Part shown: positions 1 through 64,000 of the stretch, in pieces
Numbering within the stretch: position 1 is the stretch's first letter
Layout: each line of letters opens with the position of its first letter
IMG/VR virus record: IMGVR_UViG_3300042890_003772
Coordinates: 307-64,306 of that record
Source of the DNA: a virus
Length of the DNA: 64,000 nucleotides
Strand: one strand, 5' to 3'
Position numbers and translations under genes: made by a program
The notes under the pieces: model-generated
Seen by the model: only the letters and a program-made list of their open reading frames with translations
Told to the model about the DNA's origin: nothing
Database searches by the model: none

Positions 1-345
1 GTACAATTCACACACATACGCAAATGCTTCAATTTGCATTACAAATTCGTCTGTTTCAATCCAGTTATTAAATTCTGGATGATACAGTTTAAAATACTCA
101 ATTAACGATTGTTTAACTGCGGCAAAATCAAACGACGCAAAATTAATAAATTTACTTGCTTGGTAGATTTTGTCCCAAGATTCTGCTTTTGAAAGTGTAA
201 TGGCCATAGAGTTATCTGATGCTCGGACTAATTATAATATTTATTTGAATGCGCGTTAGCGGTTCCTGTGTAACTTTACTTATTTAGCGGTTTTAATAGC
301 TAGATGTTAAGTTATATAAATATTGTTTTGTACTGGAGCATAACG

Positions 346-816
346 ATGATAAACAAAGAATCAATAGATTTAATTAAATTCTATGAAAGTTGCGAGCTTG
401 AAGCGTATGAATGTGCAACTTCAAAGTCACTACCACCTGGGAAAAAGTTTTGGACTATTGGGTGGGGTAACACTTTTTACGCAGATGGACGCGCTGTCCA
501 CGCGACTGATAAAATTACACAAGCAGAAGCAGATAAACTTTTTGAAGATGTGCTTAAAACATTTGAAGATAAAGTATTAAAAGCGGTACAAGTACCTCTT
601 ACTGAAAATCAATTAGGTGCGTTAACCAGTTTTGCGTATAATTGTGGTATTGGTAACTTGAACGCGTCAACACTACTTAAAAAAGTAAACGCTAAAGATT
701 ATGCGGCTGCAGCTAAAGAGTTTCACAAGTGGAATAAATCAAACGGCAAAGTGCTAAAAGGTTTAGTTGCACGACGTGAAAAAGAATCACAATTATTTGA
801 ACATGTAGGTAGCTAA
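346..816 (+). CDS. Endolysin, phage lysozyme family (GH24-like)
   Basis: Translation has the ...TIGWGNT... core and the phage_lysozyme-like layout. GGAG lies 9 nt upstream of ATG 346 and TATAAATA at 315-322. The ORF track start at 304 is an upstream extension. Confidence 0.75.
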   Translation: MINKESIDLIKFYESCELEAYECATSKSLPPGKKFWTIGWGNTFYADGRAVHATDKITQAEADKLFEDVLKTFEDKVLKAVQVPLTENQLGALTSFAYNCGIGNLNASTLLKKVNAKDYAAAAKEFHKWNKSNGKVLKGLVARREKESQLFEHVGS

Positions 817-818
817 GC

Positions 819-1112
819 ATGAGTACACCATATGCTGTCAAAAATTATGCAGGTACAGTTGTAATTCCGAGTATAGCTGATAAGACAGGTAAAGATACTA
901 GTACCAGCTTATCGTTTTTTGGTAGACAATATCCAGATTACGGTCGGGAATTAAACACAAATGTATTGCATCTAATGGAACATTTTGCATCATCATCTGC
1001 CCCAACGAAGCCAGTTGTGGGGCAGCTATTTTATAATTCTGAAAAAAAGAATATGATGATTTGCACTAGCGCAGGCGTAACACCTGTTTGGGCTACACTT
1101 GCGCAAGCATAG
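819..1112 (+). CDS. Hypothetical protein
   Basis: 97-aa ORF coupled to the lysozyme stop (TAAGCATG). Confidence 0.45.
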   Translation: MSTPYAVKNYAGTVVIPSIADKTGKDTSTSLSFFGRQYPDYGRELNTNVLHLMEHFASSSAPTKPVVGQLFYNSEKKNMMICTSAGVTPVWATLAQA

Positions 1113-1556
1113 TTAATCCCACAGATGAGTAAAATATTTTGCAAATAAGCGCGCTCCGTTATCAAAGCGTGCTTTATTTGCAATATAGTCGTCATCATGA
1201 TCCCACATCATTGCATAGTTACTAAACACGTATATAATTTCATCAATTATATACGTCCAGCCTTCAATTTCATCTAAACCATTTGAATCTTTAGTATCAA
1301 ATGATGGAGGATATCCGTTGATACCTTCATCTTTAAATTTAATCATAACTGCTGCAATGATAGTAGCTAGTGTATCATCAGCATTCCATGTATCCCATTT
1401 ATCAACTTTAATATAGTTGATACGGTCCCACTCAATAAGTTTAAGCCATTTTAAACCGTTATGTATTTGATGGTTTAACTCATTTGAAATACCAAGCTTT
1501 TCAAAAAAGTCATAAAATGGTCTATGCTTTGACCAGTTCCCGGTATATATTTTCAT
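1113..1556 (-). CDS. Hypothetical protein
   Basis: 147-aa ORF. Its start overlaps the stop of the upstream minus-strand ORF. Confidence 0.5.
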   Translation of the reverse strand: MKIYTGNWSKHRPFYDFFEKLGISNELNHQIHNGLKWLKLIEWDRINYIKVDKWDTWNADDTLATIIAAVMIKFKDEGINGYPPSFDTKDSNGLDEIEGWTYIIDEIIYVFSNYAMMWDHDDDYIANKARFDNGARLFAKYFTHLWD

Positions 1557-1771
1557 TATTCTGCCCTAATTATATGGTATTGTTTCTCGTTAACGATAAC
1601 ATTATATCCAATTTCACCACATTGAGCTATTAAGAACTCAACAAACTGATCAAAGTATCGGTTAGTTACTACTTGTTTAACATCAGACTCACTAACAGTA
1701 ACACCCACGGGCGAGACTACTAATAGCTTTAAATAGGAGCTTAGCAATTTATAAAAGTTTGGTTTATTCAT
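1556..1771 (-). CDS. Hypothetical protein
   Basis: 71-aa ORF (MNKPNFYK...). Confidence 0.45.
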   Translation of the reverse strand: MNKPNFYKLLSSYLKLLVVSPVGVTVSESDVKQVVTNRYFDQFVEFLIAQCGEIGYNVIVNEKQYHIIRAE

Positions 1772-1924
1772 GATACCTCATCCTCGTGAACTACCTCAAT
1801 TATGTTCCATAAATTATTTTCATTCATTGCATTATGTAAACACATAGCATTAATTGCTTCATCGTAGTTATGAAATGGGATACTGTTATCATCTTTATCT
1901 ACTAGCATATACATAATATTGTCC
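1768..1924 (-). CDS. Hypothetical small protein (52 aa)
   Basis: Translated by hand: MYMLVDKDDNSIPFHNYDEAINAMCLHNAMNENNLWNIIEVVHEDEVS. Its stop overlaps the next start (ATGA). It is not in the ORF track because it is under 60 aa. Confidence 0.3.
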
Positions 1925-1934
1925 TATATTTGTT

Positions 1935-2177
1935 TTAAATGTTTGCACCACATATAGTGCAGATATGATCTTCTACTTGCTCGTGATCGCATGCATCTTG
2001 CAATCTATGCAGAGCCTGAACTCTAAGGTTTTTGGTCTGGATATATTTATCATATAATATTTTTGATTGATCTTGATACTTAACCGCTAATTCATATGCA
2101 GCTAAGTATTCATCTAATAAGATTACGGTGGATAGTTCAAGTTCTGCAAATTCGTTTTTAAGTGATGTTAACGACAT
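1935..2177 (-). CDS. Hypothetical protein with a C-terminal Cys/His cluster
   Basis: 80 aa ending ...CDHEQVEDHICTICGANI. Confidence 0.45.
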   Translation of the reverse strand: MSLTSLKNEFAELELSTVILLDEYLAAYELAVKYQDQSKILYDKYIQTKNLRVQALHRLQDACDHEQVEDHICTICGANI

Positions 2178-2249
2178 ATGTTGTCTCCTAATTTAGATGC
2201 TACATGATTGATATAAATATACGATTTACACTACAAATGAATAGTTGCC

Positions 2250-3266
2250 ATGAAATTATATGAATTATTTGAAGCTGAAGAATCTTCAGCACCTAAAACA
2301 AAACGATCAGCGTATGAGCAGTTGCTACCGTATAAGAATGATGCTGCTGTTTATATTAGTATGTCAAAAAACAGTAAGCCACCGATTAGCACTAAGTCAA
2401 CCGACGCTCCAGCCGGAATATATGCTTACCCGCTAAAGTCAACTTGGGCTAAGTATAATGTTGAGCAAAATCAAAACTTTGACAATTATCCGTATGCAAA
2501 CAACCACCCATATATTCATATCATAAAATTTCCACACGAAATCTTAGCTACTGATAGATATAGAAACTTAGAAAACGATATTAATGTTTTAAAAAATAGA
2601 TACTCACATTTAGTTAATCTAGATAAAGAACTTGAGCGCATTGCATACAAACAACCATTTGAAGCGTTCTGGCAATTAACAAAATACATTGCTAAAGAGT
2701 TAAGTCCTGAAAGATATCAACAACAATGGGCTAAAATTCTACTTGCTTTAAATTATAGTGGGTTTGCAGACTCTAATGAACTAATTCACGATGGTGAGCA
2801 AGTACAAGTACTGCTACTAAACAAAGACAAACTAGTTGTTCTAGATACTATTTTCAATAATGATTTTACGAAACGTAAATCAGAGTTACTGAGCATTTAC
2901 AACATTGATGCTCTTGAAGAAGCATTAGATGATAAAACTAAAAAAGTGAGTGTTATTTTAAGATCAATATCTGGTGAGTTATGTCAGAAACTTCAACGGT
3001 TGTTAGAATCAAAAGCTGCAGATCGCTCATTGTATGAATTCTTACACGGTCGTAGCGATACAGATGTTAAATTGTTATTGTTAGTATGGCTTAACGGTGT
3101 AGTAGATTTTAATAATGTCCGTACAAATCTTGCCACGTATCAGCAATCTGCGTTAAATGATAGCCCAGTAAGCTTGTTTGATTATGCTAAGCGCAACGTT
3201 AAGTTCCCATGGGTTCACGATACGCTTATTCACAATCTTGAATTATTCAAGTCAAAAGCTGGCTAG
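2250..3266 (+). CDS. Hypothetical protein with an N-terminal CTS-like signature (MKLYELFEAEE)
   Basis: 338-aa ORF with TATAAATA at 2212-2219. Its N-terminus resembles T4 internal-protein and Alt leaders. Confidence 0.55.
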   Translation: MKLYELFEAEESSAPKTKRSAYEQLLPYKNDAAVYISMSKNSKPPISTKSTDAPAGIYAYPLKSTWAKYNVEQNQNFDNYPYANNHPYIHIIKFPHEILATDRYRNLENDINVLKNRYSHLVNLDKELERIAYKQPFEAFWQLTKYIAKELSPERYQQQWAKILLALNYSGFADSNELIHDGEQVQVLLLNKDKLVVLDTIFNNDFTKRKSELLSIYNIDALEEALDDKTKKVSVILRSISGELCQKLQRLLESKAADRSLYEFLHGRSDTDVKLLLLVWLNGVVDFNNVRTNLATYQQSALNDSPVSLFDYAKRNVKFPWVHDTLIHNLELFKSKAG

Positions 3267-4025
3267 TTATTCCATACTAGCTGCGTTAATAAAATACAAA
3301 TGGGATGAAATATATTTTTCATCCCATACCGAATAAATTTCACTTAGCTTATCAGCAAGCTCTTTAAGTACTACATGGGTATGATGAAAGTTAACTGTTG
3401 CTATTCGATTATTTGCAAACGCGGTACCTATATGGCTTACTACATCATTATCGCGAATTGAAAAATGATTAATCCATGGTAGCTGTATCATAACATTAGA
3501 TGGTAATGTTTGATCTATATTCAATGTATCATCCAACATCTCATTATTAACAACGAGCTGCACATTGTATTGCTGGTTACCAGTAAAGGTAACAGATAAT
3601 TTATCACTATCTGCTAGTTTCCATATAAGCGTAATATTACCATCAATAGATGCCATTAACGGTATTGAAAATAACGAGTATGTTTGTACAAAAGTATATG
3701 CATCATCAATAACTGTAGGTGCAAGCTTATTAGCTAATCTACTATCTGTTTCTTCTATCCAAGTAATTAATTCAGACACAATGTTAGTAGCCATAACATT
3801 AAATTGAGCTTTTACACGGTAAGGTGTATCACAATGTGTACATGTAATTACCTTATTAGCCTCTAATAGACCAGCTAATACATCAATGGGTGTCTGTTCA
3901 AAGCGTTCGTATTCAGCAAGTACGCAATCACCACCTTTAGATTGTATCTGGTTACCTGTACCACATTTAGGGCAGTGCAGCGTTGTAGTATCAAACATAC
4001 CCATATCAAAATGTCTCCAATTCAT
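3267..4025 (-). CDS. Zinc-ribbon protein (CPKCG...CTHCD)
   Basis: 252 aa with two CxxC pairs near the N-terminus. Translationally coupled to the downstream nucleotidyltransferase gene. Confidence 0.5.
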   Translation of the reverse strand: MNWRHFDMGMFDTTTLHCPKCGTGNQIQSKGGDCVLAEYERFEQTPIDVLAGLLEANKVITCTHCDTPYRVKAQFNVMATNIVSELITWIEETDSRLANKLAPTVIDDAYTFVQTYSLFSIPLMASIDGNITLIWKLADSDKLSVTFTGNQQYNVQLVVNNEMLDDTLNIDQTLPSNVMIQLPWINHFSIRDNDVVSHIGTAFANNRIATVNFHHTHVVLKELADKLSEIYSVWDEKYISSHLYFINAASME

Positions 4026-4957
4026 TACAATGTCTTTTTTACAATATCAAGATGTATGGTCTCAATAACCGTATTCCAAAATTCACGATCTACGTCTTGC
4101 GGTAGTGTAGATTCATCTGATAACGCTAATGTTTCTTTAGTGATTCGTTCAATTTCTGGTTCGACCTCCGTCAAAAAATCTAGCTCACCAGCTTTAACCT
4201 TTATCAGAAAATCTGTTTCATCTAGTGGATATTCAAAGTAACCTTTAGTAAAGATGTCTCGAGCTTGATACCCGGCACGTAAGCAGTGCGACACAGCTTT
4301 CCAATCAACTCCAAGATTTTCTTTTGCTAATTTAGAACGCTCTCCATAATTTGCATAAATTTTTTCAAGCGTATCTAGCATATACTTAATTTTTAGATTG
4401 TCTTGAAACTTGCTACCAGCAAATTCATAGTATCTGTTACCTTTGTAGTCGATCCACTTTCCAAAGTCATTTATTGGAAAGTACATATCTTCAACAACTA
4501 AGTTAGCGTCGTGGTTTTTAAGGTAGTCAATGAGTTTTTCTAACTCACCAACCCGTGAGCCTTTAATGCCATATTTAGCTGCTTGTTTACGTACGTATCC
4601 AATATATGACTTCATTGATTTTGTATAAAATCGATGGCGATTACTCACAAGAAAATCCCAGATATCACTGGTGACAATACGTTTATCTACACCACCATGC
4701 AACATATCAAGTGCAACCGTTTCACCTTTACACGCAAGATCAATAAAGTAACTTAATGAGTAAAATGTACGATCAATATCATCTTTAGTATTTTTACCAG
4801 AATGATTGCTGGTGCTCTTGTCGACGTGATAGCTTGCTTTACCTAATAAAATTTCACTAGCGGTAGGTAAAACTATACCTTTATAATCCTTATCGGAGTT
4901 AGGTGTGTCTAAATCGTACAAGTGACTACCGAACAATGTTTCAACTATAATATTCAT
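4025..4957 (-). CDS. Predicted nucleotidyltransferase (pol-beta superfamily)
   Basis: The N-terminus FGSHLYDLDTPNSDKDYKGIV fits the G[GS]-x9-SDxD minimal nucleotidyltransferase motif, as in the PF10127-type family. Confidence 0.5.
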   Translation of the reverse strand: MNIIVETLFGSHLYDLDTPNSDKDYKGIVLPTASEILLGKASYHVDKSTSNHSGKNTKDDIDRTFYSLSYFIDLACKGETVALDMLHGGVDKRIVTSDIWDFLVSNRHRFYTKSMKSYIGYVRKQAAKYGIKGSRVGELEKLIDYLKNHDANLVVEDMYFPINDFGKWIDYKGNRYYEFAGSKFQDNLKIKYMLDTLEKIYANYGERSKLAKENLGVDWKAVSHCLRAGYQARDIFTKGYFEYPLDETDFLIKVKAGELDFLTEVEPEIERITKETLALSDESTLPQDVDREFWNTVIETIHLDIVKKTL

Positions 4958-5166
4958 TTACTGTTCCTAAAGATTTCATCAAACTTAAAGTCTAACGCTT
5001 GTTGCATACGAGCAGTACTTTTAGATGGGGTGTCACGTGCAACGCTTTCTGCGTGACACATACTGCGATCGGACATAATTTGTTTAAGTTCTAGTTCTGA
5101 TATCATAGCAGATCTACTAATTTTACTATTTAAGTTTTGGTCGTTAACTACCATAGTATTCACCAT
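4954..5166 (-). CDS. Hypothetical protein
   Basis: 70-aa ORF inside an overlapping minus-strand operon. Confidence 0.4.
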   Translation of the reverse strand: MVNTMVVNDQNLNSKISRSAMISELELKQIMSDRSMCHAESVARDTPSKSTARMQQALDFKFDEIFRNSK

Positions 5167-5391
5167 TTAAAAAATAACGTTTGCATAACGTAAGAACATT
5201 TTATTTACATCTTCACGAAACTTACGAGTAATTGCAGCATTTTTGTTTATTTGTAACTGTGTAGCAAATATACCGCATTGATCGCACTCACTAAAATACG
5301 ACGGTAGCTCTTTAACTACACCTCTATGTTCAAAAATCTCTAGATCTTCAAACGATACCGCGGTATCATCTCCGCATATACTACAAAGCAT
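5167..5391 (-). CDS. Small C4 zinc-ribbon protein
   Basis: MLCSICGDD...CDQCG. Confidence 0.45.
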   Translation of the reverse strand: MLCSICGDDTAVSFEDLEIFEHRGVVKELPSYFSECDQCGIFATQLQINKNAAITRKFREDVNKMFLRYANVIF

Positions 5392-5448
5392 TCTAAACCT
5401 CTTTATAATTGATTTAAAATACTATTGTAGTATATTTTAACATAAAAA

Positions 5449-6570
5449 TCAAATGGTATCTGCACTAAATTCAATATTTAGTACGTACTTTTTAAAGTAA
5501 TCAATATAGTTAACTTCTTTATGCCTAAATGCAGCAATCATTAAATGAAACAATGGATTATCTTTATGCTTTAAGCAAAAATCTTTAACTTCTAATCCAC
5601 CATCAATTACTACTGTAGCATCAACTGCAAGTGTAAGATCTCGTAATAAGTTAACCGCGCGGGTTTCAATAGCTTCTACTTTATTAAACAGTTCTGTATC
5701 ACCAATGCTGACACAATAAGCTTTAAAATCGTCTACTTTTTCATCTGCAACCATTTCCGCGATATTACGTTCAGTTGTAAATGTGCAGTTATGATGTAGT
5801 AAGTCGTACCAAGCACATTTCCATTTATATCGCTCACCTGCACTTGTTTCAAAAACATAGCCTTCAAAATTTTCAGCTGAGGCTAGCACATCTTTTAATT
5901 TTCCTAACCAATTTACATCATTAGTATCAACTGAAAATCTATCTACTAGGTTGATAGTACGAAATAATTTATTACATAGCTCAAGAAGCTCACTATAAGT
6001 CCAATACCTACCAGTAATATTCTCACGTACAGCTAATAATGTTAGCTTTACTTCATCGTATTTTAATACAATACGATTACTAGGTGCGGTATATTCAAAA
6101 ATTGGAGTAGCTTTAATTTCTTGAGTTAATAGATACTCACTTAATCGATATTCAGGAGACTCATCATTAAATATAGCGTTTACGTTCTGACTAATTTCAT
6201 TATCAAAACTCTTTTTAGTTTTAAAAACAATCTTATCATTAATGCGTACAGGTGAAATCATTGACCCATCACGCTTATCATAAGTTGATTGAATATCATT
6301 CCAGTCAATAACTTCTTCTTTTGTTTCAGGACGCTCGTTTACATTAAAGAATTTATGAAATGTTCTCGATGCAACATTACCTTCTGCGTCAAATGTGATA
6401 CCTCTACATTCACGAGCCCACTCTGCGTCTTCACCAGCAAATGTATCTCGATCTTGAAACATATAGCTAATTACTGTACAACCATTTTCATGTCTAACTA
6501 CGTTAATTTCAGACTTATCGCTGATATGTGGTAGTAAGTCGTTGATATTATTAATAATTGGAAAAGTCAT
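5449..6570 (-). CDS. rnlA: RNA ligase 1 (T4 gp63 / Rnl1 family)
   Basis: ECRGITFDAEGNV...HKFFNVNERP...DGSMISP...KIVFKTKKS is collinear with the T4 Rnl1 motifs ECRGIMFE...EKFFNLNENP...DGSLVST...EILFKSKGS. Confidence 0.8.
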   Translation of the reverse strand: MTFPIINNINDLLPHISDKSEINVVRHENGCTVISYMFQDRDTFAGEDAEWARECRGITFDAEGNVASRTFHKFFNVNERPETKEEVIDWNDIQSTYDKRDGSMISPVRINDKIVFKTKKSFDNEISQNVNAIFNDESPEYRLSEYLLTQEIKATPIFEYTAPSNRIVLKYDEVKLTLLAVRENITGRYWTYSELLELCNKLFRTINLVDRFSVDTNDVNWLGKLKDVLASAENFEGYVFETSAGERYKWKCAWYDLLHHNCTFTTERNIAEMVADEKVDDFKAYCVSIGDTELFNKVEAIETRAVNLLRDLTLAVDATVVIDGGLEVKDFCLKHKDNPLFHLMIAAFRHKEVNYIDYFKKYVLNIEFSADTI

Positions 6571-6609
6571 TTATGCACCTTTTGATTTAATTGATTGCTT
6601 TAAAATAAT

Positions 6610-6638
6610 ATTATAGTACAATTATAGTGTTAAGTCAA
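6610..6638 (-). promoter_or_regulatory. Consensus sigma70-type early promoter, TTGACT-N17-TATAAT
   Basis: The reverse complement reads ttaacTTGACTtaacactataattgtacTATAATattatttta, which would drive rnlA. Confidence 0.6.
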
Positions 6639-6946
6639 GTTAAATATTGTACTCTGCGATAATTCTTACGAACGTTACCTACCGTGTTCCACATGATAAG
6701 TCTTTTTGTCTCAAATACGACACATTGATGGTATAAATCATCTAAGTTATATTCAATACAGATGCACCCGTCCTCAGTAGTACAGGTACGTGTGATAGAT
6801 GCGTCTGTATACCGATCAAGCCATTGCAGTGCTCTAGCTCTCAGCGATTCATCATATAAATTAGTTAGATTATTAATATCGTCAATGTGTTGTTGCATTT
6901 GTATTCCCTTCAAATAACCTATATTCAATGCGAGATATTCCTTCAT
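6635..6946 (-). CDS. Hypothetical protein
   Basis: 103-aa ORF. Its 5' end overlaps the 3' end of the upstream kinase gene, and the true start may be the internal Met near 6898. Confidence 0.35.
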   Translation of the reverse strand: MKEYLALNIGYLKGIQMQQHIDDINNLTNLYDESLRARALQWLDRYTDASITRTCTTEDGCICIEYNLDDLYHQCVVFETKRLIMWNTVGNVRKNYRRVQYLT

Positions 6947-8003
6947 TATACATAGGTAGTGTAAACGATTTCATCATATGTAAGTATACATCATCACTTA
7001 TAGATTTACCAGCTTGACTTCTAATTTCATTGCGCCGTGCAAGTTCTGACATACCAGTTAAAAATAGTATGCACTCAACTCTATAATGTTTACCAAACTG
7101 ACCAATCCAACGACGTCTTGATTTTTTGCTCAAATTAGTCATATCGACAACTACGTTTGCATTAGTTGATTTAGCGGACTGAACTACTCTAGCAATTTCA
7201 TCATCGATAGCGGTTTTAACTTGCTTATCATTAGCTTGTAAGTGAAACGCTTCATTGTATGTAATGTTCATACGAGCTGCAATAGCTTCAAGCACGTTAT
7301 CTCTGGAGATAACAATTGTATCTGCAGGTAACGTTTCAACGTATGAAGATTTACCGCTACCAGGTAGACCACATAGTATAGTTAATCTATTTTTAGTAAT
7401 ATTAATATCAGGTTTATCAACTAACCGATCAACAATTGTTTTTGTGCGGTTAACTATTAATTCACCTAATTTAGTTCGAGCATCAGCACCTTTTGCAAAT
7501 CTACCGAGTGTGTCGCATCGAGTAATTCGACTAACATACGATAAAAACGTACGTTCACCTTCAAATATATTAAGAGCTTTTTCATCTAGCACAATGTCAT
7601 TATCTTCAATTAATACTAAATCAAATAGTAAACTGTGACCAGCTATAGTACGCAGAGTCATTATTTTATCTTCTGTTGACATATCTGTTCTATTTAATAT
7701 ATCAATCGCTAAAAACATGCTAATCGATTCATGTTGTACAAATCTAGCACGTGTTTTTTCTGGAATCTCGATACGAGCTGATGGTTTGCCGATATCATGT
7801 AGCAATGCAGCCCATTGTACAATATCATCTTCATTATATAATTCAGCTATTTTAGCCACCATAAGTGTATGAGTACTCACACGACCTTCTAGGTGATACG
7901 GGTTTAATGTAGTTGCATTAAAATGGTGATTACTGTTCTCCATATCACTCCACAATTTAGGGAATTCTATTTGCAACCACTCTACTTTTTGATTTGTGTC
8001 CAT
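6882..8003 (-). CDS. Bifunctional HD-domain phosphohydrolase / P-loop polynucleotide 5'-kinase (RNA end-healing enzyme)
   Basis: The N-terminal half has HD motifs (H...LLHDIGK). The C-terminal half has a Walker A motif (GLPGSGKSS) and a kinase-like region. It sits next to rnlA. The ATG at 8003 is preferred over the GTG at 8015. Confidence 0.6.
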   Translation of the reverse strand: MDTNQKVEWLQIEFPKLWSDMENSNHHFNATTLNPYHLEGRVSTHTLMVAKIAELYNEDDIVQWAALLHDIGKPSARIEIPEKTRARFVQHESISMFLAIDILNRTDMSTEDKIMTLRTIAGHSLLFDLVLIEDNDIVLDEKALNIFEGERTFLSYVSRITRCDTLGRFAKGADARTKLGELIVNRTKTIVDRLVDKPDINITKNRLTILCGLPGSGKSSYVETLPADTIVISRDNVLEAIAARMNITYNEAFHLQANDKQVKTAIDDEIARVVQSAKSTNANVVVDMTNLSKKSRRRWIGQFGKHYRVECILFLTGMSELARRNEIRSQAGKSISDDVYLHMMKSFTLPMYNEGISRIEYRLFEGNTNATTH

Positions 8004-8029
8004 AATAATCACCACGATAAAAAAATAAT

Positions 8030-8058
8030 ATTATAGTACACCTGCAATTATAAATCAA
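8030..8058 (-). promoter_or_regulatory. Sigma70-type early promoter, TTGATT-N17-TATAAT
   Basis: The reverse complement reads TTGATTtataattgcaggtgtacTATAATattattttt. It shares a 19-nt core with the rnlA promoter. Confidence 0.55.
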
Positions 8059-8121
8059 GTTATACGTGCATGTTATATGGAATAAATATATAATATACAC
8101 CTTAGATTTATGGAGCTATGT

Positions 8122-8376
8122 ATGCAATACGCTTTTAAGCACACAGTAACTGCTGTAAAATGGAATGGTAATAACTATCAAGCCATTTATGATATGACGG
8201 CTCAATTTAATTTAGAAAACACTCTTATATATGATGGTTCAAAATCATTATATGTAGGTGAAGAAGAGGCTGCGTTAGGTGAATACGTAGTTGTATGGCC
8301 TACTGTACCTGGTACTATTCAATCTGTGCTATACGACGAAGCATCATTTGAACATCAATTTGGAAAACTTCATTAA
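8122..8376 (+). CDS. Hypothetical protein
   Basis: ORF with GGAG 6 nt upstream of ATG 8122. Confidence 0.4.
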   Translation: MQYAFKHTVTAVKWNGNNYQAIYDMTAQFNLENTLIYDGSKSLYVGEEEAALGEYVVVWPTVPGTIQSVLYDEASFEHQFGKLH

Positions 8377-9101
8377 TATTTTCCATACCAATCAACTGGA
8401 GGAGTCTGCCCGCGTATAATATATTTACGTTCTGCAGATTTTAGACTATCAACCTGCTGCAAGCCAATAGGATTACGTATTGGACTAGTAAAGAATTGTA
8501 CTATAGCAGGCATTACAGTCGCCACCTCCTCATCTACACCTAGTATTTGCAACGGATAGTGTGCATTATTAAACACTTTTTGCATCTTTTCAATCGTTCT
8601 AGGTTTTGATTCGTGCGTATCTTTAATATACTCTGGTGGCACAAAGCGTCTACGTGATTCAGCCCGAGTTAATGATCGCTCTAATTCAGATTCTTTATAT
8701 AACATCATTACATCATAACCGTATTGACGTAGTCTACGCATACGCACGATAGTGCTATGAACATTAGATGCGGTAGTGTCAATAATAACTGGTAGCATAC
8801 TGGTTAGGTATAACTCAAGTTGTGATGACATTAACTCTTTAGTTCTATTTTGAATTGATACTGCTCCTGGAGCCTCAACTTCAGCGCTTGTACTAATAGG
8901 TACATCATGCTTCTTGCTCAAGTATTCATAAAATTTATCGTAATCTAATACGCGTGGTTTAATGCTATGTGATACAGTTAGTTCTTGAATAATATCTTTC
9001 ACGATTGTGCTTTTTCCACTAGCAGGAATACCACCTAAGAATAAGCACTTAAAAATACCTTTGTCGTAGATTCCTTCTGATAATATGTCATGCAATTTCA
9101 T
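8373..9101 (-). CDS. P-loop kinase-like protein with an N-terminal CTS-like signature (MKLHDILSEG)
   Basis: Walker A motif GGIPASGKST. Translationally coupled to the upstream ADP-ribosyltransferase gene (ATGA). Confidence 0.5.
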   Translation of the reverse strand: MKLHDILSEGIYDKGIFKCLFLGGIPASGKSTIVKDIIQELTVSHSIKPRVLDYDKFYEYLSKKHDVPISTSAEVEAPGAVSIQNRTKELMSSQLELYLTSMLPVIIDTTASNVHSTIVRMRRLRQYGYDVMMLYKESELERSLTRAESRRRFVPPEYIKDTHESKPRTIEKMQKVFNNAHYPLQILGVDEEVATVMPAIVQFFTSPIRNPIGLQQVDSLKSAERKYIIRGQTPPVDWYGKY

Positions 9102-9691
9102 GAAAGTGCCTCTTCTAAATGATCAAACCATAAGTCCATTGTGACCACGTAACAGTTATTAGCAATCATAACTTCACTACCATCTTCTAATGCTGCGTGG
9201 AGGTTCTTAGATATATATGTTGAAAGATATTGATCTAATTTTTGATAGAATTGTTGATCATATTTTTTTGCTGGATCTGCATCTTTACTAGATTCAAGCT
9301 TTGACACTGTATCGTACAAATCACCTACTTGAGGGCTCCACAAGTACTTTAATGGTCCAATAGGAAACAACACATATGCTTCACCATAAACTTCTGCAAC
9401 TTCCCAATCAGAGGTTGCAAAGATCGCATTACGGAATGGTAACCCAGCATGCTTAGTAAAGTAATCGTTAATATAATTATGAATCGTTATATTAGTATCT
9501 TTAGGACTTCTACTATCTAGTGATGGATGAATAACGGTCATTGGTGGTATATTGCTATCTTGTATTCCTCGAGATAATGGCACCCCAACGTTATTATACT
9601 CCGCAATAATTGGAGCACAATCACGTTTTAATATTGCTACAATTTCATCGATGCTATGATTATCATTATTAAGAATTTCATTTAGTTTCAT
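9098..9691 (-). CDS. ADP-ribosyltransferase, ModA/ModB/Alt-like, paralog 3
   Basis: The R (PLSRG), STS (IFATSDWE) and E (GSEVMIAN) motifs match T4 ModA (PLWRG, VVSASYD, EQEVMIP). N-terminus MKLNEIL. Confidence 0.55.
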   Translation of the reverse strand: MKLNEILNNDNHSIDEIVAILKRDCAPIIAEYNNVGVPLSRGIQDSNIPPMTVIHPSLDSRSPKDTNITIHNYINDYFTKHAGLPFRNAIFATSDWEVAEVYGEAYVLFPIGPLKYLWSPQVGDLYDTVSKLESSKDADPAKKYDQQFYQKLDQYLSTYISKNLHAALEDGSEVMIANNCYVVTMDLWFDHLEEALS

Positions 9692-10326
9692 TTTATTAAC
9701 TCCTGAACTACTTTTCCATAATCATAGATACTAACCATATAGCAATCATTTGCAAACATTATTTCGTGATCACTGGCAGTAGCTGCAAGTAAATCTTTAT
9801 TTGTATAGGTATTAATATATTGATTGAGTTTATCAAGCAGCAGCTTATTGTTGTAGTCACTAGCAGGTAAAGTACTGTCTAAACGATCCTCATCTGGATC
9901 AAACGCTGTACCATCTCCCAAGTTAGCAATTGTAGTGTCAACAACAGCAAACAGATCTTCTATATTAGGGCTCCAGATGAAATTTAATTCACCTACTGGG
10001 AACACTACGCTGACGGAACCATATCCAGCTGCACGTGGTTGATTACCTGTGGCAAATATTCCATTACGTAACGGAAAATGAAATTTTGTTTGAAACTCTT
10101 GATTTAAAAACTTATGTATTAATCTAGGCGTATCTAATGGAGTTCTATCTAATCTAGGTTTAATTAAGTTAATATGACCTGGATAGGCTTTACCGCTATT
10201 ACTACCTCTAAACAAGCAATCACCGTTATTTTGCTTTAGTATTTCAATATACGGTCCGCAATGCTGCTTAATAGTTTCAACAATATGTGATAAATCAGTT
10301 GCATCTATAACTTCATGTAATCTCAC
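9688..10326 (-). CDS. ADP-ribosyltransferase, ModA/ModB/Alt-like, paralog 2
   Basis: CLFRG, IFATGN and DHEIMFAN motifs. Paralogous to its two neighbours. Confidence 0.55.
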   Translation of the reverse strand: MRLHEVIDATDLSHIVETIKQHCGPYIEILKQNNGDCLFRGSNSGKAYPGHINLIKPRLDRTPLDTPRLIHKFLNQEFQTKFHFPLRNGIFATGNQPRAAGYGSVSVVFPVGELNFIWSPNIEDLFAVVDTTIANLGDGTAFDPDEDRLDSTLPASDYNNKLLLDKLNQYINTYTNKDLLAATASDHEIMFANDCYMVSIYDYGKVVQELIK

Positions 10327-10895
10327 GACATCACCGCATCTTTAATCATACCATAATTTTGAATCATAATACACTTATTGTTAAGCATAACTTCATGACC
10401 TGTTTGTATAGCTTTATCCAATTCATTATTTTGATACGCATCAGCTATGCTAGCAACAGCATTTATTAATGATTGTTTAGAGCTTTCAAGTGTCTCAAAG
10501 TCAAAGGTTTTATCCAATTGAACATATAAATCACTAATTTGTTTGCTCCAAATATAGTGCAATTCGCCAATTGGAAACACCGCATAAACCGGTCCGTAAT
10601 ACCGTGCATCATCATAACTGCTAGATGCAAAAACGCCATTGCGATATGGAAAACCAAATGCACGCTTGAACGATTGATTTAGTGCATCGTGTAGCACTCG
10701 AGGGGTATCAACCGGAACTCTATTTAAGTTAGGTTCTATTACATTAAAACCTTCAACGTTGGTAAATCTACTACCTTTATATCCACGAAATAATGGAGCA
10801 CCGTCAGTATGCTTTAATACTTCAATATAAGGAGCACATAACTGCTTTAATTTAGCAATATCTACATCTGGAACTGCGATTTCGTATAATTTCAT
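10323..10895 (-). CDS. ADP-ribosyltransferase, ModA/ModB/Alt-like, paralog 1
   Basis: PLFRG, VFASSSYD and GHEVMLNN motifs. N-terminus MKLYEI. Confidence 0.55.
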   Translation of the reverse strand: MKLYEIAVPDVDIAKLKQLCAPYIEVLKHTDGAPLFRGYKGSRFTNVEGFNVIEPNLNRVPVDTPRVLHDALNQSFKRAFGFPYRNGVFASSSYDDARYYGPVYAVFPIGELHYIWSKQISDLYVQLDKTFDFETLESSKQSLINAVASIADAYQNNELDKAIQTGHEVMLNNKCIMIQNYGMIKDAVMS

Positions 10896-10922
10896 TACTG
10901 TAAACTCTAAGGTATAATTGAT

Positions 10923-10930
10923 TATTTATG
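10923..10930 (-). promoter_or_regulatory. Late-promoter-like box CATAAATA (minus strand)
   Basis: Lies 26 nt upstream of the paralog 1 ATG at 10895. Confidence 0.4.
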
Positions 10931-11513
10931 CACTGAATTCTAAATTAAAGTCCATATTTTTAGTAACATTTAATTCAATGTACATTAACATCATTGCAAC
11001 ATTTAACGTGTTAGTATTTGGTATTTTAGTTGACTTAATTTTTAATAATTGAACGCGTGGATCATACGCAATAATTGTTTTAAGTTCATCTTCAACCTGA
11101 ATCACTACTTCATCATCTAACGGCTCAAACAATAATTCAGGAATAATGGATCCAAACCCAGGCATCATTACTCGACTACCTTTTATTGTATTAATATGAT
11201 TTAGTATATTTCGTTCAACTAGACTAACATCAGTAAGGGTAAATGTATTATTACCGGGATTTTCAATATTATAATTTGCTGATATAGGTGATGTTAGTCC
11301 TTGCGTATTAGTAGCTGGAAACACACCTTTTTTAATTGTACCTGAATTAAAATCGATAGTAGAAAAACCTCTATATAGTGTACCGTTATAATTAAGGTTA
11401 TTAGTACCATTCAATATACTAGTTGATTTGGTATTAGTACCTTTTACTGTTGGTGTCGCTATAAGCGATGAAAGATCGATACCCAGTGTGTTAACTGTTT
11501 GCCGTTGTGCCAT
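10926..11513 (-). CDS. gp25: Baseplate wedge protein, gp25/GPW family
   Basis: IKGSRVMMPGFGSIIPELLFEPLDDEV...YDPRV matches the T4 gp25 motif KGSRPFDPEFGCDLSDQLFE...YEPRI. Confidence 0.7.
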   Translation of the reverse strand: MAQRQTVNTLGIDLSSLIATPTVKGTNTKSTSILNGTNNLNYNGTLYRGFSTIDFNSGTIKKGVFPATNTQGLTSPISANYNIENPGNNTFTLTDVSLVERNILNHINTIKGSRVMMPGFGSIIPELLFEPLDDEVVIQVEDELKTIIAYDPRVQLLKIKSTKIPNTNTLNVAMMLMYIELNVTKNMDFNLEFSA

Positions 11514-14500
11514 TACCTACTCCAATACTTATTTCTAGTTTTATGAGTCCGTCCAATTTCAGCCTCATTATTTGTATATTTCTGAGTCATGTCGGTATTA
11601 GATTTATTATCTGACCTAATCCATGGTTCGTGTTTTGGTATTCTCAATGGATATGCGGCTATTAATGCAGCTGATGATGATGCAGCTCTAGGTCCATTCA
11701 TTTTTGTTAATATCGCTGCCCTATCTTGATCAGGTATTTTATCTAACAAGCTCATCATTGTTTCGTTTGGCATACTCATTAAGAAGTTATTAAGCTCCTC
11801 ATCTGGGATACGTGCAAGATCAGCTCCCAATAATTCAGGTGACATATTTGAGAATACATCAATTAAATCAGCAAGTGGTGCACGATTAATTAAATCAGTA
11901 AAATCATTAATTGGTATATCTTTCAACATACTACCAACATCATCTGGCTCCATACCATTTAGTAGTGATGTTACGTCTTTATCATTAAAGTCGGATAATA
12001 CTCCAGTTGCATCAGGACCACTTAACGTTGGAAGCACCGCACTCATTTGCGTAACTTCATCATTTGTCATACTATTTAGCGCTTCAGTTGCATCCATACT
12101 TGCAGCAGATGTAAATACTGCAACTTTATCCTTGTCACTTAAACTTGTTAAAAATTTAGATACTTGTGGTAGTACAACACCGGTATCTGGCACCATGGTT
12201 AGCAGTTGACCGCGTTGATCTGGTGACATTTGCTCCATAAGATTATTGACATCTTCAGGTGGTAAATCAGCAATTTTTGCGCCAATATCTGCACCAGTCA
12301 TGCTATTTGAAAAGGTGCTTTGAAAATTCCCGGGAATAATTTTTGATGTATCAAATCGTTGAACATCGGTACTATCTACGGTTAATTTGTCGGTCGGTAT
12401 ATACGACATTGCTTCACCTAATGCGGATGGCTCCATATTAGCCAGTACACTATTAATCTCGTCTGGTGATCTAGTTGCTAAAATTCTACCAAAATTAGGA
12501 TACTTAAGCGCGTTATCAGGAGTAACAGTGTTTTGATCTACTGCAACCCCGTTTGCATCTACAGTAGATTTTTCTGTATTTGCACGTGCAATTAACTCGC
12601 CTGCGAGCGCAGGATGTAAATTACATACCGTATTAGGATCTATTTTTTCTAATAATGCTGCTAATTTATCTGACTGCATATTTGATAACATGTCACCTAA
12701 TTTAGCACTTTGCATATCGTTTAATATGTTAGTATCTGGTATATTATCTACCACATCGTTAATTTGATCCGATGGAATTTTTGATAATATATTACCTAAT
12801 TGAGGTGACGGTAATTGAGATAAAATACCATCTAAGTCTTCTGGTGGTAATGATTGCATTATACCGCCAGCTGCAGCTCCACTAATCTTATCTAGAATAC
12901 CAGGTAGCATATCAGCTGGTATATTTGATGATACTTGCCCAAACATATCTGCACCAACACTACTAAGCAGATTACTAACAACCTCATCTGACATTTCTGA
13001 TAACGCACGACCAAGATCTTCACTAGGCATATTTGCCATAGTGTCGCTAATACTATCACTTGAAATAGATCCCAATACCTGAGCTAGTTGTGCAGATGTT
13101 AGGTTAGAAGCAGCACTATCACCTGACGTATCACTTGAAACTGGTGTTACAGTTGGATCAACTAAAACTCCATCGACTAATACCGGTGTAACGTCTGCAC
13201 CAGTTGAACCAACTGAGCCTGCAACACCTAGAGCTGCTTTAGTCTTACTTGCTACAGCTTGTGGTGCTACTATACCACTGGTTGCACTAATAGCGGCACT
13301 ACCTAGTATTATTGAACCACTTCTAATAGTTAGTGATGATTTATTAGTAATGTTAAATTTAGTTGTAACCGCATCAAGTGTATTGCCACTTAATACTAGA
13401 TTATTTGTACCGGTAACTGTTGTGCGTTTACCTTCAGCTTTTAACGCTGTAGTACCTTTAAGGTTAAGCACCTTACCTTGAATGTAGCAGTTTGATTTTG
13501 CAATAGTAGTTATCTTATCGCTAGTAGTGTTAATTTCTTTAGTGCTACGTAAGTTAGTTTTTTGTGAACGTACATAATAATTTGTTTTTGCAGTAGAGGT
13601 TATAACGTCGCTACTGTTACTGATGACATGATTAGATGATAGTACGATATCATGATTAGCATTCATGTGTATATCTTCTGCGTGCATTCTAATAGACTGC
13701 TTTGCATTTAAATTAATATCTGCATCAGAATTAATAGATATTGATTGGCTAGCGTAGATATCAATAGATCCATCTTGATCAAGTTCAATCCAGTTATTAC
13801 CTTCAGCTGTGTTAATGTATATTCTTTCATTAGTATCATCAATTATAATATTATGTCCACAAGAAGATCTAATACGTATTCTACAATTATCAGCACTATC
13901 ATCCATTGACCATGAATGAAAGCCTGGTGTAGTCATTGAATATATCTGACTATCGTAGTTGTCACCATTGGCGGTAAATTTACGATCTGGATTAATTCTA
14001 GATCGTTTATATCCAGACGTGGTATCAGCAACTTGTGATTCTGTATACTTGTTTTTTATATATTGATCACTTAATCCAGTTACCCCTGGATCTGTAACAC
14101 GTGATACGTATTCAGGACGATTAGTATCTGTGCCAAACGCTTTTGTTATGTTAGTTGATAATGGTTGAATAGGTTTTTCGGTAGATGATAGTGGGCCAGA
14201 ATATTTACCATCTTTATCTTTAATATGTCTACCATGAGGCATAGTATGTTCCATGAATCTTGGAGGCATACATCCAAAGAAGACTCTGCTAGTTGGATCA
14301 CCATTTAAGCACATAATAACAGCTTCAGAACCGACTTTTGGTAGTGCCCACATGCCATACGATGTAGATCCTTCCGTTACAGAATCATCTGGACCTCTAT
14401 TAATATTTGTAGATATCATTCCACCAAATGGAGTAATATAGTTGCACCACGGTAAGTTTTCGTATGGCGTACCTGGTAAGTCTCCGTATGCCTGACAATA

Positions 14501-14599
14501 TACTTTTATTCTACCTCGACCTTGCGGGTCGTTAGTATCTACTATTAACCCAGTAGATACCACTGTATATGGATTTACGTTTTGATTTGGACCGTACAT
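11513..14599 (-). CDS. gp5: Baseplate central spike, gp5-like (OB fold plus beta-helix) with a C-terminal helical-repeat extension
   Basis: The N-terminus DTNDPQGRGRIKVY...LPWC is a gp5/VgrG-type OB fold. It is followed by a beta-helix rich in Ser, Thr and Asn. The C-terminal third is about 25 degenerate LxxMxPxDL repeats. Confidence 0.6.
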   Translation of the reverse strand: MYGPNQNVNPYTVVSTGLIVDTNDPQGRGRIKVYCQAYGDLPGTPYENLPWCNYITPFGGMISTNINRGPDDSVTEGSTSYGMWALPKVGSEAVIMCLNGDPTSRVFFGCMPPRFMEHTMPHGRHIKDKDGKYSGPLSSTEKPIQPLSTNITKAFGTDTNRPEYVSRVTDPGVTGLSDQYIKNKYTESQVADTTSGYKRSRINPDRKFTANGDNYDSQIYSMTTPGFHSWSMDDSADNCRIRIRSSCGHNIIIDDTNERIYINTAEGNNWIELDQDGSIDIYASQSISINSDADINLNAKQSIRMHAEDIHMNANHDIVLSSNHVISNSSDVITSTAKTNYYVRSQKTNLRSTKEINTTSDKITTIAKSNCYIQGKVLNLKGTTALKAEGKRTTVTGTNNLVLSGNTLDAVTTKFNITNKSSLTIRSGSIILGSAAISATSGIVAPQAVASKTKAALGVAGSVGSTGADVTPVLVDGVLVDPTVTPVSSDTSGDSAASNLTSAQLAQVLGSISSDSISDTMANMPSEDLGRALSEMSDEVVSNLLSSVGADMFGQVSSNIPADMLPGILDKISGAAAGGIMQSLPPEDLDGILSQLPSPQLGNILSKIPSDQINDVVDNIPDTNILNDMQSAKLGDMLSNMQSDKLAALLEKIDPNTVCNLHPALAGELIARANTEKSTVDANGVAVDQNTVTPDNALKYPNFGRILATRSPDEINSVLANMEPSALGEAMSYIPTDKLTVDSTDVQRFDTSKIIPGNFQSTFSNSMTGADIGAKIADLPPEDVNNLMEQMSPDQRGQLLTMVPDTGVVLPQVSKFLTSLSDKDKVAVFTSAASMDATEALNSMTNDEVTQMSAVLPTLSGPDATGVLSDFNDKDVTSLLNGMEPDDVGSMLKDIPINDFTDLINRAPLADLIDVFSNMSPELLGADLARIPDEELNNFLMSMPNETMMSLLDKIPDQDRAAILTKMNGPRAASSSAALIAAYPLRIPKHEPWIRSDNKSNTDMTQKYTNNEAEIGRTHKTRNKYWSR

Positions 14600-14625
14600 T
14601 ACTTACCCTTATTAATTAGTGTAGC

Positions 14626-15141
14626 TTACCATTTACTACAAATATTGTTAAATTTTCGATAATCGTACACGTATGGTGTATCGCATACCATATAAAATTT
14701 AATATACTGTAAGTTACCAATTTTTACAGTATCATGATAATGAATAAAATTTGGTGCGCTAGGAAATATTAGTAGCTCACCCATATTTGGTGCATGTTTA
14801 AACTTAAACGTCTTAAATATTAATTCGCCACCATACACATCAGTAGATATATCAAATGGTGTTGTATTGTTGTATGTGCTGATAGGTATGTATCCAGTAA
14901 AATCGTATTTGTTTATACGGGTCCATTTTCTATTAAAATATACACTATTATCACAAATTGGCCGTACGATTACATCACCAAAATTTGCAGGTACTAATTC
15001 AGCTATTTTGACATTATAATACTTTTCAACAACAGCAATCACGCTATTAGCTTTATGAGTGGTGAATTCCAACACATTATCAGATTGACATTTTAGTGGT
15101 GGTATAAAACCGTCTATTAAGATGATAGGAGGGCTAAGCAC
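14626..15141 (-). CDS. Hypothetical protein (possible baseplate component)
   Basis: 171-aa ORF directly upstream of the spike gene. Confidence 0.4.
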   Translation of the reverse strand: MLSPPIILIDGFIPPLKCQSDNVLEFTTHKANSVIAVVEKYYNVKIAELVPANFGDVIVRPICDNSVYFNRKWTRINKYDFTGYIPISTYNNTTPFDISTDVYGGELIFKTFKFKHAPNMGELLIFPSAPNFIHYHDTVKIGNLQYIKFYMVCDTPYVYDYRKFNNICSKW

Positions 15142-15785
15142 TGTGATATTAAGCCTTCAAGTTTAGGGTCGATTGTGCTATTAGTATGTTTTAACAAATT
15201 TACACCAGCTAAGAAGTCATCTAATCCAGTACGATCGTTAAGATTAACTTGAACATTTTTAATAACTTCATTACCTAATTTGCAAGTAACTGTTATTACT
15301 GGACGTTCTTCAACACCATTATCTGCGGTTTCAATTTGTTGATGACCAGATAAATTAAATTTGTATTTTGAATTACCGTATTCAAACTCAACCGTACTAT
15401 CAGTTAATTTAATGTTTTTTGCATTTAAGCTGCAGCATGCAGCACCGGTATCAACTTTACTTTTAATTGGTTGATTGTTATTTAATCCCATAATAGTTAT
15501 ATCAACGTGCTGCCCAATCGTCGACTCTAATATTATTGTTTTACTAAGGGTATATGCATTATCTATAAAATTAGAGACACCACAAACATATTGCCCTTGA
15601 TATTCATAGATATGAAACACTGGAATATTATTTGAGATATCATCTAATGATGGGCAATGCGTGTATAACAGGGTTGCATCTTCACATGTAACAGTTTGAG
15701 TAAATGGCCAGGTAGTGCTAAATGTTTCTAGTAATTTATCTGTTTCTTGTGGTATGTTATTTTCCGATAAAATCAAGGTGGTCAT
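15117..15785 (-). CDS. Hypothetical protein (possible baseplate component)
   Basis: 222-aa ORF overlapping the next ORF in an operon. Confidence 0.4.
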   Translation of the reverse strand: MTTLILSENNIPQETDKLLETFSTTWPFTQTVTCEDATLLYTHCPSLDDISNNIPVFHIYEYQGQYVCGVSNFIDNAYTLSKTIILESTIGQHVDITIMGLNNNQPIKSKVDTGAACCSLNAKNIKLTDSTVEFEYGNSKYKFNLSGHQQIETADNGVEERPVITVTCKLGNEVIKNVQVNLNDRTGLDDFLAGVNLLKHTNSTIDPKLEGLISQCLALLSS

Positions 15786-15801
15786 AGCTATCTCTTAGTT
15801 T

Positions 15802-15809
15802 TATAAATA
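15802..15809 (+). promoter_or_regulatory. Late promoter box TATAAATA
   Basis: Exact T4 late consensus 42 nt upstream of ATG 15851. Confidence 0.45.
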
Positions 15810-15850
15810 TAATCATATTTATTAGTTGTATCTCCGGAGTGTATAGCATA

Positions 15851-16906
15851 ATGAGACTGACAGATTATTTAAATGAAAGCGGTGACGCTGCGATCTCTGG
15901 TGGAGATATCGCTGGATTTCGTGCGCCAATGTTTTCAAAACCAATAACACGTAAGCGTAAGAAAAAGTACAAGTTGACAGAAGATAAAAAAGTTAATGAT
16001 TTTAGTAGTGTTGATGTAGTATCAAAATTACAAGGTGCAGAAAAAGCAAATGAGCTTAAACAAGATTCTGTAGCGTATGGTATAGAAGATGCTGATGGTA
16101 ATATTACAAAAGTATATGTTAGCAAAGAGCAAGATGGTGAGTTTAAACAAGCGTTAAGTAAGATATTACAAGATGAAGATCACGTTGATGTTAACGAAAT
16201 TTTATTTAACTTAAGAAACTCTTTTGATATCTTATATGTTGAGTGGCCAAAGCTACCAGAAGATGAAGAAGTTGATAATGTGCTTGATACCAAAAAAGAT
16301 GGTGATAAACCTGAGGGTGATGTTCCACCAGAGGGAGCAGAAGGTGAACTACCTGCTGAGCTACCACCGGCAGCACCTGCTGTAGATGATTCAAGCATAC
16401 TACTTAAAGTTATTGATATGTTAAAAGCGGATGCTGATTCAAAAACGGCTGAAGCAAAAGCAAAGACAGCTCAAGCTGAAGCTGAGCAAGCAAAGTTAAC
16501 TATTCAATTAACTAACACTAAAGTTAAAAATGAAGAAGATATGCTTCGTGCTGAAGAGCACTTTAAGAAGCAAGCTGAAGAAAAGAAAGAAGCGGATAGA
16601 TTGGCTAAATTAGCGAAATACCGTAATGAAGTAACTAATACTCCAACCTATGAAGGTGTTATGAATTTTAACGATATTATGAATGAAGATATTACAGCTA
16701 ATGTAAATGCAATTCAAACCAAAATTGCTGCAATATCTGTACAAAAAGCTCGTGCAAGTAAATTATATGATGATCAGATTCGTAGATTACAGCAGCAATT
16801 AGCTATGATTAATAAGCAAGCAACTGCTCGTGGAGCTGCTCAACCTGCACAGCAAACACAACCAGAACAACAACCTGCACAACAAGGTCAACAACCTACC
16901 GTGTAA
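15851..16906 (+). CDS. Coiled-coil protein with a Lys-rich N-terminus and a Gln/Pro-rich C-terminus
   Basis: ORF with GGAG at 15836-15839. Its 3' end overlaps the convergent 1236-aa gene by 11 nt. Confidence 0.5.
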   Translation: MRLTDYLNESGDAAISGGDIAGFRAPMFSKPITRKRKKKYKLTEDKKVNDFSSVDVVSKLQGAEKANELKQDSVAYGIEDADGNITKVYVSKEQDGEFKQALSKILQDEDHVDVNEILFNLRNSFDILYVEWPKLPEDEEVDNVLDTKKDGDKPEGDVPPEGAEGELPAELPPAAPAVDDSSILLKVIDMLKADADSKTAEAKAKTAQAEAEQAKLTIQLTNTKVKNEEDMLRAEEHFKKQAEEKKEADRLAKLAKYRNEVTNTPTYEGVMNFNDIMNEDITANVNAIQTKIAAISVQKARASKLYDDQIRRLQQQLAMINKQATARGAAQPAQQTQPEQQPAQQGQQPTV

Positions 16907-19900
16907 CGTTTGGTTGCGGTGTTATAACGGGCACTGGAGTTAGGTTAGATTGTGATTTAACCCAGTTGCTCATCACCTCTAGTAACGCTGCATTTGAAGC
17001 AGCTGTATTTGTAACATCACCTGGAACGCTACCAAGGAATGTTAGTAATTGTTTACCGACATCAGCAATTGTAGCTGATATTTCATTACTTAATGATTCT
17101 GTAATTTGAGTCGATGGTAGTTTTTTAGGTTCATCAGGTGTAATTTGAACCGCAGTTTGTTTATTAGCATCAGCAGCTGGTTTTGCAGTACCTTCAGATT
17201 TATCATCATCTGAAAAGTACTTATAAGCCTCGTATCCAGCATAACCTACTGCCGCAGCTCCAAGTGCACCAAGCACTACCGGTGATGACACTGCCCCAGC
17301 AACCATAGTACCTATACCGGCAATAGCTTCACCCGCCATAGTTAACATACCCGCACCTTCTATCGCAGTTGCTGCAGTTCCGGCTGCTCTAGCTAACCCA
17401 ACACCTTTTTGTAACGCACCACCGCCTAACACTAGTGCCGCTACTGCAGTTGCAACAGCGCCAGCTAACCCATCAAATAGCGATGAAATGTGATTTAACG
17501 TATCAGCTAGAGTTTTTTCAGCTTCAAGATATGCAGGCTCTTGTGCTTTTTGTAGCGCTTCACCTTGTGCTTTGACCTCCTCAATACTTGCACCATTTTT
17601 CATACGATTAAGTGCAGATTCTTGTTCTAATTGTTGACTTGCTGGTACTTCAATTGTCTTTTTTAGTGCATCTGATAGTTTTGCTTCGCTCTGCTGTGCA
17701 ATAGTATTAACACCTGAGAACTGCATAGATAAGCTTTTTTTCTCTTCAGGTGTAGCAGCACCTTTAATTTTTTCTGTTTGTGCCTGTTTAATATCATTCT
17801 GAAACTTTGCAATTTGTGTTCCAGTTTCAGCTACTAATTTATTCTGCTCTTCTGTACGTGCACTAGCATCAATCATTAATGCATCGTTGTATGCATTCAT
17901 TTTGTCTGTAGATAACCCGTAGTCGGCTGCTGATACACCTACTTGTTGACCAGCTTGAGATAGTGTGGCCACAAAATTAGTTATGCCGCCAACATCACCT
18001 AAAATCTCATCCGGTGAAAGCCCTTCACCTACTGTTAGCACTGCTTTAGCAAACTCTTCAGTAGCTTCCTTTGACATACCTAATGCAGCTGCAAACTCTA
18101 CCTGTTTTTGAATTTGCATTACTCTTGCGGCACGATCTGCAGAATTCATTTTTTGTAATGTGCTTCTAAATGCTGCATCTTTAGATATGTTCATAGTCAT
18201 ATCTGTCATTTCTTGAGTACTTAATCCAACAACCGTTGACATTTGCTTCATGCTATGTTGCATATCAGCAATCTGATCAGTAGTTAATCCAGTTATTTGT
18301 GATAATTGCTTAAATGCTAACTGATTTTTTGCTATAACCTGTGGATCGGTACCGTACACGCGCTCATATTGATCATGAGTTGCTTGCATTTGTTGCGTTA
18401 TAGCTCCAACACCTTCATTCACCCACGCGGTTTTATAATCGCTAAACACCTTCATGAAATCAGCTTCACCGAGGTCTAGTTTAGTTGCGTTAGTTGATCC
18501 GGTAGCGGTACGATCTAGCTGTATGTTGTTGCTTACAAACGCATCGTATTCTGTAGATGTAAACTTATTAACATCTTTTGCAAAACCGTATACCGCTTTT
18601 ACCATATTACCAACAGCACCAAGCACTTCTTTTGCAATAGCGCCACCACCACCTGCTGTTTCTACCGCACCGCGAACATCTCTACCTGATATTGATCCAT
18701 TATTGCGTTTAATAGCAGCTAACTCAGCAAGCATTTTACCAGTAGCTGTATTACTACTACGCAGGGTTGCTAGTGCCTTACCTTGACCTTTGTTGTAGCC
18801 CTCTAAATCTACCGCAGTTCGGGAAAACGCATCCGATAGCTGCGCTTGTGACTCTGTTAACTTATTAGTTACAGAATCAGCAACTTTAACATCAATCCCG
18901 GTGGCTACTTTAGCTTGAATATCTGCCAAAGCATCAAGCATTGCGGAATCAGTAATGCCTGAATCTTTTCCACTTTTGATTAGATTTTGTAATAGTTTGG
19001 TGTCTTCTTTGCCTAATATTTGATTAGTGCTCAACAACTTTTCAGTTAATTGAGCCATATACTGATTATAATCACCAATATATTTTAATTGCTCATATGA
19101 CTTTAGCTCATCTGCTTGATTATTAGAGCCAACTAGCGCTTCACGCACTAATGCAACAACAGTGTTTTGTAACTCTACTTCTGACCCATCAGCAAAAGTT
19201 TTAGCAGCCTCTGATAGTACTCTTGCACCATTAGCTTCAAATGCACTAATAGATTGCGCTGCATAGTTTTCAACTGCAGTTAATACACTAACATGATCTC
19301 TTCCAAGCTGTGATGCAGTGGCTGCTACCGCCTCATTTAATATATCAGCGTGAACTTGTGAAAAACTATTTTTAATATCAGTTACAAACCCAACTTGTGC
19401 TGCTAGTAGATTTTTTACAGCATCTTCCGTTATACTGGTGTTAACATTAACGCTACTAACCCCAGTCATTGCATTAGTTAACTGATCATTAACTTTTATT
19501 AACTCTTCAAACCACTTACCCTGTACCTTTGCGGTACCATCAGCATTCCTACCAACTCTCAATAACTCAGTAAGTGCATCGAATACCGCTGTGTTCTCAC
19601 CACTCGCATCTTGCTTATCTATTATGCCACTGGTAGATTGTAGCTTAGTTAAAAATGCTGTTTTAGCTTGCTCTAGTTTAGCACCATCTAAAGTTTTAGT
19701 TAATTCCTGTAATTCATCTTGAAACTGTCCACCGTACGGCCCAAGACTACTTAGTAATGCAGCGTAATCTTCCTGATACGTTTGAATCTCTGTTAATGCA
19801 TTACCCACTGTACTAGTGTTAACAGTCATCGAGCTTAATGCAGTATTAAGTGTTAGTAAACGATCAACTACACTTTGAGTACCGGTAGCTAATGCCGTAA

Positions 19901-20606
19901 CGGTAGCATCTATAGCAGTAATATTCGCAGGATCAACACTAACGTCGTTATTTTCGCGTACCGCTTTAGCTAGGTTTTCTCTAACATGATGAAATTCTGT
20001 AGTTGTTTCTCCAATTGCGGTTCCGGCGTTCACAAACGCTTGTACAATTGACATGTTAGCTCGGGTAATATTATTACCGCTCAGACCCATTGCAGTATTA
20101 AACTCTGCAAATGCTTTTTGATATTGTTGCGCATCTACAACACTACCAAACTGTTTAAACTGATCGTTTACCGCATTAGCGGTATTATCAGTAATTGATT
20201 TCCACGATGATGATATTTTTGCGTTAGATCTGGTAAGTGCACTAACAGTGTGAGATACATAATTATTAACAGAATTAGCACCGGTGTTATACGCATCTGT
20301 TATTGTTTTAATCGACTCTTGTTGACGTTTTTCAGCTTCAATTGATCTATTAAGCGTCTTAAGCTGTTCACCTAGGAGTGCATTAGCGGTTTTAGATGAC
20401 TTAGTAGCAGTTTCAATAGCGCTCTTAAACGCACCTAACTGATCTGCCGCAGCTTTTGATTTATTACCTAGGTTAACGGTATTTTGACCTTGGTTATTCT
20501 GAGCTTCAGAAATAGTACGTACCGATTTAGCAAAATCGCTTGCTGCACCGGAGATATCATATATTATTCGTTGAAGTCTAAGAACCTCATTATTATCCAA
20601 AGCCAT
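16896..20606 (-). CDS. Putative tail tape measure protein (1236 aa)
   Basis: Long alpha-helical protein rich in Ala, Gln and Thr. It has a C-proximal glycine-zipper hydrophobic segment (AGTAATAIEGAGMLTMAGEAIAGIGTMVAGAV...) typical of tape measure proteins. Confidence 0.45.
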   Translation of the reverse strand: MALDNNEVLRLQRIIYDISGAASDFAKSVRTISEAQNNQGQNTVNLGNKSKAAADQLGAFKSAIETATKSSKTANALLGEQLKTLNRSIEAEKRQQESIKTITDAYNTGANSVNNYVSHTVSALTRSNAKISSSWKSITDNTANAVNDQFKQFGSVVDAQQYQKAFAEFNTAMGLSGNNITRANMSIVQAFVNAGTAIGETTTEFHHVRENLAKAVRENNDVSVDPANITAIDATVTALATGTQSVVDRLLTLNTALSSMTVNTSTVGNALTEIQTYQEDYAALLSSLGPYGGQFQDELQELTKTLDGAKLEQAKTAFLTKLQSTSGIIDKQDASGENTAVFDALTELLRVGRNADGTAKVQGKWFEELIKVNDQLTNAMTGVSSVNVNTSITEDAVKNLLAAQVGFVTDIKNSFSQVHADILNEAVAATASQLGRDHVSVLTAVENYAAQSISAFEANGARVLSEAAKTFADGSEVELQNTVVALVREALVGSNNQADELKSYEQLKYIGDYNQYMAQLTEKLLSTNQILGKEDTKLLQNLIKSGKDSGITDSAMLDALADIQAKVATGIDVKVADSVTNKLTESQAQLSDAFSRTAVDLEGYNKGQGKALATLRSSNTATGKMLAELAAIKRNNGSISGRDVRGAVETAGGGGAIAKEVLGAVGNMVKAVYGFAKDVNKFTSTEYDAFVSNNIQLDRTATGSTNATKLDLGEADFMKVFSDYKTAWVNEGVGAITQQMQATHDQYERVYGTDPQVIAKNQLAFKQLSQITGLTTDQIADMQHSMKQMSTVVGLSTQEMTDMTMNISKDAAFRSTLQKMNSADRAARVMQIQKQVEFAAALGMSKEATEEFAKAVLTVGEGLSPDEILGDVGGITNFVATLSQAGQQVGVSAADYGLSTDKMNAYNDALMIDASARTEEQNKLVAETGTQIAKFQNDIKQAQTEKIKGAATPEEKKSLSMQFSGVNTIAQQSEAKLSDALKKTIEVPASQQLEQESALNRMKNGASIEEVKAQGEALQKAQEPAYLEAEKTLADTLNHISSLFDGLAGAVATAVAALVLGGGALQKGVGLARAAGTAATAIEGAGMLTMAGEAIAGIGTMVAGAVSSPVVLGALGAAAVGYAGYEAYKYFSDDDKSEGTAKPAADANKQTAVQITPDEPKKLPSTQITESLSNEISATIADVGKQLLTFLGSVPGDVTNTAASNAALLEVMSNWVKSQSNLTPVPVITPQPNVTR

Positions 20607-20642
20607 TATTCTTTCACCTGTAAATTAAAACAATTTGTATAA

Positions 20643-20650
20643 TATTTATC
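20643..20650 (-). promoter_or_regulatory. Late-promoter-like GATAAATA (minus strand)
   Basis: Lies 37 nt upstream of ATG 20606. Confidence 0.4.
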
Positions 20651-20665
20651 TATGCTTGCTAAATA

Positions 20666-20673
20666 CATAAATA
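20666..20673 (+). promoter_or_regulatory. Late-promoter-like CATAAATA
   Basis: Lies 43 nt upstream of ATG 20716 and is divergent from the box at 20643. Confidence 0.4.
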
Positions 20674-20715
20674 TATGTTAAACTTGATTTAAATTACAAT
20701 TTGGAGTATTACTCA

Positions 20716-21096
20716 ATGACCGAAAGAAAAGAAATGCTTAAAAGCATGTTGGATGCAATCATCGCTGAAGATGAGGAATTGGCGGAACAATATTTCCACG
20801 ATTATGCAACTGCTAAAATGCGTGAATTAGTTGCTGAAGTTAAAGCAGAAGATGATGAAATGTCTGATGAAGATGATGAAATGTCAGACGAAGATGGTGA
20901 AATGTCGGATGAAATGTCAGATGAAGATGATGAAATGTCAGATGAAGATGACGAAGAAGATGACGAAGACTATGATGACGAAGAAGATGACGAAGAATCT
21001 GATGAAGAAGATGAAATGTCAGACGAAGATGAAGATGAAGATGAAGATGAAGATGAGCTTGATGCAGAAGATGAAGATTACGAAGAAACAAAGTAA
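20716..21096 (+). CDS. Highly acidic D/E-repeat protein
   Basis: Repeats of DEDDEMS/DEDGEMS and poly-DE. GGAG at 20703-20706. The TTG at 20701 is rejected as the start. Confidence 0.55.
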   Translation: MTERKEMLKSMLDAIIAEDEELAEQYFHDYATAKMRELVAEVKAEDDEMSDEDDEMSDEDGEMSDEMSDEDDEMSDEDDEEDDEDYDDEEDDEESDEEDEMSDEDEDEDEDEDELDAEDEDYEETK

Positions 21097-21111
21097 TCTC
21101 AAGCTCTAAAG

Positions 21112-21141
21112 AAAAAGCGGATAAAATATCCGCTTTTTTTA
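21112..21141. terminator. Bidirectional rho-independent terminator
   Basis: agcggata-aaa-tatccgct followed by T7, lying between convergent genes. Confidence 0.7.
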
Positions 21142-21148
21142 TGTCTAA

Positions 21149-21784
21149 TTAACCAAGTTTATATTCTTGTCTTAACCATTTTTTAACTTCAGCAACTAAG
21201 TATTTTTGTGCTGATTGATCTTCGCGAACTGATTCTGCTAATGACATAACAATGCGACCAGTTTTACTTGATTCTAATGACTCATATATTGAGGATGGGT
21301 ATGCACTTGAGCAACTTGGTGTCGATACGATATCAATAGTAATTAAGTTAAATCCACTAACGATACCACTTTCGTTAACATCACCAGCACCACGGCTACT
21401 AACACCCATTTTAACGCCACTTTCAGTGATCAACACTTTAGCAATTTGACCCATTGGAGTACCTAAGATTTTTGCTTTACCAAAAACCTGATTACCTTCA
21501 AGTCTAAGATCAGTAATTACGTGACTGATACGATCACTAGAAACAACTAATGAATTTGGGTGATCTAATTCACCAAAAATACCACCATCGTTTTTAATTG
21601 ATTCGTTTAATTTATGTACGGCTGCTTGCATTTCTGCAATTGGATATATACGACCGTTTCTATTACGGACTTCTGACTCCATAAAGCAACCACTCAAGAA
21701 TAAGTTCTTACCATCGGTAGAAGCTTCTTGAATTAGGTTGCCTTGCTCGTAAGATAAGGTTTCTACTAATAGTTCTGTTTTCAT
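21149..21784 (-). CDS. gp21: Prohead core protease, T4 gp21 family
   Basis: GELDHPNS, GKAKILGTPMGQI and GVSSRGAGDV match T4 gp21 GEFNHPDS, GKAKLTDNPMGNI and GVSSRALGSL. Confidence 0.8.
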   Translation of the reverse strand: MKTELLVETLSYEQGNLIQEASTDGKNLFLSGCFMESEVRNRNGRIYPIAEMQAAVHKLNESIKNDGGIFGELDHPNSLVVSSDRISHVITDLRLEGNQVFGKAKILGTPMGQIAKVLITESGVKMGVSSRGAGDVNESGIVSGFNLITIDIVSTPSCSSAYPSSIYESLESSKTGRIVMSLAESVREDQSAQKYLVAEVKKWLRQEYKLG

Positions 21785-21896
21785 TGCTTGATTACACCTA
21801 AATATTAAATTATTATAATATTTATAGCTAATAGTTCTGTTTTCATTGCTTGATTACACCTAAATATTAAATTATTATAATATTTATAGCTAATAG
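21767..21896 (-). repeat. Tandem 62-bp duplication carrying a late promoter box and the first codons of gp21
   Basis: ctaatagttctgttttcattgcttgattacacctaaatattaaattattataatatttatag occurs twice in a row. The minus strand reads TATAAATA at 21819-21826 and at 21881-21888. Confidence 0.85.
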
Positions 21897-21899
21897 CAC

Positions 21900-21907
21900 G
21901 ATAAATA
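21900..21907 (+). promoter_or_regulatory. Late-promoter-like GATAAATA
   Basis: Lies 34 nt upstream of ATG 21941. Confidence 0.4.
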
Positions 21908-21940
21908 AAGGTAATCAAATTTTTTTAATAGGTATGTAAT

Positions 21941-23116
21941 ATGGAACTTAATAGAATGTTACAGTTGGCCGGATTAGTTTCTGAGAGCCACGATAAGGTA
22001 GCAGAATTACCAGCTAGTGTAACTATGCTGCCAGAAAAAACAACGTTAACAGAGACTGATAAATCATCTGAATATAGTCGCTGGTTGCAATTAGCTGGAT
22101 TAGTATCTGAAAATGAGTTAGATGAGTATGCGGTTGATAATTGGCTGCTACTTGAGGGTCCAAATGAGGAGTACGCAATTGCTAATTTGGCAACACAGAT
22201 CAAAGCTGCTTATCTGGAGGATGGTGGTGCAGAAGATAAAAGTGTAAAAGAAATTGTTAAGTACATTACAGATACAACTAATGTTGGACCCAACGTTACT
22301 GCTACTGTTAATAATCCATATTTTAAATGGATTATCTCGAGATTCATAGGTACAAAAAAAGCGCCTAGAGATTTGCATATAGGGGATTTAACGACTCTTC
22401 AAACCAATCTAAAGAAGTTTGACGATAAAGCAATACGGGCTGCATTAAAGAAAGGTGGTGTAAATACTGACCTTAATAATCACACATATGCAACATTTCA
22501 AAAAGATATTGTTCCTAAATTAGACGATGCCAACAAAACAAAATTAGATAATGAACAAAAAGCTAAGGTTTACGCCGCGGGTCAAAAGCATGTTATTTAT
22601 CAAAATGTTATGGGGAAGGACGGTAAACCTGTTAAAGATGAATACGGTCATGTAATACATAATATGACTGCTATTGAAGCTGAACATACAGCTGAATCAG
22701 GTATTACTAATATCGTTGGGTCACCATCGACTAACGATACATTTCATGCATTTACAGTGAATAATAAATTTGCTTCAATGTATTTTGGTGGTGTGTTGCT
22801 TAATGATTATTATCCCAAAGCAGCTGTTGGTTGGTGTACAGGCTTACTGGGACATTCTGAAAAAGCACCTCATGTTGAACGTACACAGTTTGATACTTAC
22901 CATGGTGAAGGTAAAGGTAAGATTTATATTATCTTTACTAAACTTAAAGGTATGAAACGTCGTTTTCAATTACATATGGAAAAAGATCAATTCATGCAAG
23001 AGGATAATACTGCGATACCTAAAGAAGATATTGCTGAATTGAGTAAAATTCCAGAGTACACTGAGTTTTTGAATTTCTTAATTAAAAAATACTACCACGT
23101 ACCGGAATCAAAATAA
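21941..23116 (+). CDS. Hypothetical protein with a duplicated N-terminal motif (MLQLAGLVSE / WLQLAGLVSE)
   Basis: 391-aa ORF. Confidence 0.5.
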   Translation: MELNRMLQLAGLVSESHDKVAELPASVTMLPEKTTLTETDKSSEYSRWLQLAGLVSENELDEYAVDNWLLLEGPNEEYAIANLATQIKAAYLEDGGAEDKSVKEIVKYITDTTNVGPNVTATVNNPYFKWIISRFIGTKKAPRDLHIGDLTTLQTNLKKFDDKAIRAALKKGGVNTDLNNHTYATFQKDIVPKLDDANKTKLDNEQKAKVYAAGQKHVIYQNVMGKDGKPVKDEYGHVIHNMTAIEAEHTAESGITNIVGSPSTNDTFHAFTVNNKFASMYFGGVLLNDYYPKAAVGWCTGLLGHSEKAPHVERTQFDTYHGEGKGKIYIIFTKLKGMKRRFQLHMEKDQFMQEDNTAIPKEDIAELSKIPEYTEFLNFLIKKYYHVPESK

Positions 23117-23592
23117 TGTTATTAAACGAGATATTAAAAGATCGTGATATCCCGACTGTGCATTGGATGAATATGGGCCCAGCTCATATGGGTATGTTTG
23201 CTGTTAATCGCAATCAGTACGCTATTCAAATGATTAAAGTAGAAGAAGGTAATCCAATACATGAAGCTATCCCGGATCAAGCGCTAACGGATAACACCTT
23301 CTTTTTCTCGTTTGCTGCAATAGTAAATGGAATGCCAGTAGATACCGACACAGGTAAACATGAGGCGTTAGCGGTATTCAGTACCATTATGCAAACATTA
23401 GTTAAGTTTGTATATGATAATAAAGTAGATACGCTGTATTTTGGTTGCGCTACTGATCATGCAAAACTAAAAAGTTTGTATCAACGAATTATTACTAGAT
23501 ATTCAAACGAGCATAATTGGCAAACAGTTGCAACAACCACTGTGAATTATATGGGTGGCAATAAATTTGTATGGGTTGTAGCTAAACAATAA
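23116..23592 (+). CDS. Hypothetical protein with an N-terminal CTS-like signature (MLLNEILKD)
   Basis: 158 aa, coupled to the upstream gene by TAATG. Confidence 0.5.
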   Translation: MLLNEILKDRDIPTVHWMNMGPAHMGMFAVNRNQYAIQMIKVEEGNPIHEAIPDQALTDNTFFFSFAAIVNGMPVDTDTGKHEALAVFSTIMQTLVKFVYDNKVDTLYFGCATDHAKLKSLYQRIITRYSNEHNWQTVATTTVNYMGGNKFVWVVAKQ

Positions 23593-23625
23593 GTTCCAAC
23601 ATAACTATAATAATTAGATTTGAAA

Positions 23626-23661
23626 CTAAAAAGCGGAGTATCATACTCCGCTTTCTTTTTA
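23626..23661. terminator. Bidirectional rho-independent terminator
   Basis: agcggagta-tca-tactccgct followed by a T-run. Confidence 0.7.
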
Positions 23662-24009
23662 TTCTTTATGCGATAACATTTCTTGATATGTTATTGGTTG
23701 AAAATTTGTATACAATTCTAACCGATCACTGGTATTTAATTCCTGACCAATACACCAAAATTTTAAAATATATTTAAAATGTTTTAGAATGTAATATATT
23801 ACCATATCCCGGTGATCAGGCGATATGTTAGCAGAGTTGTGCACTATTCGATATTCTGATATTGAAAATGCAATATATTTGTCAAGTTCTATCAAATTAG
23901 GATAATACTTAACGTTACCTGATTCACTTCTAGTTTGTAGTTGAAATACTCCATCAAACCCAGTATCATCTGAATGCAAATGCACTACATCGAATGAGAT
24001 ACTATCCAT
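23659..24009 (-). CDS. Hypothetical protein
   Basis: 116-aa ORF. Confidence 0.4.
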   Translation of the reverse strand: MDSISFDVVHLHSDDTGFDGVFQLQTRSESGNVKYYPNLIELDKYIAFSISEYRIVHNSANISPDHRDMVIYYILKHFKYILKFWCIGQELNTSDRLELYTNFQPITYQEMLSHKE

Positions 24010-24062
24010 GTCTCCCTCCTGAAAACAATAAGTTACTCAGGTATTTACTACTTTACATGCAC

Positions 24063-25367
24063 CTATAGCTCTAATTCTTGCAACTCTTTTCTGTACATTT
24101 TAATACAATTTGTCTTTACTAACACAGCAATATCTTTTTCTGTTTTTTCGATTGTTTTATCTAACTTGCTAATATCATCTTTAGTTAAATTATATAATCG
24201 AATATCCAATAAGCTGGTAATATCAATAAATCCATGTTCAGTTAATAAGTCTTCTAGCTCTTTTTTACTCTTACTTGAAAACAATTTACTGTTTTCAATA
24301 TACCACATAATAAATCTACGCTTCTCTGTATACCAGGTTAAATCCGCATTTAATAATTCTAATAATTTTAATCTGCGATCTTCATACTTATCTAATCTAA
24401 ACGCAACAAAGTAATCGATAATATCCTGAACCGACTTGAACACTTTAATATGACCTTCTTCAGTCCATGCAGTTAAGTTCTGAGTGTCTTTACCAATTAA
24501 CTTAAACTTAGTTAGAATCTCTTCATGTGATAATTGCGTTGTAGTTCTTGGAACATTTATATAAAAATCAAATGAAGCCTCAGTAGACTTATCTTCACTA
24601 TCTTTAATAAGCCCCGCATCCTGCATTTTTATTAAATGAGCCTTATAATCATCTTGATACAAGCCGATTGGTAATTCTGTAATTCTAATTGTTGTAGTGT
24701 TTACTAATTCATACACACCAGTGTTGATAATTTGCTCACCATTAGTACTAACAGTACCTTTAAATCCATTATACCAAGGTAATATACGTTCAGGTACTTC
24801 ACCAGATAATAAAGCTAATATGTTATCACGTAGATCTATAGGATTATGTTTTAATATATGAGTTGCGTATCCTGTACCCATACCTCTTGAACCGTTTATT
24901 AATATATTAGGTAGTATAGGTAAATAAAAATCTGGTTCAATTGGTTGTCCATCAGAATCTAAATGATTTAATATAATATCATCTTCTTTTTTAAATATCT
25001 TTCTAAAGCTATCCGTAAACTCGGTAAAGATATATCTTGGTGCTGATGCATCGCTAGATAATCTACTACCAAACTGACCATTAGGTTTAAAATAATTTAA
25101 GTTATTACTACCAGCATAGTTTTGTGCAAGCCCAATAATAGTTTCATTTAAACTAGCTTCACCGTGATGATAATCAGATATTTGAGATATAAAACCTGAC
25201 ACTTGAGCCACTTTAATTTCACCTGCATTTTCACCACGCTTGATCATTCCAAATATACATTTCCGTTGAGAAGGTTTAAACCCATCTATTACTGATGGAA
25301 TTGATCGTACACAATCAGCAATACTGTATTGCTTAAATTCGTTATCAAAGAAATGTTTAATCTTCAT
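24063..25367 (-). CDS. gp52: DNA topoisomerase II medium subunit (T4 gp52-like, GyrA N-terminal-like)
   Basis: IDGFKPSQRK, YHHGE, GQFGSR and RYIF motifs, as in T4 gp52. Confidence 0.8.
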   Translation of the reverse strand: MKIKHFFDNEFKQYSIADCVRSIPSVIDGFKPSQRKCIFGMIKRGENAGEIKVAQVSGFISQISDYHHGEASLNETIIGLAQNYAGSNNLNYFKPNGQFGSRLSSDASAPRYIFTEFTDSFRKIFKKEDDIILNHLDSDGQPIEPDFYLPILPNILINGSRGMGTGYATHILKHNPIDLRDNILALLSGEVPERILPWYNGFKGTVSTNGEQIINTGVYELVNTTTIRITELPIGLYQDDYKAHLIKMQDAGLIKDSEDKSTEASFDFYINVPRTTTQLSHEEILTKFKLIGKDTQNLTAWTEEGHIKVFKSVQDIIDYFVAFRLDKYEDRRLKLLELLNADLTWYTEKRRFIMWYIENSKLFSSKSKKELEDLLTEHGFIDITSLLDIRLYNLTKDDISKLDKTIEKTEKDIAVLVKTNCIKMYRKELQELEL

Positions 25368-25608
25368 TAGTGCACCCAGCGGTTTGTAAAAAATTAATTA
25401 ATCTATTATATTGGTTAAGTTCAAGATATGAGATATGATTATCCTGTGGATCTACAATATTATCTAATGAGGCATATCTTAATGTGGCTCCAGACCGAAA
25501 TGTTATCTTAACTAACTCATCTTGTATCCGATATGAGCGGACATGTTCTGCCAATATTCTAACCGGGTTAGTAGTAATATTATATTGCCGACCAGTAAAA
25601 CGTATCAT
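25357..25608 (-). CDS. Hypothetical small protein between the topoisomerase subunit genes
   Basis: 83-aa ORF that overlaps gp52 by 11 nt. Confidence 0.35.
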   Translation of the reverse strand: MIRFTGRQYNITTNPVRILAEHVRSYRIQDELVKITFRSGATLRYASLDNIVDPQDNHISYLELNQYNRLINFLQTAGCTNED

Positions 25609-27488
25609 TAATCATCTCCGCTTAGAATATTCAACCAGTTTTTACGTTCACCAGTTTTACCAACATCTTTACTAAACGCTAGCTTGATTGATGCAACATC
25701 ATGCTCATCTTCAATCTCATACTTAACTAGATTATTTTCAGAGTTAGCAAGATAACCTTTAAAGTCTGCTGCAGTACTGGTACCTAAACCTTTAAAATAC
25801 TTTGATGTAAACTTCTTGGTGTTTTTAGCTTTCCATTTATGAAAATCTTGTTCGTCGTAAAACTCAATTATATCTTTACCACAAGTAACTTTGATTAAGG
25901 GTGTTTTGAATCTATGAATAACATTAAGCGTAAACAATTCAGGCCAAAATGTATGAATCATGTTAATTAATAGCCCTGATATATGCGTACCATCTAGATC
26001 CTGATCGGTTAAGAAGCAGATTTTACCGTAACGTAATTGCTTAACATCTGTTACTTTTTCACCTAATTTTAAACCAGTTATAGTTAAGATGTTCTTAAAC
26101 TCTTCGTTTTCCATTAATTTTTTAGCAGTGGTGTTACCAACATTTAGCGGCTTACCTTTTAATGGAAACACCCCATGTATTTGAGGATCTCTAGCACTAC
26201 CAATAGCTTTTGCAGCTGAATCACCTTCTGTGATGAATACGATACACTTACTTCGATCTTTCTTTTCAACAGCATCAATAAGTTTAATAATTCGACTTGG
26301 ATCTAACTTATCAGATGTTTTATTTAATTTTCGTAACTCAGCTTGTAAATTAGCGTTTTCTTTTGCTTGAACCCAATCTAGAATGCTTTGAACTATTTCG
26401 GATTTAATAATTTTACCGATAAACTTATCTGTTACTTCAAAGGTGGTACCAAAATTTTTAACTTCAGTAATTAAATCTTCTTTTGTTTGACTAGAGTATC
26501 GAGGTCGAATAATATTACAGTTAATAAACAAGTTTAAATGATTCTTAATTTCACCAGGCCTAACTTGTACTTTGTGCTTTTTAAGAATATATTCTCTTAA
26601 TTTATTAGTTATTTGATCTGCAATATAACTTACATGCATACCACCAGTTATTGTTTCATTATTATTTACAAATGAAACATGACTAAACCCACCTTCAGAC
26701 TTACTAACTCCAACCTGCCACTTGTTATTCTCATCGTAGAGGTAGTCCTCAGTGTACATTCGTATGTAACCCTCAAAAGACCCAACGCTAACAAGTGAAT
26801 TATTTAAATATATCTTCAGGTGTGGATTACACCCGGCCACATCGTAGACACGCTTACAAAGCTTTTTATAGTTACCATCAGATAAACCTTCTAGATTAAA
26901 TTTTGCATAATCTGGATCAAATGTAATTTTAGTCATTCGATCTTTTGATTTTTTAATAATAGGTTCGGACCTAGCTCGGCTATTATCTGTATGATATTGA
27001 TTAAACGAGTTTTTACCATCGCACGTATGCACATGAAATGACTTACTAAAGATAGCTGTTAAGGCCGCACCTTCACCGTTTTGACCATTTAACTCAGTGT
27101 CTTCAGAGTCATCAAAATTACTACCAGATCTCAATTCAAATATCATTTCTGGAATATACTGATTATGTTCAGAATGTTTAACAATAACAATACCTCCGTT
27201 ATCATAAACTGATATAGCTCCAGTTTCTTGACTTATATCAACCTTAATAGTATCAACATGCGCACCTTCTGGCGTCTTAGCAAAATCAACTGAATTACAC
27301 AATACCTCATCAAAGATCTTAATTAACGCAGGCGTCCATGTAATCTGTTCTTTTACAAACTTATTATCTTCAATTACATATGTGTCAGCTGTATGTGCAG
27401 AAATGCTACCCACGTATCTACCAGGTCGTAATAATACATGAGATATTTCATCTAGTTTTTGATATTTTTGTTCAATGTGTTTTGTCAT
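25608..27488 (-). CDS. gp39: DNA topoisomerase II large subunit, fused gp39/gp60 type (GyrB-like ATPase plus Toprim)
   Basis: LRPGRYVGS and a GHKL ATPase with a Toprim region. The real start is MTKHIEQ at 27488, and the in-frame extension up to 27665 is rejected. Confidence 0.75.
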   Translation of the reverse strand: MTKHIEQKYQKLDEISHVLLRPGRYVGSISAHTADTYVIEDNKFVKEQITWTPALIKIFDEVLCNSVDFAKTPEGAHVDTIKVDISQETGAISVYDNGGIVIVKHSEHNQYIPEMIFELRSGSNFDDSEDTELNGQNGEGAALTAIFSKSFHVHTCDGKNSFNQYHTDNSRARSEPIIKKSKDRMTKITFDPDYAKFNLEGLSDGNYKKLCKRVYDVAGCNPHLKIYLNNSLVSVGSFEGYIRMYTEDYLYDENNKWQVGVSKSEGGFSHVSFVNNNETITGGMHVSYIADQITNKLREYILKKHKVQVRPGEIKNHLNLFINCNIIRPRYSSQTKEDLITEVKNFGTTFEVTDKFIGKIIKSEIVQSILDWVQAKENANLQAELRKLNKTSDKLDPSRIIKLIDAVEKKDRSKCIVFITEGDSAAKAIGSARDPQIHGVFPLKGKPLNVGNTTAKKLMENEEFKNILTITGLKLGEKVTDVKQLRYGKICFLTDQDLDGTHISGLLINMIHTFWPELFTLNVIHRFKTPLIKVTCGKDIIEFYDEQDFHKWKAKNTKKFTSKYFKGLGTSTAADFKGYLANSENNLVKYEIEDEHDVASIKLAFSKDVGKTGERKNWLNILSGDD

Positions 27489-27610
27489 GTATAATATCTT
27501 TAAGTTGAAAATGATTCTATTTAGCTTCGAGTGGCGCGTAGTATAGACAATTGGGATTGAAAAATCTACTACATAAATACAATATTGTTTTACATTTTTG
27601 AGATTTATAT

Positions 27611-28090
27611 ATGCTGAACCTATACTTCTATCATACAGCTCCAAAATCATTGCTACATCATCCAATTACAAGAAACGCAGGTAATATATATGACAATATC
27701 CCGCGGGAAATGATGACACACCACGAAGCTCTTGAGTTTATTAAGTCATTAAATGCTAATGAGCCCAACGACTGGCGATTGCCAACTGTGAGTGAAATGA
27801 AATCGCTACTAGCTGAAGCCGTTAGTCCCGGAACCCAAATGAACTACCGCATGCCAAATATCGACATATACTGGACTAGTGAAGCCGGTGAAGTGAGTGG
27901 TGTGCATGTAGTAATACCGTTTGATGATGGTGGTGGTGCAGAAGAAGGTGATCTTGAGGGGTTCTTTGAGTGGGCGGACATTGACGACCTTACCGACGTA
28001 GAGGTCGTAAGTGAAGAGGATGAAGCATACGTATACCCCGTACGAGGTAAACTTGAACCGTTCATTCCCGTAAGTCAACGCAATCAATAA
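27611..28090 (+). CDS. Hypothetical protein with a DUF1566/Lcl-like motif (WRLPTVSEMKSLL) and an acidic tail
   Basis: 159-aa ORF. Confidence 0.4.
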   Translation: MLNLYFYHTAPKSLLHHPITRNAGNIYDNIPREMMTHHEALEFIKSLNANEPNDWRLPTVSEMKSLLAEAVSPGTQMNYRMPNIDIYWTSEAGEVSGVHVVIPFDDGGGAEEGDLEGFFEWADIDDLTDVEVVSEEDEAYVYPVRGKLEPFIPVSQRNQ

Positions 28091-28228
28091 CGAGTGATAT
28101 ATGAAGGTGGTACTTTAGTACACGAAAAAAACTCCTATAAAAACATACAGTTACTTGATATTTTACACCAGTGAAGTTATTATAGATATATAATGCACAT
28201 CTTTTATTATTTGGACCTTTCGATTTCC

Positions 28229-28236
28229 TATAAATA
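28229..28236 (+). promoter_or_regulatory. Late promoter box TATAAATA
   Basis: Lies 32 nt upstream of ATG 28268. Confidence 0.45.
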
Positions 28237-28267
28237 GGTGATTATTGTATCGATTATGGTGATGTAT

Positions 28268-28891
28268 ATGTTGTTATCAGAGTTGTTGTTAGAGACGCCC
28301 CAGTTAATTGATCCGATAGGTAATATTGGAGTTAATAATGACACCACTAATAGCTTATTGTATCGTCAATTACGCAAGAAATTCAGTAAGTTAGTGCATT
28401 CTCTAACTGATGATATATCTATTGTACGTATTGAGAATCCAAGTGGTGAGGAGTTTGATTTTGAATACATTGGATTTGATGATCAAGATAAGCGTATTGG
28501 TATGGTGTCGCGAGTAGTAGTTACTAAGGATAAAGTGCTCGGGCCATATGTATATCAATCATTTATCTGGGTTAGTGATGATTATAAAAAGCAGTTTAAA
28601 TCATGGCCTAAAAAGATAGTGTTTGAATATTTGATTCCTCGTTACAAAACAATTACCTCTGATATACTCCACACTCCAATGGGTATGAAGTTCTGGGCGC
28701 AATTAATTAGTCATGCGCTATCAAAAGGTTTACACGCGTATTATTACAATGCAGCTGGTAAACAAATTGTTAAAATTCAATCCACTAATCATTTGTCCGA
28801 ATTGCAGAAACAGTATAATATATGGGAACATGGACATACAGGTACTGATAAGCTGGTGGTTATATCATCAAAGGTATATAACGAATCATAG
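28268..28891 (+). CDS. Hypothetical protein with an N-terminal CTS-like signature (MLLSELLLE)
   Basis: The internal Met with GGTGA upstream is preferred over the ORF track start at 28238. Confidence 0.45.
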   Translation: MLLSELLLETPQLIDPIGNIGVNNDTTNSLLYRQLRKKFSKLVHSLTDDISIVRIENPSGEEFDFEYIGFDDQDKRIGMVSRVVVTKDKVLGPYVYQSFIWVSDDYKKQFKSWPKKIVFEYLIPRYKTITSDILHTPMGMKFWAQLISHALSKGLHAYYYNAAGKQIVKIQSTNHLSELQKQYNIWEHGHTGTDKLVVISSKVYNES

Positions 28892-28943
28892 CTGGAAAAA
28901 TGTGGTATAATATGATACAATTAAATTTTGTATCGAGGAATAT

Positions 28944-29381
28944 ATGTCTGAAAAATTGGATGTATTTGAAGTATTAAATAATATTAATGCTAAGAACTAC
29001 AATTATTTAAGCTCACTAGATGATGAGCTTAAGAAGCAATTTACACCGTATGTTGTGCATAATTGGATCAGTAGTACTACTGATCCATTGCAAATGATAT
29101 TACTACAGCGATTTGTTAACTGTAGATACTTTGAGTTATCAAATCATCCTGAGTTAATTTATAAGTTATTTTGTGTATCAGCTACTAGTCGTAATATGCG
29201 ATATAACTGGATTTATAAGAAGTCTGCAAAGACTGATGCGGTTGATATTATTGCAAGGTATTTAAATTGTTCAAAAAAAGAAGCGCGATTGCACGAGCGG
29301 TTTTTTAATGTAGAAGATATTAATGAAATGATTAACGATCTAGGATATCAGCCAGCGGAAGTTAAGAAGTTAAAAATATAA
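28944..29381 (+). CDS. Hypothetical protein
   Basis: 145-aa ORF. Confidence 0.45.
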   Translation: MSEKLDVFEVLNNINAKNYNYLSSLDDELKKQFTPYVVHNWISSTTDPLQMILLQRFVNCRYFELSNHPELIYKLFCVSATSRNMRYNWIYKKSAKTDAVDIIARYLNCSKKEARLHERFFNVEDINEMINDLGYQPAEVKKLKI

Positions 29382-29384
29382 ATA
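29377..29384 (+). promoter_or_regulatory. Late promoter box TATAAATA
   Basis: Overlaps the stop of the upstream gene and lies 33 nt upstream of ATG 29417. Confidence 0.45.
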
Positions 29385-29416
29385 CCTTATTTCTAAAAGA
29401 TATAAGGTTTAATATA

Positions 29417-31195
29417 ATGTTACTTAATGAAATTGCTACTGATATTGCTCGGGATGAAGAGAACGATATTAATACGCACACATTTAATAGTGCTGCATCA
29501 GAAAAATTAGCATCAGGTACTAAGCAAATTAGAATTGATATGACTCCAGATGATGAGGATGAATTCGAGGCTCGTACCGAAATGGTAAAAAATAGTGTTT
29601 CAAATTTTAGTGGCTTACCAGCTCACGAACGTGCTACATTAGAGTTAAGTGCAAGACCACCAGAATATGTAACTGCGATATATGCATATACATTGAAAAA
29701 AAATCCAGGTACAGTTGATGATACTTTAAAGGTTATGCGTATCATGTCTGCAGTTAAGAACAGAAATTCTAAAGAAGTGATGCCTAAAGAAGAGGTTCAA
29801 GCTTATTTGGATGCAAGTGTAGAACGTATTTTAAAGCTTACAGGTAAGTATAGTCAAAGCATGAGTAAGTACGGTAAAAATAAGCGAGCAAATGACGAAG
29901 GTGATCGAATGCATCAAATTTACCGTCAATTTTTAGCTCCATACTTTACTGGTAAGTTTAATAAGAATAGTGTTATTGTACCGCTAGGTTCAACCTCTGG
30001 ATTAGTAGGTGAGTTTGCAGAGGCTTTGAGTAAAAAAATACACGTAGATCTTGATGTAGTATCAGGCGCATTTATTAAAAATCATTATCCTAAACTAGAT
30101 TGGTATAATAAGGGTACTAAGGATTCACTAGACCGTAAGGTATTGCGCACACCTAAGTCATACACAGATGAGTTAGAGCGCAACCCGTCAATGATCGCGG
30201 ATCCAACTGTGCAAGAATGGGTTAGAAAGCTATCAACAGCTAGATCACAGCTCGCTGCTGCTATAAAAGCAAAAGCGCCAGTAGGTGAGCAAAAACCATT
30301 AAAGGAACATGTAAATTTATGTCTTAAAAATTTAAGTCAATCATTAACGCATTACATCACGGCATCTCAAGCAGCGGTAAGTGCTACACTTAAGGAGATT
30401 GTTGCGTGCCGTAAAAGATATGCATCGCTTGAAGCGTGTGTTAAATCTACAGAATACAAAAAATTGCGCGCAAAATTTAAACAAGAAGTTGCTGTAATTA
30501 GAGCAATTACGTTACCTACATACGACGTAGGTCATTTTAATGATATTAAACAAGAGCTACATACCGTATCAACTTATATTGCTGCACAGGATAGTGTTGC
30601 TGATGATATCGATGAGATTGTACAGAATGTAAATGCAATGATAGCAGCCAGAGTAAATGATGCCCCATTACAGTTGCAGAATAGAATTGATAGTAATCGC
30701 GCTAAGTTTATTAGCAGTGTATCAAAATTAATTGATAAAGCTGTTAATGAACCATTTAAAGTTCATAATTATTATGCAAACCGAGATGTAAATAACGGTA
30801 AGGCGTTAAGTGCATATATGGTGTTACATGATAAGTTGTATGATAAACTTGACGGTAAAAATATTATCTTAGTTGATGATAATATCGGAACTGGTGCTAC
30901 TGTAATTGATGCTGTAAAATCAATTTATTATGCTGGAATATCTCCACGTAATATTATTGTTATGGCACCACATTATCTCGAAAGCGGTGATAAAGAAGAG
31001 GGTACCGATAGTAGGGCAATTGCAGCTGCAAAACGTGCGTATAATACCAGAGAAGCTGAAAATACAACAGTATTGCGTCAACCAGTAAGTTCAGCTGATG
31101 TTAAAAAGCATTTGAGCAACTTAGATCAGGTGAATAAGTTAAGAAACATTAACAAAGCTGGTGCAGAAAGACTCAAGAGTAAATTAGGTCAATAA
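29417..31195 (+). CDS. Phosphoribosyltransferase-domain protein with a long N-terminal helical region and a CTS-like N-terminus (MLLNEIATD)
   Basis: The C-proximal GKNIILVDDNIGTGATVIDAV is a type I PRTase or PRPP-binding motif. Confidence 0.5.
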   Translation: MLLNEIATDIARDEENDINTHTFNSAASEKLASGTKQIRIDMTPDDEDEFEARTEMVKNSVSNFSGLPAHERATLELSARPPEYVTAIYAYTLKKNPGTVDDTLKVMRIMSAVKNRNSKEVMPKEEVQAYLDASVERILKLTGKYSQSMSKYGKNKRANDEGDRMHQIYRQFLAPYFTGKFNKNSVIVPLGSTSGLVGEFAEALSKKIHVDLDVVSGAFIKNHYPKLDWYNKGTKDSLDRKVLRTPKSYTDELERNPSMIADPTVQEWVRKLSTARSQLAAAIKAKAPVGEQKPLKEHVNLCLKNLSQSLTHYITASQAAVSATLKEIVACRKRYASLEACVKSTEYKKLRAKFKQEVAVIRAITLPTYDVGHFNDIKQELHTVSTYIAAQDSVADDIDEIVQNVNAMIAARVNDAPLQLQNRIDSNRAKFISSVSKLIDKAVNEPFKVHNYYANRDVNNGKALSAYMVLHDKLYDKLDGKNIILVDDNIGTGATVIDAVKSIYYAGISPRNIIVMAPHYLESGDKEEGTDSRAIAAAKRAYNTREAENTTVLRQPVSSADVKKHLSNLDQVNKLRNINKAGAERLKSKLGQ

Positions 31196-31261
31196 TGCAC
31201 TGGATTTAAATCGTTAAATATGTGATAATATAATCTCAATATTAATTAAAGAGATTAAATA

Positions 31262-31444
31262 ATGCTAAAACTTTATTTTAAGGTACTTGGGGTTATAGTA
31301 CTCTTCGGTCTACAGATAGCAGTAGCGCTACCATATTACTTTTCATCATCAAATTGGTATGACTTCACTACTGGTTGGTTTATTGTGTTAGTAGCTGATC
31401 CGGTGATTGTCTGGTATTTGATAGCCAAAGCAAACTGGAAATAA
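31262..31444 (+). CDS. Small membrane protein (2 TM)
   Basis: 60 aa, hydrophobic. Confidence 0.4.
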   Translation: MLKLYFKVLGVIVLFGLQIAVALPYYFSSSNWYDFTTGWFIVLVADPVIVWYLIAKANWK

Positions 31445-31445
31445 T

Positions 31446-31577
31446 ATGGATTTAATTATAAGTCTATTAGTTGCAATAGAGGTCTCAACTCTTTTGTTTT
31501 TTATATTTGCATTAGTGCCATTATCGGTACTGTATGCATGCACATTGCTCATCGTCAAAATTCGAGATAAATTATGA
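31446..31577 (+). CDS. Small membrane peptide (43 aa)
   Basis: MDLIISLLVAIEVSTLLFFIFALVPLSVLYACTLLIVKIRDKL. Its stop overlaps the next start (ATGA). Confidence 0.3.
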   Translation: MDLIISLLVAIEVSTLLFFIFALVPLSVLYACTLLIVKIRDKL

Positions 31578-32434
31578 AAAAAATATTACTTACAGTAGCT
31601 GTTGCAATGGCTGTTGCAACACTATCTGGTTGTTCAAATGTAAATGTGGGTGAAGTGGGGATCAAGGTTCACCTACTAGGTGGTGATAAAGGTGTTGATT
31701 CTGAGCAACTGGGTCCAGGACGTTATTGGATTGGTATGAATGAACAGTTATATACATTTCCAACGTTTATGCAAAACTATACTTGGGCTAAATCACACAA
31801 TGAAGGTCGTGCGGAAGATGAATCTATTACGTTTCAAACTAAAGAAGGATTATCTGTAAACGCTGATATTGGGATTACATACACTCTTCAACCAGATAAG
31901 ATTCCATTATTATTTCAAAAGTACCGCAAAGGTATTACTGAAATCACCGATATTTACTTACGTAATCTAGTTCGTGATGCTATTAATACAGAATCGTCTA
32001 CTAAACCAATTGAATCAGTATACGGTGAAGGTAAAGCGGAATTAATCAAAGCTGCTGAAGTTAGAGTACGTACCGAGATTGAACAGTACGGTATTCACTT
32101 AGATCACTTATCATGGGTCGGTAATATCAGACTACCAGAAACTGTAACTAACGCAATTGATGCTAAGATTTCAGCATCGCAAGTTGCAATCACACGGCAA
32201 AACGAAATCGAAACCGCTAAAGCTGAAGCACAGAAAGCGATTGCAATTGCAGAAGGTGAAGCTAATGCAAGATTGTTAGTGGCTGAAGCGGAAGCAAAAG
32301 CCATTCGCTTAAAAGGTGAAGCGGTTAAGAATAACCCAGGTGTGGCGGAATTAAACGCTATTGAGAAATGGAACGGGGTATTACCTGTAACCATGTTGCC
32401 AAACAGTTCTGTACCGATGATTGGTATTAAATAG
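31574..32434 (+). CDS. SPFH/Band-7 (stomatin/HflKC-like) domain lipoprotein
   Basis: Lipobox LSGC at residues 17-20. SPFH-like core and a C-terminal Ala/Glu-rich coiled coil (AEAEAKAIRLKGEA). Confidence 0.55.
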   Translation: MKKILLTVAVAMAVATLSGCSNVNVGEVGIKVHLLGGDKGVDSEQLGPGRYWIGMNEQLYTFPTFMQNYTWAKSHNEGRAEDESITFQTKEGLSVNADIGITYTLQPDKIPLLFQKYRKGITEITDIYLRNLVRDAINTESSTKPIESVYGEGKAELIKAAEVRVRTEIEQYGIHLDHLSWVGNIRLPETVTNAIDAKISASQVAITRQNEIETAKAEAQKAIAIAEGEANARLLVAEAEAKAIRLKGEAVKNNPGVAELNAIEKWNGVLPVTMLPNSSVPMIGIK

Positions 32435-32512
32435 CTTGATATTTACATCTAGTTGTACTATAATACCAATTGTTGTAAGAGGTAATTATTTTCACTAACT
32501 AAATAAATCATA

Positions 32513-33181
32513 ATGTTCTATGAATGTCAATTTTGTAATAAGCTTTTTAAGAGAGAAGCAGCTTTCATTAAGCATTACTGTAATGAAAGACGTAAGCATG
32601 ATGAACTTACTAACATAAACGGTCAAATAGGTTTCTTCTTATACGAACGCTGGGTGTTGATAAGACACAGTAGAACAGTTGATATAGAAGACTTTAAAGC
32701 GTCTAGATTTTTTAATGCATTTGTAAAGTTTGCAAAATATTATAAGTCAATTAAAGGTTTAGCAGATATTGATCAATTTTTACGGTTAATGATATCAAAA
32801 AATATTCAACCAAGTAACTGGGTAACTGATAGAGTTATTAGTTATTATTTGGATGTAGTTGATACCGCTCCACCGATACATAAGATTAACGAAACGTGTA
32901 AATATATTATAAAGCTGTCTGAGGCGTATGATTGCTCAACCAGTGAGATATATAAACATATTGATTTTTATGTAATGATAGATTTTATAAAGATGCATAA
33001 GTTATCACCATGGATATTACTACATAGTAGAAAGTTTATTGTATGGGTTAGGCATTTAGATGATGAGCAGCAATTAATAATTGATGCAGTAGTAGATAGT
33101 AGTAAGTGGAAGCACACATTTAGTGCTGATAGGAAGCATACTATATTAGCAAAACGTTGTTGTGAAGAATTAGATATATAA
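32513..33181 (+). CDS. Hypothetical protein with an N-terminal zinc-finger-like CxxC...HxxC
   Basis: MFYECQFCNKLF...HYCNE. Confidence 0.4.
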   Translation: MFYECQFCNKLFKREAAFIKHYCNERRKHDELTNINGQIGFFLYERWVLIRHSRTVDIEDFKASRFFNAFVKFAKYYKSIKGLADIDQFLRLMISKNIQPSNWVTDRVISYYLDVVDTAPPIHKINETCKYIIKLSEAYDCSTSEIYKHIDFYVMIDFIKMHKLSPWILLHSRKFIVWVRHLDDEQQLIIDAVVDSSKWKHTFSADRKHTILAKRCCEELDI

Positions 33182-33210
33182 AATATTCTCGTGAATTTAG
33201 GAGTAGTAGA

Positions 33211-33474
33211 ATGAGTGCAGAATTAGATACATCTGTGATACCAGAAGGGTTTTATTGTTACCGAACAGGTACTGATGGTGAGCCAGTTGTTTGTCCGTAC
33301 TGGAGTTTAAGTAGTGAACACCCTGAGCAGAGTAATGGTTTTTGCGCATTTTTAAATATTGGTGACTGGATGGAAAACGGATCCTGGTTATTATGGGATC
33401 AAATAAAAGAATGCGATGTTAATAACAATATAGAGTATAATTTAACTGGCATAGATGAATTAGATGTACTATAA
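33211..33474 (+). CDS. Hypothetical protein
   Basis: 87-aa ORF. Confidence 0.4.
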   Translation: MSAELDTSVIPEGFYCYRTGTDGEPVVCPYWSLSSEHPEQSNGFCAFLNIGDWMENGSWLLWDQIKECDVNNNIEYNLTGIDELDVL

Positions 33475-33495
33475 TAATAATGTAGGAGACATTAA

Positions 33496-33831
33496 ATGAA
33501 AACAGCAAAAGAACGAAACGATAGTACCGTATATTCAATAAATAAAAAATTATCTTTTTTTGAACAACATTGCAATCAAGTTGATCACTTGTTAAATATG
33601 CGAGAAAATAACGGTGTATTTAATACAACATTAGTATATACTCACTCAAACGATTTTGTAAAACCGGATAGATATGATGTTATCTTTTTACCGTCTTCGC
33701 AGATTCAATCTAGTATTATTGATGATACAATTGTGTGGTTAATTGGATTAGGATACGAAGCAGTAAAGCAAACATTTACTAGTTCAAGCGGTAACGTATA
33801 TGTATCGGTATACGTTAACTGGGCCTTATAA
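33496..33831 (+). CDS. Hypothetical protein
   Basis: 111-aa ORF. Confidence 0.4.
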   Translation: MKTAKERNDSTVYSINKKLSFFEQHCNQVDHLLNMRENNGVFNTTLVYTHSNDFVKPDRYDVIFLPSSQIQSSIIDDTIVWLIGLGYEAVKQTFTSSSGNVYVSVYVNWAL

Positions 33832-33847
33832 TATTAGGAGTAAAAAA

Positions 33848-34036
33848 ATGCATAGTAGAATTACAGTAATTGAAAAGACAACCGAACATGATTTAAATAA
33901 AGAGCTTGTTGATTTTGCTCAGACCCATACTGTAATTGATACTTACTCATATAAATTTGACGAGACCAGGTTCTTCGTCGCAACACTAGCATCAAAACAA
34001 ATGTACCCGTCAACTGTAGACTTATTGGTGAATTAA
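33848..34036 (+). CDS. Hypothetical small protein
   Basis: AGGAG at 33836-33840 precedes ATG 33848. Confidence 0.35.
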   Translation: MHSRITVIEKTTEHDLNKELVDFAQTHTVIDTYSYKFDETRFFVATLASKQMYPSTVDLLVN

Positions 34037-34702
34037 TTGAAAATCGTAGTTTTAACCGGCGCAGGGATTAGCGCAGAATCAGGCATTAGCACATTCCGTG
34101 ATACCGAAGGATTGTGGGAGAGCAATAATATTGAAGAAGTCGCCTCACCTAATGGCTGGGCAGAAAATCCCGATTTAGTAAATAATTTTTATAATCAACG
34201 TAGAGCGCAGCTACAAACAGTTGAGCCAAATGCTGCACATATAGCATTAGTAGAGCTTGCAAAAAAACATGATGTGCATATTATTACTCAAAATGTTGAC
34301 GATCTACATGAACGAGCTGGATCTCAAAACATCCTGCATTTACATGGTGAGTTATTAAAAGTGCGTGATGAGGTTACAGGTGAAGTGTATTATCATCCTG
34401 GAGACTTAGATTATACAGAATTAAGTCCAAATGGAAACACATTACGTCCGCATATTGTTTGGTTTTATGAGATGGTACCATTAATTACTGATGCTCAACA
34501 ACTGGTAGCGCAAGCAGAACATTTAATTATCATAGGTACTAGTTTGCAGATATATCCAGCGGCAGGATTGATTGATTATGCACCAACTGGTTGCCCGGTT
34601 ACGGTAATTGATACAATTGACCCAGCAGCACAATATGAGTATACATTTATCAATGGTCCAGCTTCATCAAGAGTTCCAGCGTTTGTACAAACATTAATCT
34701 AA
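34037..34702 (+). CDS. cobB-like: Sir2-family NAD-dependent deacylase, CobB-like, lacking the zinc-binding cysteines
   Basis: VVLTGAGISAESGISTFRDTEGLWE, NVDDLHERAG, HLHGELLKVR and IGTSLQIYPAAG are near-collinear with E. coli CobB. CobB CxxC...CxxC positions are replaced by DE..G and NGN. TTG start with GGTGA upstream. Confidence 0.75.
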   Translation: MKIVVLTGAGISAESGISTFRDTEGLWESNNIEEVASPNGWAENPDLVNNFYNQRRAQLQTVEPNAAHIALVELAKKHDVHIITQNVDDLHERAGSQNILHLHGELLKVRDEVTGEVYYHPGDLDYTELSPNGNTLRPHIVWFYEMVPLITDAQQLVAQAEHLIIIGTSLQIYPAAGLIDYAPTGCPVTVIDTIDPAAQYEYTFINGPASSRVPAFVQTLI

Positions 34703-34711
34703 ATAATAATT

Positions 34712-34752
34712 AAAAAAACAGCGATAGTGCTTAGGTGCTATCGCTGTTTTTG
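34712..34752. terminator. Bidirectional rho-independent terminator
   Basis: acagcgatag...ctatcgctgt followed by a T-run. Confidence 0.7.
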
Positions 34753-35055
34753 TTTGTGCTTTTTTATTTTTCGCTCTAACGCATTAATTTGGTTAACGTA
34801 TACTTTATTAACTGCAACTAACTCCTCTAATCTATAAACATAATTAAGTTCAATACTATGAACTTTATTATCGTAATCAGCTACAACCTCAATATCATCC
34901 ATCCCTAATCTAACAACCTGCTTATGTAATTCCGCAAGCTGGTTATTCATCCAAAATATCGTGCAAAACCCCAAACGGATAATAATCACTTTATTTCTGC
35001 GAACAGATATTTTTTGTATATTAGGTGTGTTTAGCTCAAATTCTACTAAAAACAT
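34738..35055 (-). CDS. Hypothetical protein
   Basis: 105-aa ORF. Confidence 0.4.
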   Translation of the reverse strand: MFLVEFELNTPNIQKISVRRNKVIIIRLGFCTIFWMNNQLAELHKQVVRLGMDDIEVVADYDNKVHSIELNYVYRLEELVAVNKVYVNQINALERKIKKHKQKQR

Positions 35056-35106
35056 ATAAAATCACCACTAAATTTAATTATTTAAGTGAAACGAGTAACA
35101 GTCTAG

Positions 35107-35114
35107 TATAAATA
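35107..35114 (+). promoter_or_regulatory. Late promoter TATAAATA upstream of the scaffold gene
   Basis: Exact box 55 nt upstream of ATG 35169. Confidence 0.5.
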
Positions 35115-35168
35115 TAAGTTAATTGGGTGAATCCCAAAAACCAATTTTATACTAGGAGTATTTTTACA

Positions 35169-36086
35169 ATGAATGAGATTCTTGAAAAATTGCTTAACTC
35201 AGAAATTCTGAACGATGAAAGCAAAAAAGAATTAGAAGAAGCATTTAAAACTACTTTAGATGAAGCGGTCGCAGTTGCGGTTGCTGAAGCCAAAGAAGAA
35301 ACAAGTGCCCAAACTAAGATCGAATTACATGAACAATTTGCTCAACAAAAAGAATTGTTAATAGATGCTGTTGAATCTAAAGTTAATGACTTTTTGTTGC
35401 AAGAAATGGCTACATTGAAAGCTGATATCAAATCTTTCCGTGACCTTGAAGCAGAAAAAGCAATTGAAATTGCTAAAGAAAAAACCAAACTTGGCGAACG
35501 TCTTGCAAAAGACATGACTAAATTAGTTAACAAACTAGACACATTCTTAGAGATGAGAATTACTTCTGAGTTTGATGTATTAAAAGAAGACATTCTTGAA
35601 GCTAAAAAACTAGAATTTGGTAAAAAAATCTTTGAAGCATTTTTACCTGAATATAGAAAATATTTTGTTGATCCCAATGAAACGGAAGCTGCGCTTAACG
35701 AAGCCAAGATCAAAATTGACAAGCTTAGCTCTAAATACAAAAATGTTAAAAAAGAAAAAGAAGCGTTATATCGTAAAGTGAAGCTGGAAGGGGTGTTATC
35801 ACCATTAACTGGTAGACACCGTGATCTAATGGAATCGATTTTATCTAGCGTAGGGACAGAAAAACTTGAAGATGCATATAAATTATACATCAATAAAGTT
35901 CTTAAAGAATCTACTGATAAGCCGACTAAAGTGATTAAGGAATCGGCAGCGCCTGCACAAGAAGCACCGGTTACAGAAACCGTTGTAATTACAGGTGACG
36001 ATGAAACTCATGTTGTTACTGAAGCTGTTGTTGATGATTTAGCAGATACGAAGTCGTATTTTATGAAATTAGCCGGAATCGTTTGA
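35169..36086 (+). CDS. gp22: Prohead core scaffold protein, gp22-like
   Basis: Glu/Lys-rich coiled coil immediately upstream of the gp23-like gene, with N-terminus MNEILEKLLNSEILNDE. AGGAG lies 10 nt upstream. Confidence 0.65.
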   Translation: MNEILEKLLNSEILNDESKKELEEAFKTTLDEAVAVAVAEAKEETSAQTKIELHEQFAQQKELLIDAVESKVNDFLLQEMATLKADIKSFRDLEAEKAIEIAKEKTKLGERLAKDMTKLVNKLDTFLEMRITSEFDVLKEDILEAKKLEFGKKIFEAFLPEYRKYFVDPNETEAALNEAKIKIDKLSSKYKNVKKEKEALYRKVKLEGVLSPLTGRHRDLMESILSSVGTEKLEDAYKLYINKVLKESTDKPTKVIKESAAPAQEAPVTETVVITGDDETHVVTEAVVDDLADTKSYFMKLAGIV

Positions 36087-36093
36087 TTCGCAA

Positions 36094-36101
36094 CATAAAT
36101 A
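36094..36101 (+). promoter_or_regulatory. Late-promoter-like CATAAATA upstream of the major capsid gene
   Basis: Lies 37 nt upstream of ATG 36138. Confidence 0.4.
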
Positions 36102-36137
36102 CATTTAATTTAAAAATTTTATTGGAGTTGTTACATA

Positions 36138-37499
36138 ATGAAAGAGTTATTAGAAAATTGGAGTGAAGTTAAATCAGCACTTTTGACTGGTTTATCTGAA
36201 AATAAACGCAAAATGGTTGCACCATTATTAGAAAACCAAAGAAGCCAAATGATCATGGAATCAGCTTCAACAGGTTCTACAGATGGTTCAGCAATCGCTG
36301 GTTTCCGTAAAATTATGATCCCGATGATTCGTCGTGTGATTCCTAATGCTATCGCAACAGAAATCGTTGGTGTTCAACCAATGACTGGTCCTGTTGGCCA
36401 AGTATATTCAATGCGTTATTTGTACAAAGAAGCTGTTACTAACCCAACAATCAATTCATCTTACGATCCAACAGGCGCTAACGCATCTGCAAGTATCGTA
36501 GCGAATTCAGAAGCATTTGGTAACGTTAACGCTTTACGTCGTTTCTATTCTGGTCAAGTTAACACATCTACAGTTGTTGGTTCAACTGGTACTGACGTAT
36601 TAGCTGGTGCTGCAATTGGCGCAACTGGTGCAACTGGTCAAGGCTGGGGTTCAGCATTAGACGCAGCTTCTGGTCCTAACGCAGGTGGTCATGGTTCTTA
36701 CTTAGAGGGCAATGGCGGCCGTAAAATGGGCTTAGAAATCGTGTCTCAAGCTGTTGAAGCTAAATCACGTAAATTACAAGCTAGCTGGACCATTGAAGCA
36801 ATGCAAGATTTGCAAAACCAACATGGTTTAGATATTGAAAACGAAATGACACAAGCTATGTCTGCTGAAATCGTTCAAGAAATTGACAACGAAATCATCA
36901 CTGACTTGATCTCATTAGCTGGTACAACTGCAGCTTATGATGGTTCAGTTCCTGTTGCAGCTGGCTTCTACAAACCAACATTCGTTGGTGATCGTTTAGC
37001 TAACTTAGGTGTTCAAATTAACGTTGTAGCAAACGAGATTGCACGCAAAACTCGTCGCGCAGCTGGTAATTTCATCGTATGTAGCCCAATGATTGTTTCT
37101 ACATTACAAGCAGCATCTAAATCAGTATTTGCTCCTGCTGTAGAAGGTTCATTCGTAGGTCCAAACAACACTAAATTAGTTGGTACTTTAAATGGTAACA
37201 TTAAAGTTTACAGCTACTTGTGGAACCAATCACAAGCTACTGAAATTTCTGGTACAGGTAACGATGTTATCTTAATCGGTTATAAAGGTGGTAATGGTGA
37301 AACTGATTCAGGTTACTTCTACGCTCCTTATATTCCTTTGATGAGCAGCGGTATTGTTGTTAACCCAACAACTTTCCAACCTGTAATTAGCTTGATGACA
37401 CGTTATGGTAAAGCAACATTTACCGATACAACAACATCGTTGGGCAACACAGCTGACTACTATGGTAAAATTGTTGTTTCTAGCTTAAGCTTGTTATAA
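36138..37499 (+). CDS. gp23: Major capsid protein, T4 gp23 family
   Basis: IPMIRRVIPNAIATEIVGVQPMTGPVGQVYSMRY matches T4 gp23 MGMVRRAIPNLIAFDICGVQPMNSPTGQVFALR. Confidence 0.85.
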   Translation: MKELLENWSEVKSALLTGLSENKRKMVAPLLENQRSQMIMESASTGSTDGSAIAGFRKIMIPMIRRVIPNAIATEIVGVQPMTGPVGQVYSMRYLYKEAVTNPTINSSYDPTGANASASIVANSEAFGNVNALRRFYSGQVNTSTVVGSTGTDVLAGAAIGATGATGQGWGSALDAASGPNAGGHGSYLEGNGGRKMGLEIVSQAVEAKSRKLQASWTIEAMQDLQNQHGLDIENEMTQAMSAEIVQEIDNEIITDLISLAGTTAAYDGSVPVAAGFYKPTFVGDRLANLGVQINVVANEIARKTRRAAGNFIVCSPMIVSTLQAASKSVFAPAVEGSFVGPNNTKLVGTLNGNIKVYSYLWNQSQATEISGTGNDVILIGYKGGNGETDSGYFYAPYIPLMSSGIVVNPTTFQPVISLMTRYGKATFTDTTTSLGNTADYYGKIVVSSLSLL

Positions 37500-37526
37500 G
37501 CTAAACTGCTCCTAGTAGTTTAATTA

Positions 37527-37560
37527 AAGAACCTGCTGATAACCTCAGCAGGTTTTTTAT
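37527..37560 (+). terminator. Rho-independent terminator after the major capsid gene
   Basis: acctgctga-taacc-tcagcaggt followed by T6. Confidence 0.75.
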
Positions 37561-37682
37561 TGTTTATTATACCGTGCAAATTTAATGGAGATGCGGGGGT
37601 AAATTAAAAGTAATACAATCACATTGGTATACACTAGACGTAGGAGCTCCTAAATATCTACTATATGTCTGAGTGAATAATA

Positions 37683-38204
37683 ATGAACTTTACACAATTT
37701 TTAATCGAGTCCGAAATATCCGGACTAAAAGAACTTAAATTAAAGCGATATAAAGGTATTGTTGGGAAACCAATGATGGAATATGTCTACTTTCATCGAA
37801 ACTATATTAATAAATTTCCGCAATGGCAAGTTAATATTGTTGAGAAGATGAGCAAACTACCAGAAGACTTTAAATTTAATACTATCCGATATAATACTAA
37901 AACTAATGTAGTTACTTTTATTAACTCGCCAGATTTTGATACTGCTGATGAGCCAATAAGCGGTGATAATTATACTGTAGATAATGACGGTAATCTTAAG
38001 TTTTACAAACAACCAGCTAATCCAACAGTATGGCACAATAAATGGTTGTGGGTTATGGATGATTATCCAGGATTTGACGTCACGCAAGCAAAAGAACGTA
38101 GTGTGTTTTGGAATAAACACTTACCTAATGAACCAGGGATTAAAAAACGTATTGGTAGCTCTACGTTTTGGAATAGCTTAGATTTTAATAAGACAAGAGA
38201 TTAA
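37683..38204 (+). CDS. Hypothetical protein
   Basis: 173-aa ORF. Confidence 0.45.
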   Translation: MNFTQFLIESEISGLKELKLKRYKGIVGKPMMEYVYFHRNYINKFPQWQVNIVEKMSKLPEDFKFNTIRYNTKTNVVTFINSPDFDTADEPISGDNYTVDNDGNLKFYKQPANPTVWHNKWLWVMDDYPGFDVTQAKERSVFWNKHLPNEPGIKKRIGSSTFWNSLDFNKTRD

Positions 38205-38205
38205 T

Positions 38206-38787
38206 ATGAAATTTTTAAGACAATTATTAAAAGAAGATTTATGGCAGCACGATAATATTAATCAAACATTTGATAGCGCTGAAACTTCACTAAATCAAAT
38301 TCCAAGCACATTTAAAGTCGTTAATGGAATGAACGGATGGGTGCCAGGCACCATAAATGCTGATATCGGTGGCGGTAAAGAATTTTCAGTAGATGGAGCA
38401 GTAACGCATAAGTTTACCGTTGCATTAAAATCGGTAGGTGTAACTAACATAGTTTACGACCCATTTAATAGAACTACTGCACATAACACCGCTGCAGCTC
38501 AAACAATAAGAGATGGTAAGGCTGATACAGCAACTGTTAACAATGTGTTAAACGTTATTCAAGAACCTACTATTAGAGCTCGTGTTATTATGCAAGCGCA
38601 CAATGCTGTTAAAGATGGTGGCACAGCTTACTTTTTAATCTATCAAGGTGATAAATCTGGTCAAGGTAGAGATACCAAAAAAGGTAGATGGCAAAACAAT
38701 ATGGCTGCTAATGAATATGTAGGTGAAGTTAGTAGATTCTTTAGTCATGTTACCAAAAAAGGTAATTTAATTATAGGGCGTAAGTAA
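38206..38787 (+). CDS. Hypothetical protein (N-terminus MKFLRQLLKEDLW)
   Basis: 193-aa ORF. Confidence 0.45.
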   Translation: MKFLRQLLKEDLWQHDNINQTFDSAETSLNQIPSTFKVVNGMNGWVPGTINADIGGGKEFSVDGAVTHKFTVALKSVGVTNIVYDPFNRTTAHNTAAAQTIRDGKADTATVNNVLNVIQEPTIRARVIMQAHNAVKDGGTAYFLIYQGDKSGQGRDTKKGRWQNNMAANEYVGEVSRFFSHVTKKGNLIIGRK

Positions 38788-39174
38788 ATGTTATTAAATG
38801 AAATATTTGGATACGCAGGATCATTTGTAATTGTAAACGGTTATACATTTGATGAATCACCGCATGCAAAGTTAAGATATAACGAGCGTATTAAATCATA
38901 TAATATTAAATTGAGCGATATTGAAAATATGTTCAAGCAACTTATAAGACGTGTTGAACGTTTAGATAAAAATGATGTATCTACTAAGAATATATTCTTA
39001 TATTCTAAATCACTTATGTTACCGATCGTGCTGCAACGGATAGGAAATAAAGAGTTTATAATTAAAACATATTTGTTTATCGGTACAGATAAGAAAACAA
39101 AAAATGCACCACCTGATACCGCAAATATTGTATTAGAGCATTACGGTGAGTTGAGTTATATGGAAGTAGCATAA
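38788..39174 (+). CDS. Hypothetical protein with an N-terminal CTS-like signature (MLLNEIFGY)
   Basis: 128-aa ORF. Confidence 0.45.
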   Translation: MLLNEIFGYAGSFVIVNGYTFDESPHAKLRYNERIKSYNIKLSDIENMFKQLIRRVERLDKNDVSTKNIFLYSKSLMLPIVLQRIGNKEFIIKTYLFIGTDKKTKNAPPDTANIVLEHYGELSYMEVA

Positions 39175-39219
39175 AAAGATCGTTAGTAATCAACTAATAG
39201 TTTATAGTCCTACGTGTTC

Positions 39220-39227
39220 GATAAATA
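39220..39227 (+). promoter_or_regulatory. Late-promoter-like CGATAAATA upstream of the giant fibre gene
   Basis: The same TTCGATAAATA context recurs at 51878 and 57870. Confidence 0.4.
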
Positions 39228-39288
39228 CGGATTAATTAAACATAATTAGATGTTGATTCCAGGTTTAAATGTATAGAGGATATAATAA

Positions 39289-42200
39289 ATGTTAGCAGAT
39301 GGTTTACAGTTCCTAGAAGGGTCGGTCAATACTAATCTTGTTTTGCCCGCCTTGTCAGAAAGCGGTAGAAATGCATTAGTTAATGTTAATGTTGGTGAAG
39401 TAGTATTTCAGACGACCGGTCAAAAAGGTATTTACGTCTATAATGGTACTAGCTGGCAATATGGGCTATCTATCGCATTAGATAGCACAAATCCAACTAC
39501 ATTATTTGGATATGGAATTACAGATGCAGTTCGTGCAAATGCCGCCATTACCGCAGGTACTGGAACTAAAATCACATATGATAATAAGGGGCTTGTAACA
39601 GGGTCTACTACATTAGACATTAGTGATATTCCAAACCTACCAACCTCTAAATTAACTGGACAAATAACTATAGGTCAATTACCTGACCTAGGATCAACTG
39701 CAAGCACATATGTAAAAGTATATGTTGATGCAACAGGTCGTGTAGTTGGTGGTGAAACTACTGCCACATTAGCTACATTAGGTATTACTGATGCAATTCA
39801 AGCTAATACCGCAATTACAGCCGGTACCGGCACAAAAATAACTTACGATTCAAAAGGTTTAGTAATATCATCTGATGTATTAACCGCGTTAGATATACCA
39901 GATATAGAGACCAGTAAATTACTAGGTAGAATTACACCGGAACAATTACCATTGCTCGGTGATTCTGTTGCTGGGTACAGCAGTGTATCGATAGATGCAA
40001 CTGGTCGTGTGGTTGGAGGTAGTAATCCAACTACATTAGGTGGCTATGGTATTATCGATGCTGTGTTAGCTAATTCACAGATTGTAGGTAGCACAGGCAC
40101 TAAAATTACCTATGATTACAAAGGGTTAGTTACATCATCAACGCAGTTAATTGCGAGTGATATTCCATCGTTAGATGCAAGTAAAATTACCACGGGTAGA
40201 TTTTCAGCTAATTTCTTACCATTTATTGAGACATTAACACCTGGTACGTATACTAAAGTAACTGTTGATAGTACTGGTCGAGTAATTGCATGTGAAACAC
40301 CTACTACTATAGATGAGTATGGTATTACTGATGCAATGCGAGCTAATCCCGCAATTACACCAGGTACTGGTACAAAAATTACATATGATGCGCAAGGGTT
40401 AATCACAGATGCTGCAGTCTTAGCACCAACCGATATTCCAAGCTTACCAGCATCAAAAATTGTATCAGGGGTATTAAGTTCAAGTTTATTGCCAAACTCA
40501 GGTGTAACAGCTGGTGATTACTACAAAGTAACTGCAGATATACATGGTCGTATCACGGCAGGTGCTAGTACATTAGATATATCTGATATTACCGACTTAT
40601 CTACGGTATTAGCAAGTAAAGCTACTCCTGCAAACATCACTGACGCTATTGATGCAGTGTATGGTGGTGTAGGTGTACCTGGAAACACACTTAAAAAGAT
40701 TTACGATATTGCAGTTGCTAGCAACCACGAGATAACAGTCGCTGATACAAATGCAAGAATTGGAACATACGTTTCATCATTACCTACCAACATCTTTGTT
40801 GTTAACGATGGTGACGGTGAATGGGCGTTATATAAAGCGTTAGCAACCGGCCTAGCCACTAACAATAACGTTATAAAATTATCAGATCCTAGTATATTAA
40901 ACACCGCGAATGGTTATATACCTGAAGATCGTACAAATAAAGATACTGATCCAACATTAGCAGCTAATAGTGATATTAAATATCCATCACAAAAAGCAAT
41001 AAAAGCGTATGCCGATACAAAGGTACCTAAAAATGCGTTAATTACAGCTGGTACAGGAGCAAAGCTTACCTACAATCAATTTGGTTTGGTAACCGGAACT
41101 GGTACATTACTAGCTAGTGATATTCCAAACCTGGATGCAAGTAAAATTACATCCGGTATCTTACCAACATCAGTATTACCCACCTCAGGTGCTAACCCAT
41201 CACTATCATACGTAAAAGTAAACGTTGATACATATGGCCGGGTAATATCTGGATCAACAGAGTTAGCAGCAGGTAATATACCGTCATTAGATGCAAGTAA
41301 AATTACATCTGGTAAATTACTAGTTAGTGTAATGCCAAACTTAGGTACACCTGTATCAACGTACACCAAGGTACGTATTGATAGTACTGGTCGTGTGGTA
41401 TCTGGCTCAAATCCAACAGCACTCGCTGATTACGGAATAACAGACGCTGTTACAGCTAACCCAACCATTGCAGCTGGCGCTGGGATTAAGATAAGTTATG
41501 ATAGTAAAGGGTTAGTTACAGGCTCAACATCATTAGTAGCCAACGATATTCCAAACATATCCGCTGCAAAAATTACCTCAGGTGTTTTAAATAGCTCCGT
41601 ATTACCTACATCAGGTATTGCTGAAGGTAATTATAAATCAGTTACCGTAGATTCACATGGTCGAGTAATATCTGGTACAAACACATTAACATTTGATGAT
41701 GTATCTGGATTAACATCTGCGATTACAAACGCAGCATCTAATGCAAGTGTATCAACAGCAATTAATACAGCAATTTCTAACTTACGAGCTGATGTACCTT
41801 CTCAAGGAAGTACATTAAAAGGCTTGTACGACATGGTGCTGGCGAGCAACCATGAGCTTAACGCTGCAACAGTTGTAGCTAGAGATGCATTAGAAATTGT
41901 ATCGTTACCAACTAACGTATTTGTATTAGACGATGGTGACGGGCAATGGGCGTTATATAAAGCATTATATTCAGACTCACAGTTTAACGATTACCTCATT
42001 ACGCATCCAACAGCTGTTGCTAGCGATAGATATGTAAAGGTATCTGATCAAACATCATTGAACGCATCACTGGGTACATCTACTGAGGTTAAAACTAATA
42101 AATCAACAAATATTGAGCTACTTGATGGATTGTCAGCAAGTAACGTTAAATATCCAACACAGCTTGCAGTAAAAACATACGTTGATAACCAAATACAAAC

Positions 42201-45200
42201 AGTTGCAACTGTAGTTGCCGATTCATTAACAGATATTATTACAACATCTGCACTACCAGAAGGTGCTGATTTAGCTCTTAATAAATTAGTATTAGATAAT
42301 GATCCAAGATTATCTGGTAATAGTGCACCGATGTCTCATCAACATCCAATATCAGATATTATTGATTTAGCTACAATACTTGACGGTAAAGTTAACGCAA
42401 TCAGTATACCAGCTGGTAGCGGTCCATATATTACATATAATAATCAAGGTGTTGTAACTGCATCTAGACAACTAACCTCATTAGACCTACCGTTAGTCCC
42501 AGTAAATAAAATTGACGGTGTATTAACATCAAGTCAGTTACCAACTAATACTGTATATACTGATGTTAGCGGTACGATTGCAGTTAGTAAATTACCAAGT
42601 ACTGTTTTGTTATCAACAAACCTACCTGGTGATATAGTAACAACTAGTACTGGTGGTGTAATTGCTCAAGCTAAGTTACCAACTACATTAGTATACGTTG
42701 ATGGAACTGGTAAAATACCTGAAAGCTTAATACCGGCATCGTCTCAAGTATCGTTAATTGATACCATTACAGTTGCCGATTTAATTGAATTAAACGCTAA
42801 CACAACCGCGGTAGTTGGTACAATCGCAATTGTTGTTGATACTAGCGAAACATATGTACAAACAACCAATGGTTGGACCAAATTAAATGTACCGTCAGGA
42901 ACTGTATCATCTATTAATGGTCGCTCAGGTGTAATTAGTAAAATACTACCAGCTGATATCGATGGAGATTTTGTAAACTCTATTAATGGCCGTACTGGTA
43001 TAATCGATAAAATTCATACATCAGATTTAGATGGTAATTTTATTGAATCTATTAATGGTAAATCTGGGGTTATTAGTAAAATTGAACCAGCAGATATTAC
43101 TGGGTTATTTGATGATACATTAGCTACAGTAACATTATTAGCTGGGGTGTTACCAGAATTTACCGGTGATGTGTATTCAGAGATTGGTACAAACGTTTTA
43201 ACTTTAAATGATGTTCCAGGATTAGATACAGAAGTATTCTACTCATCAATTAAAGTTAACAGCAAAGGTATTGTTGTTGAAGGTAGTGAGGTTGGTAACG
43301 GTGGTTCAATAATATCATTTGAACAAACTGATGCACGATACGTACTTAAATCATACTTAGGACTAAAAGATACTGCTGGTGGTGTTGCTGGACTAAACAG
43401 TTCAGGTGTATTACCGCTAACTGTATTGCCAGCATTCACTGGAGACCTTACATCACCAGCTGGTTCAAATGTATTAACATTAAAAACTATTGCTGGTTTA
43501 AACAGTACTAATACATTCTCATCTGTTACTGTAAACCGTAAAGGTTTAGTAACTGGTGGTTCAACTCAAATTGTATATAATAAAGCACAAGCCGACGCAT
43601 TATTCTTATCTATTAATGACGCTGGTGCAAAAAATACAGCTAATGGATATGTCGGATTAAACGCTGATGCGGTGATGTATGCAGCTCAATTACCTGGGTT
43701 TGTTGGTGATGTAACTGCACCAATTGGATCACGTACATTAACATTGAATACTATACCAGGTGTTACACCTGGTGCAAGTTACTCTACTGTTGTTGTAAAT
43801 AGTAAAGGTATTGTAACATCAGGTACATTAGCTTCAACAGCTGCGGGTGATATTGCTGCAACATATGTAACAAAAGTATCATTAGGTAATAGAAACGCAG
43901 CGAACGGATACCTAGGATTAAATTCAAGTGCAAAAATAGACTCACAATACTTACCGTTATTATTCTTAAACAATAGATTTATTGTAAACACAATAGCTGA
44001 ACGTAATGCAATCACAGATGCACATATGGGTGATATTGCTATCGTTAATGGTTCGGTAGGTAAATGTTATATCTTAAATGCAGCAACCTCTGCTAATCCT
44101 GATAATTGGGTAGAATTGGTAACATCTAATAACGTTTACCAAGTAAACGGTAAAGCTGGTCTAGTAGAACTAGTATTAAGTGATATTAATGGTACACTTG
44201 ATATCAGTAAACTACCTATTCGTACTGCTGGTGATGTAATTACCGATCCAACAACGCGTGAATTAAGATTAAAAGATGTTGGTGTTAACGCACTAGCTAG
44301 TGGAGCAACTGCAACATATAAATCGGTAACTGTTAACAGTAAAGGTTTAGTAACGGGTGGATCAAATCCAACTACATTAGCCGGATACGGCATTACTGAC
44401 GCAATTAGTACACGTAGATTACCACTGCACGATGATGGTGAGGCACCATTCTTGACACTAGGTTTCGAAGGTACCATCGACCCAACCATGGTACAGAGTG
44501 ATATATTCACTGTAGACGAATTACCGGTTGATGGAGTAATTAACAAATTATATAGAATAGTTGGCACTAATAAGTCATACGTTTGGGACGGTACTGCATT
44601 TGTACAAATGACTACAACTGATGCAAGCTTGCTAAATGTTGGGACATTACCTGCAGCGAGATTACCAGCATTTACTGGTGATGCAACTGTACCGCTTGGT
44701 ACGAGTGCAATAACCTTAGCTAATACTGGTGTAACAGCTGGAACATACACACAGCTAACTGTTGATACTAAAGGTCGAGTAATATCAGCTACACAAGCAC
44801 CACCACCAGACGCATATACTAGATCACAAGCGGATGCAAAATATGTAACGCAAACATCGTTAGGTCTTAGAAATACCGCAAACGGGTACGTTGGGTTAGA
44901 TAGTAGCAATAAAATTGATTCCAACTTATTGCCATCGATATCAATAAGTGATATTTTCCCGGTAAACACATTAGCTGAACGTGATGCATTAACTACAACA
45001 CATATTGGTGATATGGCAGTTGTAGGTGGTGAGGTTAACGTTAACTATATCTTATCTGGTGTTAATCCTCGTGTGTGGACACCAATGGCTAACCCAATGG
45101 GTGGAGTCGTTGCAGTTAACGGTTCAACTGGATCAATAACATTAACGTTAGATAACATTTCTGGATCACTACAAAACTCCGCACTACCAGCGTTTGTCGG

Positions 45201-48200
45201 GGATATTACATCTGTAGCTGGATCTAATACGCTAACAATTGATAAAATTCGTGGAATAACAGTTGATGCAGATTTTAATGCAACTACATTACCTACAGAT
45301 GGATATTCATTAACGTATATGGCGAGTAGCGGTAAAGCTACTTGGAGACCAACCGGTACAGATGCAACTAACTTAATAACTGGTATTTTACCTGTTGGTA
45401 GATTACCTGCATTAACAGGTGACATCACAACGGTGGTGGGACACAATGTTGCAACAGTTGGTAAATTAAACGGTATTACATTAGATACCGGGTTTACTAC
45501 CGTTACACCACCAACTAATGGTTACGTGTTAACATATGCATCAGTTGGATCAAAAGCTACTTGGAAAGCATTAGATGCAAGTAAAGTTACTGTTGGTACG
45601 TTACCAGTAGCAAGACTACCGGCGTTAACAGGTACAGATGTAACAGCTGATGCTGGAACGGGGGTATTAAAGTTATCAACAACTGGTGTTGCTGCAGGCA
45701 CATATACTTCAGTTACAGTTAACACTAAAGGTCGAGTTACAGCTGGAACGGTAATACCAATCGTAGACGCATATTCAAAACTTGTATCTGATAACAAATA
45801 TGTTGCAAAATCAGTATTAGGTAACAGAAATACTGCTAATGGTTATGTTGGGTTAAATAGTGATAACAAAATGAACGTAGTTCATTTACCCGCTATTACC
45901 ATGAATATTATATTTGCTGTAGCTACATTAGCGCAAAGAGATGCACTAACAACTCAGCATATCGGTGATGTTGCTATTGTTGGTGGTACAGTTAATCGCA
46001 CATACATCTTATCAGCTGTTTCACCTAAAGTTTGGATTGAATTGCTGAACCCATTAGGTGGAGTATTATCACTCAATGGAGCTACAGGTGTTGTAAACTT
46101 AACACTAGATAATATTGAAGGTACATTACACTCAGGTGCATTACCAGCATTTACTGGCGATGTAACGTCAATGGCTGGTGATAATGTACTAGAATTAGCT
46201 GCAACTGGAACAGCTGGTACATACTATAAAGTTACTACTGATGTTAAAGGACGTGTAACATCAGGTGCAACAACACTTGCTGTTAGTGACTTACCAGAGC
46301 TACCATGGAGCAAAGTATCAGTCGATATGCCAACAACCTTGACTGGGTTTGGCATCACTGATGCGATTAATACATCAAGACTGCAAGCTGGTGATAATGG
46401 TGAAGATAAACTAGCTACCGTTGGTAGTAATGGTGCAATTGCTCCTAGTTTACTACCAGCGTTTACTGGTGATGATATTACATCAGCAGTTGGTTCGAGC
46501 GTATTAGCGTTAACCGAAACAGGTGTAACTGCAGGTACTTATACTGCAGTTACAGTAGATGTTAAAGGTCGTGTAACATCCGGCTCGTATGCTCCACCAC
46601 CAGATGCATATACAAAAACGGAAACTGACGGTAAGTATGTACTTAAAACAACTCTAGGTACAAGAAATGCTGCAAATGGCTGGGTTGGGTTAGATAGCAA
46701 TAGTAAAATTAGCGCAAGTTTATTGCCATCACTTGCTATTAACTCAATATATCCAGTTACCACAATAATAGCTCGTGACGCATTAACTACTACACATTTA
46801 GGTGATGTTGCGATTGTTGGTGGATCGGTAAATGTTAACTATATGTTAACATCGGTAACTCCAACAAGAGTATGGACACCAATTTCAAATCCATTAGGTA
46901 GTGTAACTTCCATCAATGGTTCAACAGGTGTAGTTACATTAGACCTATCAAATATAACTGGGACATTACGCCTCGACTCATTGCCAACATTTACTGGTGA
47001 TGTATCGCTATTACCTGAAACAAGCATACTTAAAGTTTTAAGCTTGAATGGTATAGTATTAGATACTACACATAATGAAGCTGTACTGCCAAACAACGGT
47101 AATGTATTAACTTACTCGTCAGCTGATAGTAAAGCTATGTGGCAGTCATTAAGTGCAAATCATATAGCTACAGGTACGTTATCTGCATCTGTAATGCCTG
47201 CATTTAATGGTGATGCCATTTCAACAACAGGTAACGCAAACCTAACAGTTGTTGCTTTAAACGGTATAGCATTAGATCGTGAATTTGATCCTTTCTCGCA
47301 CCCAACTAATAATCATGTACTTTCATATGATACTGCTGGAGTTAAAGCTACATGGAAAGCGTTAAGTGCGAGTAATATATTAACTGGTACATTGCCAGCT
47401 GGTAGATTACCGGAACTTATAGGTGATGTTACTTCAAACGCTGGATCTAATACATTACTATTAACTGATACTGGTGTTGTTGCAGGTACTTACAGTAGTG
47501 TAACCGTAGATACAAAAGGTCGAGTCGTATCAGGTACAGCTGTACCCAACACTGATGCATATTCAAAAATTGTCTCAGATAACAAATATGTTGCAAAAGT
47601 AACATTAGGTGGTCGTAATGAGATTAACGGATTCGTTGGATTAAATAGTGAACGTAAAATTGATGCTGTATATTTACCAGATATCACATTAAACGACATC
47701 GCTGTTGTATCAACCATAGTTGAACGAGATGCACTAACTACTAATCATATCGGTGATATCGCAATAGTTGGTGGTTCTGTTAATAAAACATTTATTTTAT
47801 CATCTACTTCACCACGCACATGGACAGAGTTAGTAAATCCATTAGGCGGAGTAACATCGTTAAATGGTCAAACAGGCAATGTAAATTTAACGTTAAGTAA
47901 TATTAACGGTATATTAGATACATCAGCATTACCAATGTTTACAGGTGATGTTACTTCACTTGAAGGTAGTAACGTATTAACTTTAGCAACTACTGGTGCA
48001 GCCGGTACCTATTATAAAGTAACTACAGATACAAAAGGTAGAGTAACAGCCGGTGTAGCCGCATTAGTTAGCAGTGATATCCCACCACTTAGCTGGAGTA
48101 AGGTTGTATATGGTAGACCGACAACACTAAGTGGCTACGGTATTACCAACGCAATTACTTCTGATAGATTACCGGTAGGTGATGATGGTGTTAGTAAGAT

Positions 48201-49674
48201 AGTAGTATTAGGAAATAACGGTAAGATCGATGAGGCTTTATTGCCATCACTTGCCATATCTGATACATTTACGTTCTTTGACACTGGTGCTACTAAAGAC
48301 AGTATTACAATAGAAGGTAGCCCTGCGCTATATGCGCAACGTGGTGATATTGCTATCGTAGGCGGTATTGTAAATTCTACATACATATTAACAACCAACA
48401 CCCCTGGTAATATAACTGATTGGGTGCAGTTAAGAACTGGATCTGGCGTTACATCTGTTAACGGACAAACTGGTACAGTTGTGTTGGATTACAATGCAAT
48501 TGATAGTGTATCTAGTAGCTTCGTAACACCTGGATCATATAGCAGCGTAACAGTTAACGCACATGGTCGAATTACTGGTGTAAACGGTACACGTTATGCA
48601 GCACTTAATAGTTCTAACGTAATTAGTGGATCTGCAGTACCCGCATTTACTGGTGGTGATGTAATATCGGAAGGTGGAACATTAGTATTATCTTTAGCGG
48701 ATAGTGGTGTTACAGCTGGTACCTACAATATGGTTACAGTTGATGCTAAAGGTCGTATTACTGAGGGTACACTAACTACCGTATTAGATGACACCGGAGT
48801 AACCCCAGGTACATATAAATCAGTAACGGTAGATATTAAAGGTCGAGTAACTGGTGCAACTAACCCAACCACATTAGCTGGCTATGGGATTACCGATGGG
48901 TTTACACCTAATGATGCAACGTGGGACATGTTCTCAACGACAGGTGAAGCTACCACAGTTCCCGGTGGAGAGCCCGTAATTATAGGGGGTGTAAGTAGTG
49001 TTAATGGTAAGATCGGTACAGTTGCATTAGTAAAAGGTGATCTAGGGTTAGGAAATGTAAATAATACTACCGACGCAGCTAAACCAATATCTACCGCAAC
49101 ACAAGCAGCATTAGATACCAAACAAGCGGTGCTAGTAAGTGGTACTAATATTAAAACCATTAACGGTGTATCGATTATTGGAAGTGGTGATGTTACTATT
49201 AGTGGTAGCGGTGAAGTTGGAACTACTACGGGGACTGGAACAACCACCGTATTAAGTATATCACCTGTATTAGTAACACCAGATATTGGAACTCCATCAG
49301 CTGGGAACTTAACAAATTGTACAGTTGATGGTACTAACGGTGTTGGATTTATAAATGTACCACAGCTTAGCAAATCTGTGTCATACACATGCGTATTGTC
49401 AGATGCGGGCAAACACATTTATCACCCAACAAGTGATTTAAATACGCGTACATATACTATTCCATCAAATATGTTAGTACCGTATCCAATTGGTACTGCA
49501 ATACAATTTGTTAATATGTCACCAAACGCAATCAACATCGCAATCGATACTGATACGATGTATCTATCAGGACCTGGAACAACTGGTACACGTATCTTAG
49601 CATTATATGGTACAGCTACTGCACTAAAAGTAACTGATACAACTTGGATTATTTCAGGCACAGGATTAACCTGA
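39289..49674 (+). CDS. Giant tail fibre protein (3461 aa), proximal long-tail-fibre-like, with hierarchical internal repeats
   Basis: About 17 copies of Y-x-x-V-T-V-D-x-x-G-R-V, 7-8 copies of a 90-aa GTGTKITYDxKGLV unit, and 5 super-repeats of about 0.9 kb. The C-terminal 120 aa is shared with the next fibre gene. Confidence 0.7.
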   Translation: MLADGLQFLEGSVNTNLVLPALSESGRNALVNVNVGEVVFQTTGQKGIYVYNGTSWQYGLSIALDSTNPTTLFGYGITDAVRANAAITAGTGTKITYDNKGLVTGSTTLDISDIPNLPTSKLTGQITIGQLPDLGSTASTYVKVYVDATGRVVGGETTATLATLGITDAIQANTAITAGTGTKITYDSKGLVISSDVLTALDIPDIETSKLLGRITPEQLPLLGDSVAGYSSVSIDATGRVVGGSNPTTLGGYGIIDAVLANSQIVGSTGTKITYDYKGLVTSSTQLIASDIPSLDASKITTGRFSANFLPFIETLTPGTYTKVTVDSTGRVIACETPTTIDEYGITDAMRANPAITPGTGTKITYDAQGLITDAAVLAPTDIPSLPASKIVSGVLSSSLLPNSGVTAGDYYKVTADIHGRITAGASTLDISDITDLSTVLASKATPANITDAIDAVYGGVGVPGNTLKKIYDIAVASNHEITVADTNARIGTYVSSLPTNIFVVNDGDGEWALYKALATGLATNNNVIKLSDPSILNTANGYIPEDRTNKDTDPTLAANSDIKYPSQKAIKAYADTKVPKNALITAGTGAKLTYNQFGLVTGTGTLLASDIPNLDASKITSGILPTSVLPTSGANPSLSYVKVNVDTYGRVISGSTELAAGNIPSLDASKITSGKLLVSVMPNLGTPVSTYTKVRIDSTGRVVSGSNPTALADYGITDAVTANPTIAAGAGIKISYDSKGLVTGSTSLVANDIPNISAAKITSGVLNSSVLPTSGIAEGNYKSVTVDSHGRVISGTNTLTFDDVSGLTSAITNAASNASVSTAINTAISNLRADVPSQGSTLKGLYDMVLASNHELNAATVVARDALEIVSLPTNVFVLDDGDGQWALYKALYSDSQFNDYLITHPTAVASDRYVKVSDQTSLNASLGTSTEVKTNKSTNIELLDGLSASNVKYPTQLAVKTYVDNQIQTVATVVADSLTDIITTSALPEGADLALNKLVLDNDPRLSGNSAPMSHQHPISDIIDLATILDGKVNAISIPAGSGPYITYNNQGVVTASRQLTSLDLPLVPVNKIDGVLTSSQLPTNTVYTDVSGTIAVSKLPSTVLLSTNLPGDIVTTSTGGVIAQAKLPTTLVYVDGTGKIPESLIPASSQVSLIDTITVADLIELNANTTAVVGTIAIVVDTSETYVQTTNGWTKLNVPSGTVSSINGRSGVISKILPADIDGDFVNSINGRTGIIDKIHTSDLDGNFIESINGKSGVISKIEPADITGLFDDTLATVTLLAGVLPEFTGDVYSEIGTNVLTLNDVPGLDTEVFYSSIKVNSKGIVVEGSEVGNGGSIISFEQTDARYVLKSYLGLKDTAGGVAGLNSSGVLPLTVLPAFTGDLTSPAGSNVLTLKTIAGLNSTNTFSSVTVNRKGLVTGGSTQIVYNKAQADALFLSINDAGAKNTANGYVGLNADAVMYAAQLPGFVGDVTAPIGSRTLTLNTIPGVTPGASYSTVVVNSKGIVTSGTLASTAAGDIAATYVTKVSLGNRNAANGYLGLNSSAKIDSQYLPLLFLNNRFIVNTIAERNAITDAHMGDIAIVNGSVGKCYILNAATSANPDNWVELVTSNNVYQVNGKAGLVELVLSDINGTLDISKLPIRTAGDVITDPTTRELRLKDVGVNALASGATATYKSVTVNSKGLVTGGSNPTTLAGYGITDAISTRRLPLHDDGEAPFLTLGFEGTIDPTMVQSDIFTVDELPVDGVINKLYRIVGTNKSYVWDGTAFVQMTTTDASLLNVGTLPAARLPAFTGDATVPLGTSAITLANTGVTAGTYTQLTVDTKGRVISATQAPPPDAYTRSQADAKYVTQTSLGLRNTANGYVGLDSSNKIDSNLLPSISISDIFPVNTLAERDALTTTHIGDMAVVGGEVNVNYILSGVNPRVWTPMANPMGGVVAVNGSTGSITLTLDNISGSLQNSALPAFVGDITSVAGSNTLTIDKIRGITVDADFNATTLPTDGYSLTYMASSGKATWRPTGTDATNLITGILPVGRLPALTGDITTVVGHNVATVGKLNGITLDTGFTTVTPPTNGYVLTYASVGSKATWKALDASKVTVGTLPVARLPALTGTDVTADAGTGVLKLSTTGVAAGTYTSVTVNTKGRVTAGTVIPIVDAYSKLVSDNKYVAKSVLGNRNTANGYVGLNSDNKMNVVHLPAITMNIIFAVATLAQRDALTTQHIGDVAIVGGTVNRTYILSAVSPKVWIELLNPLGGVLSLNGATGVVNLTLDNIEGTLHSGALPAFTGDVTSMAGDNVLELAATGTAGTYYKVTTDVKGRVTSGATTLAVSDLPELPWSKVSVDMPTTLTGFGITDAINTSRLQAGDNGEDKLATVGSNGAIAPSLLPAFTGDDITSAVGSSVLALTETGVTAGTYTAVTVDVKGRVTSGSYAPPPDAYTKTETDGKYVLKTTLGTRNAANGWVGLDSNSKISASLLPSLAINSIYPVTTIIARDALTTTHLGDVAIVGGSVNVNYMLTSVTPTRVWTPISNPLGSVTSINGSTGVVTLDLSNITGTLRLDSLPTFTGDVSLLPETSILKVLSLNGIVLDTTHNEAVLPNNGNVLTYSSADSKAMWQSLSANHIATGTLSASVMPAFNGDAISTTGNANLTVVALNGIALDREFDPFSHPTNNHVLSYDTAGVKATWKALSASNILTGTLPAGRLPELIGDVTSNAGSNTLLLTDTGVVAGTYSSVTVDTKGRVVSGTAVPNTDAYSKIVSDNKYVAKVTLGGRNEINGFVGLNSERKIDAVYLPDITLNDIAVVSTIVERDALTTNHIGDIAIVGGSVNKTFILSSTSPRTWTELVNPLGGVTSLNGQTGNVNLTLSNINGILDTSALPMFTGDVTSLEGSNVLTLATTGAAGTYYKVTTDTKGRVTAGVAALVSSDIPPLSWSKVVYGRPTTLSGYGITNAITSDRLPVGDDGVSKIVVLGNNGKIDEALLPSLAISDTFTFFDTGATKDSITIEGSPALYAQRGDIAIVGGIVNSTYILTTNTPGNITDWVQLRTGSGVTSVNGQTGTVVLDYNAIDSVSSSFVTPGSYSSVTVNAHGRITGVNGTRYAALNSSNVISGSAVPAFTGGDVISEGGTLVLSLADSGVTAGTYNMVTVDAKGRITEGTLTTVLDDTGVTPGTYKSVTVDIKGRVTGATNPTTLAGYGITDGFTPNDATWDMFSTTGEATTVPGGEPVIIGGVSSVNGKIGTVALVKGDLGLGNVNNTTDAAKPISTATQAALDTKQAVLVSGTNIKTINGVSIIGSGDVTISGSGEVGTTTGTGTTTVLSISPVLVTPDIGTPSAGNLTNCTVDGTNGVGFINVPQLSKSVSYTCVLSDAGKHIYHPTSDLNTRTYTIPSNMLVPYPIGTAIQFVNMSPNAINIAIDTDTMYLSGPGTTGTRILALYGTATALKVTDTTWIISGTGLT

Positions 49675-49689
49675 TAAGTGATGGGCTCC

Positions 49690-49722
49690 ACAGCTATTAC
49701 TGTGGAGCCCCTTAATTATAGT
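49690..49722 (+). terminator. Stem-loop terminator after the giant fibre gene
   Basis: gggctccacag-ctatta-ctgtggagccc, with a weak T-tract after it. Confidence 0.5.
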
Positions 49723-49766
49723 GAGATCAGTTAACTAATCATTACATAAATATGGTGTTTGTAATT

Positions 49767-49774
49767 TATAAATA
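49767..49774 (+). promoter_or_regulatory. Late promoter TATAAATA
   Basis: Lies 59 nt upstream of ATG 49833. Confidence 0.45.
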
Positions 49775-49832
49775 AGCTTATGTGAATTAGTGCAGTCATT
49801 ACAATATTGATATTAAAGGGTTTAAATAGTTC

Positions 49833-50996
49833 ATGCCAACGATAACTAATAACACAACAGCCAATTACGCGATACCGCTACCAGCAAGCACCAATAGGAT
49901 TGTTGACGATATTCCTAGAATGATTAGTGCATTAACTACTATCGATACATTACTAGCTACTAAAGCTACAGTTGGTGATAATAACGTAGAGTTAGACGTT
50001 AACGGTCACTTATCAATGACTGTGATGCCGGGATTTACAGGAGATGTGGAAGCTGCACCTGGGACATCAATACTAACATTATCGGTAATATCAACACCTG
50101 GAACGTATAAATCTGTTACTGTGGACGCCACTGGTCGTGTGGTAAGCGGCACAAATCCAAACACGATAGATAGTTATGGTATCATAGACGCAGTCAAAAC
50201 AAATACACTGGGTGCTCATGGTGGTGTTGCAACATTAAATATGTATGGAGTATTAACTGCAGATCAATCACCTGCATACACCGGTGGGGAAGTTGTTTCA
50301 TCTGCAGGGTCACTTGAGTTATCGCTACTACCGAGTGGTGTATCAGTAGGTACTTATAATCAAGTAACAGTTGATGCTAAGGGCCGCGTTACAGCAGCTA
50401 CAAACACAGCAGGTCAAGCAAACGGTGTAGCTACATTAAATAGTGGAAGTTTATTATCGACTGCTCAAATGCCTGCGTTTACTGGAGATGTTACATCTAT
50501 CGCTGGTAGCTTAGCATTATCGTTAGCGGACAATGGTGTAGCTGCTGGTACGTATACAACAGTTACTGTTGATAGTAAGGGTCGTGTAACATCAGGTGCA
50601 AATACTGCATATATTCAATCAGGTGGAACTTTAACTAATTGTACAATTGATGGTACAAATCCCGTCGGATATTTAAATATTCCTCAAAATAAAAAAAATG
50701 AAGCATATGTATTAACATTGAGTGATGCAGGTAAACATATATTTCATGAATCAACGGATTTAACAGCTCGTACATATACAATACCAGCTAACAGCTCAGT
50801 ACCGTATCCAATCGGAACCGCATTAGGATTTATCAATATGTCACCAAATGTAGTTAATATTGTAATTAATACTGACACTATGTATCTTGCAGGATCAGGT
50901 TTAACTGGGCCTAGAGTGTTAGCTTTATACGGTACCGCTACTGCAATAAAGATGACAGACACTACGTGGATTATATCTGGTGTAGGGTTAACATAA
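49833..50996 (+). CDS. Tail fibre protein paralog A (387 aa)
   Basis: N-terminal anchor motif NYAIPLPASTNRIVDDIPRMISALTTID. VTVDxxGRV repeats. The C-terminal 120 aa is about 75% identical to the C-terminus of the giant fibre. Confidence 0.65.
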   Translation: MPTITNNTTANYAIPLPASTNRIVDDIPRMISALTTIDTLLATKATVGDNNVELDVNGHLSMTVMPGFTGDVEAAPGTSILTLSVISTPGTYKSVTVDATGRVVSGTNPNTIDSYGIIDAVKTNTLGAHGGVATLNMYGVLTADQSPAYTGGEVVSSAGSLELSLLPSGVSVGTYNQVTVDAKGRVTAATNTAGQANGVATLNSGSLLSTAQMPAFTGDVTSIAGSLALSLADNGVAAGTYTTVTVDSKGRVTSGANTAYIQSGGTLTNCTIDGTNPVGYLNIPQNKKNEAYVLTLSDAGKHIFHESTDLTARTYTIPANSSVPYPIGTALGFINMSPNVVNIVINTDTMYLAGSGLTGPRVLALYGTATAIKMTDTTWIISGVGLT

Positions 50997-51826
50997 TGAG
51001 TGGCTCATTTCAAATGGCAGTAAACAGCTTTACTGTTGCGACAAACGTGGGTCAAGCAATATATATAACTCCAGGTACATATCTGTGGACTGCACCATTA
51101 GGTGTAAGCAGCGTATCAGTAGTAGCCATTGGTGGAGGTGGAGCTGGTGGATACGGCAACTCGTATGGTGGCGGTGGAGCAGGTGGGAACTTACGGTACA
51201 CTAATAATATACCTGTAAGTCCTGGAACTAGCTACACTGTAGTAGTAGGTGCCGGTGGAACAACCACATTAACTAATGGTACTGCAGGTGGTAGTAGCTC
51301 ATTTGGCTTCAGTGTGGTCGCTGCAGGTGGTCGAGGTGGTGGTAGTATTGCAGGTACACCTGTAACTACTGGTAATATTGGTAGTGGTGGTAATGGTGGA
51401 ACCGGTGGTGTTGTAGATGGCGGTGGCGGTGGAGCAGGTGGTTACGCAGGAACTGGTGGTAATGGTGGAAGTAACGCTAGTGTGCAACCTACGGCTGGTA
51501 TAGGCGGCGGTGGGGGTGGCGGTGGATCTGGTAGTGGTGGAGCAGGTGGTGGTGGTGTAGGATTATACGGACAGAGTACAAATGGTGCAGCCGGTGTAAC
51601 TAAAGCCCTACTAATTGATGGTATAGTACAAGGTGGAGGTGGATCAGGTGGATCTGGTGGAGCAACTAAAACCTTTGGTATCGATCAAATAGGTGCAGTT
51701 GGTGGTTTACGAGGTGGTGGAGGTGGTGGTGGATATACAGGAGGTGCAGGTGGAGCTGGCGGTGTACGTATAGTGTGGCCCGGTACTACAAGACAATTCC
51801 CGTCAACATTTACGGTGGATGTTTAA
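50996..51826 (+). CDS. Glycine-rich protein, possibly a gp38-like adhesin
   Basis: TPGTYLWTAPLGVSSVSVVAIGGGGAGG followed by many poly-Gly motifs. Coupled by TAATG to the preceding fibre gene. Confidence 0.5.
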   Translation: MSGSFQMAVNSFTVATNVGQAIYITPGTYLWTAPLGVSSVSVVAIGGGGAGGYGNSYGGGGAGGNLRYTNNIPVSPGTSYTVVVGAGGTTTLTNGTAGGSSSFGFSVVAAGGRGGGSIAGTPVTTGNIGSGGNGGTGGVVDGGGGGAGGYAGTGGNGGSNASVQPTAGIGGGGGGGGSGSGGAGGGGVGLYGQSTNGAAGVTKALLIDGIVQGGGGSGGSGGATKTFGIDQIGAVGGLRGGGGGGGYTGGAGGAGGVRIVWPGTTRQFPSTFTVDV

Positions 51827-51924
51827 CATTATTATCAAGTTTTACACTATCATTCACGTAATTTAAATTAATAATTATACGATAAATAGTACACACAAGT
51901 AAGTTTAATAATACTAAGGTTATC

Positions 51925-53082
51925 ATGACGGTTACTGTAACAAATAATATTACACCTAATTATGCAATAGCATTACCATCCTTATCAAATAGGGTGGTTG
52001 ATGATGTTCCAAGATTAATTAGCGCTGTAAGCACTATTGATACAGTACTATCATTAAAATTAGATGCTAGCACAGTAGGTGCAATTAACGGAGTAGCATC
52101 ATTAGGTGATGATGGTAGACTATCCACCACTCAGCTCCCCGCGTTTATTGGCGATGTTACTTCTACAACAGGTTCAAATACCTTAAATCTATCCACAACC
52201 GGTGTAACTGCAGGTACATATAATTCAGTTACAGTAGACACAAAAGGTCGAGTAACAGCAGGATCCGTATCACCGGTGCTACCGGACCAATCAGGTCAAA
52301 CTGGTAAGTATTTAACCACAAACGGTGTAGACGCATCATGGAATAACGTTACAAGCGGTGTAATTCCAACTATCATACAGTATTCAAATTATACTGCAGC
52401 TGCAAATGATCTAGTTCGGTGTAACACTGCAACCGGTGCATTCAATATAATTTTTCCACTGAATCCAGTGGATGGTACAATAATTGGAGTTGTAGATGTA
52501 GGTAATACATTTGGTATTAATCATTTAACTATAGTACCGGTAGGAGGTACAATTGAAAATGATTCATCATATATATTAGATATTAATGGCACATATGCAT
52601 CATTTATATATAATACATATAATACTAATTGGCGTATATTAGAAACACCTATTGAGTTTAGCGTTAGTACAGTGCCAACTTGGAACCAAAACACTACAGG
52701 TACTGCTGCAGGGTTAAGTGTAACATTAGCAGTAGATAGTGGCGGTACAGGTGTAAAAACAATACCTACAGGTAGTGTGTTACTAGGAAATGGAGCATCC
52801 GCAGTTCAAACAGTAGCACCAGGTGCAAGTGGTAATGTATTAGTGAGTAACGGTGCAACTTGGACCAGTGGGGCAGCTCCATCATCTATACCTACACAGA
52901 CAGGTAATGATGGTAAATTTTTAACTACTGATGGTACGGTACCATCTTGGCAATCGGTGGCGGGTACACCAACATTGGCAACATTTTATTGGAATGCAGA
53001 CGAACTTATGGTAAATCATTTTGATCCATTATTAGTACCATCAATCGTAGATGGTGAATTTATTTTGGTGTATAACGGATGA
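51925..53082 (+). CDS. Tail fibre protein paralog B (385 aa)
   Basis: N-terminal NYAIALPSLSNRVVDDVPRLISAVSTID. GKYLTTNG..SW motifs and a C-proximal LVRCNT...DINGTYASFIY..NWRIL module. CGATAAATA at 51881. Confidence 0.6.
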   Translation: MTVTVTNNITPNYAIALPSLSNRVVDDVPRLISAVSTIDTVLSLKLDASTVGAINGVASLGDDGRLSTTQLPAFIGDVTSTTGSNTLNLSTTGVTAGTYNSVTVDTKGRVTAGSVSPVLPDQSGQTGKYLTTNGVDASWNNVTSGVIPTIIQYSNYTAAANDLVRCNTATGAFNIIFPLNPVDGTIIGVVDVGNTFGINHLTIVPVGGTIENDSSYILDINGTYASFIYNTYNTNWRILETPIEFSVSTVPTWNQNTTGTAAGLSVTLAVDSGGTGVKTIPTGSVLLGNGASAVQTVAPGASGNVLVSNGATWTSGAAPSSIPTQTGNDGKFLTTDGTVPSWQSVAGTPTLATFYWNADELMVNHFDPLLVPSIVDGEFILVYNG

Positions 53083-53579
53083 CAATAACAAATTTAGGGC
53101 GAATAGGTTTCGTAATACAAGGTACCTTTGTGCAAGGTACTACGTATAAACGATTAGATGTAGTTAGATACGGTAATGCTACATATACTTGCAATGTAAC
53201 TACAACTACACAAACACCTGGGGTTGGAACTGATTGGCAGCTGTACGCCTTAGATGGTGGTACAGGTGTAACACCGATAAGGATGAACTTTTACGGTAAT
53301 TTATTTGTACAAACTGGACAGGTGAGATGGTATCCTCAAAATTCTTGCAGTATAAACCAAGTATTCGCTACATTAGGTGTTTCAATTACAAGTAGCATAA
53401 TTGCAGTTATACGAAAGAATGAAACACAGATACTAACCGTGACAATTCCCGCCAATACTTATAAGTCAACTATTCAGACCGGGCTTACAATACCTATGAC
53501 TACTAGTGATTACTTAACAGTTGATATTACACAAGCTTCTGGCGGAAGCAATTTAACTATAACTATAGGATACACCTAA
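53079..53579 (+). CDS. Hypothetical fibre-associated protein
   Basis: 166 aa, coupled by ATGA. Confidence 0.45.
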   Translation: MTITNLGRIGFVIQGTFVQGTTYKRLDVVRYGNATYTCNVTTTTQTPGVGTDWQLYALDGGTGVTPIRMNFYGNLFVQTGQVRWYPQNSCSINQVFATLGVSITSSIIAVIRKNETQILTVTIPANTYKSTIQTGLTIPMTTSDYLTVDITQASGGSNLTITIGYT

Positions 53580-55597
53580 TGGCAATTACCCCTACCGCGC
53601 TTGGCACCAGGTCGATTCAAATAACCACATCTGGTACTAATAATACACAAGCTGATTTCTTTTTAAAAGTCAAAAATGCTATGATAGGTACCTCACCTGT
53701 TATGACAACAGGTTGGACGCTATTTGACGAATTTGCTACAGGTCATCAATATACTCAAGTTTTTAGAGCAATAAATGCTGACGCAGCCACCTATAAATTA
53801 ATTATATTACGGTATAATATACTAGCTAATGAAATTTATACGACTACTGCTGAATCGTGGAACGCCACTACCCATGTAGCTACAAATGAGGCGTATACAT
53901 ATTTTGAATGTGCACCAATAAGCTATATGCTTAATAATTGTGATCTTATTATTTTTATTTCACCAAGGTACTGTATTTTATTTTCTTATATTAATAATGA
54001 GCCTGGGCTTTGGGCGGGCGTTGTTGAAATGGCCCGTGAAGATTCTAATGATACTAGCGCCAACAATTATCCCTGCTGGGGGTGGACAAGTTCTACACTT
54101 CCGCTATTAGGGTGTGATGATGTAGCTCATAGACCTGGTGGTAGCAATGCTGATGATTTTTTAATTTCATTACCTAGAACAAGAACTGGACTCACAGGTG
54201 CTGCAGCTGCGAGAAACTTTAGTGCAGTATATGATGTAGTGGCGCATCCAACATTCCAAGCTACTACCAGTACATTTTTATACCACATTGGTAGCGTTAA
54301 TAATAAATTTGCTACAAATGCATGGAACTCTGCAGGTAAGCTTGCAATGCCAATAAGACCAATTTACAACTATGATCAAGTTACCATTTGTAACTATGGT
54401 ACTATATTTGGTCTCAAAATCTGCCCGACTATTGGCATTGCAATGAACAAGGTAGCCCTGACAATAGATGCCGATGGTAACTATTCGAGTGCAGGTACTT
54501 CGAATGATCATTGGGTTTTAAATCATAATTGGAAAGCTTCAACGAATGTAGCGTCATCCTGGTGGGGTAATACGAGTATTACTAAGACTGCAATAAATGT
54601 GGGAGGAGTGCAATCCAGAGCAATGGTGAGCACTGGCAGTGCTTATTATATAACATGTAGTGATAATACTTTGAGAAAAGTAGATATTGCAAGTCAAGTT
54701 GTAACTATTGTGGTCCCCGTAAACAGTATACAATATTATGGAGATCTTAGATTTGATAATGAACGATATATATACTTTGGTCATGGTTCAGGTGTCGGGC
54801 GGTTAGACACGTGGGACGATACGTATGTGTTAGTTACTTGGAACCAAAGCGCTGTTAATAGAATAGGGTTGTCTAGTACACACGTATGGATTTGCCCACA
54901 AAGCGCTAATGCGACTCAGAGTGTATCTAGATTTTTAAGATCAGCAACATTCGATAGTACTACTGTTAATGCAGGTAATGTTTCTGTAGTTATTGTAGAG
55001 AATGTACTTTATAGTGCAATTGAGTGTACTGTTGACGGTGATGCAATTCTAATTCAACAAACATCTAGTACGGCTGGTAGTGCTAGAACAGTTAAAATTA
55101 CAGCAGCAGGTGTAGTATCAGTGCTTAATCAATTTACTGCAAGTGTTGCATTTGGAGCATCCTCAATAATACCGCTTAGTGCTCAATGTTGGGTAATACA
55201 CATTCAAGTATCATCTAGTACTACACACGCCTTTACATTCAACCCTAGAACTATGACGCAAATAGGCACCACTTCTACGTCAAACATTTCACATGCAATA
55301 ACAAGTGGGCAGGGCAGAAATGGGTGGGCAAGAATTGGAGGAATGATAATCTCTATGGTAATGCCAACAGATGCTGGTTCTGCCGTGATTATGAGATTAG
55401 GAACTACAATGGTCACTAATGTTGTGACTCGTGGTACGTTAACCGCTACAACTGGACCCTCAACATATACGATGATGTGGTCAGATGGTACAAAAATAAT
55501 ATTAAGTTCTAGCTCAGGAATTATAATTTATTCTAATATTAACGGGCCGTATCCACAAACAGGTACGACTCTTGGTCAAGCTTTGATACCGTCATGA
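53579..55597 (+). CDS. Hypothetical large fibre or baseplate-associated protein (672 aa)
   Basis: Coupled by TAATG. No recognisable motifs. Confidence 0.45.
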   Translation: MAITPTALGTRSIQITTSGTNNTQADFFLKVKNAMIGTSPVMTTGWTLFDEFATGHQYTQVFRAINADAATYKLIILRYNILANEIYTTTAESWNATTHVATNEAYTYFECAPISYMLNNCDLIIFISPRYCILFSYINNEPGLWAGVVEMAREDSNDTSANNYPCWGWTSSTLPLLGCDDVAHRPGGSNADDFLISLPRTRTGLTGAAAARNFSAVYDVVAHPTFQATTSTFLYHIGSVNNKFATNAWNSAGKLAMPIRPIYNYDQVTICNYGTIFGLKICPTIGIAMNKVALTIDADGNYSSAGTSNDHWVLNHNWKASTNVASSWWGNTSITKTAINVGGVQSRAMVSTGSAYYITCSDNTLRKVDIASQVVTIVVPVNSIQYYGDLRFDNERYIYFGHGSGVGRLDTWDDTYVLVTWNQSAVNRIGLSSTHVWICPQSANATQSVSRFLRSATFDSTTVNAGNVSVVIVENVLYSAIECTVDGDAILIQQTSSTAGSARTVKITAAGVVSVLNQFTASVAFGASSIIPLSAQCWVIHIQVSSSTTHAFTFNPRTMTQIGTTSTSNISHAITSGQGRNGWARIGGMIISMVMPTDAGSAVIMRLGTTMVTNVVTRGTLTATTGPSTYTMMWSDGTKIILSSSSGIIIYSNINGPYPQTGTTLGQALIPS

Positions 55598-55782
55598 TAA
55601 CTATTACAAAATTAGCAACAGTAATGGTAGGTGCAAAAAGTATGAAACCTGCAATGTCAGGAAATACCAACAACACACCATTTAAGGTATTCACCATATT
55701 TAAAGCTGCATACAGTAATATTACAGGTAAAGGTGCAGGCACAAAAGCACCTGGCCAATTATTGCAGCGGTTTTGGAGTTAA
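55594..55782 (+). CDS. Small protein, paralog 1 with a duplicated N-terminus
   Basis: Shares an identical 61-nt, 20-aa start (MITITKLATVMVGAKSMKPA) with the next gene. Confidence 0.4.
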   Translation: MITITKLATVMVGAKSMKPAMSGNTNNTPFKVFTIFKAAYSNITGKGAGTKAPGQLLQRFWS

Positions 55783-55783
55783 T

Positions 55784-56179
55784 ATGATAACTATTACAAA
55801 ATTAGCAACAGTAATGGTAGGTGCAAAAAGTATGAAACCTGCAAATACCGGTACAAGTTTATTGAACGTATTTAAGCCGGTAACATACTTTAAAGGTATT
55901 GCTTCAATAGTAGGTAAATCAGCTACTGTTAGCAAAACACACTGTACAACTAGCAGCCTTAAGCTATTAGTTTTTAAGTCGCCAGTATATTTTAAAGCTA
56001 CAACTACACAATCAGGTAGTGGGGTGTTAATAATTAAATCTTTTGCGGTTGTATCTATACTGCGCTACATAGGATTTAAATCACCTGGGTATTTTATTGC
56101 TAGTTTTTCTAATATAGGTAATGCAAGCGGTAAACCTATCCCACAACTACCATCAACACAATCTTGGACGTCTTTATGA
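55784..56179 (+). CDS. Small protein, paralog 2 with a duplicated N-terminus
   Basis: GGAG precedes ATG 55784. The ORF track start at 55733 is rejected. Confidence 0.45.
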   Translation: MITITKLATVMVGAKSMKPANTGTSLLNVFKPVTYFKGIASIVGKSATVSKTHCTTSSLKLLVFKSPVYFKATTTQSGSGVLIIKSFAVVSILRYIGFKSPGYFIASFSNIGNASGKPIPQLPSTQSWTSL

Positions 56180-56427
56180 ATTTAAGAAATTATTTATCAT
56201 CAGCAACATTGTTTTACACTGATATTACAAGAGAACAGATTGATGAATTAGCAGTAACTCATTGGTTTACTATATTAGACGATATTATATATGTTGGTAC
56301 CAACGAACCAATCGAAGGGTTTACAGAATTATTTCCAGAGCCATTACCAGTTGACGAACCGGTAACTGAAGCTATAGTAGATCCAGTTGTTGAACCAGTA
56401 GTAGAACCTGCAGTAACTGTAAAATAA
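56176..56427 (+). CDS. Hypothetical protein with a PVxEP-repeat tail
   Basis: Coupled by ATGA. The C-terminus reads PVDEPVTEAIVDPVVEPVVEPAV. Confidence 0.4.
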   Translation: MNLRNYLSSATLFYTDITREQIDELAVTHWFTILDDIIYVGTNEPIEGFTELFPEPLPVDEPVTEAIVDPVVEPVVEPAVTVK

Positions 56428-56439
56428 GGTATATAGTTA

Positions 56440-57849
56440 ATGGCAAAGAGATTATCATTTACACTTACAGGTAACACCGATCAACCTCGTGCACCCGATA
56501 CACAGATATTAAATCAAGATACTACGGGAACTGCAACTAATGCCATTAATATAGTCGGTGGTAAAACTGGGTGTATTCTATACCAAGAATACACCCACAC
56601 TACCACTATGCTTGCTCCGGGTAATACTAATCAAATTTTATCAATTGATAAAAACGGTTTACCGGTGTGGGTAGATAACACCGCTACTAATATGGTAGGC
56701 GGTAAAGCTGGTCAAGTATTGTATCAATCAAATCCGAATATTACTACAACTACTAATACTGGAAAACCAGGGCAAGCATTAATACTAGATAAAAACTCTA
56801 TTCCCACTTGGACCGATATTATATCTAATGCAACCCTTAATGTAGCCGGCGGTAAAGCTGGTCAAGTATTATATCAATCTGGCTCGACAACTACATCATT
56901 TACCAACAGCGGCACTCCGGGTCAAATACTAGGATTAAATAAATTTGGCATACCTGACTGGACAGATTTAAATACCACCGCAAGCAATATCATAGGTGGT
57001 AAAGCGGGTCAAGTATTATATCAATCAGGTCCAAATACAACCACCACCACATTATCTGGTATACCTGGACAAGCATTACTGTTAAATATTAATGGTGTTC
57101 CAGAGTGGTCTGATATATCCACAGCAAATATTACATCATCTAATAATACATCATCAACTAGTGGTGGTACAGCAACGGGTGTTTTTGCATTAAAAGCAAA
57201 CACCACTGGTGTTGGAAATGCCGCATATGGGTACAATTCATTAAAATCAAATACAACCGGTAGTAGCAATTCTAGCTATGGATACAATTCATTAAAATCC
57301 AACGCAGCGGGTGATAGTAATACAGCTTTTGGGAGCTCTACACTACAATCAAACACTAATGGTAGTAATAATACCGCTATAGGTAAACAAGCGCTACAAG
57401 ATAGCACCGGATCAGGTAATATAGCTATTAACCCATGTGATTCAAAAAGTGCATACACTCCAATATTTAACCCAACTACTGAAGATGATCGATTATGTCT
57501 TGGATCATATAATATAACTAATGCTTACGTAAGTGTACCGTGGACTACCAAAGCAGATATACGAGATCAAGTAAATATTGAAGACCTACCATATGGGTTA
57601 GATTTTATAGCTAAATTAAAACCAACTCAATATCAATTTACGAGTAACAGAGAATCTACCACTCCGGTTGGGATAATCAGGTACGGCTTCTCTGCACAAG
57701 ATGTATTAGAAATTGATGATAGTGCACATATAATAGACAATGAAGATCCAAATAATTTAAAAATAAATGAATCAAGTTTGATTGCAATATTAGTTAAAGC
57801 TATTCAAGAACTACAAGCAGAAGTTAATCTATTAAAAAACAATAGTTAA
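56440..57849 (+). CDS. Tail fibre protein with a C-terminal intramolecular-chaperone (peptidase S74-like) domain
   Basis: About five 40-aa GGKAGQVLYQS...PGQAL..W repeats, then NTxGxxNTAxG repeats, then GLDFIAKLKPTQYQF...YGFSAQDVLEI...ELQAEVNLL, as in T5 pb1-type and endosialidase chaperone domains. Confidence 0.6.
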   Translation: MAKRLSFTLTGNTDQPRAPDTQILNQDTTGTATNAINIVGGKTGCILYQEYTHTTTMLAPGNTNQILSIDKNGLPVWVDNTATNMVGGKAGQVLYQSNPNITTTTNTGKPGQALILDKNSIPTWTDIISNATLNVAGGKAGQVLYQSGSTTTSFTNSGTPGQILGLNKFGIPDWTDLNTTASNIIGGKAGQVLYQSGPNTTTTTLSGIPGQALLLNINGVPEWSDISTANITSSNNTSSTSGGTATGVFALKANTTGVGNAAYGYNSLKSNTTGSSNSSYGYNSLKSNAAGDSNTAFGSSTLQSNTNGSNNTAIGKQALQDSTGSGNIAINPCDSKSAYTPIFNPTTEDDRLCLGSYNITNAYVSVPWTTKADIRDQVNIEDLPYGLDFIAKLKPTQYQFTSNRESTTPVGIIRYGFSAQDVLEIDDSAHIIDNEDPNNLKINESSLIAILVKAIQELQAEVNLLKNNS

Positions 57850-57872
57850 GCTCAACAATGATGTAGTTATTC

Positions 57873-57880
57873 GATAAATA
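57873..57880 (+). promoter_or_regulatory. Late-promoter-like CGATAAATA
   Basis: Lies 29 nt upstream of ATG 57909. Confidence 0.4.
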
Positions 57881-57908
57881 CAGCTAGACAAATAAATTTG
57901 GGTACCGC

Positions 57909-58715
57909 ATGCCTACTGTAATTGACAATAAGACCTCAAACTACGCTATACCGCTACCCGCGGTATCAAATCGATTAGTAGATGATATCGCTAGACTTTC
58001 TAGTGCATTGTTTACTATTGATCTTGTTTTAGCGTTAAAGCAGGATCAATCTACTGCAGGTGCAATTAACGGGATAGCTACATTAGATAATAACGGCCGC
58101 TTAACAGCTACGCAATTACCTGCATTATCAGGAGATGTAACACTAAACGCCGGATCCACTGCATTAACACTATCAAACACTGGGGTCTCCGCAGGGACGT
58201 ACAGCTCTGTTACTGTTGATACTAAAGGTCGTGTAACATCGGGGACAACGGTGTCTTCATCGACTCTCCAACCTACCGGAATTATAACAACAAATTATAC
58301 TGCATCTGTATACCAGCTTATCAAAGCAAGTACTGTTGATGGTATTATTACTATTATATTGCCGTCTACTCCGATAGACGGTGCAATGATATGTATTGTT
58401 GATGTTGGAAATCATTGTGGATTTAATGCAGTAACGATTCAATCCGGTGCAGGTGATACGATTAATTTTACATCATCGCAGGTATTAAATAATAATGGTA
58501 TGTGCATTACATATGTGTACATAGCCACTTCTGCCAATTGGCAGATATATAGCACCTCATTAGCAACTAGCGGTTCGACAAGTGGGTTTAATGGAGTTGA
58601 AACAAGATTAGATGGGGGAGCTCCATACATGGATGCAAGTACAACGATTATAATTGATGGCGGATCACCGATTACGATATTAGGTGTTCAAGATATTGAT
58701 GGAGGTAGTGAATAA
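57909..58715 (+). CDS. Tail fibre protein paralog C (268 aa)
   Basis: N-terminal NYAIPLPAVSNRLVDDIARLSSALFTID. A VTVDTKGRV motif and a C-terminal module. Confidence 0.6.
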   Translation: MPTVIDNKTSNYAIPLPAVSNRLVDDIARLSSALFTIDLVLALKQDQSTAGAINGIATLDNNGRLTATQLPALSGDVTLNAGSTALTLSNTGVSAGTYSSVTVDTKGRVTSGTTVSSSTLQPTGIITTNYTASVYQLIKASTVDGIITIILPSTPIDGAMICIVDVGNHCGFNAVTIQSGAGDTINFTSSQVLNNNGMCITYVYIATSANWQIYSTSLATSGSTSGFNGVETRLDGGAPYMDASTTIIIDGGSPITILGVQDIDGGSE

Positions 58716-60412
58716 TGACAACGAGAATACAATTTAGACGCGGATTAGCGTCAAATTGGGCGATAACAAATCCTACATTATATCAAGGTGAATTAGGGCT
58801 TGAGTTAGATACTAATAATATAAAGATAGGTGATGGGGTAGCTGCCTGGAACTCGTTGAATTATAGTAAATTTTTACCTGTACAAACAAATAACAGTGGT
58901 AAATATTTAACTACTAATGGTACAGATGCATCGTGGGCATCAACCACTGGAACTGGCACATTAGTTCTATCAACATCTCCAACATTAGTAACACCTATAC
59001 TAGGAACACCCACATCTGGTGATTTAACTAATTGTACTAATGCGGTCGGATATGGGTTAAAATCAGCTACAACAATAGTGAGTGTAAGTGCCGCAACAGC
59101 ACCATCTGCAGGTCAAGTATTAGTCGCCACCAATTCAACGACAGCACAATGGCAAACACCTGCAGTATCGTTACCTACTCAGACTGAAAACAGTGGTAAG
59201 TACTTAACAACAGATGGATCGAGTGCATCATGGGCATCTACCACCGGTACGGGAACATTAGTTTTAAATATATCACCAACTATTGACGCGCCAAGAATCA
59301 CTACAACTGTACTAGTTGGACCAAGTACTGCAGCAAACCTAACACGCTTTCCAAACGCTGTAGCTGTTGTATCTAGTACGGTAGCTGGTATACAACATAA
59401 TGAATCACATAATATTGGATTAATTGCGGAGGGAACTGCAAATGCTGCTGATTCTACTATTTACGGTATCGGTGTTTATGGGGTTGGTTATACTAACGCT
59501 GGAACTCGTTCTGGAGGAATAGTTGGTGAAGGACATGTATCAAACACTACAGATGGTGGTAGTGCGATAGGTGTACGGGGATACTCAAACGATACTCATG
59601 CAGGTGGTATGAATATCGGGCTATATGCTGATGCTGGTGGTAGTGCGGTTAATAATTACGCGTTATACATGAACAGTGGTGATATTACTAATATTGCCGC
59701 ACAAACATGGAATTTAGGTGGGAACCTAACATTTAGTGGAGCCTTTACAGTAGCAGTACCAACATTGAGCTTAACTAATGCATTAAGTGTTGCGAGTGGT
59801 GGGACTGGTACAAGCTCATTAGCGCTTAATAATATTTTATTAGGTAATGGTACTAACGCTGTGCAAGCGGTACCACCGGGCACATCTGGTAATATATTAA
59901 CCAGTAACGGTAACACGTGGGTTAGCGCTACACCCACTGCAACATTACCGTTGCAAACCGGTAATGCTGGTAGGTTTTTAGCTACTGATGGAACTGGAAC
60001 ATCATGGCAAGCTGTATCTAGTGGTATGGCACCAACACCAATAATGACAGCAGACTATACAGCGGTTACAAATGATTTAGTGCGTTGCAATACAACTAGT
60101 TCTTCGTTTAATGTTACATTACCTTCTGCTCCAATTGACGGAGCATTTGTAGGTATTATAGATATAAATAATACATTCAGTACAAATAATCTCACGGTGC
60201 TGCCAGGTGTAGGTAAGACGGTTGAAGGTAATAGCACATACATATTAGACATAAATGGTGCGTATATTGCGTTTATATACTCCACCACATCTACTGATTG
60301 GCATTTAATGTGTATACCACCTGCAACAGCACCTGCAACAGCTGTTACAAGTGGTGGTAGCTCTTCATCATCAGTGGGTTTTGAAGCAAATTTCATGCTA
60401 ATGGGAGCATAA
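58715..60412 (+). CDS. Tail fibre protein (565 aa)
   Basis: Repeated GKYLTTxG..SW and GNILTSNGNTWVS motifs. C-terminal LVRCNT...DINGAYIAFIY..DWHLM module. Confidence 0.6.
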   Translation: MTTRIQFRRGLASNWAITNPTLYQGELGLELDTNNIKIGDGVAAWNSLNYSKFLPVQTNNSGKYLTTNGTDASWASTTGTGTLVLSTSPTLVTPILGTPTSGDLTNCTNAVGYGLKSATTIVSVSAATAPSAGQVLVATNSTTAQWQTPAVSLPTQTENSGKYLTTDGSSASWASTTGTGTLVLNISPTIDAPRITTTVLVGPSTAANLTRFPNAVAVVSSTVAGIQHNESHNIGLIAEGTANAADSTIYGIGVYGVGYTNAGTRSGGIVGEGHVSNTTDGGSAIGVRGYSNDTHAGGMNIGLYADAGGSAVNNYALYMNSGDITNIAAQTWNLGGNLTFSGAFTVAVPTLSLTNALSVASGGTGTSSLALNNILLGNGTNAVQAVPPGTSGNILTSNGNTWVSATPTATLPLQTGNAGRFLATDGTGTSWQAVSSGMAPTPIMTADYTAVTNDLVRCNTTSSSFNVTLPSAPIDGAFVGIIDINNTFSTNNLTVLPGVGKTVEGNSTYILDINGAYIAFIYSTTSTDWHLMCIPPATAPATAVTSGGSSSSSVGFEANFMLMGA

Positions 60413-60413
60413 C

Positions 60414-60740
60414 GTGGCAACATCGTACAAAGTTTTGGGTCAATTAAATCCAACTGCAACGACTATGACTAATCTATACACTGTACCAGGTGCAACATCA
60501 GCCGTGTGTAGCACGTTATCAGTTGCTAATCTTGGACCATCTACAACTTTTAGAATCGCTGTTAGACCTGTAGGTGCAGCATTAGTTAATCAACATTATA
60601 TTGCATATGATACACCAGTAAATCAATACGACACTGTGTTTTTAACGATTGGTGTAACTCTTGCAGCAACTGATATTATTTCAGTGTACGCGGGCACAGC
60701 AACTGTAGCATTTAGCTTGTTCGGGTCGGAGATAGCATAA
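60414..60740 (+). CDS. Hypothetical small protein (GTG start)
   Basis: GGGAG lies 5 nt upstream of GTG 60414. Confidence 0.35.
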   Translation: MATSYKVLGQLNPTATTMTNLYTVPGATSAVCSTLSVANLGPSTTFRIAVRPVGAALVNQHYIAYDTPVNQYDTVFLTIGVTLAATDIISVYAGTATVAFSLFGSEIA

Positions 60741-62701
60741 TGTCTGCTATTAATATGAAAGCTAAAACAATGGCAACTAAGGCTATGAATTTAGCTGCAC
60801 AGCGAGTTAATTCAACTAGAAATCCACTACCTTACACAAGACCAACTGAATGGATGACACTTCCCACTGTACTTGCCACAGACCAAAAATTTGTTGGATT
60901 GCACATGGTTACAGTTGACAGTTGTTTTTGTGCTTTATCTGCATCTGGTGCATATACAGTTGATTGGGGTGATGGTTTAACAGAAAACTTCGCTGCTGGC
61001 GTTACGGCTTATCATCAATATAATTACAATACACTAACAACAACCAGCACATCAAATGCAACTGTAACATCGTTTGGGTATAAACAAGCAATTGTAACTG
61101 TTACTCCACAGGCTGGTAATAACTTAGCCGCATTAAATCTCAATGTAAAACATAATCAAACTGGATTACAAGCGTATAGTTCGGGATTTGTTGATATTGC
61201 TATTGCTAGTCCTTATTTGGTTGATTGTTTTATTGGAAGTTCGGATAGAGCTGGAACGCAAGCAATAACAATGCAAGACTTGGAAATAGTAAACATTGTT
61301 AAATCTGCAGTATTGGATTTTAGTTATTGCTTGCTCGGGTGTTCTTCTCTACAATCAGTTATTGCTATTGACACTTCTGCTTGTATTACTGCTACAAATA
61401 TGTTCGGTAGTTGCTCTGGCTTGCAAACAGTTCCTTTGTTTAATCTAGCAGCTTGTACTACTGCTTCTGGTATGTTCAGTAGTTGCTCTGGCTTGCAAAC
61501 AGTTCCTTTGTTTAATCTAGCAGCTTGTACTTTTACTGCAAGTATGTTCACTAATTGCTATAGCCTACAAACAGTACCTTTGTTTAATTTAAGTGCATTA
61601 ACTAATGCTTCAAATATGTTTAGTAATTGCTATAGCCTACAAACAGTACCTTTGTTTAATCTAGCAGCTTGTACTAATACTTCAAATATGTTCATTAATT
61701 GCCTTAGTCTGCAAACAGTTCCTTTGTTTAATTTAAGTGCATTAACTAATGCTACAAGTATGTTCAGTAGTTGCCGTAGCTTACAAACAGTTCCTTTGTT
61801 TAATTTAAGTGCAGTAACTAATGCTACTAGTATGTTCATTAATTGCCTTAGTCTGCAAACAGTTCCTTTGTTTAATTTAAGTGCATTAACTAATGCTACA
61901 AGTATGTTCAGTAGTTGCCGTAGCTTACAAACAGTTCCTTTGTTTAATTTAAGTGCAGTAACTAATGCTACAAGTATGTTCCAGAGTTGCTCTGGCTTGC
62001 AAACAGTACCTTTGTTTAATCTAGCAGCTTGTACTAATGCTACAAGTATGTTCAGTAGTTGCTCTGGCTTACAAACAGTTCCTTTGTTTAATTTAAGTGC
62101 AGTAACTAATGCTACAAGTATGTTCATTAATTGCCTTAGTCTGCAAACAGTTCCTTTGTTTAATTTAAGTGCATTAACTAATGCTACAAGTATGTTCAGT
62201 AGTTGCCGTAGCTTACAAACAGTTCCTTTGTTTAATTTAAGTGCATTAACTAATGCTACAAGTATGTTCACTAGTTGCCTTAGTCTGCAAACAGTTCCTT
62301 TGTTTAATTTAAGTGCAGTAACTAATGCTACAAGTATGTTCAATAGTTGCTCTGGCTTACAAACAGTTCCTTTGTTTAATTTAAGTGCAGTAACTAATGC
62401 TACAAGTATGTTCAATAATTGCCTTAGTCTGCAAACAGTTCCTTTGTTTAATCTAGCAGCTTGTACTACTACTACAAGTATGTTCAGTAGTTGCTATAGC
62501 CTAGTAAAAGCAACATGCACAGGAACTAAAGTATCAATTGATTATACCAACTGCAAACTATCAGCAACCCAACTAAATGATATATACACTAACTTAGCAT
62601 CAGGTGTAGTGAGCCAAACAATAACGGTAACCGGTAACTGGGGGTCCGCTACATCCACAACATCAATAGCCACAGCAAAAGGCTGGACTGTAACAGGGTA
62701 A
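60740..62701 (+). CDS. Repeat protein: 16 tandem 24-aa units (MFxxCxxLQTVPLFNLSAxTNATS), LRR-like/DUF285-like beta-solenoid; putative receptor-binding or decoration protein
   Basis: A 72-bp period from about 61330 to 62510, with units nearly identical at the DNA level. Confidence 0.65.
   Translation: MSAINMKAKTMATKAMNLAAQRVNSTRNPLPYTRPTEWMTLPTVLATDQKFVGLHMVTVDSCFCALSASGAYTVDWGDGLTENFAAGVTAYHQYNYNTLTTTSTSNATVTSFGYKQAIVTVTPQAGNNLAALNLNVKHNQTGLQAYSSGFVDIAIASPYLVDCFIGSSDRAGTQAITMQDLEIVNIVKSAVLDFSYCLLGCSSLQSVIAIDTSACITATNMFGSCSGLQTVPLFNLAACTTASGMFSSCSGLQTVPLFNLAACTFTASMFTNCYSLQTVPLFNLSALTNASNMFSNCYSLQTVPLFNLAACTNTSNMFINCLSLQTVPLFNLSALTNATSMFSSCRSLQTVPLFNLSAVTNATSMFINCLSLQTVPLFNLSALTNATSMFSSCRSLQTVPLFNLSAVTNATSMFQSCSGLQTVPLFNLAACTNATSMFSSCSGLQTVPLFNLSAVTNATSMFINCLSLQTVPLFNLSALTNATSMFSSCRSLQTVPLFNLSALTNATSMFTSCLSLQTVPLFNLSAVTNATSMFNSCSGLQTVPLFNLSAVTNATSMFNNCLSLQTVPLFNLAACTTTTSMFSSCYSLVKATCTGTKVSIDYTNCKLSATQLNDIYTNLASGVVSQTITVTGNWGSATSTTSIATAKGWTVTG
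61330..62510 (+). repeat. Tandem array of 72-bp near-identical repeats (16 copies) inside the CDS
   Basis: Direct reading: ...atgttcagtagttgc(c/t)(c/g)t(a/g)gc(t/c)t(a/g)caaacagttcctttgtttaatttaagtgca(g/t)taactaatgctacaagt... reiterated. Confidence 0.9.
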
Positions 62702-62705
62702 TGAT

Positions 62706-62915
62706 ATGAGTTTTTTTAGAATAGATAATGATAATTTACATGAGGCTCCTAATTTTGTGTACGCACCTGATTATGAATTATCCATAGATGAAAAGGATAC
62801 TTATACATATCCAACTGAAGGTGGCTGGTATTGGTTTGATACTATAGCAGAAGCAAGAGAGTTTTTTAATATACCAGAGCCCATCATTGATGAAGGATTA
62901 GTAAATGACGAATAG
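62706..62915 (+). CDS. Hypothetical small acidic protein
   Basis: 69-aa ORF. Confidence 0.35.
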   Translation: MSFFRIDNDNLHEAPNFVYAPDYELSIDEKDTYTYPTEGGWYWFDTIAEAREFFNIPEPIIDEGLVNDE

Positions 62916-63789
62916 ATTATCATCGGCTCTACAAGTTGTTACACCGGGAACAACTGGTAATGTATTAACTAGTAATGGATCAACATGGGTAAGTGCAACC
63001 CCTGCTGTATCACTACCAACTCAAACAAGCAATACAGGTAAATACTTAACAACTGATGGTACAGTTGCAGCATGGGCGACTATATCGAGTGGATTGACAT
63101 CAACTCCGGTACAAACATCAGCTTATACAGCTGCAGTATATGAGTTAGTACGTACCAATACAACATCTGGGTCATTTACAGTTACATTACCTGCATCACC
63201 AATTGATGGTGCTCAAATTGGTGTTATCGATATAGCTAAAACATTTGGATCGTATCCATTAACATTAGCGCCAGGGGTTGGTGCAACTATTGAAGGTGAT
63301 AGTACTGCAATGTTATTAGATATTAATGGTGCTTATGTTGCGTTTGTATATACGGCATCCCTAACAAATTGGCGGTTATTATCTATACCATTTGGAGGTA
63401 ATGGTGTGATTAGTAACGGTGGCTTAGTACCAACTACTGTTAAAATTGCAAATTATTCTACATCCAGTAATGAGTTAGTTAGATGTAATACATCAGGTGG
63501 AGCGTTTAGCGTGACTATGCCTGCAGCTCCATTAGATGGTGCAATCATTGGATTTGTTGATATAAATAACACATTTGCAACCAACAATTTAACAATCTTA
63601 CCAGCTGGTAAAACAATTGAGGGAGACGCAACCTCATATGTACTAGATATAAGTGGAGTGTATGTGTCGTTTATATATACATCAACAACAGGTAATTGGC
63701 GGTTATTAGAAACGCCAACAATATCGTTATCATCATCTACCACATCGATTGGTAAATCGATAGCAATGTCCATCGCCTTTGGGGGGTAA
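62905..63789 (+). CDS. Tail fibre protein with two copies of the C-terminal LVRxNT...NWRLL module
   Basis: GNVLTSNGSTWVSATPAVSLPTQTSNTGKYLTTDG motif. The module repeats at about 63143-63386 and 63473-63713. Confidence 0.6.
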   Translation: MTNRLSSALQVVTPGTTGNVLTSNGSTWVSATPAVSLPTQTSNTGKYLTTDGTVAAWATISSGLTSTPVQTSAYTAAVYELVRTNTTSGSFTVTLPASPIDGAQIGVIDIAKTFGSYPLTLAPGVGATIEGDSTAMLLDINGAYVAFVYTASLTNWRLLSIPFGGNGVISNGGLVPTTVKIANYSTSSNELVRCNTSGGAFSVTMPAAPLDGAIIGFVDINNTFATNNLTILPAGKTIEGDATSYVLDISGVYVSFIYTSTTGNWRLLETPTISLSSSTTSIGKSIAMSIAFGG

Positions 63790-63792
63790 TAT

Positions 63793-64000
63793 ATGGCAAA
63801 TCCAAATATAATAAACATTACAGCAATGTATGGTAAGACTACATATCTAACACCCGCGGTTACAACTGCGGTCGTATTATTGACAAACCCCAGTGGTAGC
63901 GGTAAAGTATATAAAGTAAATCAAATCTTAGCAGCTAACATAGACGGTACAAATAGTATTAACGCCACTATATCAAATTATAGTAACGGTGCAGTAGCTC
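63793..64000 (+). CDS. Hypothetical protein, 5' partial in this window (runs past the end)
   Basis: ATG at 63793 (MANPNIINITAMYGKTTYL...) with no stop before 64000. Confidence 0.4.
   Translation, partial: MANPNIINITAMYGKTTYLTPAVTTAVVLLTNPSGSGKVYKVNQILAANIDGTNSINATISNYSNGAVA

Follow-up and report, generated by a model that had tools for sequence, protein, structure and literature searches.

Predicted HD-Pnk, Rnl1 and RlaP genes in one co-oriented phage cassette with conserved promoters: a probable RNA break-repair set

Bacteriophage T4 reverses the damage done by the anticodon nuclease PrrC with Pnkp/PseT and Rnl1, according to a heal-then-seal logic in which the 3'-end is healed by a C-terminal HAD phosphatase, and its two repair genes, PseT and Rnl1, are unlinked. 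In bacteria, Pnkp/Hen1 and Pnkp1/Rnl/Hen1 likewise bring together a kinase, a phosphoesterase and a ligase for the repair of RNA cut by ribotoxins, their phosphoesterase being a calcineurin-type metallophosphoesterase. A further bacterial arrangement is the HD-Pnk of Runella slithyformis, the gene of which adjoins an ATP-dependent ligase gene (PMC6097658). Jumbo phages are reported to combine Rnl1/Rnl2, Pnk, RlaP and phosphoesterases, among which a few are of the HD type (Iyer et al. 2021, PMC7824862), and RlaP, whose T4 homologue is NrdC.11, adds 1-2 nt to RNA 3'-OH ends only, with a preference for cleaved-tRNA mimics (PMC12776372).

The locus compared here with these systems lies in a window of 64,000 nt, that is, the whole stretch of DNA analysed, which corresponds to positions 307-64,306 of IMG/VR record IMGVR_UViG_3300042890_003772. 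Judged from its major head protein, which is closest to those of XacN1, CM1/RAS14, Xoo-sp13 and RsoM2USA, the source would be an uncultivated jumbo phage of the XacN1 / RsoM2USA group. The minus-strand cassette shares with T4 the heal-then-seal logic, a homologous ligase and a homologous kinase domain, whereas its 3'-healing domain is an N-terminal HD domain, its genes are clustered under one promoter design, with the small orf87 and orf74 inserted between them. It also differs from the Pnkp/Hen1 systems in this HD domain, and no Hen1 methyltransferase was found in the phage cassette. Compared with the jumbo-phage sets, the phage group and the repertoire (ATP-grasp RNA ligase, polynucleotide kinase, phosphoesterase and RlaP) are the same, and the distinctive features are the single tight co-oriented cassette, three conserved sigma70-type promoters, the clade-specific 87-aa gene and an MqsA-N-like gene. 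Every component is of an already described kind, and because comparative jumbo-phage work already describes such sets, the locus adds another example and not a new kind. The cassette is probably a phage set for the repair of RNA breaks, most likely in tRNA.

The gene at 6882-8003 (minus strand) would encode an HD-Pnk of 373 aa, in which a predicted N-terminal HD 2',3'-phosphoesterase domain is fused to a predicted C-terminal P-loop 5'-OH polynucleotide kinase domain. A GTG at 8015 was considered as its start and rejected in favour of the ATG, since a 99%-identical database protein is likewise 373 aa long. The earlier note had read an HD and P-loop kinase fusion with the motif GLPGSGKSS in this gene, and Pfam profile searches agree, matching residues 43-125 to HD (6.8e-10) and residues 207-350, with that P-loop, to AAA_33 (2.2e-20). 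The HD metal residues on which the note had made this reading depend (H45, H69-D70, H91, H123 and D164) are invariant in all 37 family sequences aligned, as are K73 and R168. In the kinase half, where a Walker A Lys-Ser, a general-base Asp and lid arginines would form the active site, G212, K218, D235, D287 and R296 do not vary among the same 37 sequences, while conservation reaches at least 90% at S219 and R328. The AF2 model reaches a pLDDT of 93, and a two-domain build may be proposed from the Pfam boundaries together with the separate fold matches of each half. The predicted activities of the enzyme would be those of a 5'-OH kinase and of a 2',3'-cyclic, 3'- and 2'-phosphoesterase.

T4 Pnkp aligns to HD-Pnk through the kinase domain alone (chain residues 4-155), and no HAD-family match that would indicate a DxDxT 3'-phosphatase domain of the T4 Pnkp type was found in HD-Pnk by profile search. 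The P-loop Lys-Ser of T4 Pnk, presumably K15-S16, aligns with K218-S219 and its general-base Asp, which we take to be D35, with D235; the pairwise alignment gave no conserved counterpart of T4 Pnk R38, and this was counted against the RNA-repair reading. The best Foldseek matches are mammalian PNKP, the fold of the kinase half also matches the bacterial RNA-repair kinases 4gp6 and 4xrp, and the best sequence and fold matches of that half are polynucleotide, tRNA or RNA kinases. These matches, the invariance of the Asp aligned with the T4 general base and the fact that phage and bacterial members alike are linked to RNA ligases make it very unlikely that HD-Pnk acts on small molecules, its HD domain degrading nucleotide signals or dNTPs and its P-loop domain serving as a nucleotide kinase, in counter-signalling or nucleotide metabolism.

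The start of the ligase gene lies 312 nt downstream of the HD-Pnk stop on the same strand (6882 to 6570). This second gene (5449-6570, minus strand, 373 aa) is predicted to encode an ATP-dependent RNA ligase of the T4 RNA ligase 1 type, as had been proposed from the letters alone, and the family models, the T4 structures and the catalytic residues concur. It matches Pfam RNA_lig_T4_1 (PF09511) at 9e-27 with 94.8 bits for a gathering score of 28.3, PHROG 562 at 2e-64 over residues 26-365 and the T4 Rnl1 structures at 3e-36. With 150.6 it stays under the NCBIfam T4 RnlA equivalog cut-off of 242.25, a further point counted against RNA repair. In the HMMER alignment to 2c5u, all T4 Rnl1 residues checked are kept, namely eleven which we take to be essential (R54, K75, F77, K99, G102, K119, E159, E227, G228, K240 and K242) and the motif-I residue D101, their counterparts being R56, K73, F75, K99, D101, G102, K119, E159, E236, G237, K249 and K251. 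The adenylylation lysine is K99, in the motif KxDG, and sealing activity and a preference for tRNA would be the predicted properties of the enzyme.

PHROG 562 bears the name 'RNA ligase and tail fiber protein attachment catalyst', and a co-oriented row of baseplate genes (gp25-like and hub-like) lies just upstream of the module; both would suit a Rnl1 homologue acting mainly in tail-fibre attachment, like the second role of T4 gp63, with the kinase as an incidental neighbour. As a main function this is highly improbable: every ligase catalytic residue checked is retained, the gene has its own sigma70-type promoter that is conserved in relatives, and its linkage with HD-Pnk and RlaP recurs in unrelated phage contigs. 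Moreover, such a role would be compatible with that of a ligase, and the two are not mutually exclusive.

The gene order HD-Pnk, orf87, Rnl1, RlaP is kept in relatives at 99, 90, 77 and 59% HD-Pnk identity. The earlier note had considered HD-Pnk unusual for phages, which did not hold: the family, which corresponds to PHROG 6931, occurs in more than 40 IMG/VR contigs and in Campylobacter phages, and PMC7824862 mentions HD-type phosphatases in the RNA repair of jumbo phages. Linkage was surveyed in about 38 distinct full-length viral HD-Pnk loci with fetched flanks of 6-8 kb. Rnl1 was found by tblastn within 8 kb of HD-Pnk in 16 of them, always on the same strand, and by Pfam in 2 further ones; RlaP and an ATP-dependent DNA-ligase domain are each near HD-Pnk in 4. 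A ligase accompanies HD-Pnk in about half of the distant loci; in about as many the 6-8 kb flank contains none, which was also weighed against RNA repair. The linkage of Rnl1, HD-Pnk and RlaP recurs well beyond this phage clade, in unrelated phage contigs. The best cultured-phage matches are the HD-kinases of Campylobacter phages (Eucampyvirinae), with 29-33% identity over about 90% of the length and the same architecture; in Campylobacter phage WX1, HD-Pnk has capsid and tail-sheath genes as neighbours and lacks a ligase within 6 kb, again to the disadvantage of the RNA-repair reading. The RsoM2USA Rnl1 locus, the closest cultured one, is not syntenic.

The bacterial counterparts share both domains. 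The Runella HD-Pnk is alike by description in domain composition, order and size class (about 370-400 aa), and the full-length comparison was made with the Methylorubrum protein (L168:4884-6080), which hhalign aligned to the phage family with a probability of 99.6% and an E of 2.6e-24 over 319 columns covering both domains. The partner ligase differs, being of the Rnl1 type (PF09511) in the phage and of the Runella type or PF09414 beside bacterial HD-Pnk; on the Methylorubrum extorquens AM1 megaplasmid, a PF09414 RNA ligase ORF lies upstream of HD-Pnk. The phage-clade motifs ALLHDIGKP and VDMTNxSKK hardly occur in 185,579 bacterial and archaeal genomes.

In 2017 Munir and Shuman reportedly found that the Runella HD-Pnk accepts DNA ends besides RNA ends, dephosphorylating DNA 3'-phosphate and phosphorylating DNA 5'-OH, and the phage HD-Pnk may therefore be less than RNA-specific, a point counted against the RNA-repair reading. 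The cassette might accordingly heal and seal DNA, with HD-Pnk cleaning 3'-phosphate/5'-OH nicks in the phage DNA, for example after attack by a host nuclease, and the ligase closing them, and the DNA-ligase domains near four distant viral loci and the Foldseek likeness to PNKP, a DNA-repair enzyme, point the same way. This is nevertheless quite improbable, since the RNA ligase encoded alongside is of the Rnl1 type and keeps T4-like residues, HD-Pnk is linked to Rnl1 more often than to any other ligase, the HD domain is closest to those associated with tRNA nucleotidyltransferases (CCA-adding enzymes), and RlaP, present in the cassette, belongs to a family shown to act on RNA (PMC12776372).

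RlaP itself is the nucleotidyltransferase at 4025-4957 (minus strand), identified by PF10127 (3e-11, 43.9 bits for a cut-off of 23) and PHROG 388 (4e-88). Its Pol-beta motif G[GS]...DxD is represented by G10-S11 and D22-x-D24, invariant in 8 homologues. The gene had been tentatively assigned to the same theme, and this assignment gains from its family and from its position, for in the window as in every close relative it follows Rnl1 in the same orientation. A tRNA-directed set could alternatively be a housekeeping one that takes part in the processing or maturation of tRNAs of the phage or the host, for example by trimming and rejoining, and not one for counter-defence; jumbo phages of the XacN1/RsoM2USA group often carry many tRNA genes (PMC7824862), and the kinship of the HD domain with those of CCA-adding enzymes is in keeping with such work. 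No tRNA gene was found in the 64-kb window, however, a result counted against housekeeping and against the RNA-repair reading alike. We also know of no phage housekeeping tRNA pathway that needs both a 5'-kinase and a ligase, and the neighbouring orphan-antitoxin-like orf74 fits a counter-defence setting, so that housekeeping is extremely unlikely.

HD-Pnk had been described as directly next to the ligase gene, which has to be amended: a conserved, clade-specific small gene of 87 codons, orf87 (6635-6898, minus strand), stands between them. At its start it shares 17 nt with the end of HD-Pnk, to which it would be coupled in translation, and it ends in a stop codon that overlaps the -35 element of the Rnl1 promoter. 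An 87-aa database protein is 100% identical to it, and only 4 clusters were found among 5.8 billion proteins. In relatives orf87 keeps 60-84% identity and an invariant basic tail, VRKNYRRVxYLT, which is disordered in the AF2 model (pLDDT 76), and neither profile searches for families nor a structure search for folds gave a match.

Downstream of Rnl1, orf74 (5167-5391, minus strand) is a stand-alone zinc ribbon (CxxC...CxxC) resembling the N-terminal, MqsR-binding domain of the MqsA antitoxin. Its residues 3-66 align with positions 1-65 of 127 of NCBIfam TIGR03830 (E 1.3e-4), thus with the whole MqsA zinc-ribbon domain, and all 5 members of the orf74 family match that model, the best at 3.5e-10. 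In a PDB profile search, the top four matches were E. coli MqsA, including 3ga8 and 3hi2 (E 5e-4). Unlike MqsA, it is without the HTH half and no toxin gene is adjacent; as it ends after the ribbon at 74 aa and scores 21.8 bits, under the curated cut-off of 61.8, it is termed MqsA-N-like and not a full-family member. Orphan antitoxins carried by phages are a known means of counter-defence, DarG-like ones (PMC11825919) being an example. Contiguous with orf74 is the small orf70 (4954-5166, minus strand), which overlaps the RlaP start (ATGA), is 86% conserved in relative L002 and had no family match in profile searches. The last gene, orf252 (3267-4025, minus strand, 252 codons), has N-terminal CxxC pairs, for which profile searches gave only sub-threshold zinc-ribbon matches; it is conserved at 77% in L002 and 42% in L005, and a terminator-like hairpin lies at 3300-3327.

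On the other side of HD-Pnk, the gene at 8373-9101 (minus strand, 242 aa) encodes a Zeta-toxin/AAA_33-type P-loop kinase (Pfam Zeta_toxin 6e-9, AAA_33 3e-7) that matches PHROG 12810 and, at 5e-6, PHROG 505, 'polynucleotide kinase'. It is syntenic in all relatives; at its start it runs into the late-looking row of genes upstream, and between it and the HD-Pnk promoter lies a gene on the opposite strand (8110-8376). Its membership in the repair module is uncertain.

The claim that each enzyme gene has its own near-consensus promoter with a common 19-nt core was borne out. P1 (8030-8058, minus strand), upstream of HD-Pnk, reads TTGATT-N17-TATAAT followed by ATTATTTT and agrees with the consensus at 10/12 positions; P2 (6610-6638, minus strand), upstream of Rnl1, reads TTGACT-N17-TATAAT followed by ATTATTTT and agrees at 11/12. 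Exact copies of the 19-mer TGTACTATAATATTATTTT stand at 6602-6620 and 8022-8040; allowing up to 3 mismatches gives 4 matches for 0.29 expected, and none of 100 shuffles gave as many as four. A third promoter of the same type, P3 (5424-5452, minus strand), which lies upstream of orf74 and reads TTGATT-N17-TACAAT followed by AGTATTTT, was observed in addition to the two first claimed. The promoter regions form the two longest direct-repeat families within 3000-10500, P3 being in family D2, and only four intergenic TTGAnn-N17-TAyAAT sites occur in the 64 kb, three of them in the repair module. The promoters are conserved across relatives although the flanking DNA diverges. The -35/-10 pair of P1 is kept in L002 (90% clade) and L089 (59% clade), with a weaker -35 in L005, while the -35 of P2 becomes TTGATT in L002, TTGATG in L005 and TAGACA in L089, its leader GCAATCAATTAAAT.AAAAGGTGCA being kept in all four. 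P3 has the same design in L005, and its -10 is degenerate in L002, which is without orf74. P1, P2 and their shared 19-mer are thus real, beyond chance and conserved down to 59% protein identity. As three host sigma70-type promoters of one design are present, the cassette could be transcribed by host RNA polymerase as soon as infection begins, and the immediate-early expression proposed earlier may be predicted from these motifs.

A scheme of RNA repair fitted to the observed domain identities, catalytic residues, predicted kinase fold, conserved promoter motifs and recurrent linkage would assign substrates, order of steps, timing of expression and the host nuclease countered as follows. Three units would be transcribed, HD-Pnk and orf87 from P1, Rnl1 from P2, and orf74, orf70, RlaP and orf252 from P3. 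A host defence RNase would cut tRNA to leave a 2',3'-cyclic phosphate and a 5'-OH, upon which the HD domain of HD-Pnk would hydrolyse the cyclic or 3'-phosphate to a 3'-OH and its kinase domain would phosphorylate the 5'-OH. Where a RloC-type nuclease has removed a nucleotide, RlaP, which needs a 3'-OH, might add one or two back before Rnl1 seals the 3'-OH and 5'-phosphate ends. Nothing in the window points to the host or its nucleases, which was counted against this reading, and the literature searched held neither enzymatic nor transcript data on any phage HD-Pnk.

The small genes allow a more speculative extension, an 'anti-RNase island' in which orf87 would be a new adaptor or specificity subunit bridging HD-Pnk and Rnl1 or recruiting broken tRNA, and orf74 would directly neutralise an MqsR-type host RNase. 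Such an arrangement is rather unlikely; if true, one array of early promoters would let the phage prevent RNA cleavage as well as mend it.

Taken together, the locus is a clean and compact case of predicted HD-type healing combined with Rnl1 and RlaP, probably directed against tRNA-cleaving defences that include nucleotide-removing nucleases, and it is also suited to asking whether interleaved small genes contribute. Public annotation of the family is inconsistent, PHROG 6931 being of 'unknown function' and GenBank records reading 'polyA polymerase' or 'AAA family ATPase', as in some Campylobacter phages, while others of these bear 'putative polynucleotide 5' kinase and 3' phosphatase'. Re-annotation of dozens of phage genes would be justified, and the locus extends known RNA-repair biology and does not change it.

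The open reading frame map places three repair enzymes, Rnl1, HD-Pnk and RlaP, in one minus-strand gene row. The assignment of Rnl1 (5449-6570, minus strand, 373 aa) as a T4-type RNA ligase 1, made in an earlier note from a reading of the sequence, was upheld by matches to Pfam RNA_lig_T4_1 (9e-27, above the gathering score), to PHROG 562 (2e-64, nearly full length) and, in a sequence search of the PDB, to the solved T4 Rnl1 structures (3e-36). When aligned to the T4 Rnl1 structure, the protein keeps, in addition to the motif-I D101, T4 residues R54, K75, F77, K99, G102, K119, E159, E227, G228, K240 and K242, the latter set being essential in T4 Rnl1. Tail-fibre attachment, the other role weighed for this ligase, is considered much less likely than RNA repair. 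The untranslated leader of Rnl1 (~33 nt at 6571-6609, minus strand, GCAATCAATTAAAT.AAAAGGTGCA) is nearly invariant across relatives, more conserved than the coding sequence and kept even where the relatives' Rnl1 is only 58% identical; this constancy may reflect a translational or regulatory constraint.

The fusion of an HD domain to a P-loop kinase, also claimed in the earlier note, was found in HD-Pnk (6882-8003, minus strand, 373 aa), in which Pfam searches place the HD domain at residues 43-125 (6.8e-10) and the AAA_33 kinase domain at residues 207-350 (2.2e-20). The ATG, and not the GTG at 8015, was taken as the start codon, since this gives the same length as a database protein of 99% identity. 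In a 37-member alignment of the family, H45, H69-D70, K73, H91, H123, D164 and R168 are invariant in the HD half, so that the metal ligands on which the HD assignment had been made to depend (H45, H69-D70, H91, H123 and D164) are all in place; in the kinase half, G212, K218, D235, D287 and R296 are invariant and S219 and R328 are at least 90% conserved. The kinase part groups in NCBIfam with PSTK, bacterial Pnkp and PNK-3'Pase, and the T4 Pnk kinase domain aligns with HD-Pnk at 2e-5 with matching P-loop and general-base Asp. Action of HD-Pnk on small-molecule substrates is held to be much less likely than action on broken RNA. The HD part groups with HDIG domains and with the HD region of the E. 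coli multifunctional CCA addition/repair protein; housekeeping tRNA processing, as a function of the cassette, is likewise judged much less likely than repair. The window itself holds no tRNA genes and no Rfam families.

Two IMG/VR contigs match the window at 99% identity, and the order Zeta-like kinase, opposite-strand orf88, HD-Pnk, orf87, Rnl1, RlaP is retained in relatives at 90, 77 and 59% HD-Pnk identity. A megablast of 3900-9200 against 50,697 phage records returned no match, implying no close cultured relative. The closest Rnl1 among cultured phages is that of RsoM2USA (38.6%), whose locus has neither HD-Pnk nor RlaP within 5 kb and is therefore not syntenic with the window. The best matches of the major head protein are in the jumbo phages XacN1, CM1/RAS14 and Xoo-sp13 (~61%) and RsoM2USA (50%). 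One ORF of 3461 codons (39289-49674, plus strand) lies in the structural-gene region of the window.

Outside the clade of the window, ~38 distinct full-length viral HD-Pnk loci were found. By tblastn, 16 of them carry Rnl1 within 8 kb and always on the same strand, and Pfam detected Rnl1 in 2 more; RlaP occurs in 4 and an ATP-dependent DNA-ligase domain in 4. Repair of DNA ends by the cassette is nonetheless regarded as much less likely than repair of RNA. Among cultured phages, the best HD-Pnk matches are proteins of Campylobacter Eucampyvirinae (29-33% identity), which carry differing annotations ('polyA polymerase', 'AAA family ATPase' and 'putative polynucleotide 5' kinase and 3' phosphatase'), and in one of these phages, WX1, no ligase lies within 6 kb of the HD-kinase gene. 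PHROG 6931 covers the family under the label 'unknown function'. Given the number of loci, the Campylobacter matches and this PHROG, the architecture is widespread in phages, and its description in the earlier note as unusual does not hold. A 42%-identical HD-Pnk is encoded on a Logan contig (L006, SRR33375177, 220-12882) that carries SIR2 and cREC_REC genes alongside Rep3-type replication genes. No ligase occurs in the 13 kb seen, and the context may be plasmid-like or that of a phage-plasmid.

The same domain order occurs in a bacterial protein encoded on the Methylorubrum extorquens AM1 megaplasmid, downstream of a PF09414 RNA ligase ORF; it aligns with the phage family over both domains (hhalign probability 99.6%, E 2.6e-24), in agreement with the ligase-then-HD-Pnk arrangement of Runella (PMC6097658). 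When bacterial and archaeal genomes were scanned with the HD-Pnk profile, most of the matches were HD-only proteins, and the motifs peculiar to the phage clade are almost absent from 185,579 such genomes. The sole apparently full-length match of the scan, from Saccharibacillus sp. O16, was rejected as an instance of the same architecture since its domains stand in reverse order; there, a two-gene unit (L013, 5998-7669) encodes a protein with an N-terminal kinase and a C-terminal HD domain, followed by a PF09414 RNA ligase. The pairing of kinase and HD with a ligase thus occurs in both domain orders.

The proposal that each of the two genes has its own sigma70 promoter agrees with what was found upstream of HD-Pnk (P1, TTGATT-N17-TATAAT, 8058..8030, minus strand) and upstream of Rnl1 (P2, TTGACT-N17-TATAAT, 6638..6610, minus strand). 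A third site of the same design (P3, TTGATT-N17-TACAAT, 5452..5424, minus strand) lies directly past the Rnl1 stop codon. The identical 19-nt core claimed for the first two, TGTACTATAATATTATTTT on the minus strand, is exact at both, and matches with up to 3 mismatches number 4 against 0.29 expected, a count reached in 0 of 100 shuffles. Intergenic TTGAnn-N17-TAyAAT occurs at only four sites in the whole 64 kb, three of them within the repair module, and in an independent repeat search of 3000-10500 the two longest direct-repeat families are these promoter regions. That the 19-mer belongs to a mobile or repeated element is disfavoured; a shared promoter design is the simpler reading because the 19-mer is confined to promoter positions and the spacers differ between copies. 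Across related contigs, the -35 and -10 boxes are retained, as is the ATTATTTT after the -10, while spacers and flanks diverge, which gives good comparative support for P1-P3 being functional sigma70-type promoters. P1 is retained in the 90% and 59% relatives and is weaker in the 77% relative, P2 is retained in all three with the conserved Rnl1 leader, and P3 is retained in the 77% relative. It is plausible that host RNA polymerase could read all three, allowing expression from the start of infection. A promoter-like plus-strand site at 4922-4951, antisense inside the RlaP start region, was set aside as a by-product of coding sequence.

The enzymes were also said to be direct neighbours; they do share the same row, but an intervening gene, orf87 (6635-6898, minus strand, 87 codons), separates HD-Pnk from Rnl1. 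It is preceded by a Shine-Dalgarno-like GAAGGGA, overlaps the HD-Pnk stop by 17 nt and has its own stop codon within the P2 -35 element. Its product is 60-84% conserved in relatives, ends in an invariant, basic tail (VRKNYRRVxYLT) predicted to be disordered, and is limited to the phage clade of the window (4 clusters in 5.8 billion proteins). The predicted fold comprises two helices and then a beta-sheet (five short strands by DSSP). Searches of Pfam, PHROG and NCBIfam gave no match for orf87, and its best Foldseek hit was not significant (E 0.17); weak similarities to fragments of RlmN and RnlA were discounted.

Downstream of Rnl1, P3 is followed by four tightly packed genes, orf74, orf70, RlaP and orf252. 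The nucleotidyltransferase at 4025-4957 (minus strand), suspected earlier of belonging to the same theme, was identified by Pfam and PHROG as RlaP (PF10127); its G-S...D-x-D motif is invariant in eight homologues, and it has no sequence match in the PDB. The 74-aa product of orf74 (5167-5391, minus strand), a CxxC...CxxC protein encoded between Rnl1 and RlaP, can be aligned to the toxin-binding zinc ribbon at the N-terminus of the MqsA antitoxin (TIGR03830, E 1.3e-4; top PDB matches 3ga8 and 3hi2) but misses the HTH half of MqsA. Of the relatives, those at 99% and 77% carry orf74 and those at 90% and 59% lack it. As phages are known to carry orphan antitoxins (PMC11825919), it is an attractive idea that orf74 may act as a decoy, an orphan antitoxin directed at an MqsR-type RNase.

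Upstream of HD-Pnk lies a second P-loop kinase, of the Zeta-toxin/AAA_33 type (8373-9101, minus strand), which has a weak PHROG 'polynucleotide kinase' match and none by sequence in the PDB. It is syntenic with the module in every relative and appears to be part of an upstream, translationally coupled gene row. Two tandem paralogues (9098-9691 and 9688-10326, minus strand; 35% mutual identity, E 7e-35) have no match in Pfam or NCBIfam, and in relatives the family forms a row of three or four genes upstream of the Zeta-like kinase. The motif M[KR]LxE[ILV][ILF] was noted at the N-terminus of four proteins, at 8373-9101, 9098-9691 and 9688-10326 (minus strand) and 2250-3266 (plus strand), the four N-termini being MKLHDILSEG, MKLNEILNND, MRLHEVIDAT and MKLYELFEAE. 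A 190-aa paralogue of the relatives shares it (MKLYEI...), and the window's own copy of that paralogue (10323-10895) was missed by the motif scan. The shorter form, M[KR]LxE[ILV], borne by the Zeta-like kinase, three neighbouring paralogues and the protein at 2250-3266, is conserved in relatives and reminiscent of the T4 capsid-targeting sequence; by this analogy, its bearers may be packaged in the virion and injected.

A comparison across jumbo phages describes RNA-repair sets in which Rnl1/Rnl2 ligases occur together with polynucleotide kinases, phosphoesterases and RlaP; most of the phosphoesterases are of the HAD type and 'a small number' are HD-like (PMC7824862). In later work RlaP was found to extend RNA 3'-OH ends by one or two nucleotides, with a preference for cleaved-tRNA mimics, and was proposed as an antidote to nucleotide-removing nucleases such as RloC (PMC12776372). 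Taken together, the cassette probably serves the repair of tRNA breaks by HD-Pnk, RlaP and Rnl1, which could be expressed early by the host polymerase. A host RNase would cut the tRNA to leave a 2',3'-cyclic phosphate and a 5'-OH; the HD domain would open and then remove the phosphate, the kinase domain would phosphorylate the 5' end, RlaP would, when needed, replace a lost nucleotide on the 3'-OH made by the HD domain, and Rnl1 would seal the break. Observed identities, catalytic residues, linkage and promoter conservation, with the predicted fold, underlie this reading, and from them we infer its substrates, order of steps, timing and target. The observation of the earlier note is thereby confirmed and its interpretation supported, apart from three corrections. 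The locus makes a well-formed further example of an already known type of system, and its worth lies in a tidy experimental entry point and in annotation repair rather than in conceptual novelty.

Follow-up and report, generated by a model that had tools for sequence, protein, structure and literature searches.

Introduction

[quoted passage not shown] The T4 CTS, given as MKTYQEFIAE (PMC8442874), ends in a gp21 site and tags proteins that are otherwise unrelated, non-essential and late, namely IPI, IPII, IPIII and Alt (PMC9026906). An N-terminal leader directing capsid packaging is the only feature common to the Ip proteins of T-even phages (PMC12373910, PMC9026906), whose ip loci are hypervariable (Repoila et al. 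1994, cited in PMC12373910).

Similar themes recur in giant phages. In phiKZ and SPN3US, which package dozens of proteins, the propeptides of ejection and inner-body proteins are cut by the gp21-like proteases gp175 and gp245, after the Glu of an x-x-E motif (A/S/G-x-E); these N-terminal propeptides, most of them longer than 100 residues, have been proposed to target the prohead, in phages without a recognised gp22-type scaffold (PMC5694885). In the Agrobacterium phage Atu_ph07, 131 of 714 proteins were detected in the virion, and Attai et al. 2018 list gp53-gp63 as hypothetical structural proteins, with no mention of a shared N-terminus or of paralogy (PMC6102473).

The window analysed here, a 64,000-nucleotide stretch of DNA from an uncultured jumbo phage (~65 genes, AT-rich at ~35% GC), encodes ten late proteins that open with M-(K/R/L)-L-x-(E/D)-(I/L/V/Y), a leader that we consider to be probably a CTS of the T4 type. 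As in T4, a short N-terminal tag ending in [LI]-x-E heads unrelated, apparently non-essential late proteins; both phages encode gp21-, gp22- and gp23-type head machinery; and both would carry ART-like cargo, Alt in T4 and here a set of paralogs whose assignment as ADP-ribosyltransferases (ARTs) is weakly supported, with no detectable similarity to Alt. The leader itself is M-[KRL]-L-x-E-[IL] here and MKTYQEFIAE in T4, the two sharing a general pattern only (M-K, hydrophobic, acidic/Gln, [LI]-x-E) and being too short for a homology test. T4 has 4 carriers, whereas 64 kb of the present phage hold 10 or more and Atu_ph07 has 24; most of this cargo is of enzyme size (128-592 aa in the window, reaching 778 aa in Atu_ph07) rather than small and basic. 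For the window leader, targeting and cleavage are predictions. The predicted propeptide here comes down to 5 residues (M-K-L-x-E), against 7-19 in T4; this would be shorter than any T4 CTS, and counts against a T4-type reading.

With the T-even ip loci, the window shares diverse, putatively packaged proteins recognised only by their leader, tandem arrays of variable genes, and a function presumed to lie in host take-over or anti-defence. However, those loci belong to Tequatrovirus and the window to a distant jumbo-phage clade; the window carriers are spread across several late operons, and the consensus of the leader depends on the lineage. The likeness to phiKZ and SPN3US lies in a giant phage that would package many proteins, in a proposed cut after Glu by a gp21-related protease and in a proposed prohead-targeting role for the N-terminus; the window leader is nevertheless very short, its motif is [LI]-x-E, and a gp22-like scaffold is present. 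Atu_ph07 gp53-gp63 are direct homologs of the window ART-like and kinase proteins, likewise in tandem, leader-bearing and found in virions, differing in their leader (M[KR]W.QL.E) and in gp53, a kinase fused to an ART-like domain.

Results

A leader shared by ten late proteins

The ten leader genes are listed below, followed by two with a probable leader of a second type; a slash marks the predicted cut after the Glu of [LI]-x-E.

2250-3266, plus strand: leader protein of 338 aa, MKLYE/LFE/AEE; TATAAATA 37 nt upstream
8373-9101, minus strand: P-loop kinase of the Zeta-toxin/AAA_33 family, MKLHDILSE/G
9098-9691, minus strand: ART-like paralog 1, MKLNE/ILNN (MKLNEILNND)
9688-10326, minus strand: ART-like paralog 2, GTG start, MRLHE/VIDA (MRLHEVIDAT)
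10323-10895, minus strand: ART-like paralog 3, head of a four-gene leader operon, MKLYE/IAVP (MKLYEIAVPD); late-promoter core CATAAATA 34 nt upstream, own stop overlapping the start of the next gene
15851-16906, plus strand: leader protein of 351 aa, MRLTDYLNE/S; TATAAATA 48 nt upstream
23116-23592, plus strand: leader protein of 158 aa, MLLNE/ILKD
28268-28891, plus strand: leader protein of 207 aa from an internal ATG, MLLSE/LLLE/; TATAAATA 38 nt upstream of the ATG
29417-31195, plus strand: leader protein of 592 aa with a C-terminal PRTase-like stretch, MLLNE/IATD; TATAAATA 39 nt upstream
38788-39174, plus strand: leader protein of 128 aa, MLLNE/IFGY
37683-38204, plus strand: probable second-type leader protein of 173 aa, MNFTQFLIE/SE
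38206-38787, plus strand: methyltransferase-like protein of 193 aa with a probable second-type leader, MKFLRQLLKE/D

Every leader N-terminus listed in the initial annotation is present at its position, and the 15851-16906 protein is added to that list. The annotation had counted ten or more unrelated proteins: ten there are, but the three with ART-like sequences form one paralogous group, with pairwise identities of 35-37% (E 1e-32 to 1e-43), which leaves 8 independent families rather than 10. No significant similarity was found in the other pairs among the ten, and only residues 1-6/9 are common to all. The site L3-x-E5 is present in 8 of the 10 leaders, and the remaining two, with D5, carry L-x-E at positions 7-9.

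The initial annotation had also staked its reading on enrichment over background starts, and enrichment is what we found. The pattern ^M[KLR]L.[ED][ILVY] stands at 10 of 65 gene starts, against 17 occurrences of its M-less form at 19,929 internal protein positions (8.5e-4 per position), which gives a binomial P of 3.5e-20 for a regular expression that was set post hoc, after inspection of the data, as was the one used for Atu_ph07. In a six-frame scan, all nine ATG-initiated matches open real long ORFs and none is internal.

Conservation of the leader acts at the amino-acid level. Synonymous codons vary (TTA, TTG, CTA, CTG and CTT for Leu; GAA and GAG for Glu), and no nucleotide-level identity was found among the window leaders. 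Orthologs share one layout, with a conserved leader, a variable linker of ~10 residues and then a conserved domain, and at 45-90% identity the leader is kept whereas the adjacent linkers diverge. AF2 assigns a pLDDT of 57 to the leader region (residues 1-10) and above 90 to most remaining residues.

Individual genes fit this picture. All kinase orthologs begin M[KR][LI].[ED][ILV]L[SN]EG; those of the 2250-3266 protein, for which a family match was searched and not found, begin MKLHELFEDQQ (L004) and MRLQQLLDEVQ (L021), and an ortholog of the 15851-16906 protein begins MRLTDYLKEDGE. The GTG start of 9688-10326 overlaps the upstream stop as GTGA, and its orthologs use ATG (MRLHEILEPS). A GTG at 28238 was ruled out as the start of the 28268 gene because it abuts the TATAAATA box. 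The 23116-23592 gene lies in one operon with 21941-23116, itself preceded by GATAAATA at 40 nt, and its product matches the C-terminal half of phrog_16075, the N-terminal half of which is matched by the 37683-38204 protein. The leader of the latter is similar to the F-K-Q-F-L-x-E type that occurs in RsoM2USA and in many family homologs; 38788-39174 is the last gene of the 37683-39174 run, on the same strand and downstream of the major capsid protein gene. As for the "related leader" that the initial annotation had seen at 38206, its resemblance is to this second, F-K-Q-F-L-x-E type of other lineages, making it a probable leader by likeness; the protein matches Methyltransf_23 below threshold.

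The kinase-like call for the MKLHDIL protein proved sound: 8373-9101 matches Pfam Zeta_toxin (E 5.7e-9, 36.1 bits, cutoff 22.3) and AAA_33 (31.4 bits, cutoff 27), with the Walker A motif GGIPASGKS at residues 23-31. The PRTase domain attributed to the 29417 protein was overstated, resting on sub-threshold local matches of residues 448-526 to UPRTase (22.7 bits, cutoff 27), PRTase-CE and PRPP synthetase (ribP_PPkin, 23.9 bits, cutoff 113).

Late promoters and head machinery

Each of the six leader-operon heads is preceded by an ATAAATA core at 34-48 nt, bearing out the late boxes noted earlier, and such a core also precedes the genes for protease, scaffold, capsid protein and fibres; judging by these promoters, the leader genes would be expressed late along with the head genes. 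Three of these head genes matter here.

21149-21784, minus strand: T4 gp21-type prohead protease, the presumed leader-removing enzyme; TATAAATA 41 nt upstream
35169-36086, plus strand: gp22-like scaffold, the presumed docking partner, starting MNEILEKLL
36138-37499, plus strand: gp23-type major capsid protein with an N-terminal propeptide

The gp21 homolog and the scaffold start MNEILEKLL had both been called correctly. The former matches Pfam Peptidase_S77 at 81.4 bits (cutoff 27) and phrog_207 (E 2e-56). The scaffold gene, directly upstream of the major capsid protein gene, starts at ATG 35169 with an AGGAG Shine-Dalgarno sequence, and its homolog XacN1 ORF275 begins MKELLEKLL; its gp22-like identity is presumed from position and composition rather than from a family match. 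The capsid protein, ~46-62% identical to those of Rak2-like and XacN1-like phages, matches Pfam Gp23 at 334.6 bits over a domain that begins at residue 53.

The scaffold is enriched in [LI]xE: it holds 14 such sites where its composition predicts 7.3, and ranks second in the window by density. The capsid protein has 4, all of them within residues 1-41, while its remaining 412 residues contain none (2.1 expected). Among 81 homologs of the ART-like proteins, 73 have [LI]xE inside the first 12 residues, and residues 1-12 hold 87 sites in all, against 0-15 in each later 6-residue bin.

Leader proteins in Atu_ph07 virions

We matched the leader pattern to the annotated genes of Atu_ph07 and to its published virion proteome (PMC6102473, Table S5), which comes from a PEG-purified preparation, covers the whole virion with head, tail and whiskers not separated, and includes likely contaminants (a RecA-like protein, SSB and ribonucleotide reductase). 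All 17 annotated genes starting M[KR][WL].[QED]L.E encode virion proteins (Fisher P 1.2e-13), as do all 24 that fit a looser pattern (Fisher P 3.3e-19); collapsed to 12 independent families, the association has P = 1.5e-9. Eight of the leader genes sit in regions where only ~10% of genes encode virion proteins, and the leader is absent from the known sheath, portal, capsid, baseplate and fibre proteins. The initial annotation had spoken of capsid-packaged proteins; presence in virions is thus documented for leader-bearing homologs in a relative, rather than for the window phage.

Three window families have homologs among these leader-bearing virion proteins. The ART-like family is matched by gp54-63 and gp408, the 8373-9101 kinase by the kinase part of gp53 (tblastn E 3e-27), and the 28268 protein by gp672, which starts MRLIDLLEHT (tblastn E 1e-6). 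In these sequences, leader type goes with phage lineage and not with protein family: ART-like proteins and kinases begin MKLNEIL and MKLHDIL in the window, MNQTFKQFLTE and MTTFKEYLLE in RsoM2USA, and MRWHQLIE and MKWNDLNE (gp53) in Atu_ph07, whose lineage leader is M[KR]W.QL.E. Such a pattern fits one shared docking partner per phage. A point against the CTS reading comes from the related phage XacN1: in 41 kb around its capsid protein gene such leaders are almost absent, with only ORF296 (MKIQNILSEDF) qualifying.

The ART-like family

The initial annotation had named three ADP-ribosyltransferases, an assignment that has weak support. The R-S-E class (T4 Alt, ModA and ModB, bacterial toxins) is marked by a catalytic Arg, a Ser-Thr-Ser motif and [QE]-x-E. 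In the window and Atu_ph07 paralogs, R41 (in Y-R-G) and E173 do not vary, and both are conserved at 90% or more in a 71-sequence alignment; the proteins also have an F-[AC]-T-[SG] motif, with the first Q/E of [QE]-x-E absent. Searches of Pfam, NCBIfam and PDB sequences gave no hit for the three proteins, and none of 81 homologs contains a Pfam domain.

Discussion

The core of the initial annotation is supported, namely that an N-terminal signal directs late proteins of unrelated families to the virion; this agrees with the [LI]-x-E site, the S77, gp22 and gp23 head proteins, the late promoter cores and the Atu_ph07 proteome. Because all annotated tagged proteins of Atu_ph07 are found in virions, the 5-10 residue leader M-[KRL]-L-x-[ED]-[ILV]-(L-x-E) most likely serves as a signal for packaging in the manner of T4, and on balance we favour a T4-type CTS. 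Late promoters would drive the leader proteins together with scaffold, protease and capsid protein, and the leader would then dock its cargo on the gp22-like scaffolding core of the prohead. Once the shell is assembled, Peptidase_S77 would cut after the Glu of [LI]-x-E, leaving mature enzymes free inside the head, and by analogy with T4 Alt and Ip1-3 these may enter the next host with the DNA. The predicted cargo of the window comprises at least 8 families, including the three ART-fold-like paralogs, the Zeta/AAA_33 kinase, the PRTase-like protein and several others without assigned function.

Could the leader instead direct incorporation into another part of the virion, such as baseplate hub, tail tube or a hair or whisker? 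What makes a tail location conceivable is the position of the ART/kinase operon, which comes immediately after the gp25-like and Phage_base_V hub genes and shares their strand; Attai et al. proposed that the Atu_ph07 CDS 31-76 cluster encodes novel structural (whisker) proteins (PMC6102473), and the proteome is one of whole virions. We nevertheless judge this unlikely. The leader contains the head-protease site, which in the window is otherwise concentrated in the scaffold and the capsid-protein propeptide, and other leader genes adjoin the capsid protein and protease genes; moreover, the cargo is enzyme-like (kinase, ART-like, PRTase-like) rather than fibrous, and in both phages the leader is missing from the known proteins of tail, baseplate and fibres.

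We give less credence still to a regulatory propeptide, or a degradation or chaperone tag, that reaches virions incidentally. Zymogen-like control would be plausible because Zeta-type kinases and ARTs are toxic, and Atu_ph07 encodes ClpX, ClpP, ClpB and an adaptor. Several Atu_ph07 leader proteins also peak in gel bands well below their predicted mass, such as gp53 (87 kDa) in band 9 and gp63 (41 kDa) in band 8 (PMC6102473); for some carriers these low-mass bands may also hint at leader removal. Yet a flexible tag of 5-9 residues that stays clear of the folded domain would hardly inhibit eight unrelated folds, an incidental presence in virions is difficult to square with 24 of 24, and in T4 one such tag serves both targeting and processing.

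That the common start is a translation-initiation or mRNA signal (A/U-rich codons, a preferred N-terminal helix) with no targeting role seems very improbable, even if the genome is AT-rich, the codons AAA, TTA, AAT, GAA and ATT are A/U-rich and the leader genes are all late: residues are fixed while codons vary, the leader is missing from the late genes with the highest expression (capsid protein, fibres, hub), an analogous leader with Trp and Gln is retained in GC-richer lineages such as Atu_ph07, and in Atu_ph07 the motif predicts virion membership perfectly. Least credible of all is a functionless relic of common ancestry or of a 5' segment mobilised by illegitimate recombination, for which the tandem ART-like paralogs and the recombination hotspots of T-even ip loci (PMC12373910) could be invoked, and against which stand leaders that lack nucleotide-level identity, outlast their diverging linkers and co-vary with phage lineage across unrelated families.

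Returning to the T4-type CTS, we could speculate that the leader represents a packaging code readable from sequence across Rak2-, XacN1- and Atu_ph07-like jumbo phages, with lineage variants co-evolving with scaffold and protease, and any protein that acquires the local variant being loaded into the head; this wider proposal is tentative, and we lean slightly towards doubting it. Were it true, dozens of enzymes would be injected per infection, an arsenal an order of magnitude above that of T4, comprising Zeta-type kinases, proteins similar to PRTases and methyltransferases, and arrays of an ART-fold family that had gone unrecognised. The injected arsenals of uncultured phages could then be catalogued by sequence alone, and the first-strike take-over and anti-defence proteins of jumbo phages predicted even from metagenomic contigs. 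Perhaps ~1/5 of the "unknown structural proteins" in Atu_ph07 virions would turn out to be packaged cargo and not building blocks.

A large uncharacterised ART-fold-like family, tandem-amplified and sometimes fused to a Zeta-type kinase, offers candidate injected effectors. Short leader tags could also serve to load foreign proteins into capsids of large capacity, as the T4 CTS already does.

A leader shared by unrelated proteins

Ten of the 65 genes in the window, with starts picked by ribosome-binding site and promoter spacing, begin with the same short tag, M[KLR]L.[ED][ILVY], referred to here as the leader; its carriers are named by start coordinate and strand.

Leader genes and head genes of the window
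2250 (+), leader gene
9101 (-), leader gene, kinase (8373-9101)
9691 (-), leader gene, ART-like
10326 (-), leader gene, ART-like
10895 (-), leader gene, ART-like
15851 (+), leader gene
23116 (+), leader gene
28268 (+), leader gene
29417 (+), leader gene, PRTase-like protein (29417-31195)
38788 (+), leader gene
21149-21784, prohead protease, T4 gp21-type
35169-36086, gp22-like scaffold gene, directly before the capsid protein gene
36138-37499, major capsid protein, Gp23 family (335 bits)

Without its Met, the pattern has 17 matches across 19,929 internal positions, giving P = 3.5e-20 for enrichment at gene starts, a value limited by the pattern having been fixed after inspection of the data; in a six-frame scan, each ATG-initiated match was the start of a long ORF. 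The shared leader described in the initial annotation, and its excess over the window background, are thus confirmed. That annotation spoke of ten or more unrelated proteins: ten carriers stand, but once the first 12 residues are trimmed the three ART-like paralogs alone remain related (E 1e-32 to 1e-43), so that the set amounts to eight independent families, not ten. Leader codons differ synonymously between genes, which points to selection on the peptide and led us to reject a nucleotide-level signal.

Orthologs at 45-90% identity retain the leader, both for the kinase (MKLYEVLSEG, MRLHELLSEG, MRLAEILSEG, MRLVELLNEG and MKIVDILNEG) and for the 2250 protein (MKLHELFEDQQ and MRLQQLLDEVQ). ART-like proteins conserve both the leader and the domain, and vary in the linker of ~10 residues that joins the two. 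An AlphaFold model of an ART-like protein based on 71 homologs has a mean pLDDT of 92, with residues 1-10 averaging 57 (an AF2 run with a 6-sequence alignment was poor, at pLDDT 52, and was discarded in favour of the 71-sequence alignment). Considering this low pLDDT, the variable linker and the presence of the same tag on unrelated folds, we rejected the idea that the leader is part of the ART-like fold.

Protease sites, head machinery and late promoters

The T4 capsid-targeting sequence is MKTYQEFIAE (PMC8442874), and the T4 prohead protease gp21 cleaves after the Glu of [LI]-x-E (PMC9026906; PMC5694885). Eight of the ten window leaders carry L3-x-E5; in the other two, position 5 is Asp and L-x-E occupies positions 7-9. 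Databases yielded 81 ART-like homologs, spread over many contigs of huge phages: [LI]xE occurs in the opening 12 residues of 73, and 63 start with M-[KR]-hydrophobic. Summed over all 81, 87 [LI]xE sites lie in residues 1-12, as against 0-15 in each later 6-residue bin. The gp21 homolog reported initially is indeed present (Peptidase_S77, 81 bits). In the window, the scaffold has 14 [LI]xE sites where its composition predicts 7.3. All four sites of the capsid protein lie within residues 1-41, and the 412 residues beyond them have no site against 2.1 expected, a sequence pattern that would be expected with a T4-like protease specificity.

Next to the protease gene is 20716-21096 (+), preceded by a late-promoter box. 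Its product, 126 aa long and highly acidic, has a repeat rich in Glu, Asp and Ser (DEMSDEDDEMSDED...) and is a probable prohead-core counterpart of T4 gp67/gp68; XacN1 ORF298 occupies the equivalent position.

A sigma-70 promoter scan of the window gave fewer matches than shuffled sequence and was uninformative; the T4-type late core, ATAAATA, was scanned for instead. The window holds 28 such sites, 21 of them 28-103 nt upstream of a same-strand gene start, and the genes behind them include those for the protease, scaffold, capsid protein, hub region and fibres. All six leader-operon heads have ATAAATA 34-48 nt upstream, which bears out the late boxes first noted ahead of most of these genes. 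The seventh leader unit, 37683-39174, lies after the capsid protein gene and is read from the same strand.

Leader type across phages

The window belongs to an uncultured jumbo myophage, AT-rich with about 35% GC, whose gp23-type capsid protein shares 61-62% identity with those of Xanthomonas phage XacN1 and Stenotrophomonas phages CM1 and RAS14, 50% with that of Ralstonia phage RsoM2USA and ~46% with those of Rak2-like phages. Megablast of positions 8000-20000 found no near-identity match in the phage collection, and no cultured phage matches at the DNA level; the same phage was recovered among IMG/VR contigs, and relatives with 64-82% protein identity among Logan contigs.

Starts of ART-like and kinase proteins in three phages
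Window: ART-like MKLNEIL; kinase MKLHDIL
RsoM2USA: ART-like MNQTFKQFLTE; kinase MTTFKEYLLE, adjacent gene
Atu_ph07: ART-like MRWHQLIE; kinase-containing gp53 MKWNDLNE

Neighbouring genes in RsoM2USA start MRLKQFLME, MKFSDYILE and MKLLEIATD. On these sequences, the leader co-varies with the phage and not with the protein family, as expected if each phage has one docking partner common to its carriers. The co-variation argues against simple inheritance as well as against an mRNA-level signal. The 41 kb around the XacN1 capsid protein gene hold almost no such leaders, and a contig of the same phage covering 10 kb left of the window has no additional leader genes.

Leader carriers in the virion of Atu_ph07

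By tblastn, the ART-like family is also found in Agrobacterium phage Atu_ph07, Salicola phage SCTP-2 and RsoM2USA. The virion proteome of Atu_ph07 has been determined by ESI-MS/MS (Attai et al. 2018, PMC6102473, Table S5), and we matched the ORFs of the whole 490-kb genome to that table by molecular mass and gene order. All 17 annotated genes starting M[KR][WL].[QED]L.E encode virion proteins (an eighteenth leader ORF is unannotated, and so was absent from the proteomics search database), as do all 24 found with a looser pattern. Overall, 131 of 714 Atu_ph07 proteins were detected, in PEG-purified particles whose proteome includes some likely contaminants, giving Fisher P values of 1.2e-13 (17 genes) and 3.3e-19 (24 genes), or 1.5e-9 when carriers are collapsed to 12 unrelated families. 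Eight of the leader genes come from a genome region in which only about 10% of the genes are for virion proteins, and the sheath, portal, capsid, baseplate and fibre proteins are leaderless. The carriers include gp55-gp62, a tandem ART-like array in which every member starts M[KR]W.QL.E, and two leader-bearing virion proteins with homologs in the window: gp53, part of which matches the kinase (E 3e-27), and gp672, which matches the 28268 protein (E 1e-6). The Atu_ph07 paper (PMC6102473) makes no mention of a common N-terminus or of paralogy, and our literature search found no paper on this leader in Rak2-, XacN1- or Atu_ph07-like phages.

In Table S5 (PMC6102473), several leader proteins peak in gel bands far under their predicted mass, with gp53 (87 kDa) in band 9 (about 21 kDa), gp63 (41 kDa) in band 8 (about 27 kDa) and gp482 (31.7 kDa) in band 12, consistent with internal proteolytic processing. 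The leader may also help to correct two apparent annotation errors: an unannotated 92-aa ORF at MF403008.1 315248-315526 (-) with a perfect leader, MRLFDLFEKH, and gp407 (MF403008.1 303755-304783 (+)), whose annotated start lies 11 codons upstream of MKLINLLEHD.

A proposed capsid-targeting role

We posit that the leader serves as a capsid-targeting sequence of the T4 type, through which late-expressed cargo would dock on the scaffold core; the Peptidase_S77 protease would then cut at [LI]-x-E, leaving mature proteins in the head, from which they may exit with the DNA. The T-even Ip proteins offer a precedent for leader-directed packaging. A 5-residue propeptide would be unusually short. The packaging interpretation made initially is partly supported, and considerably strengthened by the presence in Atu_ph07 virions of all 24 annotated carriers, homologs of the window ART-like, kinase and 28268 proteins included. 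That proteome is of whole virions, in which the head is not separable from tail or whiskers, and a tail-side location of the carriers is conceivable, with the ART/kinase operon lying just downstream of the baseplate hub genes. As a capsid-targeting system, the leader would be a variant of a known mechanism, notable for its scale and its enzyme cargo, and for having predicted virion membership for every annotated carrier in a cultured relative.

Cargo proteins

The sequence-based assignment of 8373-9101 as a Zeta-toxin/AAA_33 P-loop kinase is solid, in line with the kinase call of the initial annotation. The three proteins called ADP-ribosyltransferases there are less clear: the family has no match in Pfam, NCBIfam or PDB sequences, Foldseek of the model against the PDB found nothing, and a BFVD search matched only the family itself and not T4 Alt, but R41 (in Y-R-G) and E173 never differ among the paralogs of the window and of Atu_ph07 and reach at least 90% conservation in the alignment of 71 sequences, and the family also has an F-x-T-[ST] motif. 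ADP-ribosyltransferase identity is therefore plausible but unproven. For the PRTase domain assigned to the 29417 protein, a match exists, below threshold; the other five leader families have no assignable function.

In Atu_ph07, gp53 (MF403008.1 39484-41820; 778 aa) combines an ART-like domain, at its N-terminus, with a Zeta-toxin kinase in a single virion protein, and the two are separate adjacent genes in the window and RsoM2USA. Their fusion suggests a joint action. The products of 37683-38204 and 23116-23592 match the two halves, N- and C-terminal respectively, of one PHROG family (phrog_16075), in what looks like a split gene with its own leader on each half.

Neighbouring genes and a second motif

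Adjoining the leader-bearing kinase operon is an RNA-repair-like cassette, 4025-8003 (-), comprising an RlaP nucleotidyltransferase, a T4 Rnl1-type RNA ligase and an HD plus AAA_33/KTI12 kinase-phosphatase, with family assignments taken from orthologs. On the same strand, 11513-14599 (-) encodes a baseplate hub/spike protein of 1028 aa with a Phage_base_V OB domain, three MgtE_N repeats (E 3e-34) and stretches like FliG_C and FliG_M, and MgtE_N/FliG domains are unusual for a tail spike. Also among the baseplate genes, 15117-15785 (-) encodes a putative aspartyl protease of the retropepsin-like type (RimB/Zn_protease), conserved in a related contig, L004.

A second motif, ..[RK][LM][KL].LAG[LI].., recurs at the start of the 21941-23116 (+) protein (MELNRMLQLAGLVSE), in an internal repeat of that protein (WLQLAGLVSENE), at the C-terminus of the scaffold 35169-36086 (..YFMKLAGIV) and at the starts of the Atu_ph07 virion proteins gp111 (MDIERLKILAGLENS) and gp257 (MNIDKLKKLAGIKKD); it is perhaps another tag for assembly or targeting. 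A GATAAATA box precedes a giant ORF of 3461 aa, 39289-49674 (+), which is located past the capsid-protein operon and followed by several fibre-like paralogs starting MPTITNNT, MTVTVTNN and MPTVIDNK.

Follow-up and report, generated by a model that had tools for sequence, protein, structure and literature searches.

This locus raises the question of what three small tandem proteins are and what they do when they are encoded beside the baseplate genes of a phage and carry motifs reminiscent of ADP-ribosyltransferases (ARTs). Alt, ModA and ModB of bacteriophage T4 are the textbook example of host takeover by ADP-ribosylation, and a preliminary description of the locus had assigned the three proteins to this T4 family. 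We have analyzed the locus within the whole stretch of viral DNA available, 64,000 nucleotides long and called the window below. The features on which the argument rests are the following.

8373-9101, minus strand: P-loop kinase of the Zeta_toxin/AAA_33 type, coupled to paralog 3 (Pfam Zeta_toxin 5.7e-9, AAA_33 2.7e-7)
9098-9691, minus strand: paralog 3, 197 aa, ATG start, same family, strand-1 motif PLSRG
9688-10326, minus strand: paralog 2, 212 aa, GTG start, same family (phrog_11975, 2.7e-32)
10323-10895, minus strand: paralog 1, 190 aa, ATG start, predicted ART fold with the putative triad R37/S91/E168
10926-11513, minus strand: gp25-like baseplate wedge protein (PF04965 1.6e-8; phrog_261/43; synteny conserved)
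11513-14599, minus strand: gp5-like baseplate hub/cell-puncturing protein, 1028 aa (phrog_13211 'baseplate hub subunit and tail lysozyme' 3.4e-9)
21149-21784, minus strand: T4 gp21-type prohead protease (Peptidase_S77 7.8e-23)

Organization of the three-gene locus

The three reading frames follow one another on the minus strand, as had been described, and consecutive genes share 4-bp stop/start overlaps (GTGA between paralogs 1 and 2, ATGA between paralogs 2 and 3, and ATGA between paralog 3 and the kinase), which fits the translational coupling proposed earlier. The GTG start of paralog 2 yields the family N-terminus MRLHE. The gp25-like gene lies directly upstream of paralog 1, with a gap of 30 nt, and the gp5-like gene forms the head of this tightly packed gene string; these two genes and the kinase are the neighbors that had been reported. 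Downstream of the paralogs are encoded the Zeta/PNK-like kinase, a Pnkp-type HD-kinase, an RNA ligase 1 and an RlaP nucleotidyltransferase.

The gene string had also been called a late operon. The term is tentative. The string is tightly packed, and a perfect T4-type late promoter (TATAAATA) was not found before it on its own strand. The nearest sequence on that strand was CATAAATA, located 28 nt upstream of paralog 1. The sequence TATAAATA occurs at 21819-21826 and at 21881-21888, on the strand of the gp21-type protease gene. No terminator-like site was found on the string's own strand, and a scan for sigma-70 promoters and terminators gave matches below shuffled expectation.

The paralogs belong to a large phage family without functional annotation

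All three paralogs match the same PHROGs with E-values of 1e-16 to 1e-32, and the family profile matches 5,680 representative clusters (E≤1e-3). From these two results, the paralogy is far beyond chance. The pairwise identities of the three proteins are 40%, 37% and 35%, close to the 30-40% divergence given at first. The function of the family PHROGs 11975 and 15932 is unannotated, and the family is without functional annotation in the libraries searched (PHROGs, Pfam and UniProt). Scans of the three paralogs against Pfam, NCBIfam and PADLOC returned nothing relevant; these negatives have no weight because the control proteins, T4 ModA and ModB, were also unmatched in the same copies. The Pfam copy that was scanned does not contain PF26816, so that its negative result says nothing on that family. 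When 122 members of the family were compared with Pfam (E≤1), none of the 25 families listed was an ART family. The PDB, searched by sequence and by profile, gave noise only (a designed chlorophyll protein and apolipoprotein A-I), and megablast against a phage collection produced no match.

Large and jumbo phages related to T4 are the typical carriers of the family, and tandem arrays of up to 8-11 copies are its usual arrangement. In 32 IMG/VR loci, gathered with a 13-sequence alignment, two copies or more were present in 24 cases, with a maximum of 8. Close relatives carry four copies in the same slot, and phage Atu_ph07 carries 11. The Atu_ph07 array adjoins primase/helicase genes and the SCTP-2 array adjoins head genes. 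A homologue of the kinase is present within 11 of the 32 viral loci. Moreover, gp53 of Atu_ph07 is a family domain fused to the homologous kinase, and phrog_12810 spans both the family domain and the kinase. Another member (P0129) is fused to NUDIX, which hints at a link to NAD. The locus kinase, for which no close solved relative was found, also matches a PHROG annotated 'polynucleotide kinase' (5e-6) and, weakly, the tRNA kinase PSTK.

The paralogs are predicted to adopt an ART fold with a putative R-[ST]-E triad

A split β-sheet ART fold is predicted for the paralogs with good confidence (AF2 model with pLDDT of 83.2 and pTM of 0.79; four of the five models at 81.5 or above), in support of the fold that had been proposed. 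According to the model, the chain starts with a short, disordered and conserved N-terminus (M-[KR]-L-x-E) followed by two helices and by the ART core. All the motifs quoted for the paralogs in the preliminary description were found (PLFRG, CLFRG and PLSRG; FASSSY, FATGN and FATSDW; GHEVMLNN, DHEIMFAN and GSEVMIAN), and the Arg, Ser/Thr and Glu picked from them are strongly conserved and belong to strands 1, 2 and 5 of the model. R37, in the motif L-[YF]-R-G, is placed within strand 1 (residues 35-38). S/T91, in the motif F-x-[TS]-[GS]-[DNS], is within strand 2 (residues 88-91), which is followed by a helix. E168, in the motif E-[IV]-M, directly precedes the strand 169-171 and occupies the front edge of strand 5. 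This placement agrees with the R-[ST]-E clade as defined in the literature, in which the Arg is on strand 1 (R/H-G-x) and the Ser/Thr on strand 2 (S-x-S type) (PMC7955679). R37, S/T91 and E168 would form a triad of the R-[ST]-E type.

The conservation of these residues was evaluated on 122 diverse members, which are about 25-40% identical. E168 is present in all 122 sequences, G38 in 121, R37 in 120 and T/S91 in 102, the last position (84%) being more weakly conserved than the Arg and the Glu. R59, R85 and D122 are invariant; they lie outside the classical ART signature and are specific to the family. R37, G38, R59, R85, P108, D122 and E168 are all nearly or fully invariant. The copies of the window, of L004 and of Atu_ph07 all retain R37, G38, R59, R85 and G101; position 91 is Ser or Thr except in gp57 of Atu_ph07 (Ile), and Y, F or H is found at position 100. 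The motif E-[IV]-M is kept in every one of these copies whose C-terminal half aligns, while the C-terminal half of one Atu_ph07 subgroup no longer aligns to the family profile. A conserved Glu or Gln two residues before E168 (ExE/QxE), which is typical of classical toxins and of Alt, ModA and ModB, is lacking, position 166 being G, N, K, E, H or D with no preference.

The divergence between the paralogs is concentrated in the segment that precedes the Glu strand. The length of this insert varies between 32 and 85 residues in the family. The insert is helical and about 20 aa longer in paralog 2, and it is only 21-38% identical between the paralogs, versus 40-48% for the core. Such a distribution fits the earlier suggestion that each paralog has a different host target.

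Foldseek against the PDB gave a best E-value of 0.22 with a TM-score of about 0.15, which is meaningless. The bacterial protein BC2332 (PDB 2aua), which we take to be a DUF2441 member, shares 10% identity with the family, and a sequence-profile match between them was not found; the match to it favors the assigned fold but is silent on function. BC2332-like proteins constitute SCOP d.166.1.6 of the ADP-ribosylation superfamily (PMC3000352), and DUF2441 belongs to the Pfam ART clan (PMC7955679). Also near are injected bacterial ART-fold effectors of non-canonical chemistry (the arginine ADP-riboxanases OspC3/CopC, and SopF) and DarT/Arr.

The family is probably separate from T4 ModA/ModB and from Alt

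The family resembles ModA and ModB at several levels. Like the members of the family, these T4 proteins are about 200 aa long, are encoded by tandem genes with 4-bp overlaps, and show L-[WY]-R-G in the first strand and E-[VW]-M at the fifth. The ModA model (pLDDT of 90) shows an order of secondary structures collinear with that of the paralog model, and the triad residues appear in the same order along the two chains. The ModA strings PLWRG, VVSASYD and EQEVMIP had been quoted correctly. Furthermore, the best local hhalign matches are precisely the stretches with the Arg motif (L-[YFW]-R-G) and the Glu motif (E-[VI]-M), which are collinear under permissive settings. All these points favor common membership. 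However, the hhalign probability between the profile of the 122 family sequences and ModA/ModB was only 10.7% over 24 columns, with the L-[YFW]-R-G stretch alone aligned, and it fell to 2.5% and 1.1% with a shallow family profile. The middle motif failed to align. Comparison with Alt gave an hhalign probability of 0.19% and an hmmsearch score of -1.2 bits. Global hhalign against ModA/ModB was also tried and rejected, the resulting alignment being nonsense.

Several structural differences separate the family from ModA. The spacing between the Arg and the Ser is 54 residues in the family versus 24 in ModA, strands 1 and 2 are connected differently, and the C-terminus consists of a long hairpin in ModA versus a short strand and a helix in the family. 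The catalytic Glu closes the motif E-Q-E in ModA/ModB and E-M-E in Alt, whereas the family has no such E/Q at the first position. The precomputed Pfam field is empty ('-') for the family members P0001-P0013 and reads PF26816 for every ModA/ModB homologue. Foldseek against BFVD, the check on predicted viral structures, returned 26 matches with E-values up to 0.001. With a single exception, these were proteins of the same jumbo phages or of uncultured phages that lacked a name or any characterization. The matches were members of the family itself; ModA, ModB and Alt were not among them, in a library whose coverage of ModA/ModB is uncertain. The mode of delivery differs as well: ModA and ModB are early, non-packaged enzymes, whereas the family adjoins baseplate genes and is associated with the virion in Atu_ph07. 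These data suggest that the family is separate from T4 ModA/ModB (PF26816) and from Alt, with no detectable relationship, and the membership that had been claimed could not be sustained.

Alt, an enzyme of the R-S-E clade, is nevertheless comparable in other respects. It combines an Arg, a Ser/Thr and a Glu in a similar arrangement, and both Alt and the Atu_ph07 homologues are phage proteins of ART type or ART fold found in the virion; the T4 record locates Alt in the capsid, from which it enters with the DNA. Alt differs by its size of 682 aa and its single copy, versus about 190-260 aa and arrays of 3-11 for the family, by its ExE, and by the lack of counterparts to the invariant R59, R85 and D122.

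Homologues were detected in phage particles and carry a conserved N-terminal [LI]-x-E

All 11 family members of Atu_ph07 (gp53-gp63) were detected in phage particles by published ESI-MS/MS, with 3-31 unique peptides and a coverage of 12-47%. These proteins correspond to AUZ94865-AUZ94875, as matched by molecular weight within 0.01 kDa. The particles were PEG-purified only, and the list also holds RecA-like, SSB and RNR proteins (1-3 peptides), so that some cytoplasmic carry-over is possible. Virion presence holds for the Atu_ph07 homologues, and by analogy the proteins of the window phage may be packaged too.

The T4 protease gp21 cleaves after L/I-X-E, and Alt sheds in this way an N-propeptide of about seven residues that ends with I-T-E (PMC9026906). 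Among the 122 family members, 108 have a matching motif, [LI]-x-E, in their first 10 residues, versus 8% of internal stretches of sequence, and residues 1-8 are disordered in the AF2 model. As judged from sequence, the conserved N-terminal motif matches the cleavage motif of the T4 prohead protease; the gp21-type protease encoded in the window would cut it if the paralogs are packaged in the head. An N-terminal [LI]-x-E is also found in 11 of 40 other ORFs of the window, and in the paralogs it could instead belong to a helix needed for folding.

Discussion

We favor, with fair confidence, the explanation that the paralogs are members of an ART-fold family and act as packaged and injected NAD-dependent effectors, with an Alt-like delivery. 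The paralogs would be produced together with the baseplate proteins, taken into the virion and delivered to the host at infection. Entry into the head might involve the N-terminal peptide containing [LI]-x-E, which would then be removed by the gp21-type protease. Once inside the cell, they would consume NAD+ in the ADP-ribosylation of host targets. The helical insert ahead of the Glu strand, which is variable, would determine the choice of the target, so that each paralog would act on a different one. The Zeta-like kinase co-transcribed with them, which some phages carry as a fusion with the family domain, would take part in the same pathway. We infer in this way NAD use, transferase activity, N-terminal processing and the host targets of the paralogs.

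It is unlikely, though worth weighing, that the paralogs are instead nucleic-acid ARTs, performing DarT-like ADP-ribosylation of DNA or RNA or Tpt1-like RNA-phosphate chemistry together with the kinase and the RNA-repair cassette. The repair genes downstream of the paralogs and the polynucleotide kinase and PSTK matches of the locus kinase point in this direction, and phosphate binding could be a role of the invariant R59 and R85. However, the RNA-repair setting is not general, as seen from the genes that flank the Atu_ph07 and SCTP-2 arrays, and the invariant Glu speaks against chemistry of the Tpt1 type (H-H-h) (PMC7955679). Packaging in the virion is also more readily understood for an effector that is injected than for an enzyme of RNA repair.

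We regard it as quite improbable that the proteins are non-catalytic virion components with an ART-derived fold, comparable to the internal proteins of T4 or the inner-body proteins of phiKZ. The multiple copies, the high peptide coverage in Atu_ph07 particles, the adjacent baseplate genes, the missing ExE and the C-terminal half that has drifted off the family profile in one Atu_ph07 subgroup are all consistent with such a role. The fusions to NUDIX and to the kinase suggest enzymology, however, and the seven near-invariant residues, which are maintained at an overall identity of about 25-40% and also across paralogs within single genomes, correspond to the pattern of an active site and not of a scaffold.

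Equally improbable in our view is the processing of NAD+ without a macromolecular target, by an NADase or by an enzyme that makes a small molecule from ADP-ribose, which with the kinase would alter the NAD pool or signals early in infection. In classical R-S-E toxins, the transfer to the acceptor is aided by an E/Q located two positions ahead of the catalytic Glu, and the absence of this E/Q from the family is consistent with such an activity. So is the NUDIX fusion. The window had been described as rich in NAD-consuming enzymes, of which the SIR2 protein is clear (34037-34702, 3.5e-39) but the PRTase signal is weak (7.8e-5 and 9e-5). Phosphorylation of NAD by Zeta-family kinases is documented (AvrRxo1; PMC5491322, PMC5087710). 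Nothing specific links the locus kinase to AvrRxo1, however, and, as this kinase has no close solved relative, the analogy is purely speculative. The diversification of multiple paralogs with a hypervariable insert is more easily explained by many macromolecular targets than by a single reaction on a small molecule. Finally, it is very improbable that the proteins are true members of the ModA/ModB/Alt families, as diverged orthologues or paralogs that would modify RNA polymerase and translation factors, in view of the profile, motif and structural comparisons described above.

Returning to the injected effectors that we favor, a bolder form of the proposal is doubtful at present. Virion-delivered ART and Zeta-like kinase pairs, separate or fused and amplified to as many as 11 paralogs in jumbo phages related to T4, might carry out a two-step NAD-dependent modification new to phages, each paralog being directed at a different host factor or defense system. 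Such a modification would be, for example, the phosphorylated ADP-ribosylation of host targets, or the formation of a phosphorylated product from NAD or ADP-ribose.

If the assignment is true, phages possess, apart from Alt, ModA and ModB, a distinct ART-fold family of far greater size, which counts thousands of metagenomic clusters, is carried in virions and is arrayed in large T4-related phages. 'Hypothetical virion proteins' of jumbo phages, such as gp53-63 of Atu_ph07, would become candidate injected enzymes, and the arrays would offer natural specificity variants for the discovery of host targets. It would also raise the question of why an ART domain has been repeatedly coupled to a Zeta-type kinase.

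Gene organization of the paralogs

The three paralogous genes and the kinase gene that follows them are arranged in tandem on the minus strand:

10323-10895, minus: paralog 1, 190 aa
9688-10326, minus: paralog 2, 212 aa, GTG start
9098-9691, minus: paralog 3, 197 aa
8373-9101, minus: P-loop kinase (Zeta_toxin/AAA_33), next gene after paralog 3

The preliminary description had placed the three ORFs exactly at these positions; all motif strings quoted for them were found in the sequences, and the T4 ModA strings were correct when checked against the T4 gene. The observation of three paralogous ORFs with these motifs and neighbors is confirmed. The proteins share 35-40% identity. Consecutive paralog genes overlap by 4 bp (GTGA, ATGA), and paralog 3 overlaps the kinase gene likewise. 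Upstream are genes for a gp25-type baseplate wedge protein (PF04965, 1.6e-8) and a 1028-aa gp5-like hub (phrog_13211, 3.4e-9). From 15785 to 8373 the gene string has no terminator-like site on its own strand, and its gaps range only from -25 to +30 nt. On the opposite strand, an 88-aa ORF (8110-8376, plus) lies between the kinase and HD-kinase genes; it had no match in family searches including PHROGs and Pfam, and relatives carry an 85-aa opposite-strand gene at the matching place.

The string had also been described as late. The motif TATAAATA occurs just upstream of several other ORFs of the window, the prohead protease among them. Eight of its 11 perfect copies precede the start of an ORF on the same strand by no more than about 100 nt (2212, 15802, 21819, 21881, 28229, 29377, 35107, 49767), suggesting that the ORF-proximal copies are T4-type late promoters; their total count in the window is not above chance. 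No perfect TATAAATA was found ahead of the paralog string, the nearest sequence being CATAAATA, 28 nt before paralog 1, and the label 'late' is unproven for this string.

Predicted fold and conserved residues

In the AlphaFold2 model of paralog 1, computed from a 13-sequence alignment (pLDDT 83.2, pTM 0.79), R37-G38 belong to strand 1 and S/T91 to strand 2, after which comes a helix; strand 5 has E168 at its front edge. The published definition of the R-[ST]-E clade has Arg, Ser/Thr and Glu in the same places (PMC7955679). Because the triad residues proposed from the sequence fall in this model where the clade definition puts them, we accept for the paralogs a predicted ADP-ribosyltransferase (ART) fold with a putative triad of the R-[ST]-E type.

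None of the paralogs matched a Pfam, NCBIfam or PADLOC family or a PDB sequence; the Pfam and NCBIfam blanks are uninformative on likeness to ModA, because T4 ModA and ModB also match nothing in the same copies. All three matched PHROGs 11975 and 15932, both of unknown function. An exhaustive profile search recovered 5,680 representative clusters at E≤1e-3 (3,878 at E≤1e-10), and the predicted ART-fold family of the paralogs (hereafter the family) is therefore very large. Cultured phages in which it was found are the jumbo phages Atu_ph07, SCTP-2 and RsoM2USA.

Table. Invariant and nearly invariant positions in an alignment of 122 diverse family members (paralog 1 numbering).
R37: 120/122
G38: 121/122
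R59: 122/122
R85: 122/122
F89: 119/122
T/S91: 102/122
Y100: 116/122
G101: 121/122
P108: 122/122
W116: 117/122
S117: 116/122
D122: 122/122
E168: 122/122

R37, G38, R59, R85 and G101 are kept in all copies of the window, of a relative's locus (L004) and of Atu_ph07. Among the same copies, position 91 is Ser or Thr except in gp57 (Ile), position 100 is Tyr, Phe or His, and E-[IV]-M is retained wherever the C-terminal half can be aligned.

A subgroup in Atu_ph07 (gp53, gp55, gp56, gp58 and gp59; L002 8970-12125; L007) keeps the N-terminal half (R37, R59, R85, T91, G101), and its C-terminal half has no alignment to the family profile. A 2645-aa metagenomic protein (P0014) contains five family-domain stretches, along with further repeated modules and a weak GNAT signal; possible explanations are a polyprotein, a series of fused genes, and read-through in a phage that has reassigned a stop codon.

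The kinase and other neighbors

Association with a kinase recurs in the family: phrog_12810 spans a family-like N-terminal part and a kinase, Atu_ph07 gp53 (778 aa) is a family domain fused with a kinase, and 11 of 32 viral loci include a kinase homologue. Other genes of note in the window are:

4025-4957, minus: RlaP nucleotidyltransferase (phrog_388, 4e-88)
5449-6570, minus: RNA ligase 1 (PF09511, 9e-27)
6882-8015, minus: HD-phosphohydrolase + AAA_33 kinase, Pnkp-like
34037-34702, plus: SIR2-family protein (PF02146, 3.5e-39; phrog_2162 'Sir2 NAD-dependent deacetylase', 1.1e-44)

The first three form an RNA-repair cassette (4025-8015, minus) directly downstream of the kinase, in an order kept in relatives. 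That HD-kinase, RNA ligase 1 and RlaP adjoin the kinase would suit ARTs directed at nucleic acids and tied to this cassette; the neighborhood is, however, not conserved in Atu_ph07 or SCTP-2, and we consider this reading unlikely.

Of the NAD-consuming enzymes in which the window had been called rich, the SIR2-family protein is well supported, and the PRTase, in another ORF, gave weak matches only (UPRTase 7.8e-5, PRTase-CE 9e-5). In a 463-aa family member (P0129) the family domain (residues 250-430) is fused behind an N-terminal NUDIX domain (5.9e-10). ADP-ribose or NAD derivatives are common substrates of NUDIX enzymes. AvrRxo1 is a documented Zeta-family kinase that phosphorylates NAD (PMC5491322, PMC5087710). 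No close solved relative of the window kinase was found. It is improbable, in our estimate, that the paralogs are NAD-processing enzymes with a small-molecule product.

Association with the virion

In the published study of Atu_ph07, phage particles were analyzed by ESI-MS/MS. We mapped AUZ94865-AUZ94875 to gp53-gp63 using gp70 (primase/helicase) as anchor and computed molecular weights, which agreed within 0.01 kDa. Each of the 11 proteins matches the family profile and was detected in particles (3-31 unique peptides, 12-47% coverage), the stock being PEG-purified only and the protein list including a handful of replication proteins with 1-3 peptides. Non-catalytic virion proteins have little probability as an explanation, the residue retention across aligned copies being an argument that they are active enzymes and not structural proteins in decay.

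In the paralog 1 model the first eight residues are disordered, yet they are conserved in the family. The motif [LI]-x-E lies within the first 10 residues of 108/122 members, against 8% of internal windows of the same proteins, with its Glu at position 5 or 9. The window paralogs begin with MKLYE, MRLHE and MKLNE, and the Atu_ph07 copies with M[RK]W..QL[TN]E, except gp63 (MRLFQLLE) and gp53 (MKWNDLNE). Among the window genes are one for a prohead protease of the gp21 type and one for a Gp23 capsid protein. T4 gp21 cleaves after L/I-X-E, the capsid-targeting sequence of IPIII is its first 10 residues, and the propeptide removed from Alt is about 7 residues long (PMC9026906). Given the conserved motif, these window genes and the T4 precedent, it is a reasonable hypothesis that the paralogs are packaged in the head and then trimmed at the N terminus. 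We put it no more firmly because the motif also lies in the first 10 residues of 11/40 other window ORFs (≥100 aa), well above 8%, and because a tail location is possible given the baseplate neighbors. The products of these 11 ORFs may be additional substrates of the gp21-type protease.

Relation to T4 ModA, ModB and Alt

The T4 genes were fetched and a ModA/ModB profile was built from database homologues. The deep family profile matched it with 10.7% probability over 24 columns, restricted to the L-[YFW]-R-G stretch; shallow profiles gave 1-2.5%, and profile-profile comparison with Alt 0.2%. When the settings were relaxed, the R and E motifs were collinear with those of ModA/ModB, the middle motif being unaligned. 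The Foldseek check suggested earlier, run on viral predicted structures (BFVD), gave 26 matches at E≤0.001, all but one unnamed or uncharacterized and from the same jumbo phages and uncultured phages; ModA, ModB and Alt were absent among them. ModA/ModB homologues carry PF26816, whereas the family carries no Pfam domain, and two residues before the catalytic Glu the family lacks the E/Q seen in ModA/ModB (E-Q-E) and Alt (E-M-E). The ModA model (pLDDT 90) has the element order of paralog 1 (strand with R, strand with S, helix, two strands, helices, strand with E, strand), an agreement to be expected of any pair of ART folds. The description 'ModA/ModB/Alt-like' thus holds for predicted fold and triad positions and is not supported for family membership: the paralogs probably work like an ART, membership in ModA/ModB or Alt was not detected in these comparisons, and true membership is very improbable.

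Copy number, divergence and significance

In close relatives the gp25-kinase slot holds four tandem copies (190, 212, 187 and 199 aa; L004 6237-8600, the contig of sample 3300059473, and L005) against three in the window, and copy number therefore varies. The 187-aa copy is absent from the window, where no remnant was found. At least two same-strand copies occur in 24/32 IMG/VR loci, with eight in some, and Atu_ph07 has 11. In SCTP-2 the array adjoins a giant protein of about 3,450 aa (gene 442; L003 1-4117); an ORF of 3461 aa is present in the window at 39289-49674 (plus).

The window paralogs are 40-48% identical in core residues 34-123 and 21-38% in the helical segment that precedes the Glu strand, a segment which is 32 to 85 residues long across the family and which we take to correspond by position to the target-choice region of classical ARTs. 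This pattern fits the earlier idea that each paralog may have its own target.

On balance we lean towards the paralogs being NAD-dependent ART-fold effectors of a distinct family, which would be delivered by the virion, would each have a different target and would act jointly with the kinase. Both the ART superfamily and phage ARTs that are packaged, such as Alt, are already known, and a jumbo-phage survey mentions 'several ARTs'. No functional annotation of the family was found in PHROGs, Pfam, NCBIfam or the UniProt names of the BFVD matches, one of which bears the unrelated label 'chorismate mutase-like', and no paper describing it was found in the literature searched. The family brings no new principle, and its partnership with the kinase is unexplained; it represents a large and testable group of predicted enzymes that, in Atu_ph07, are borne by the virion.
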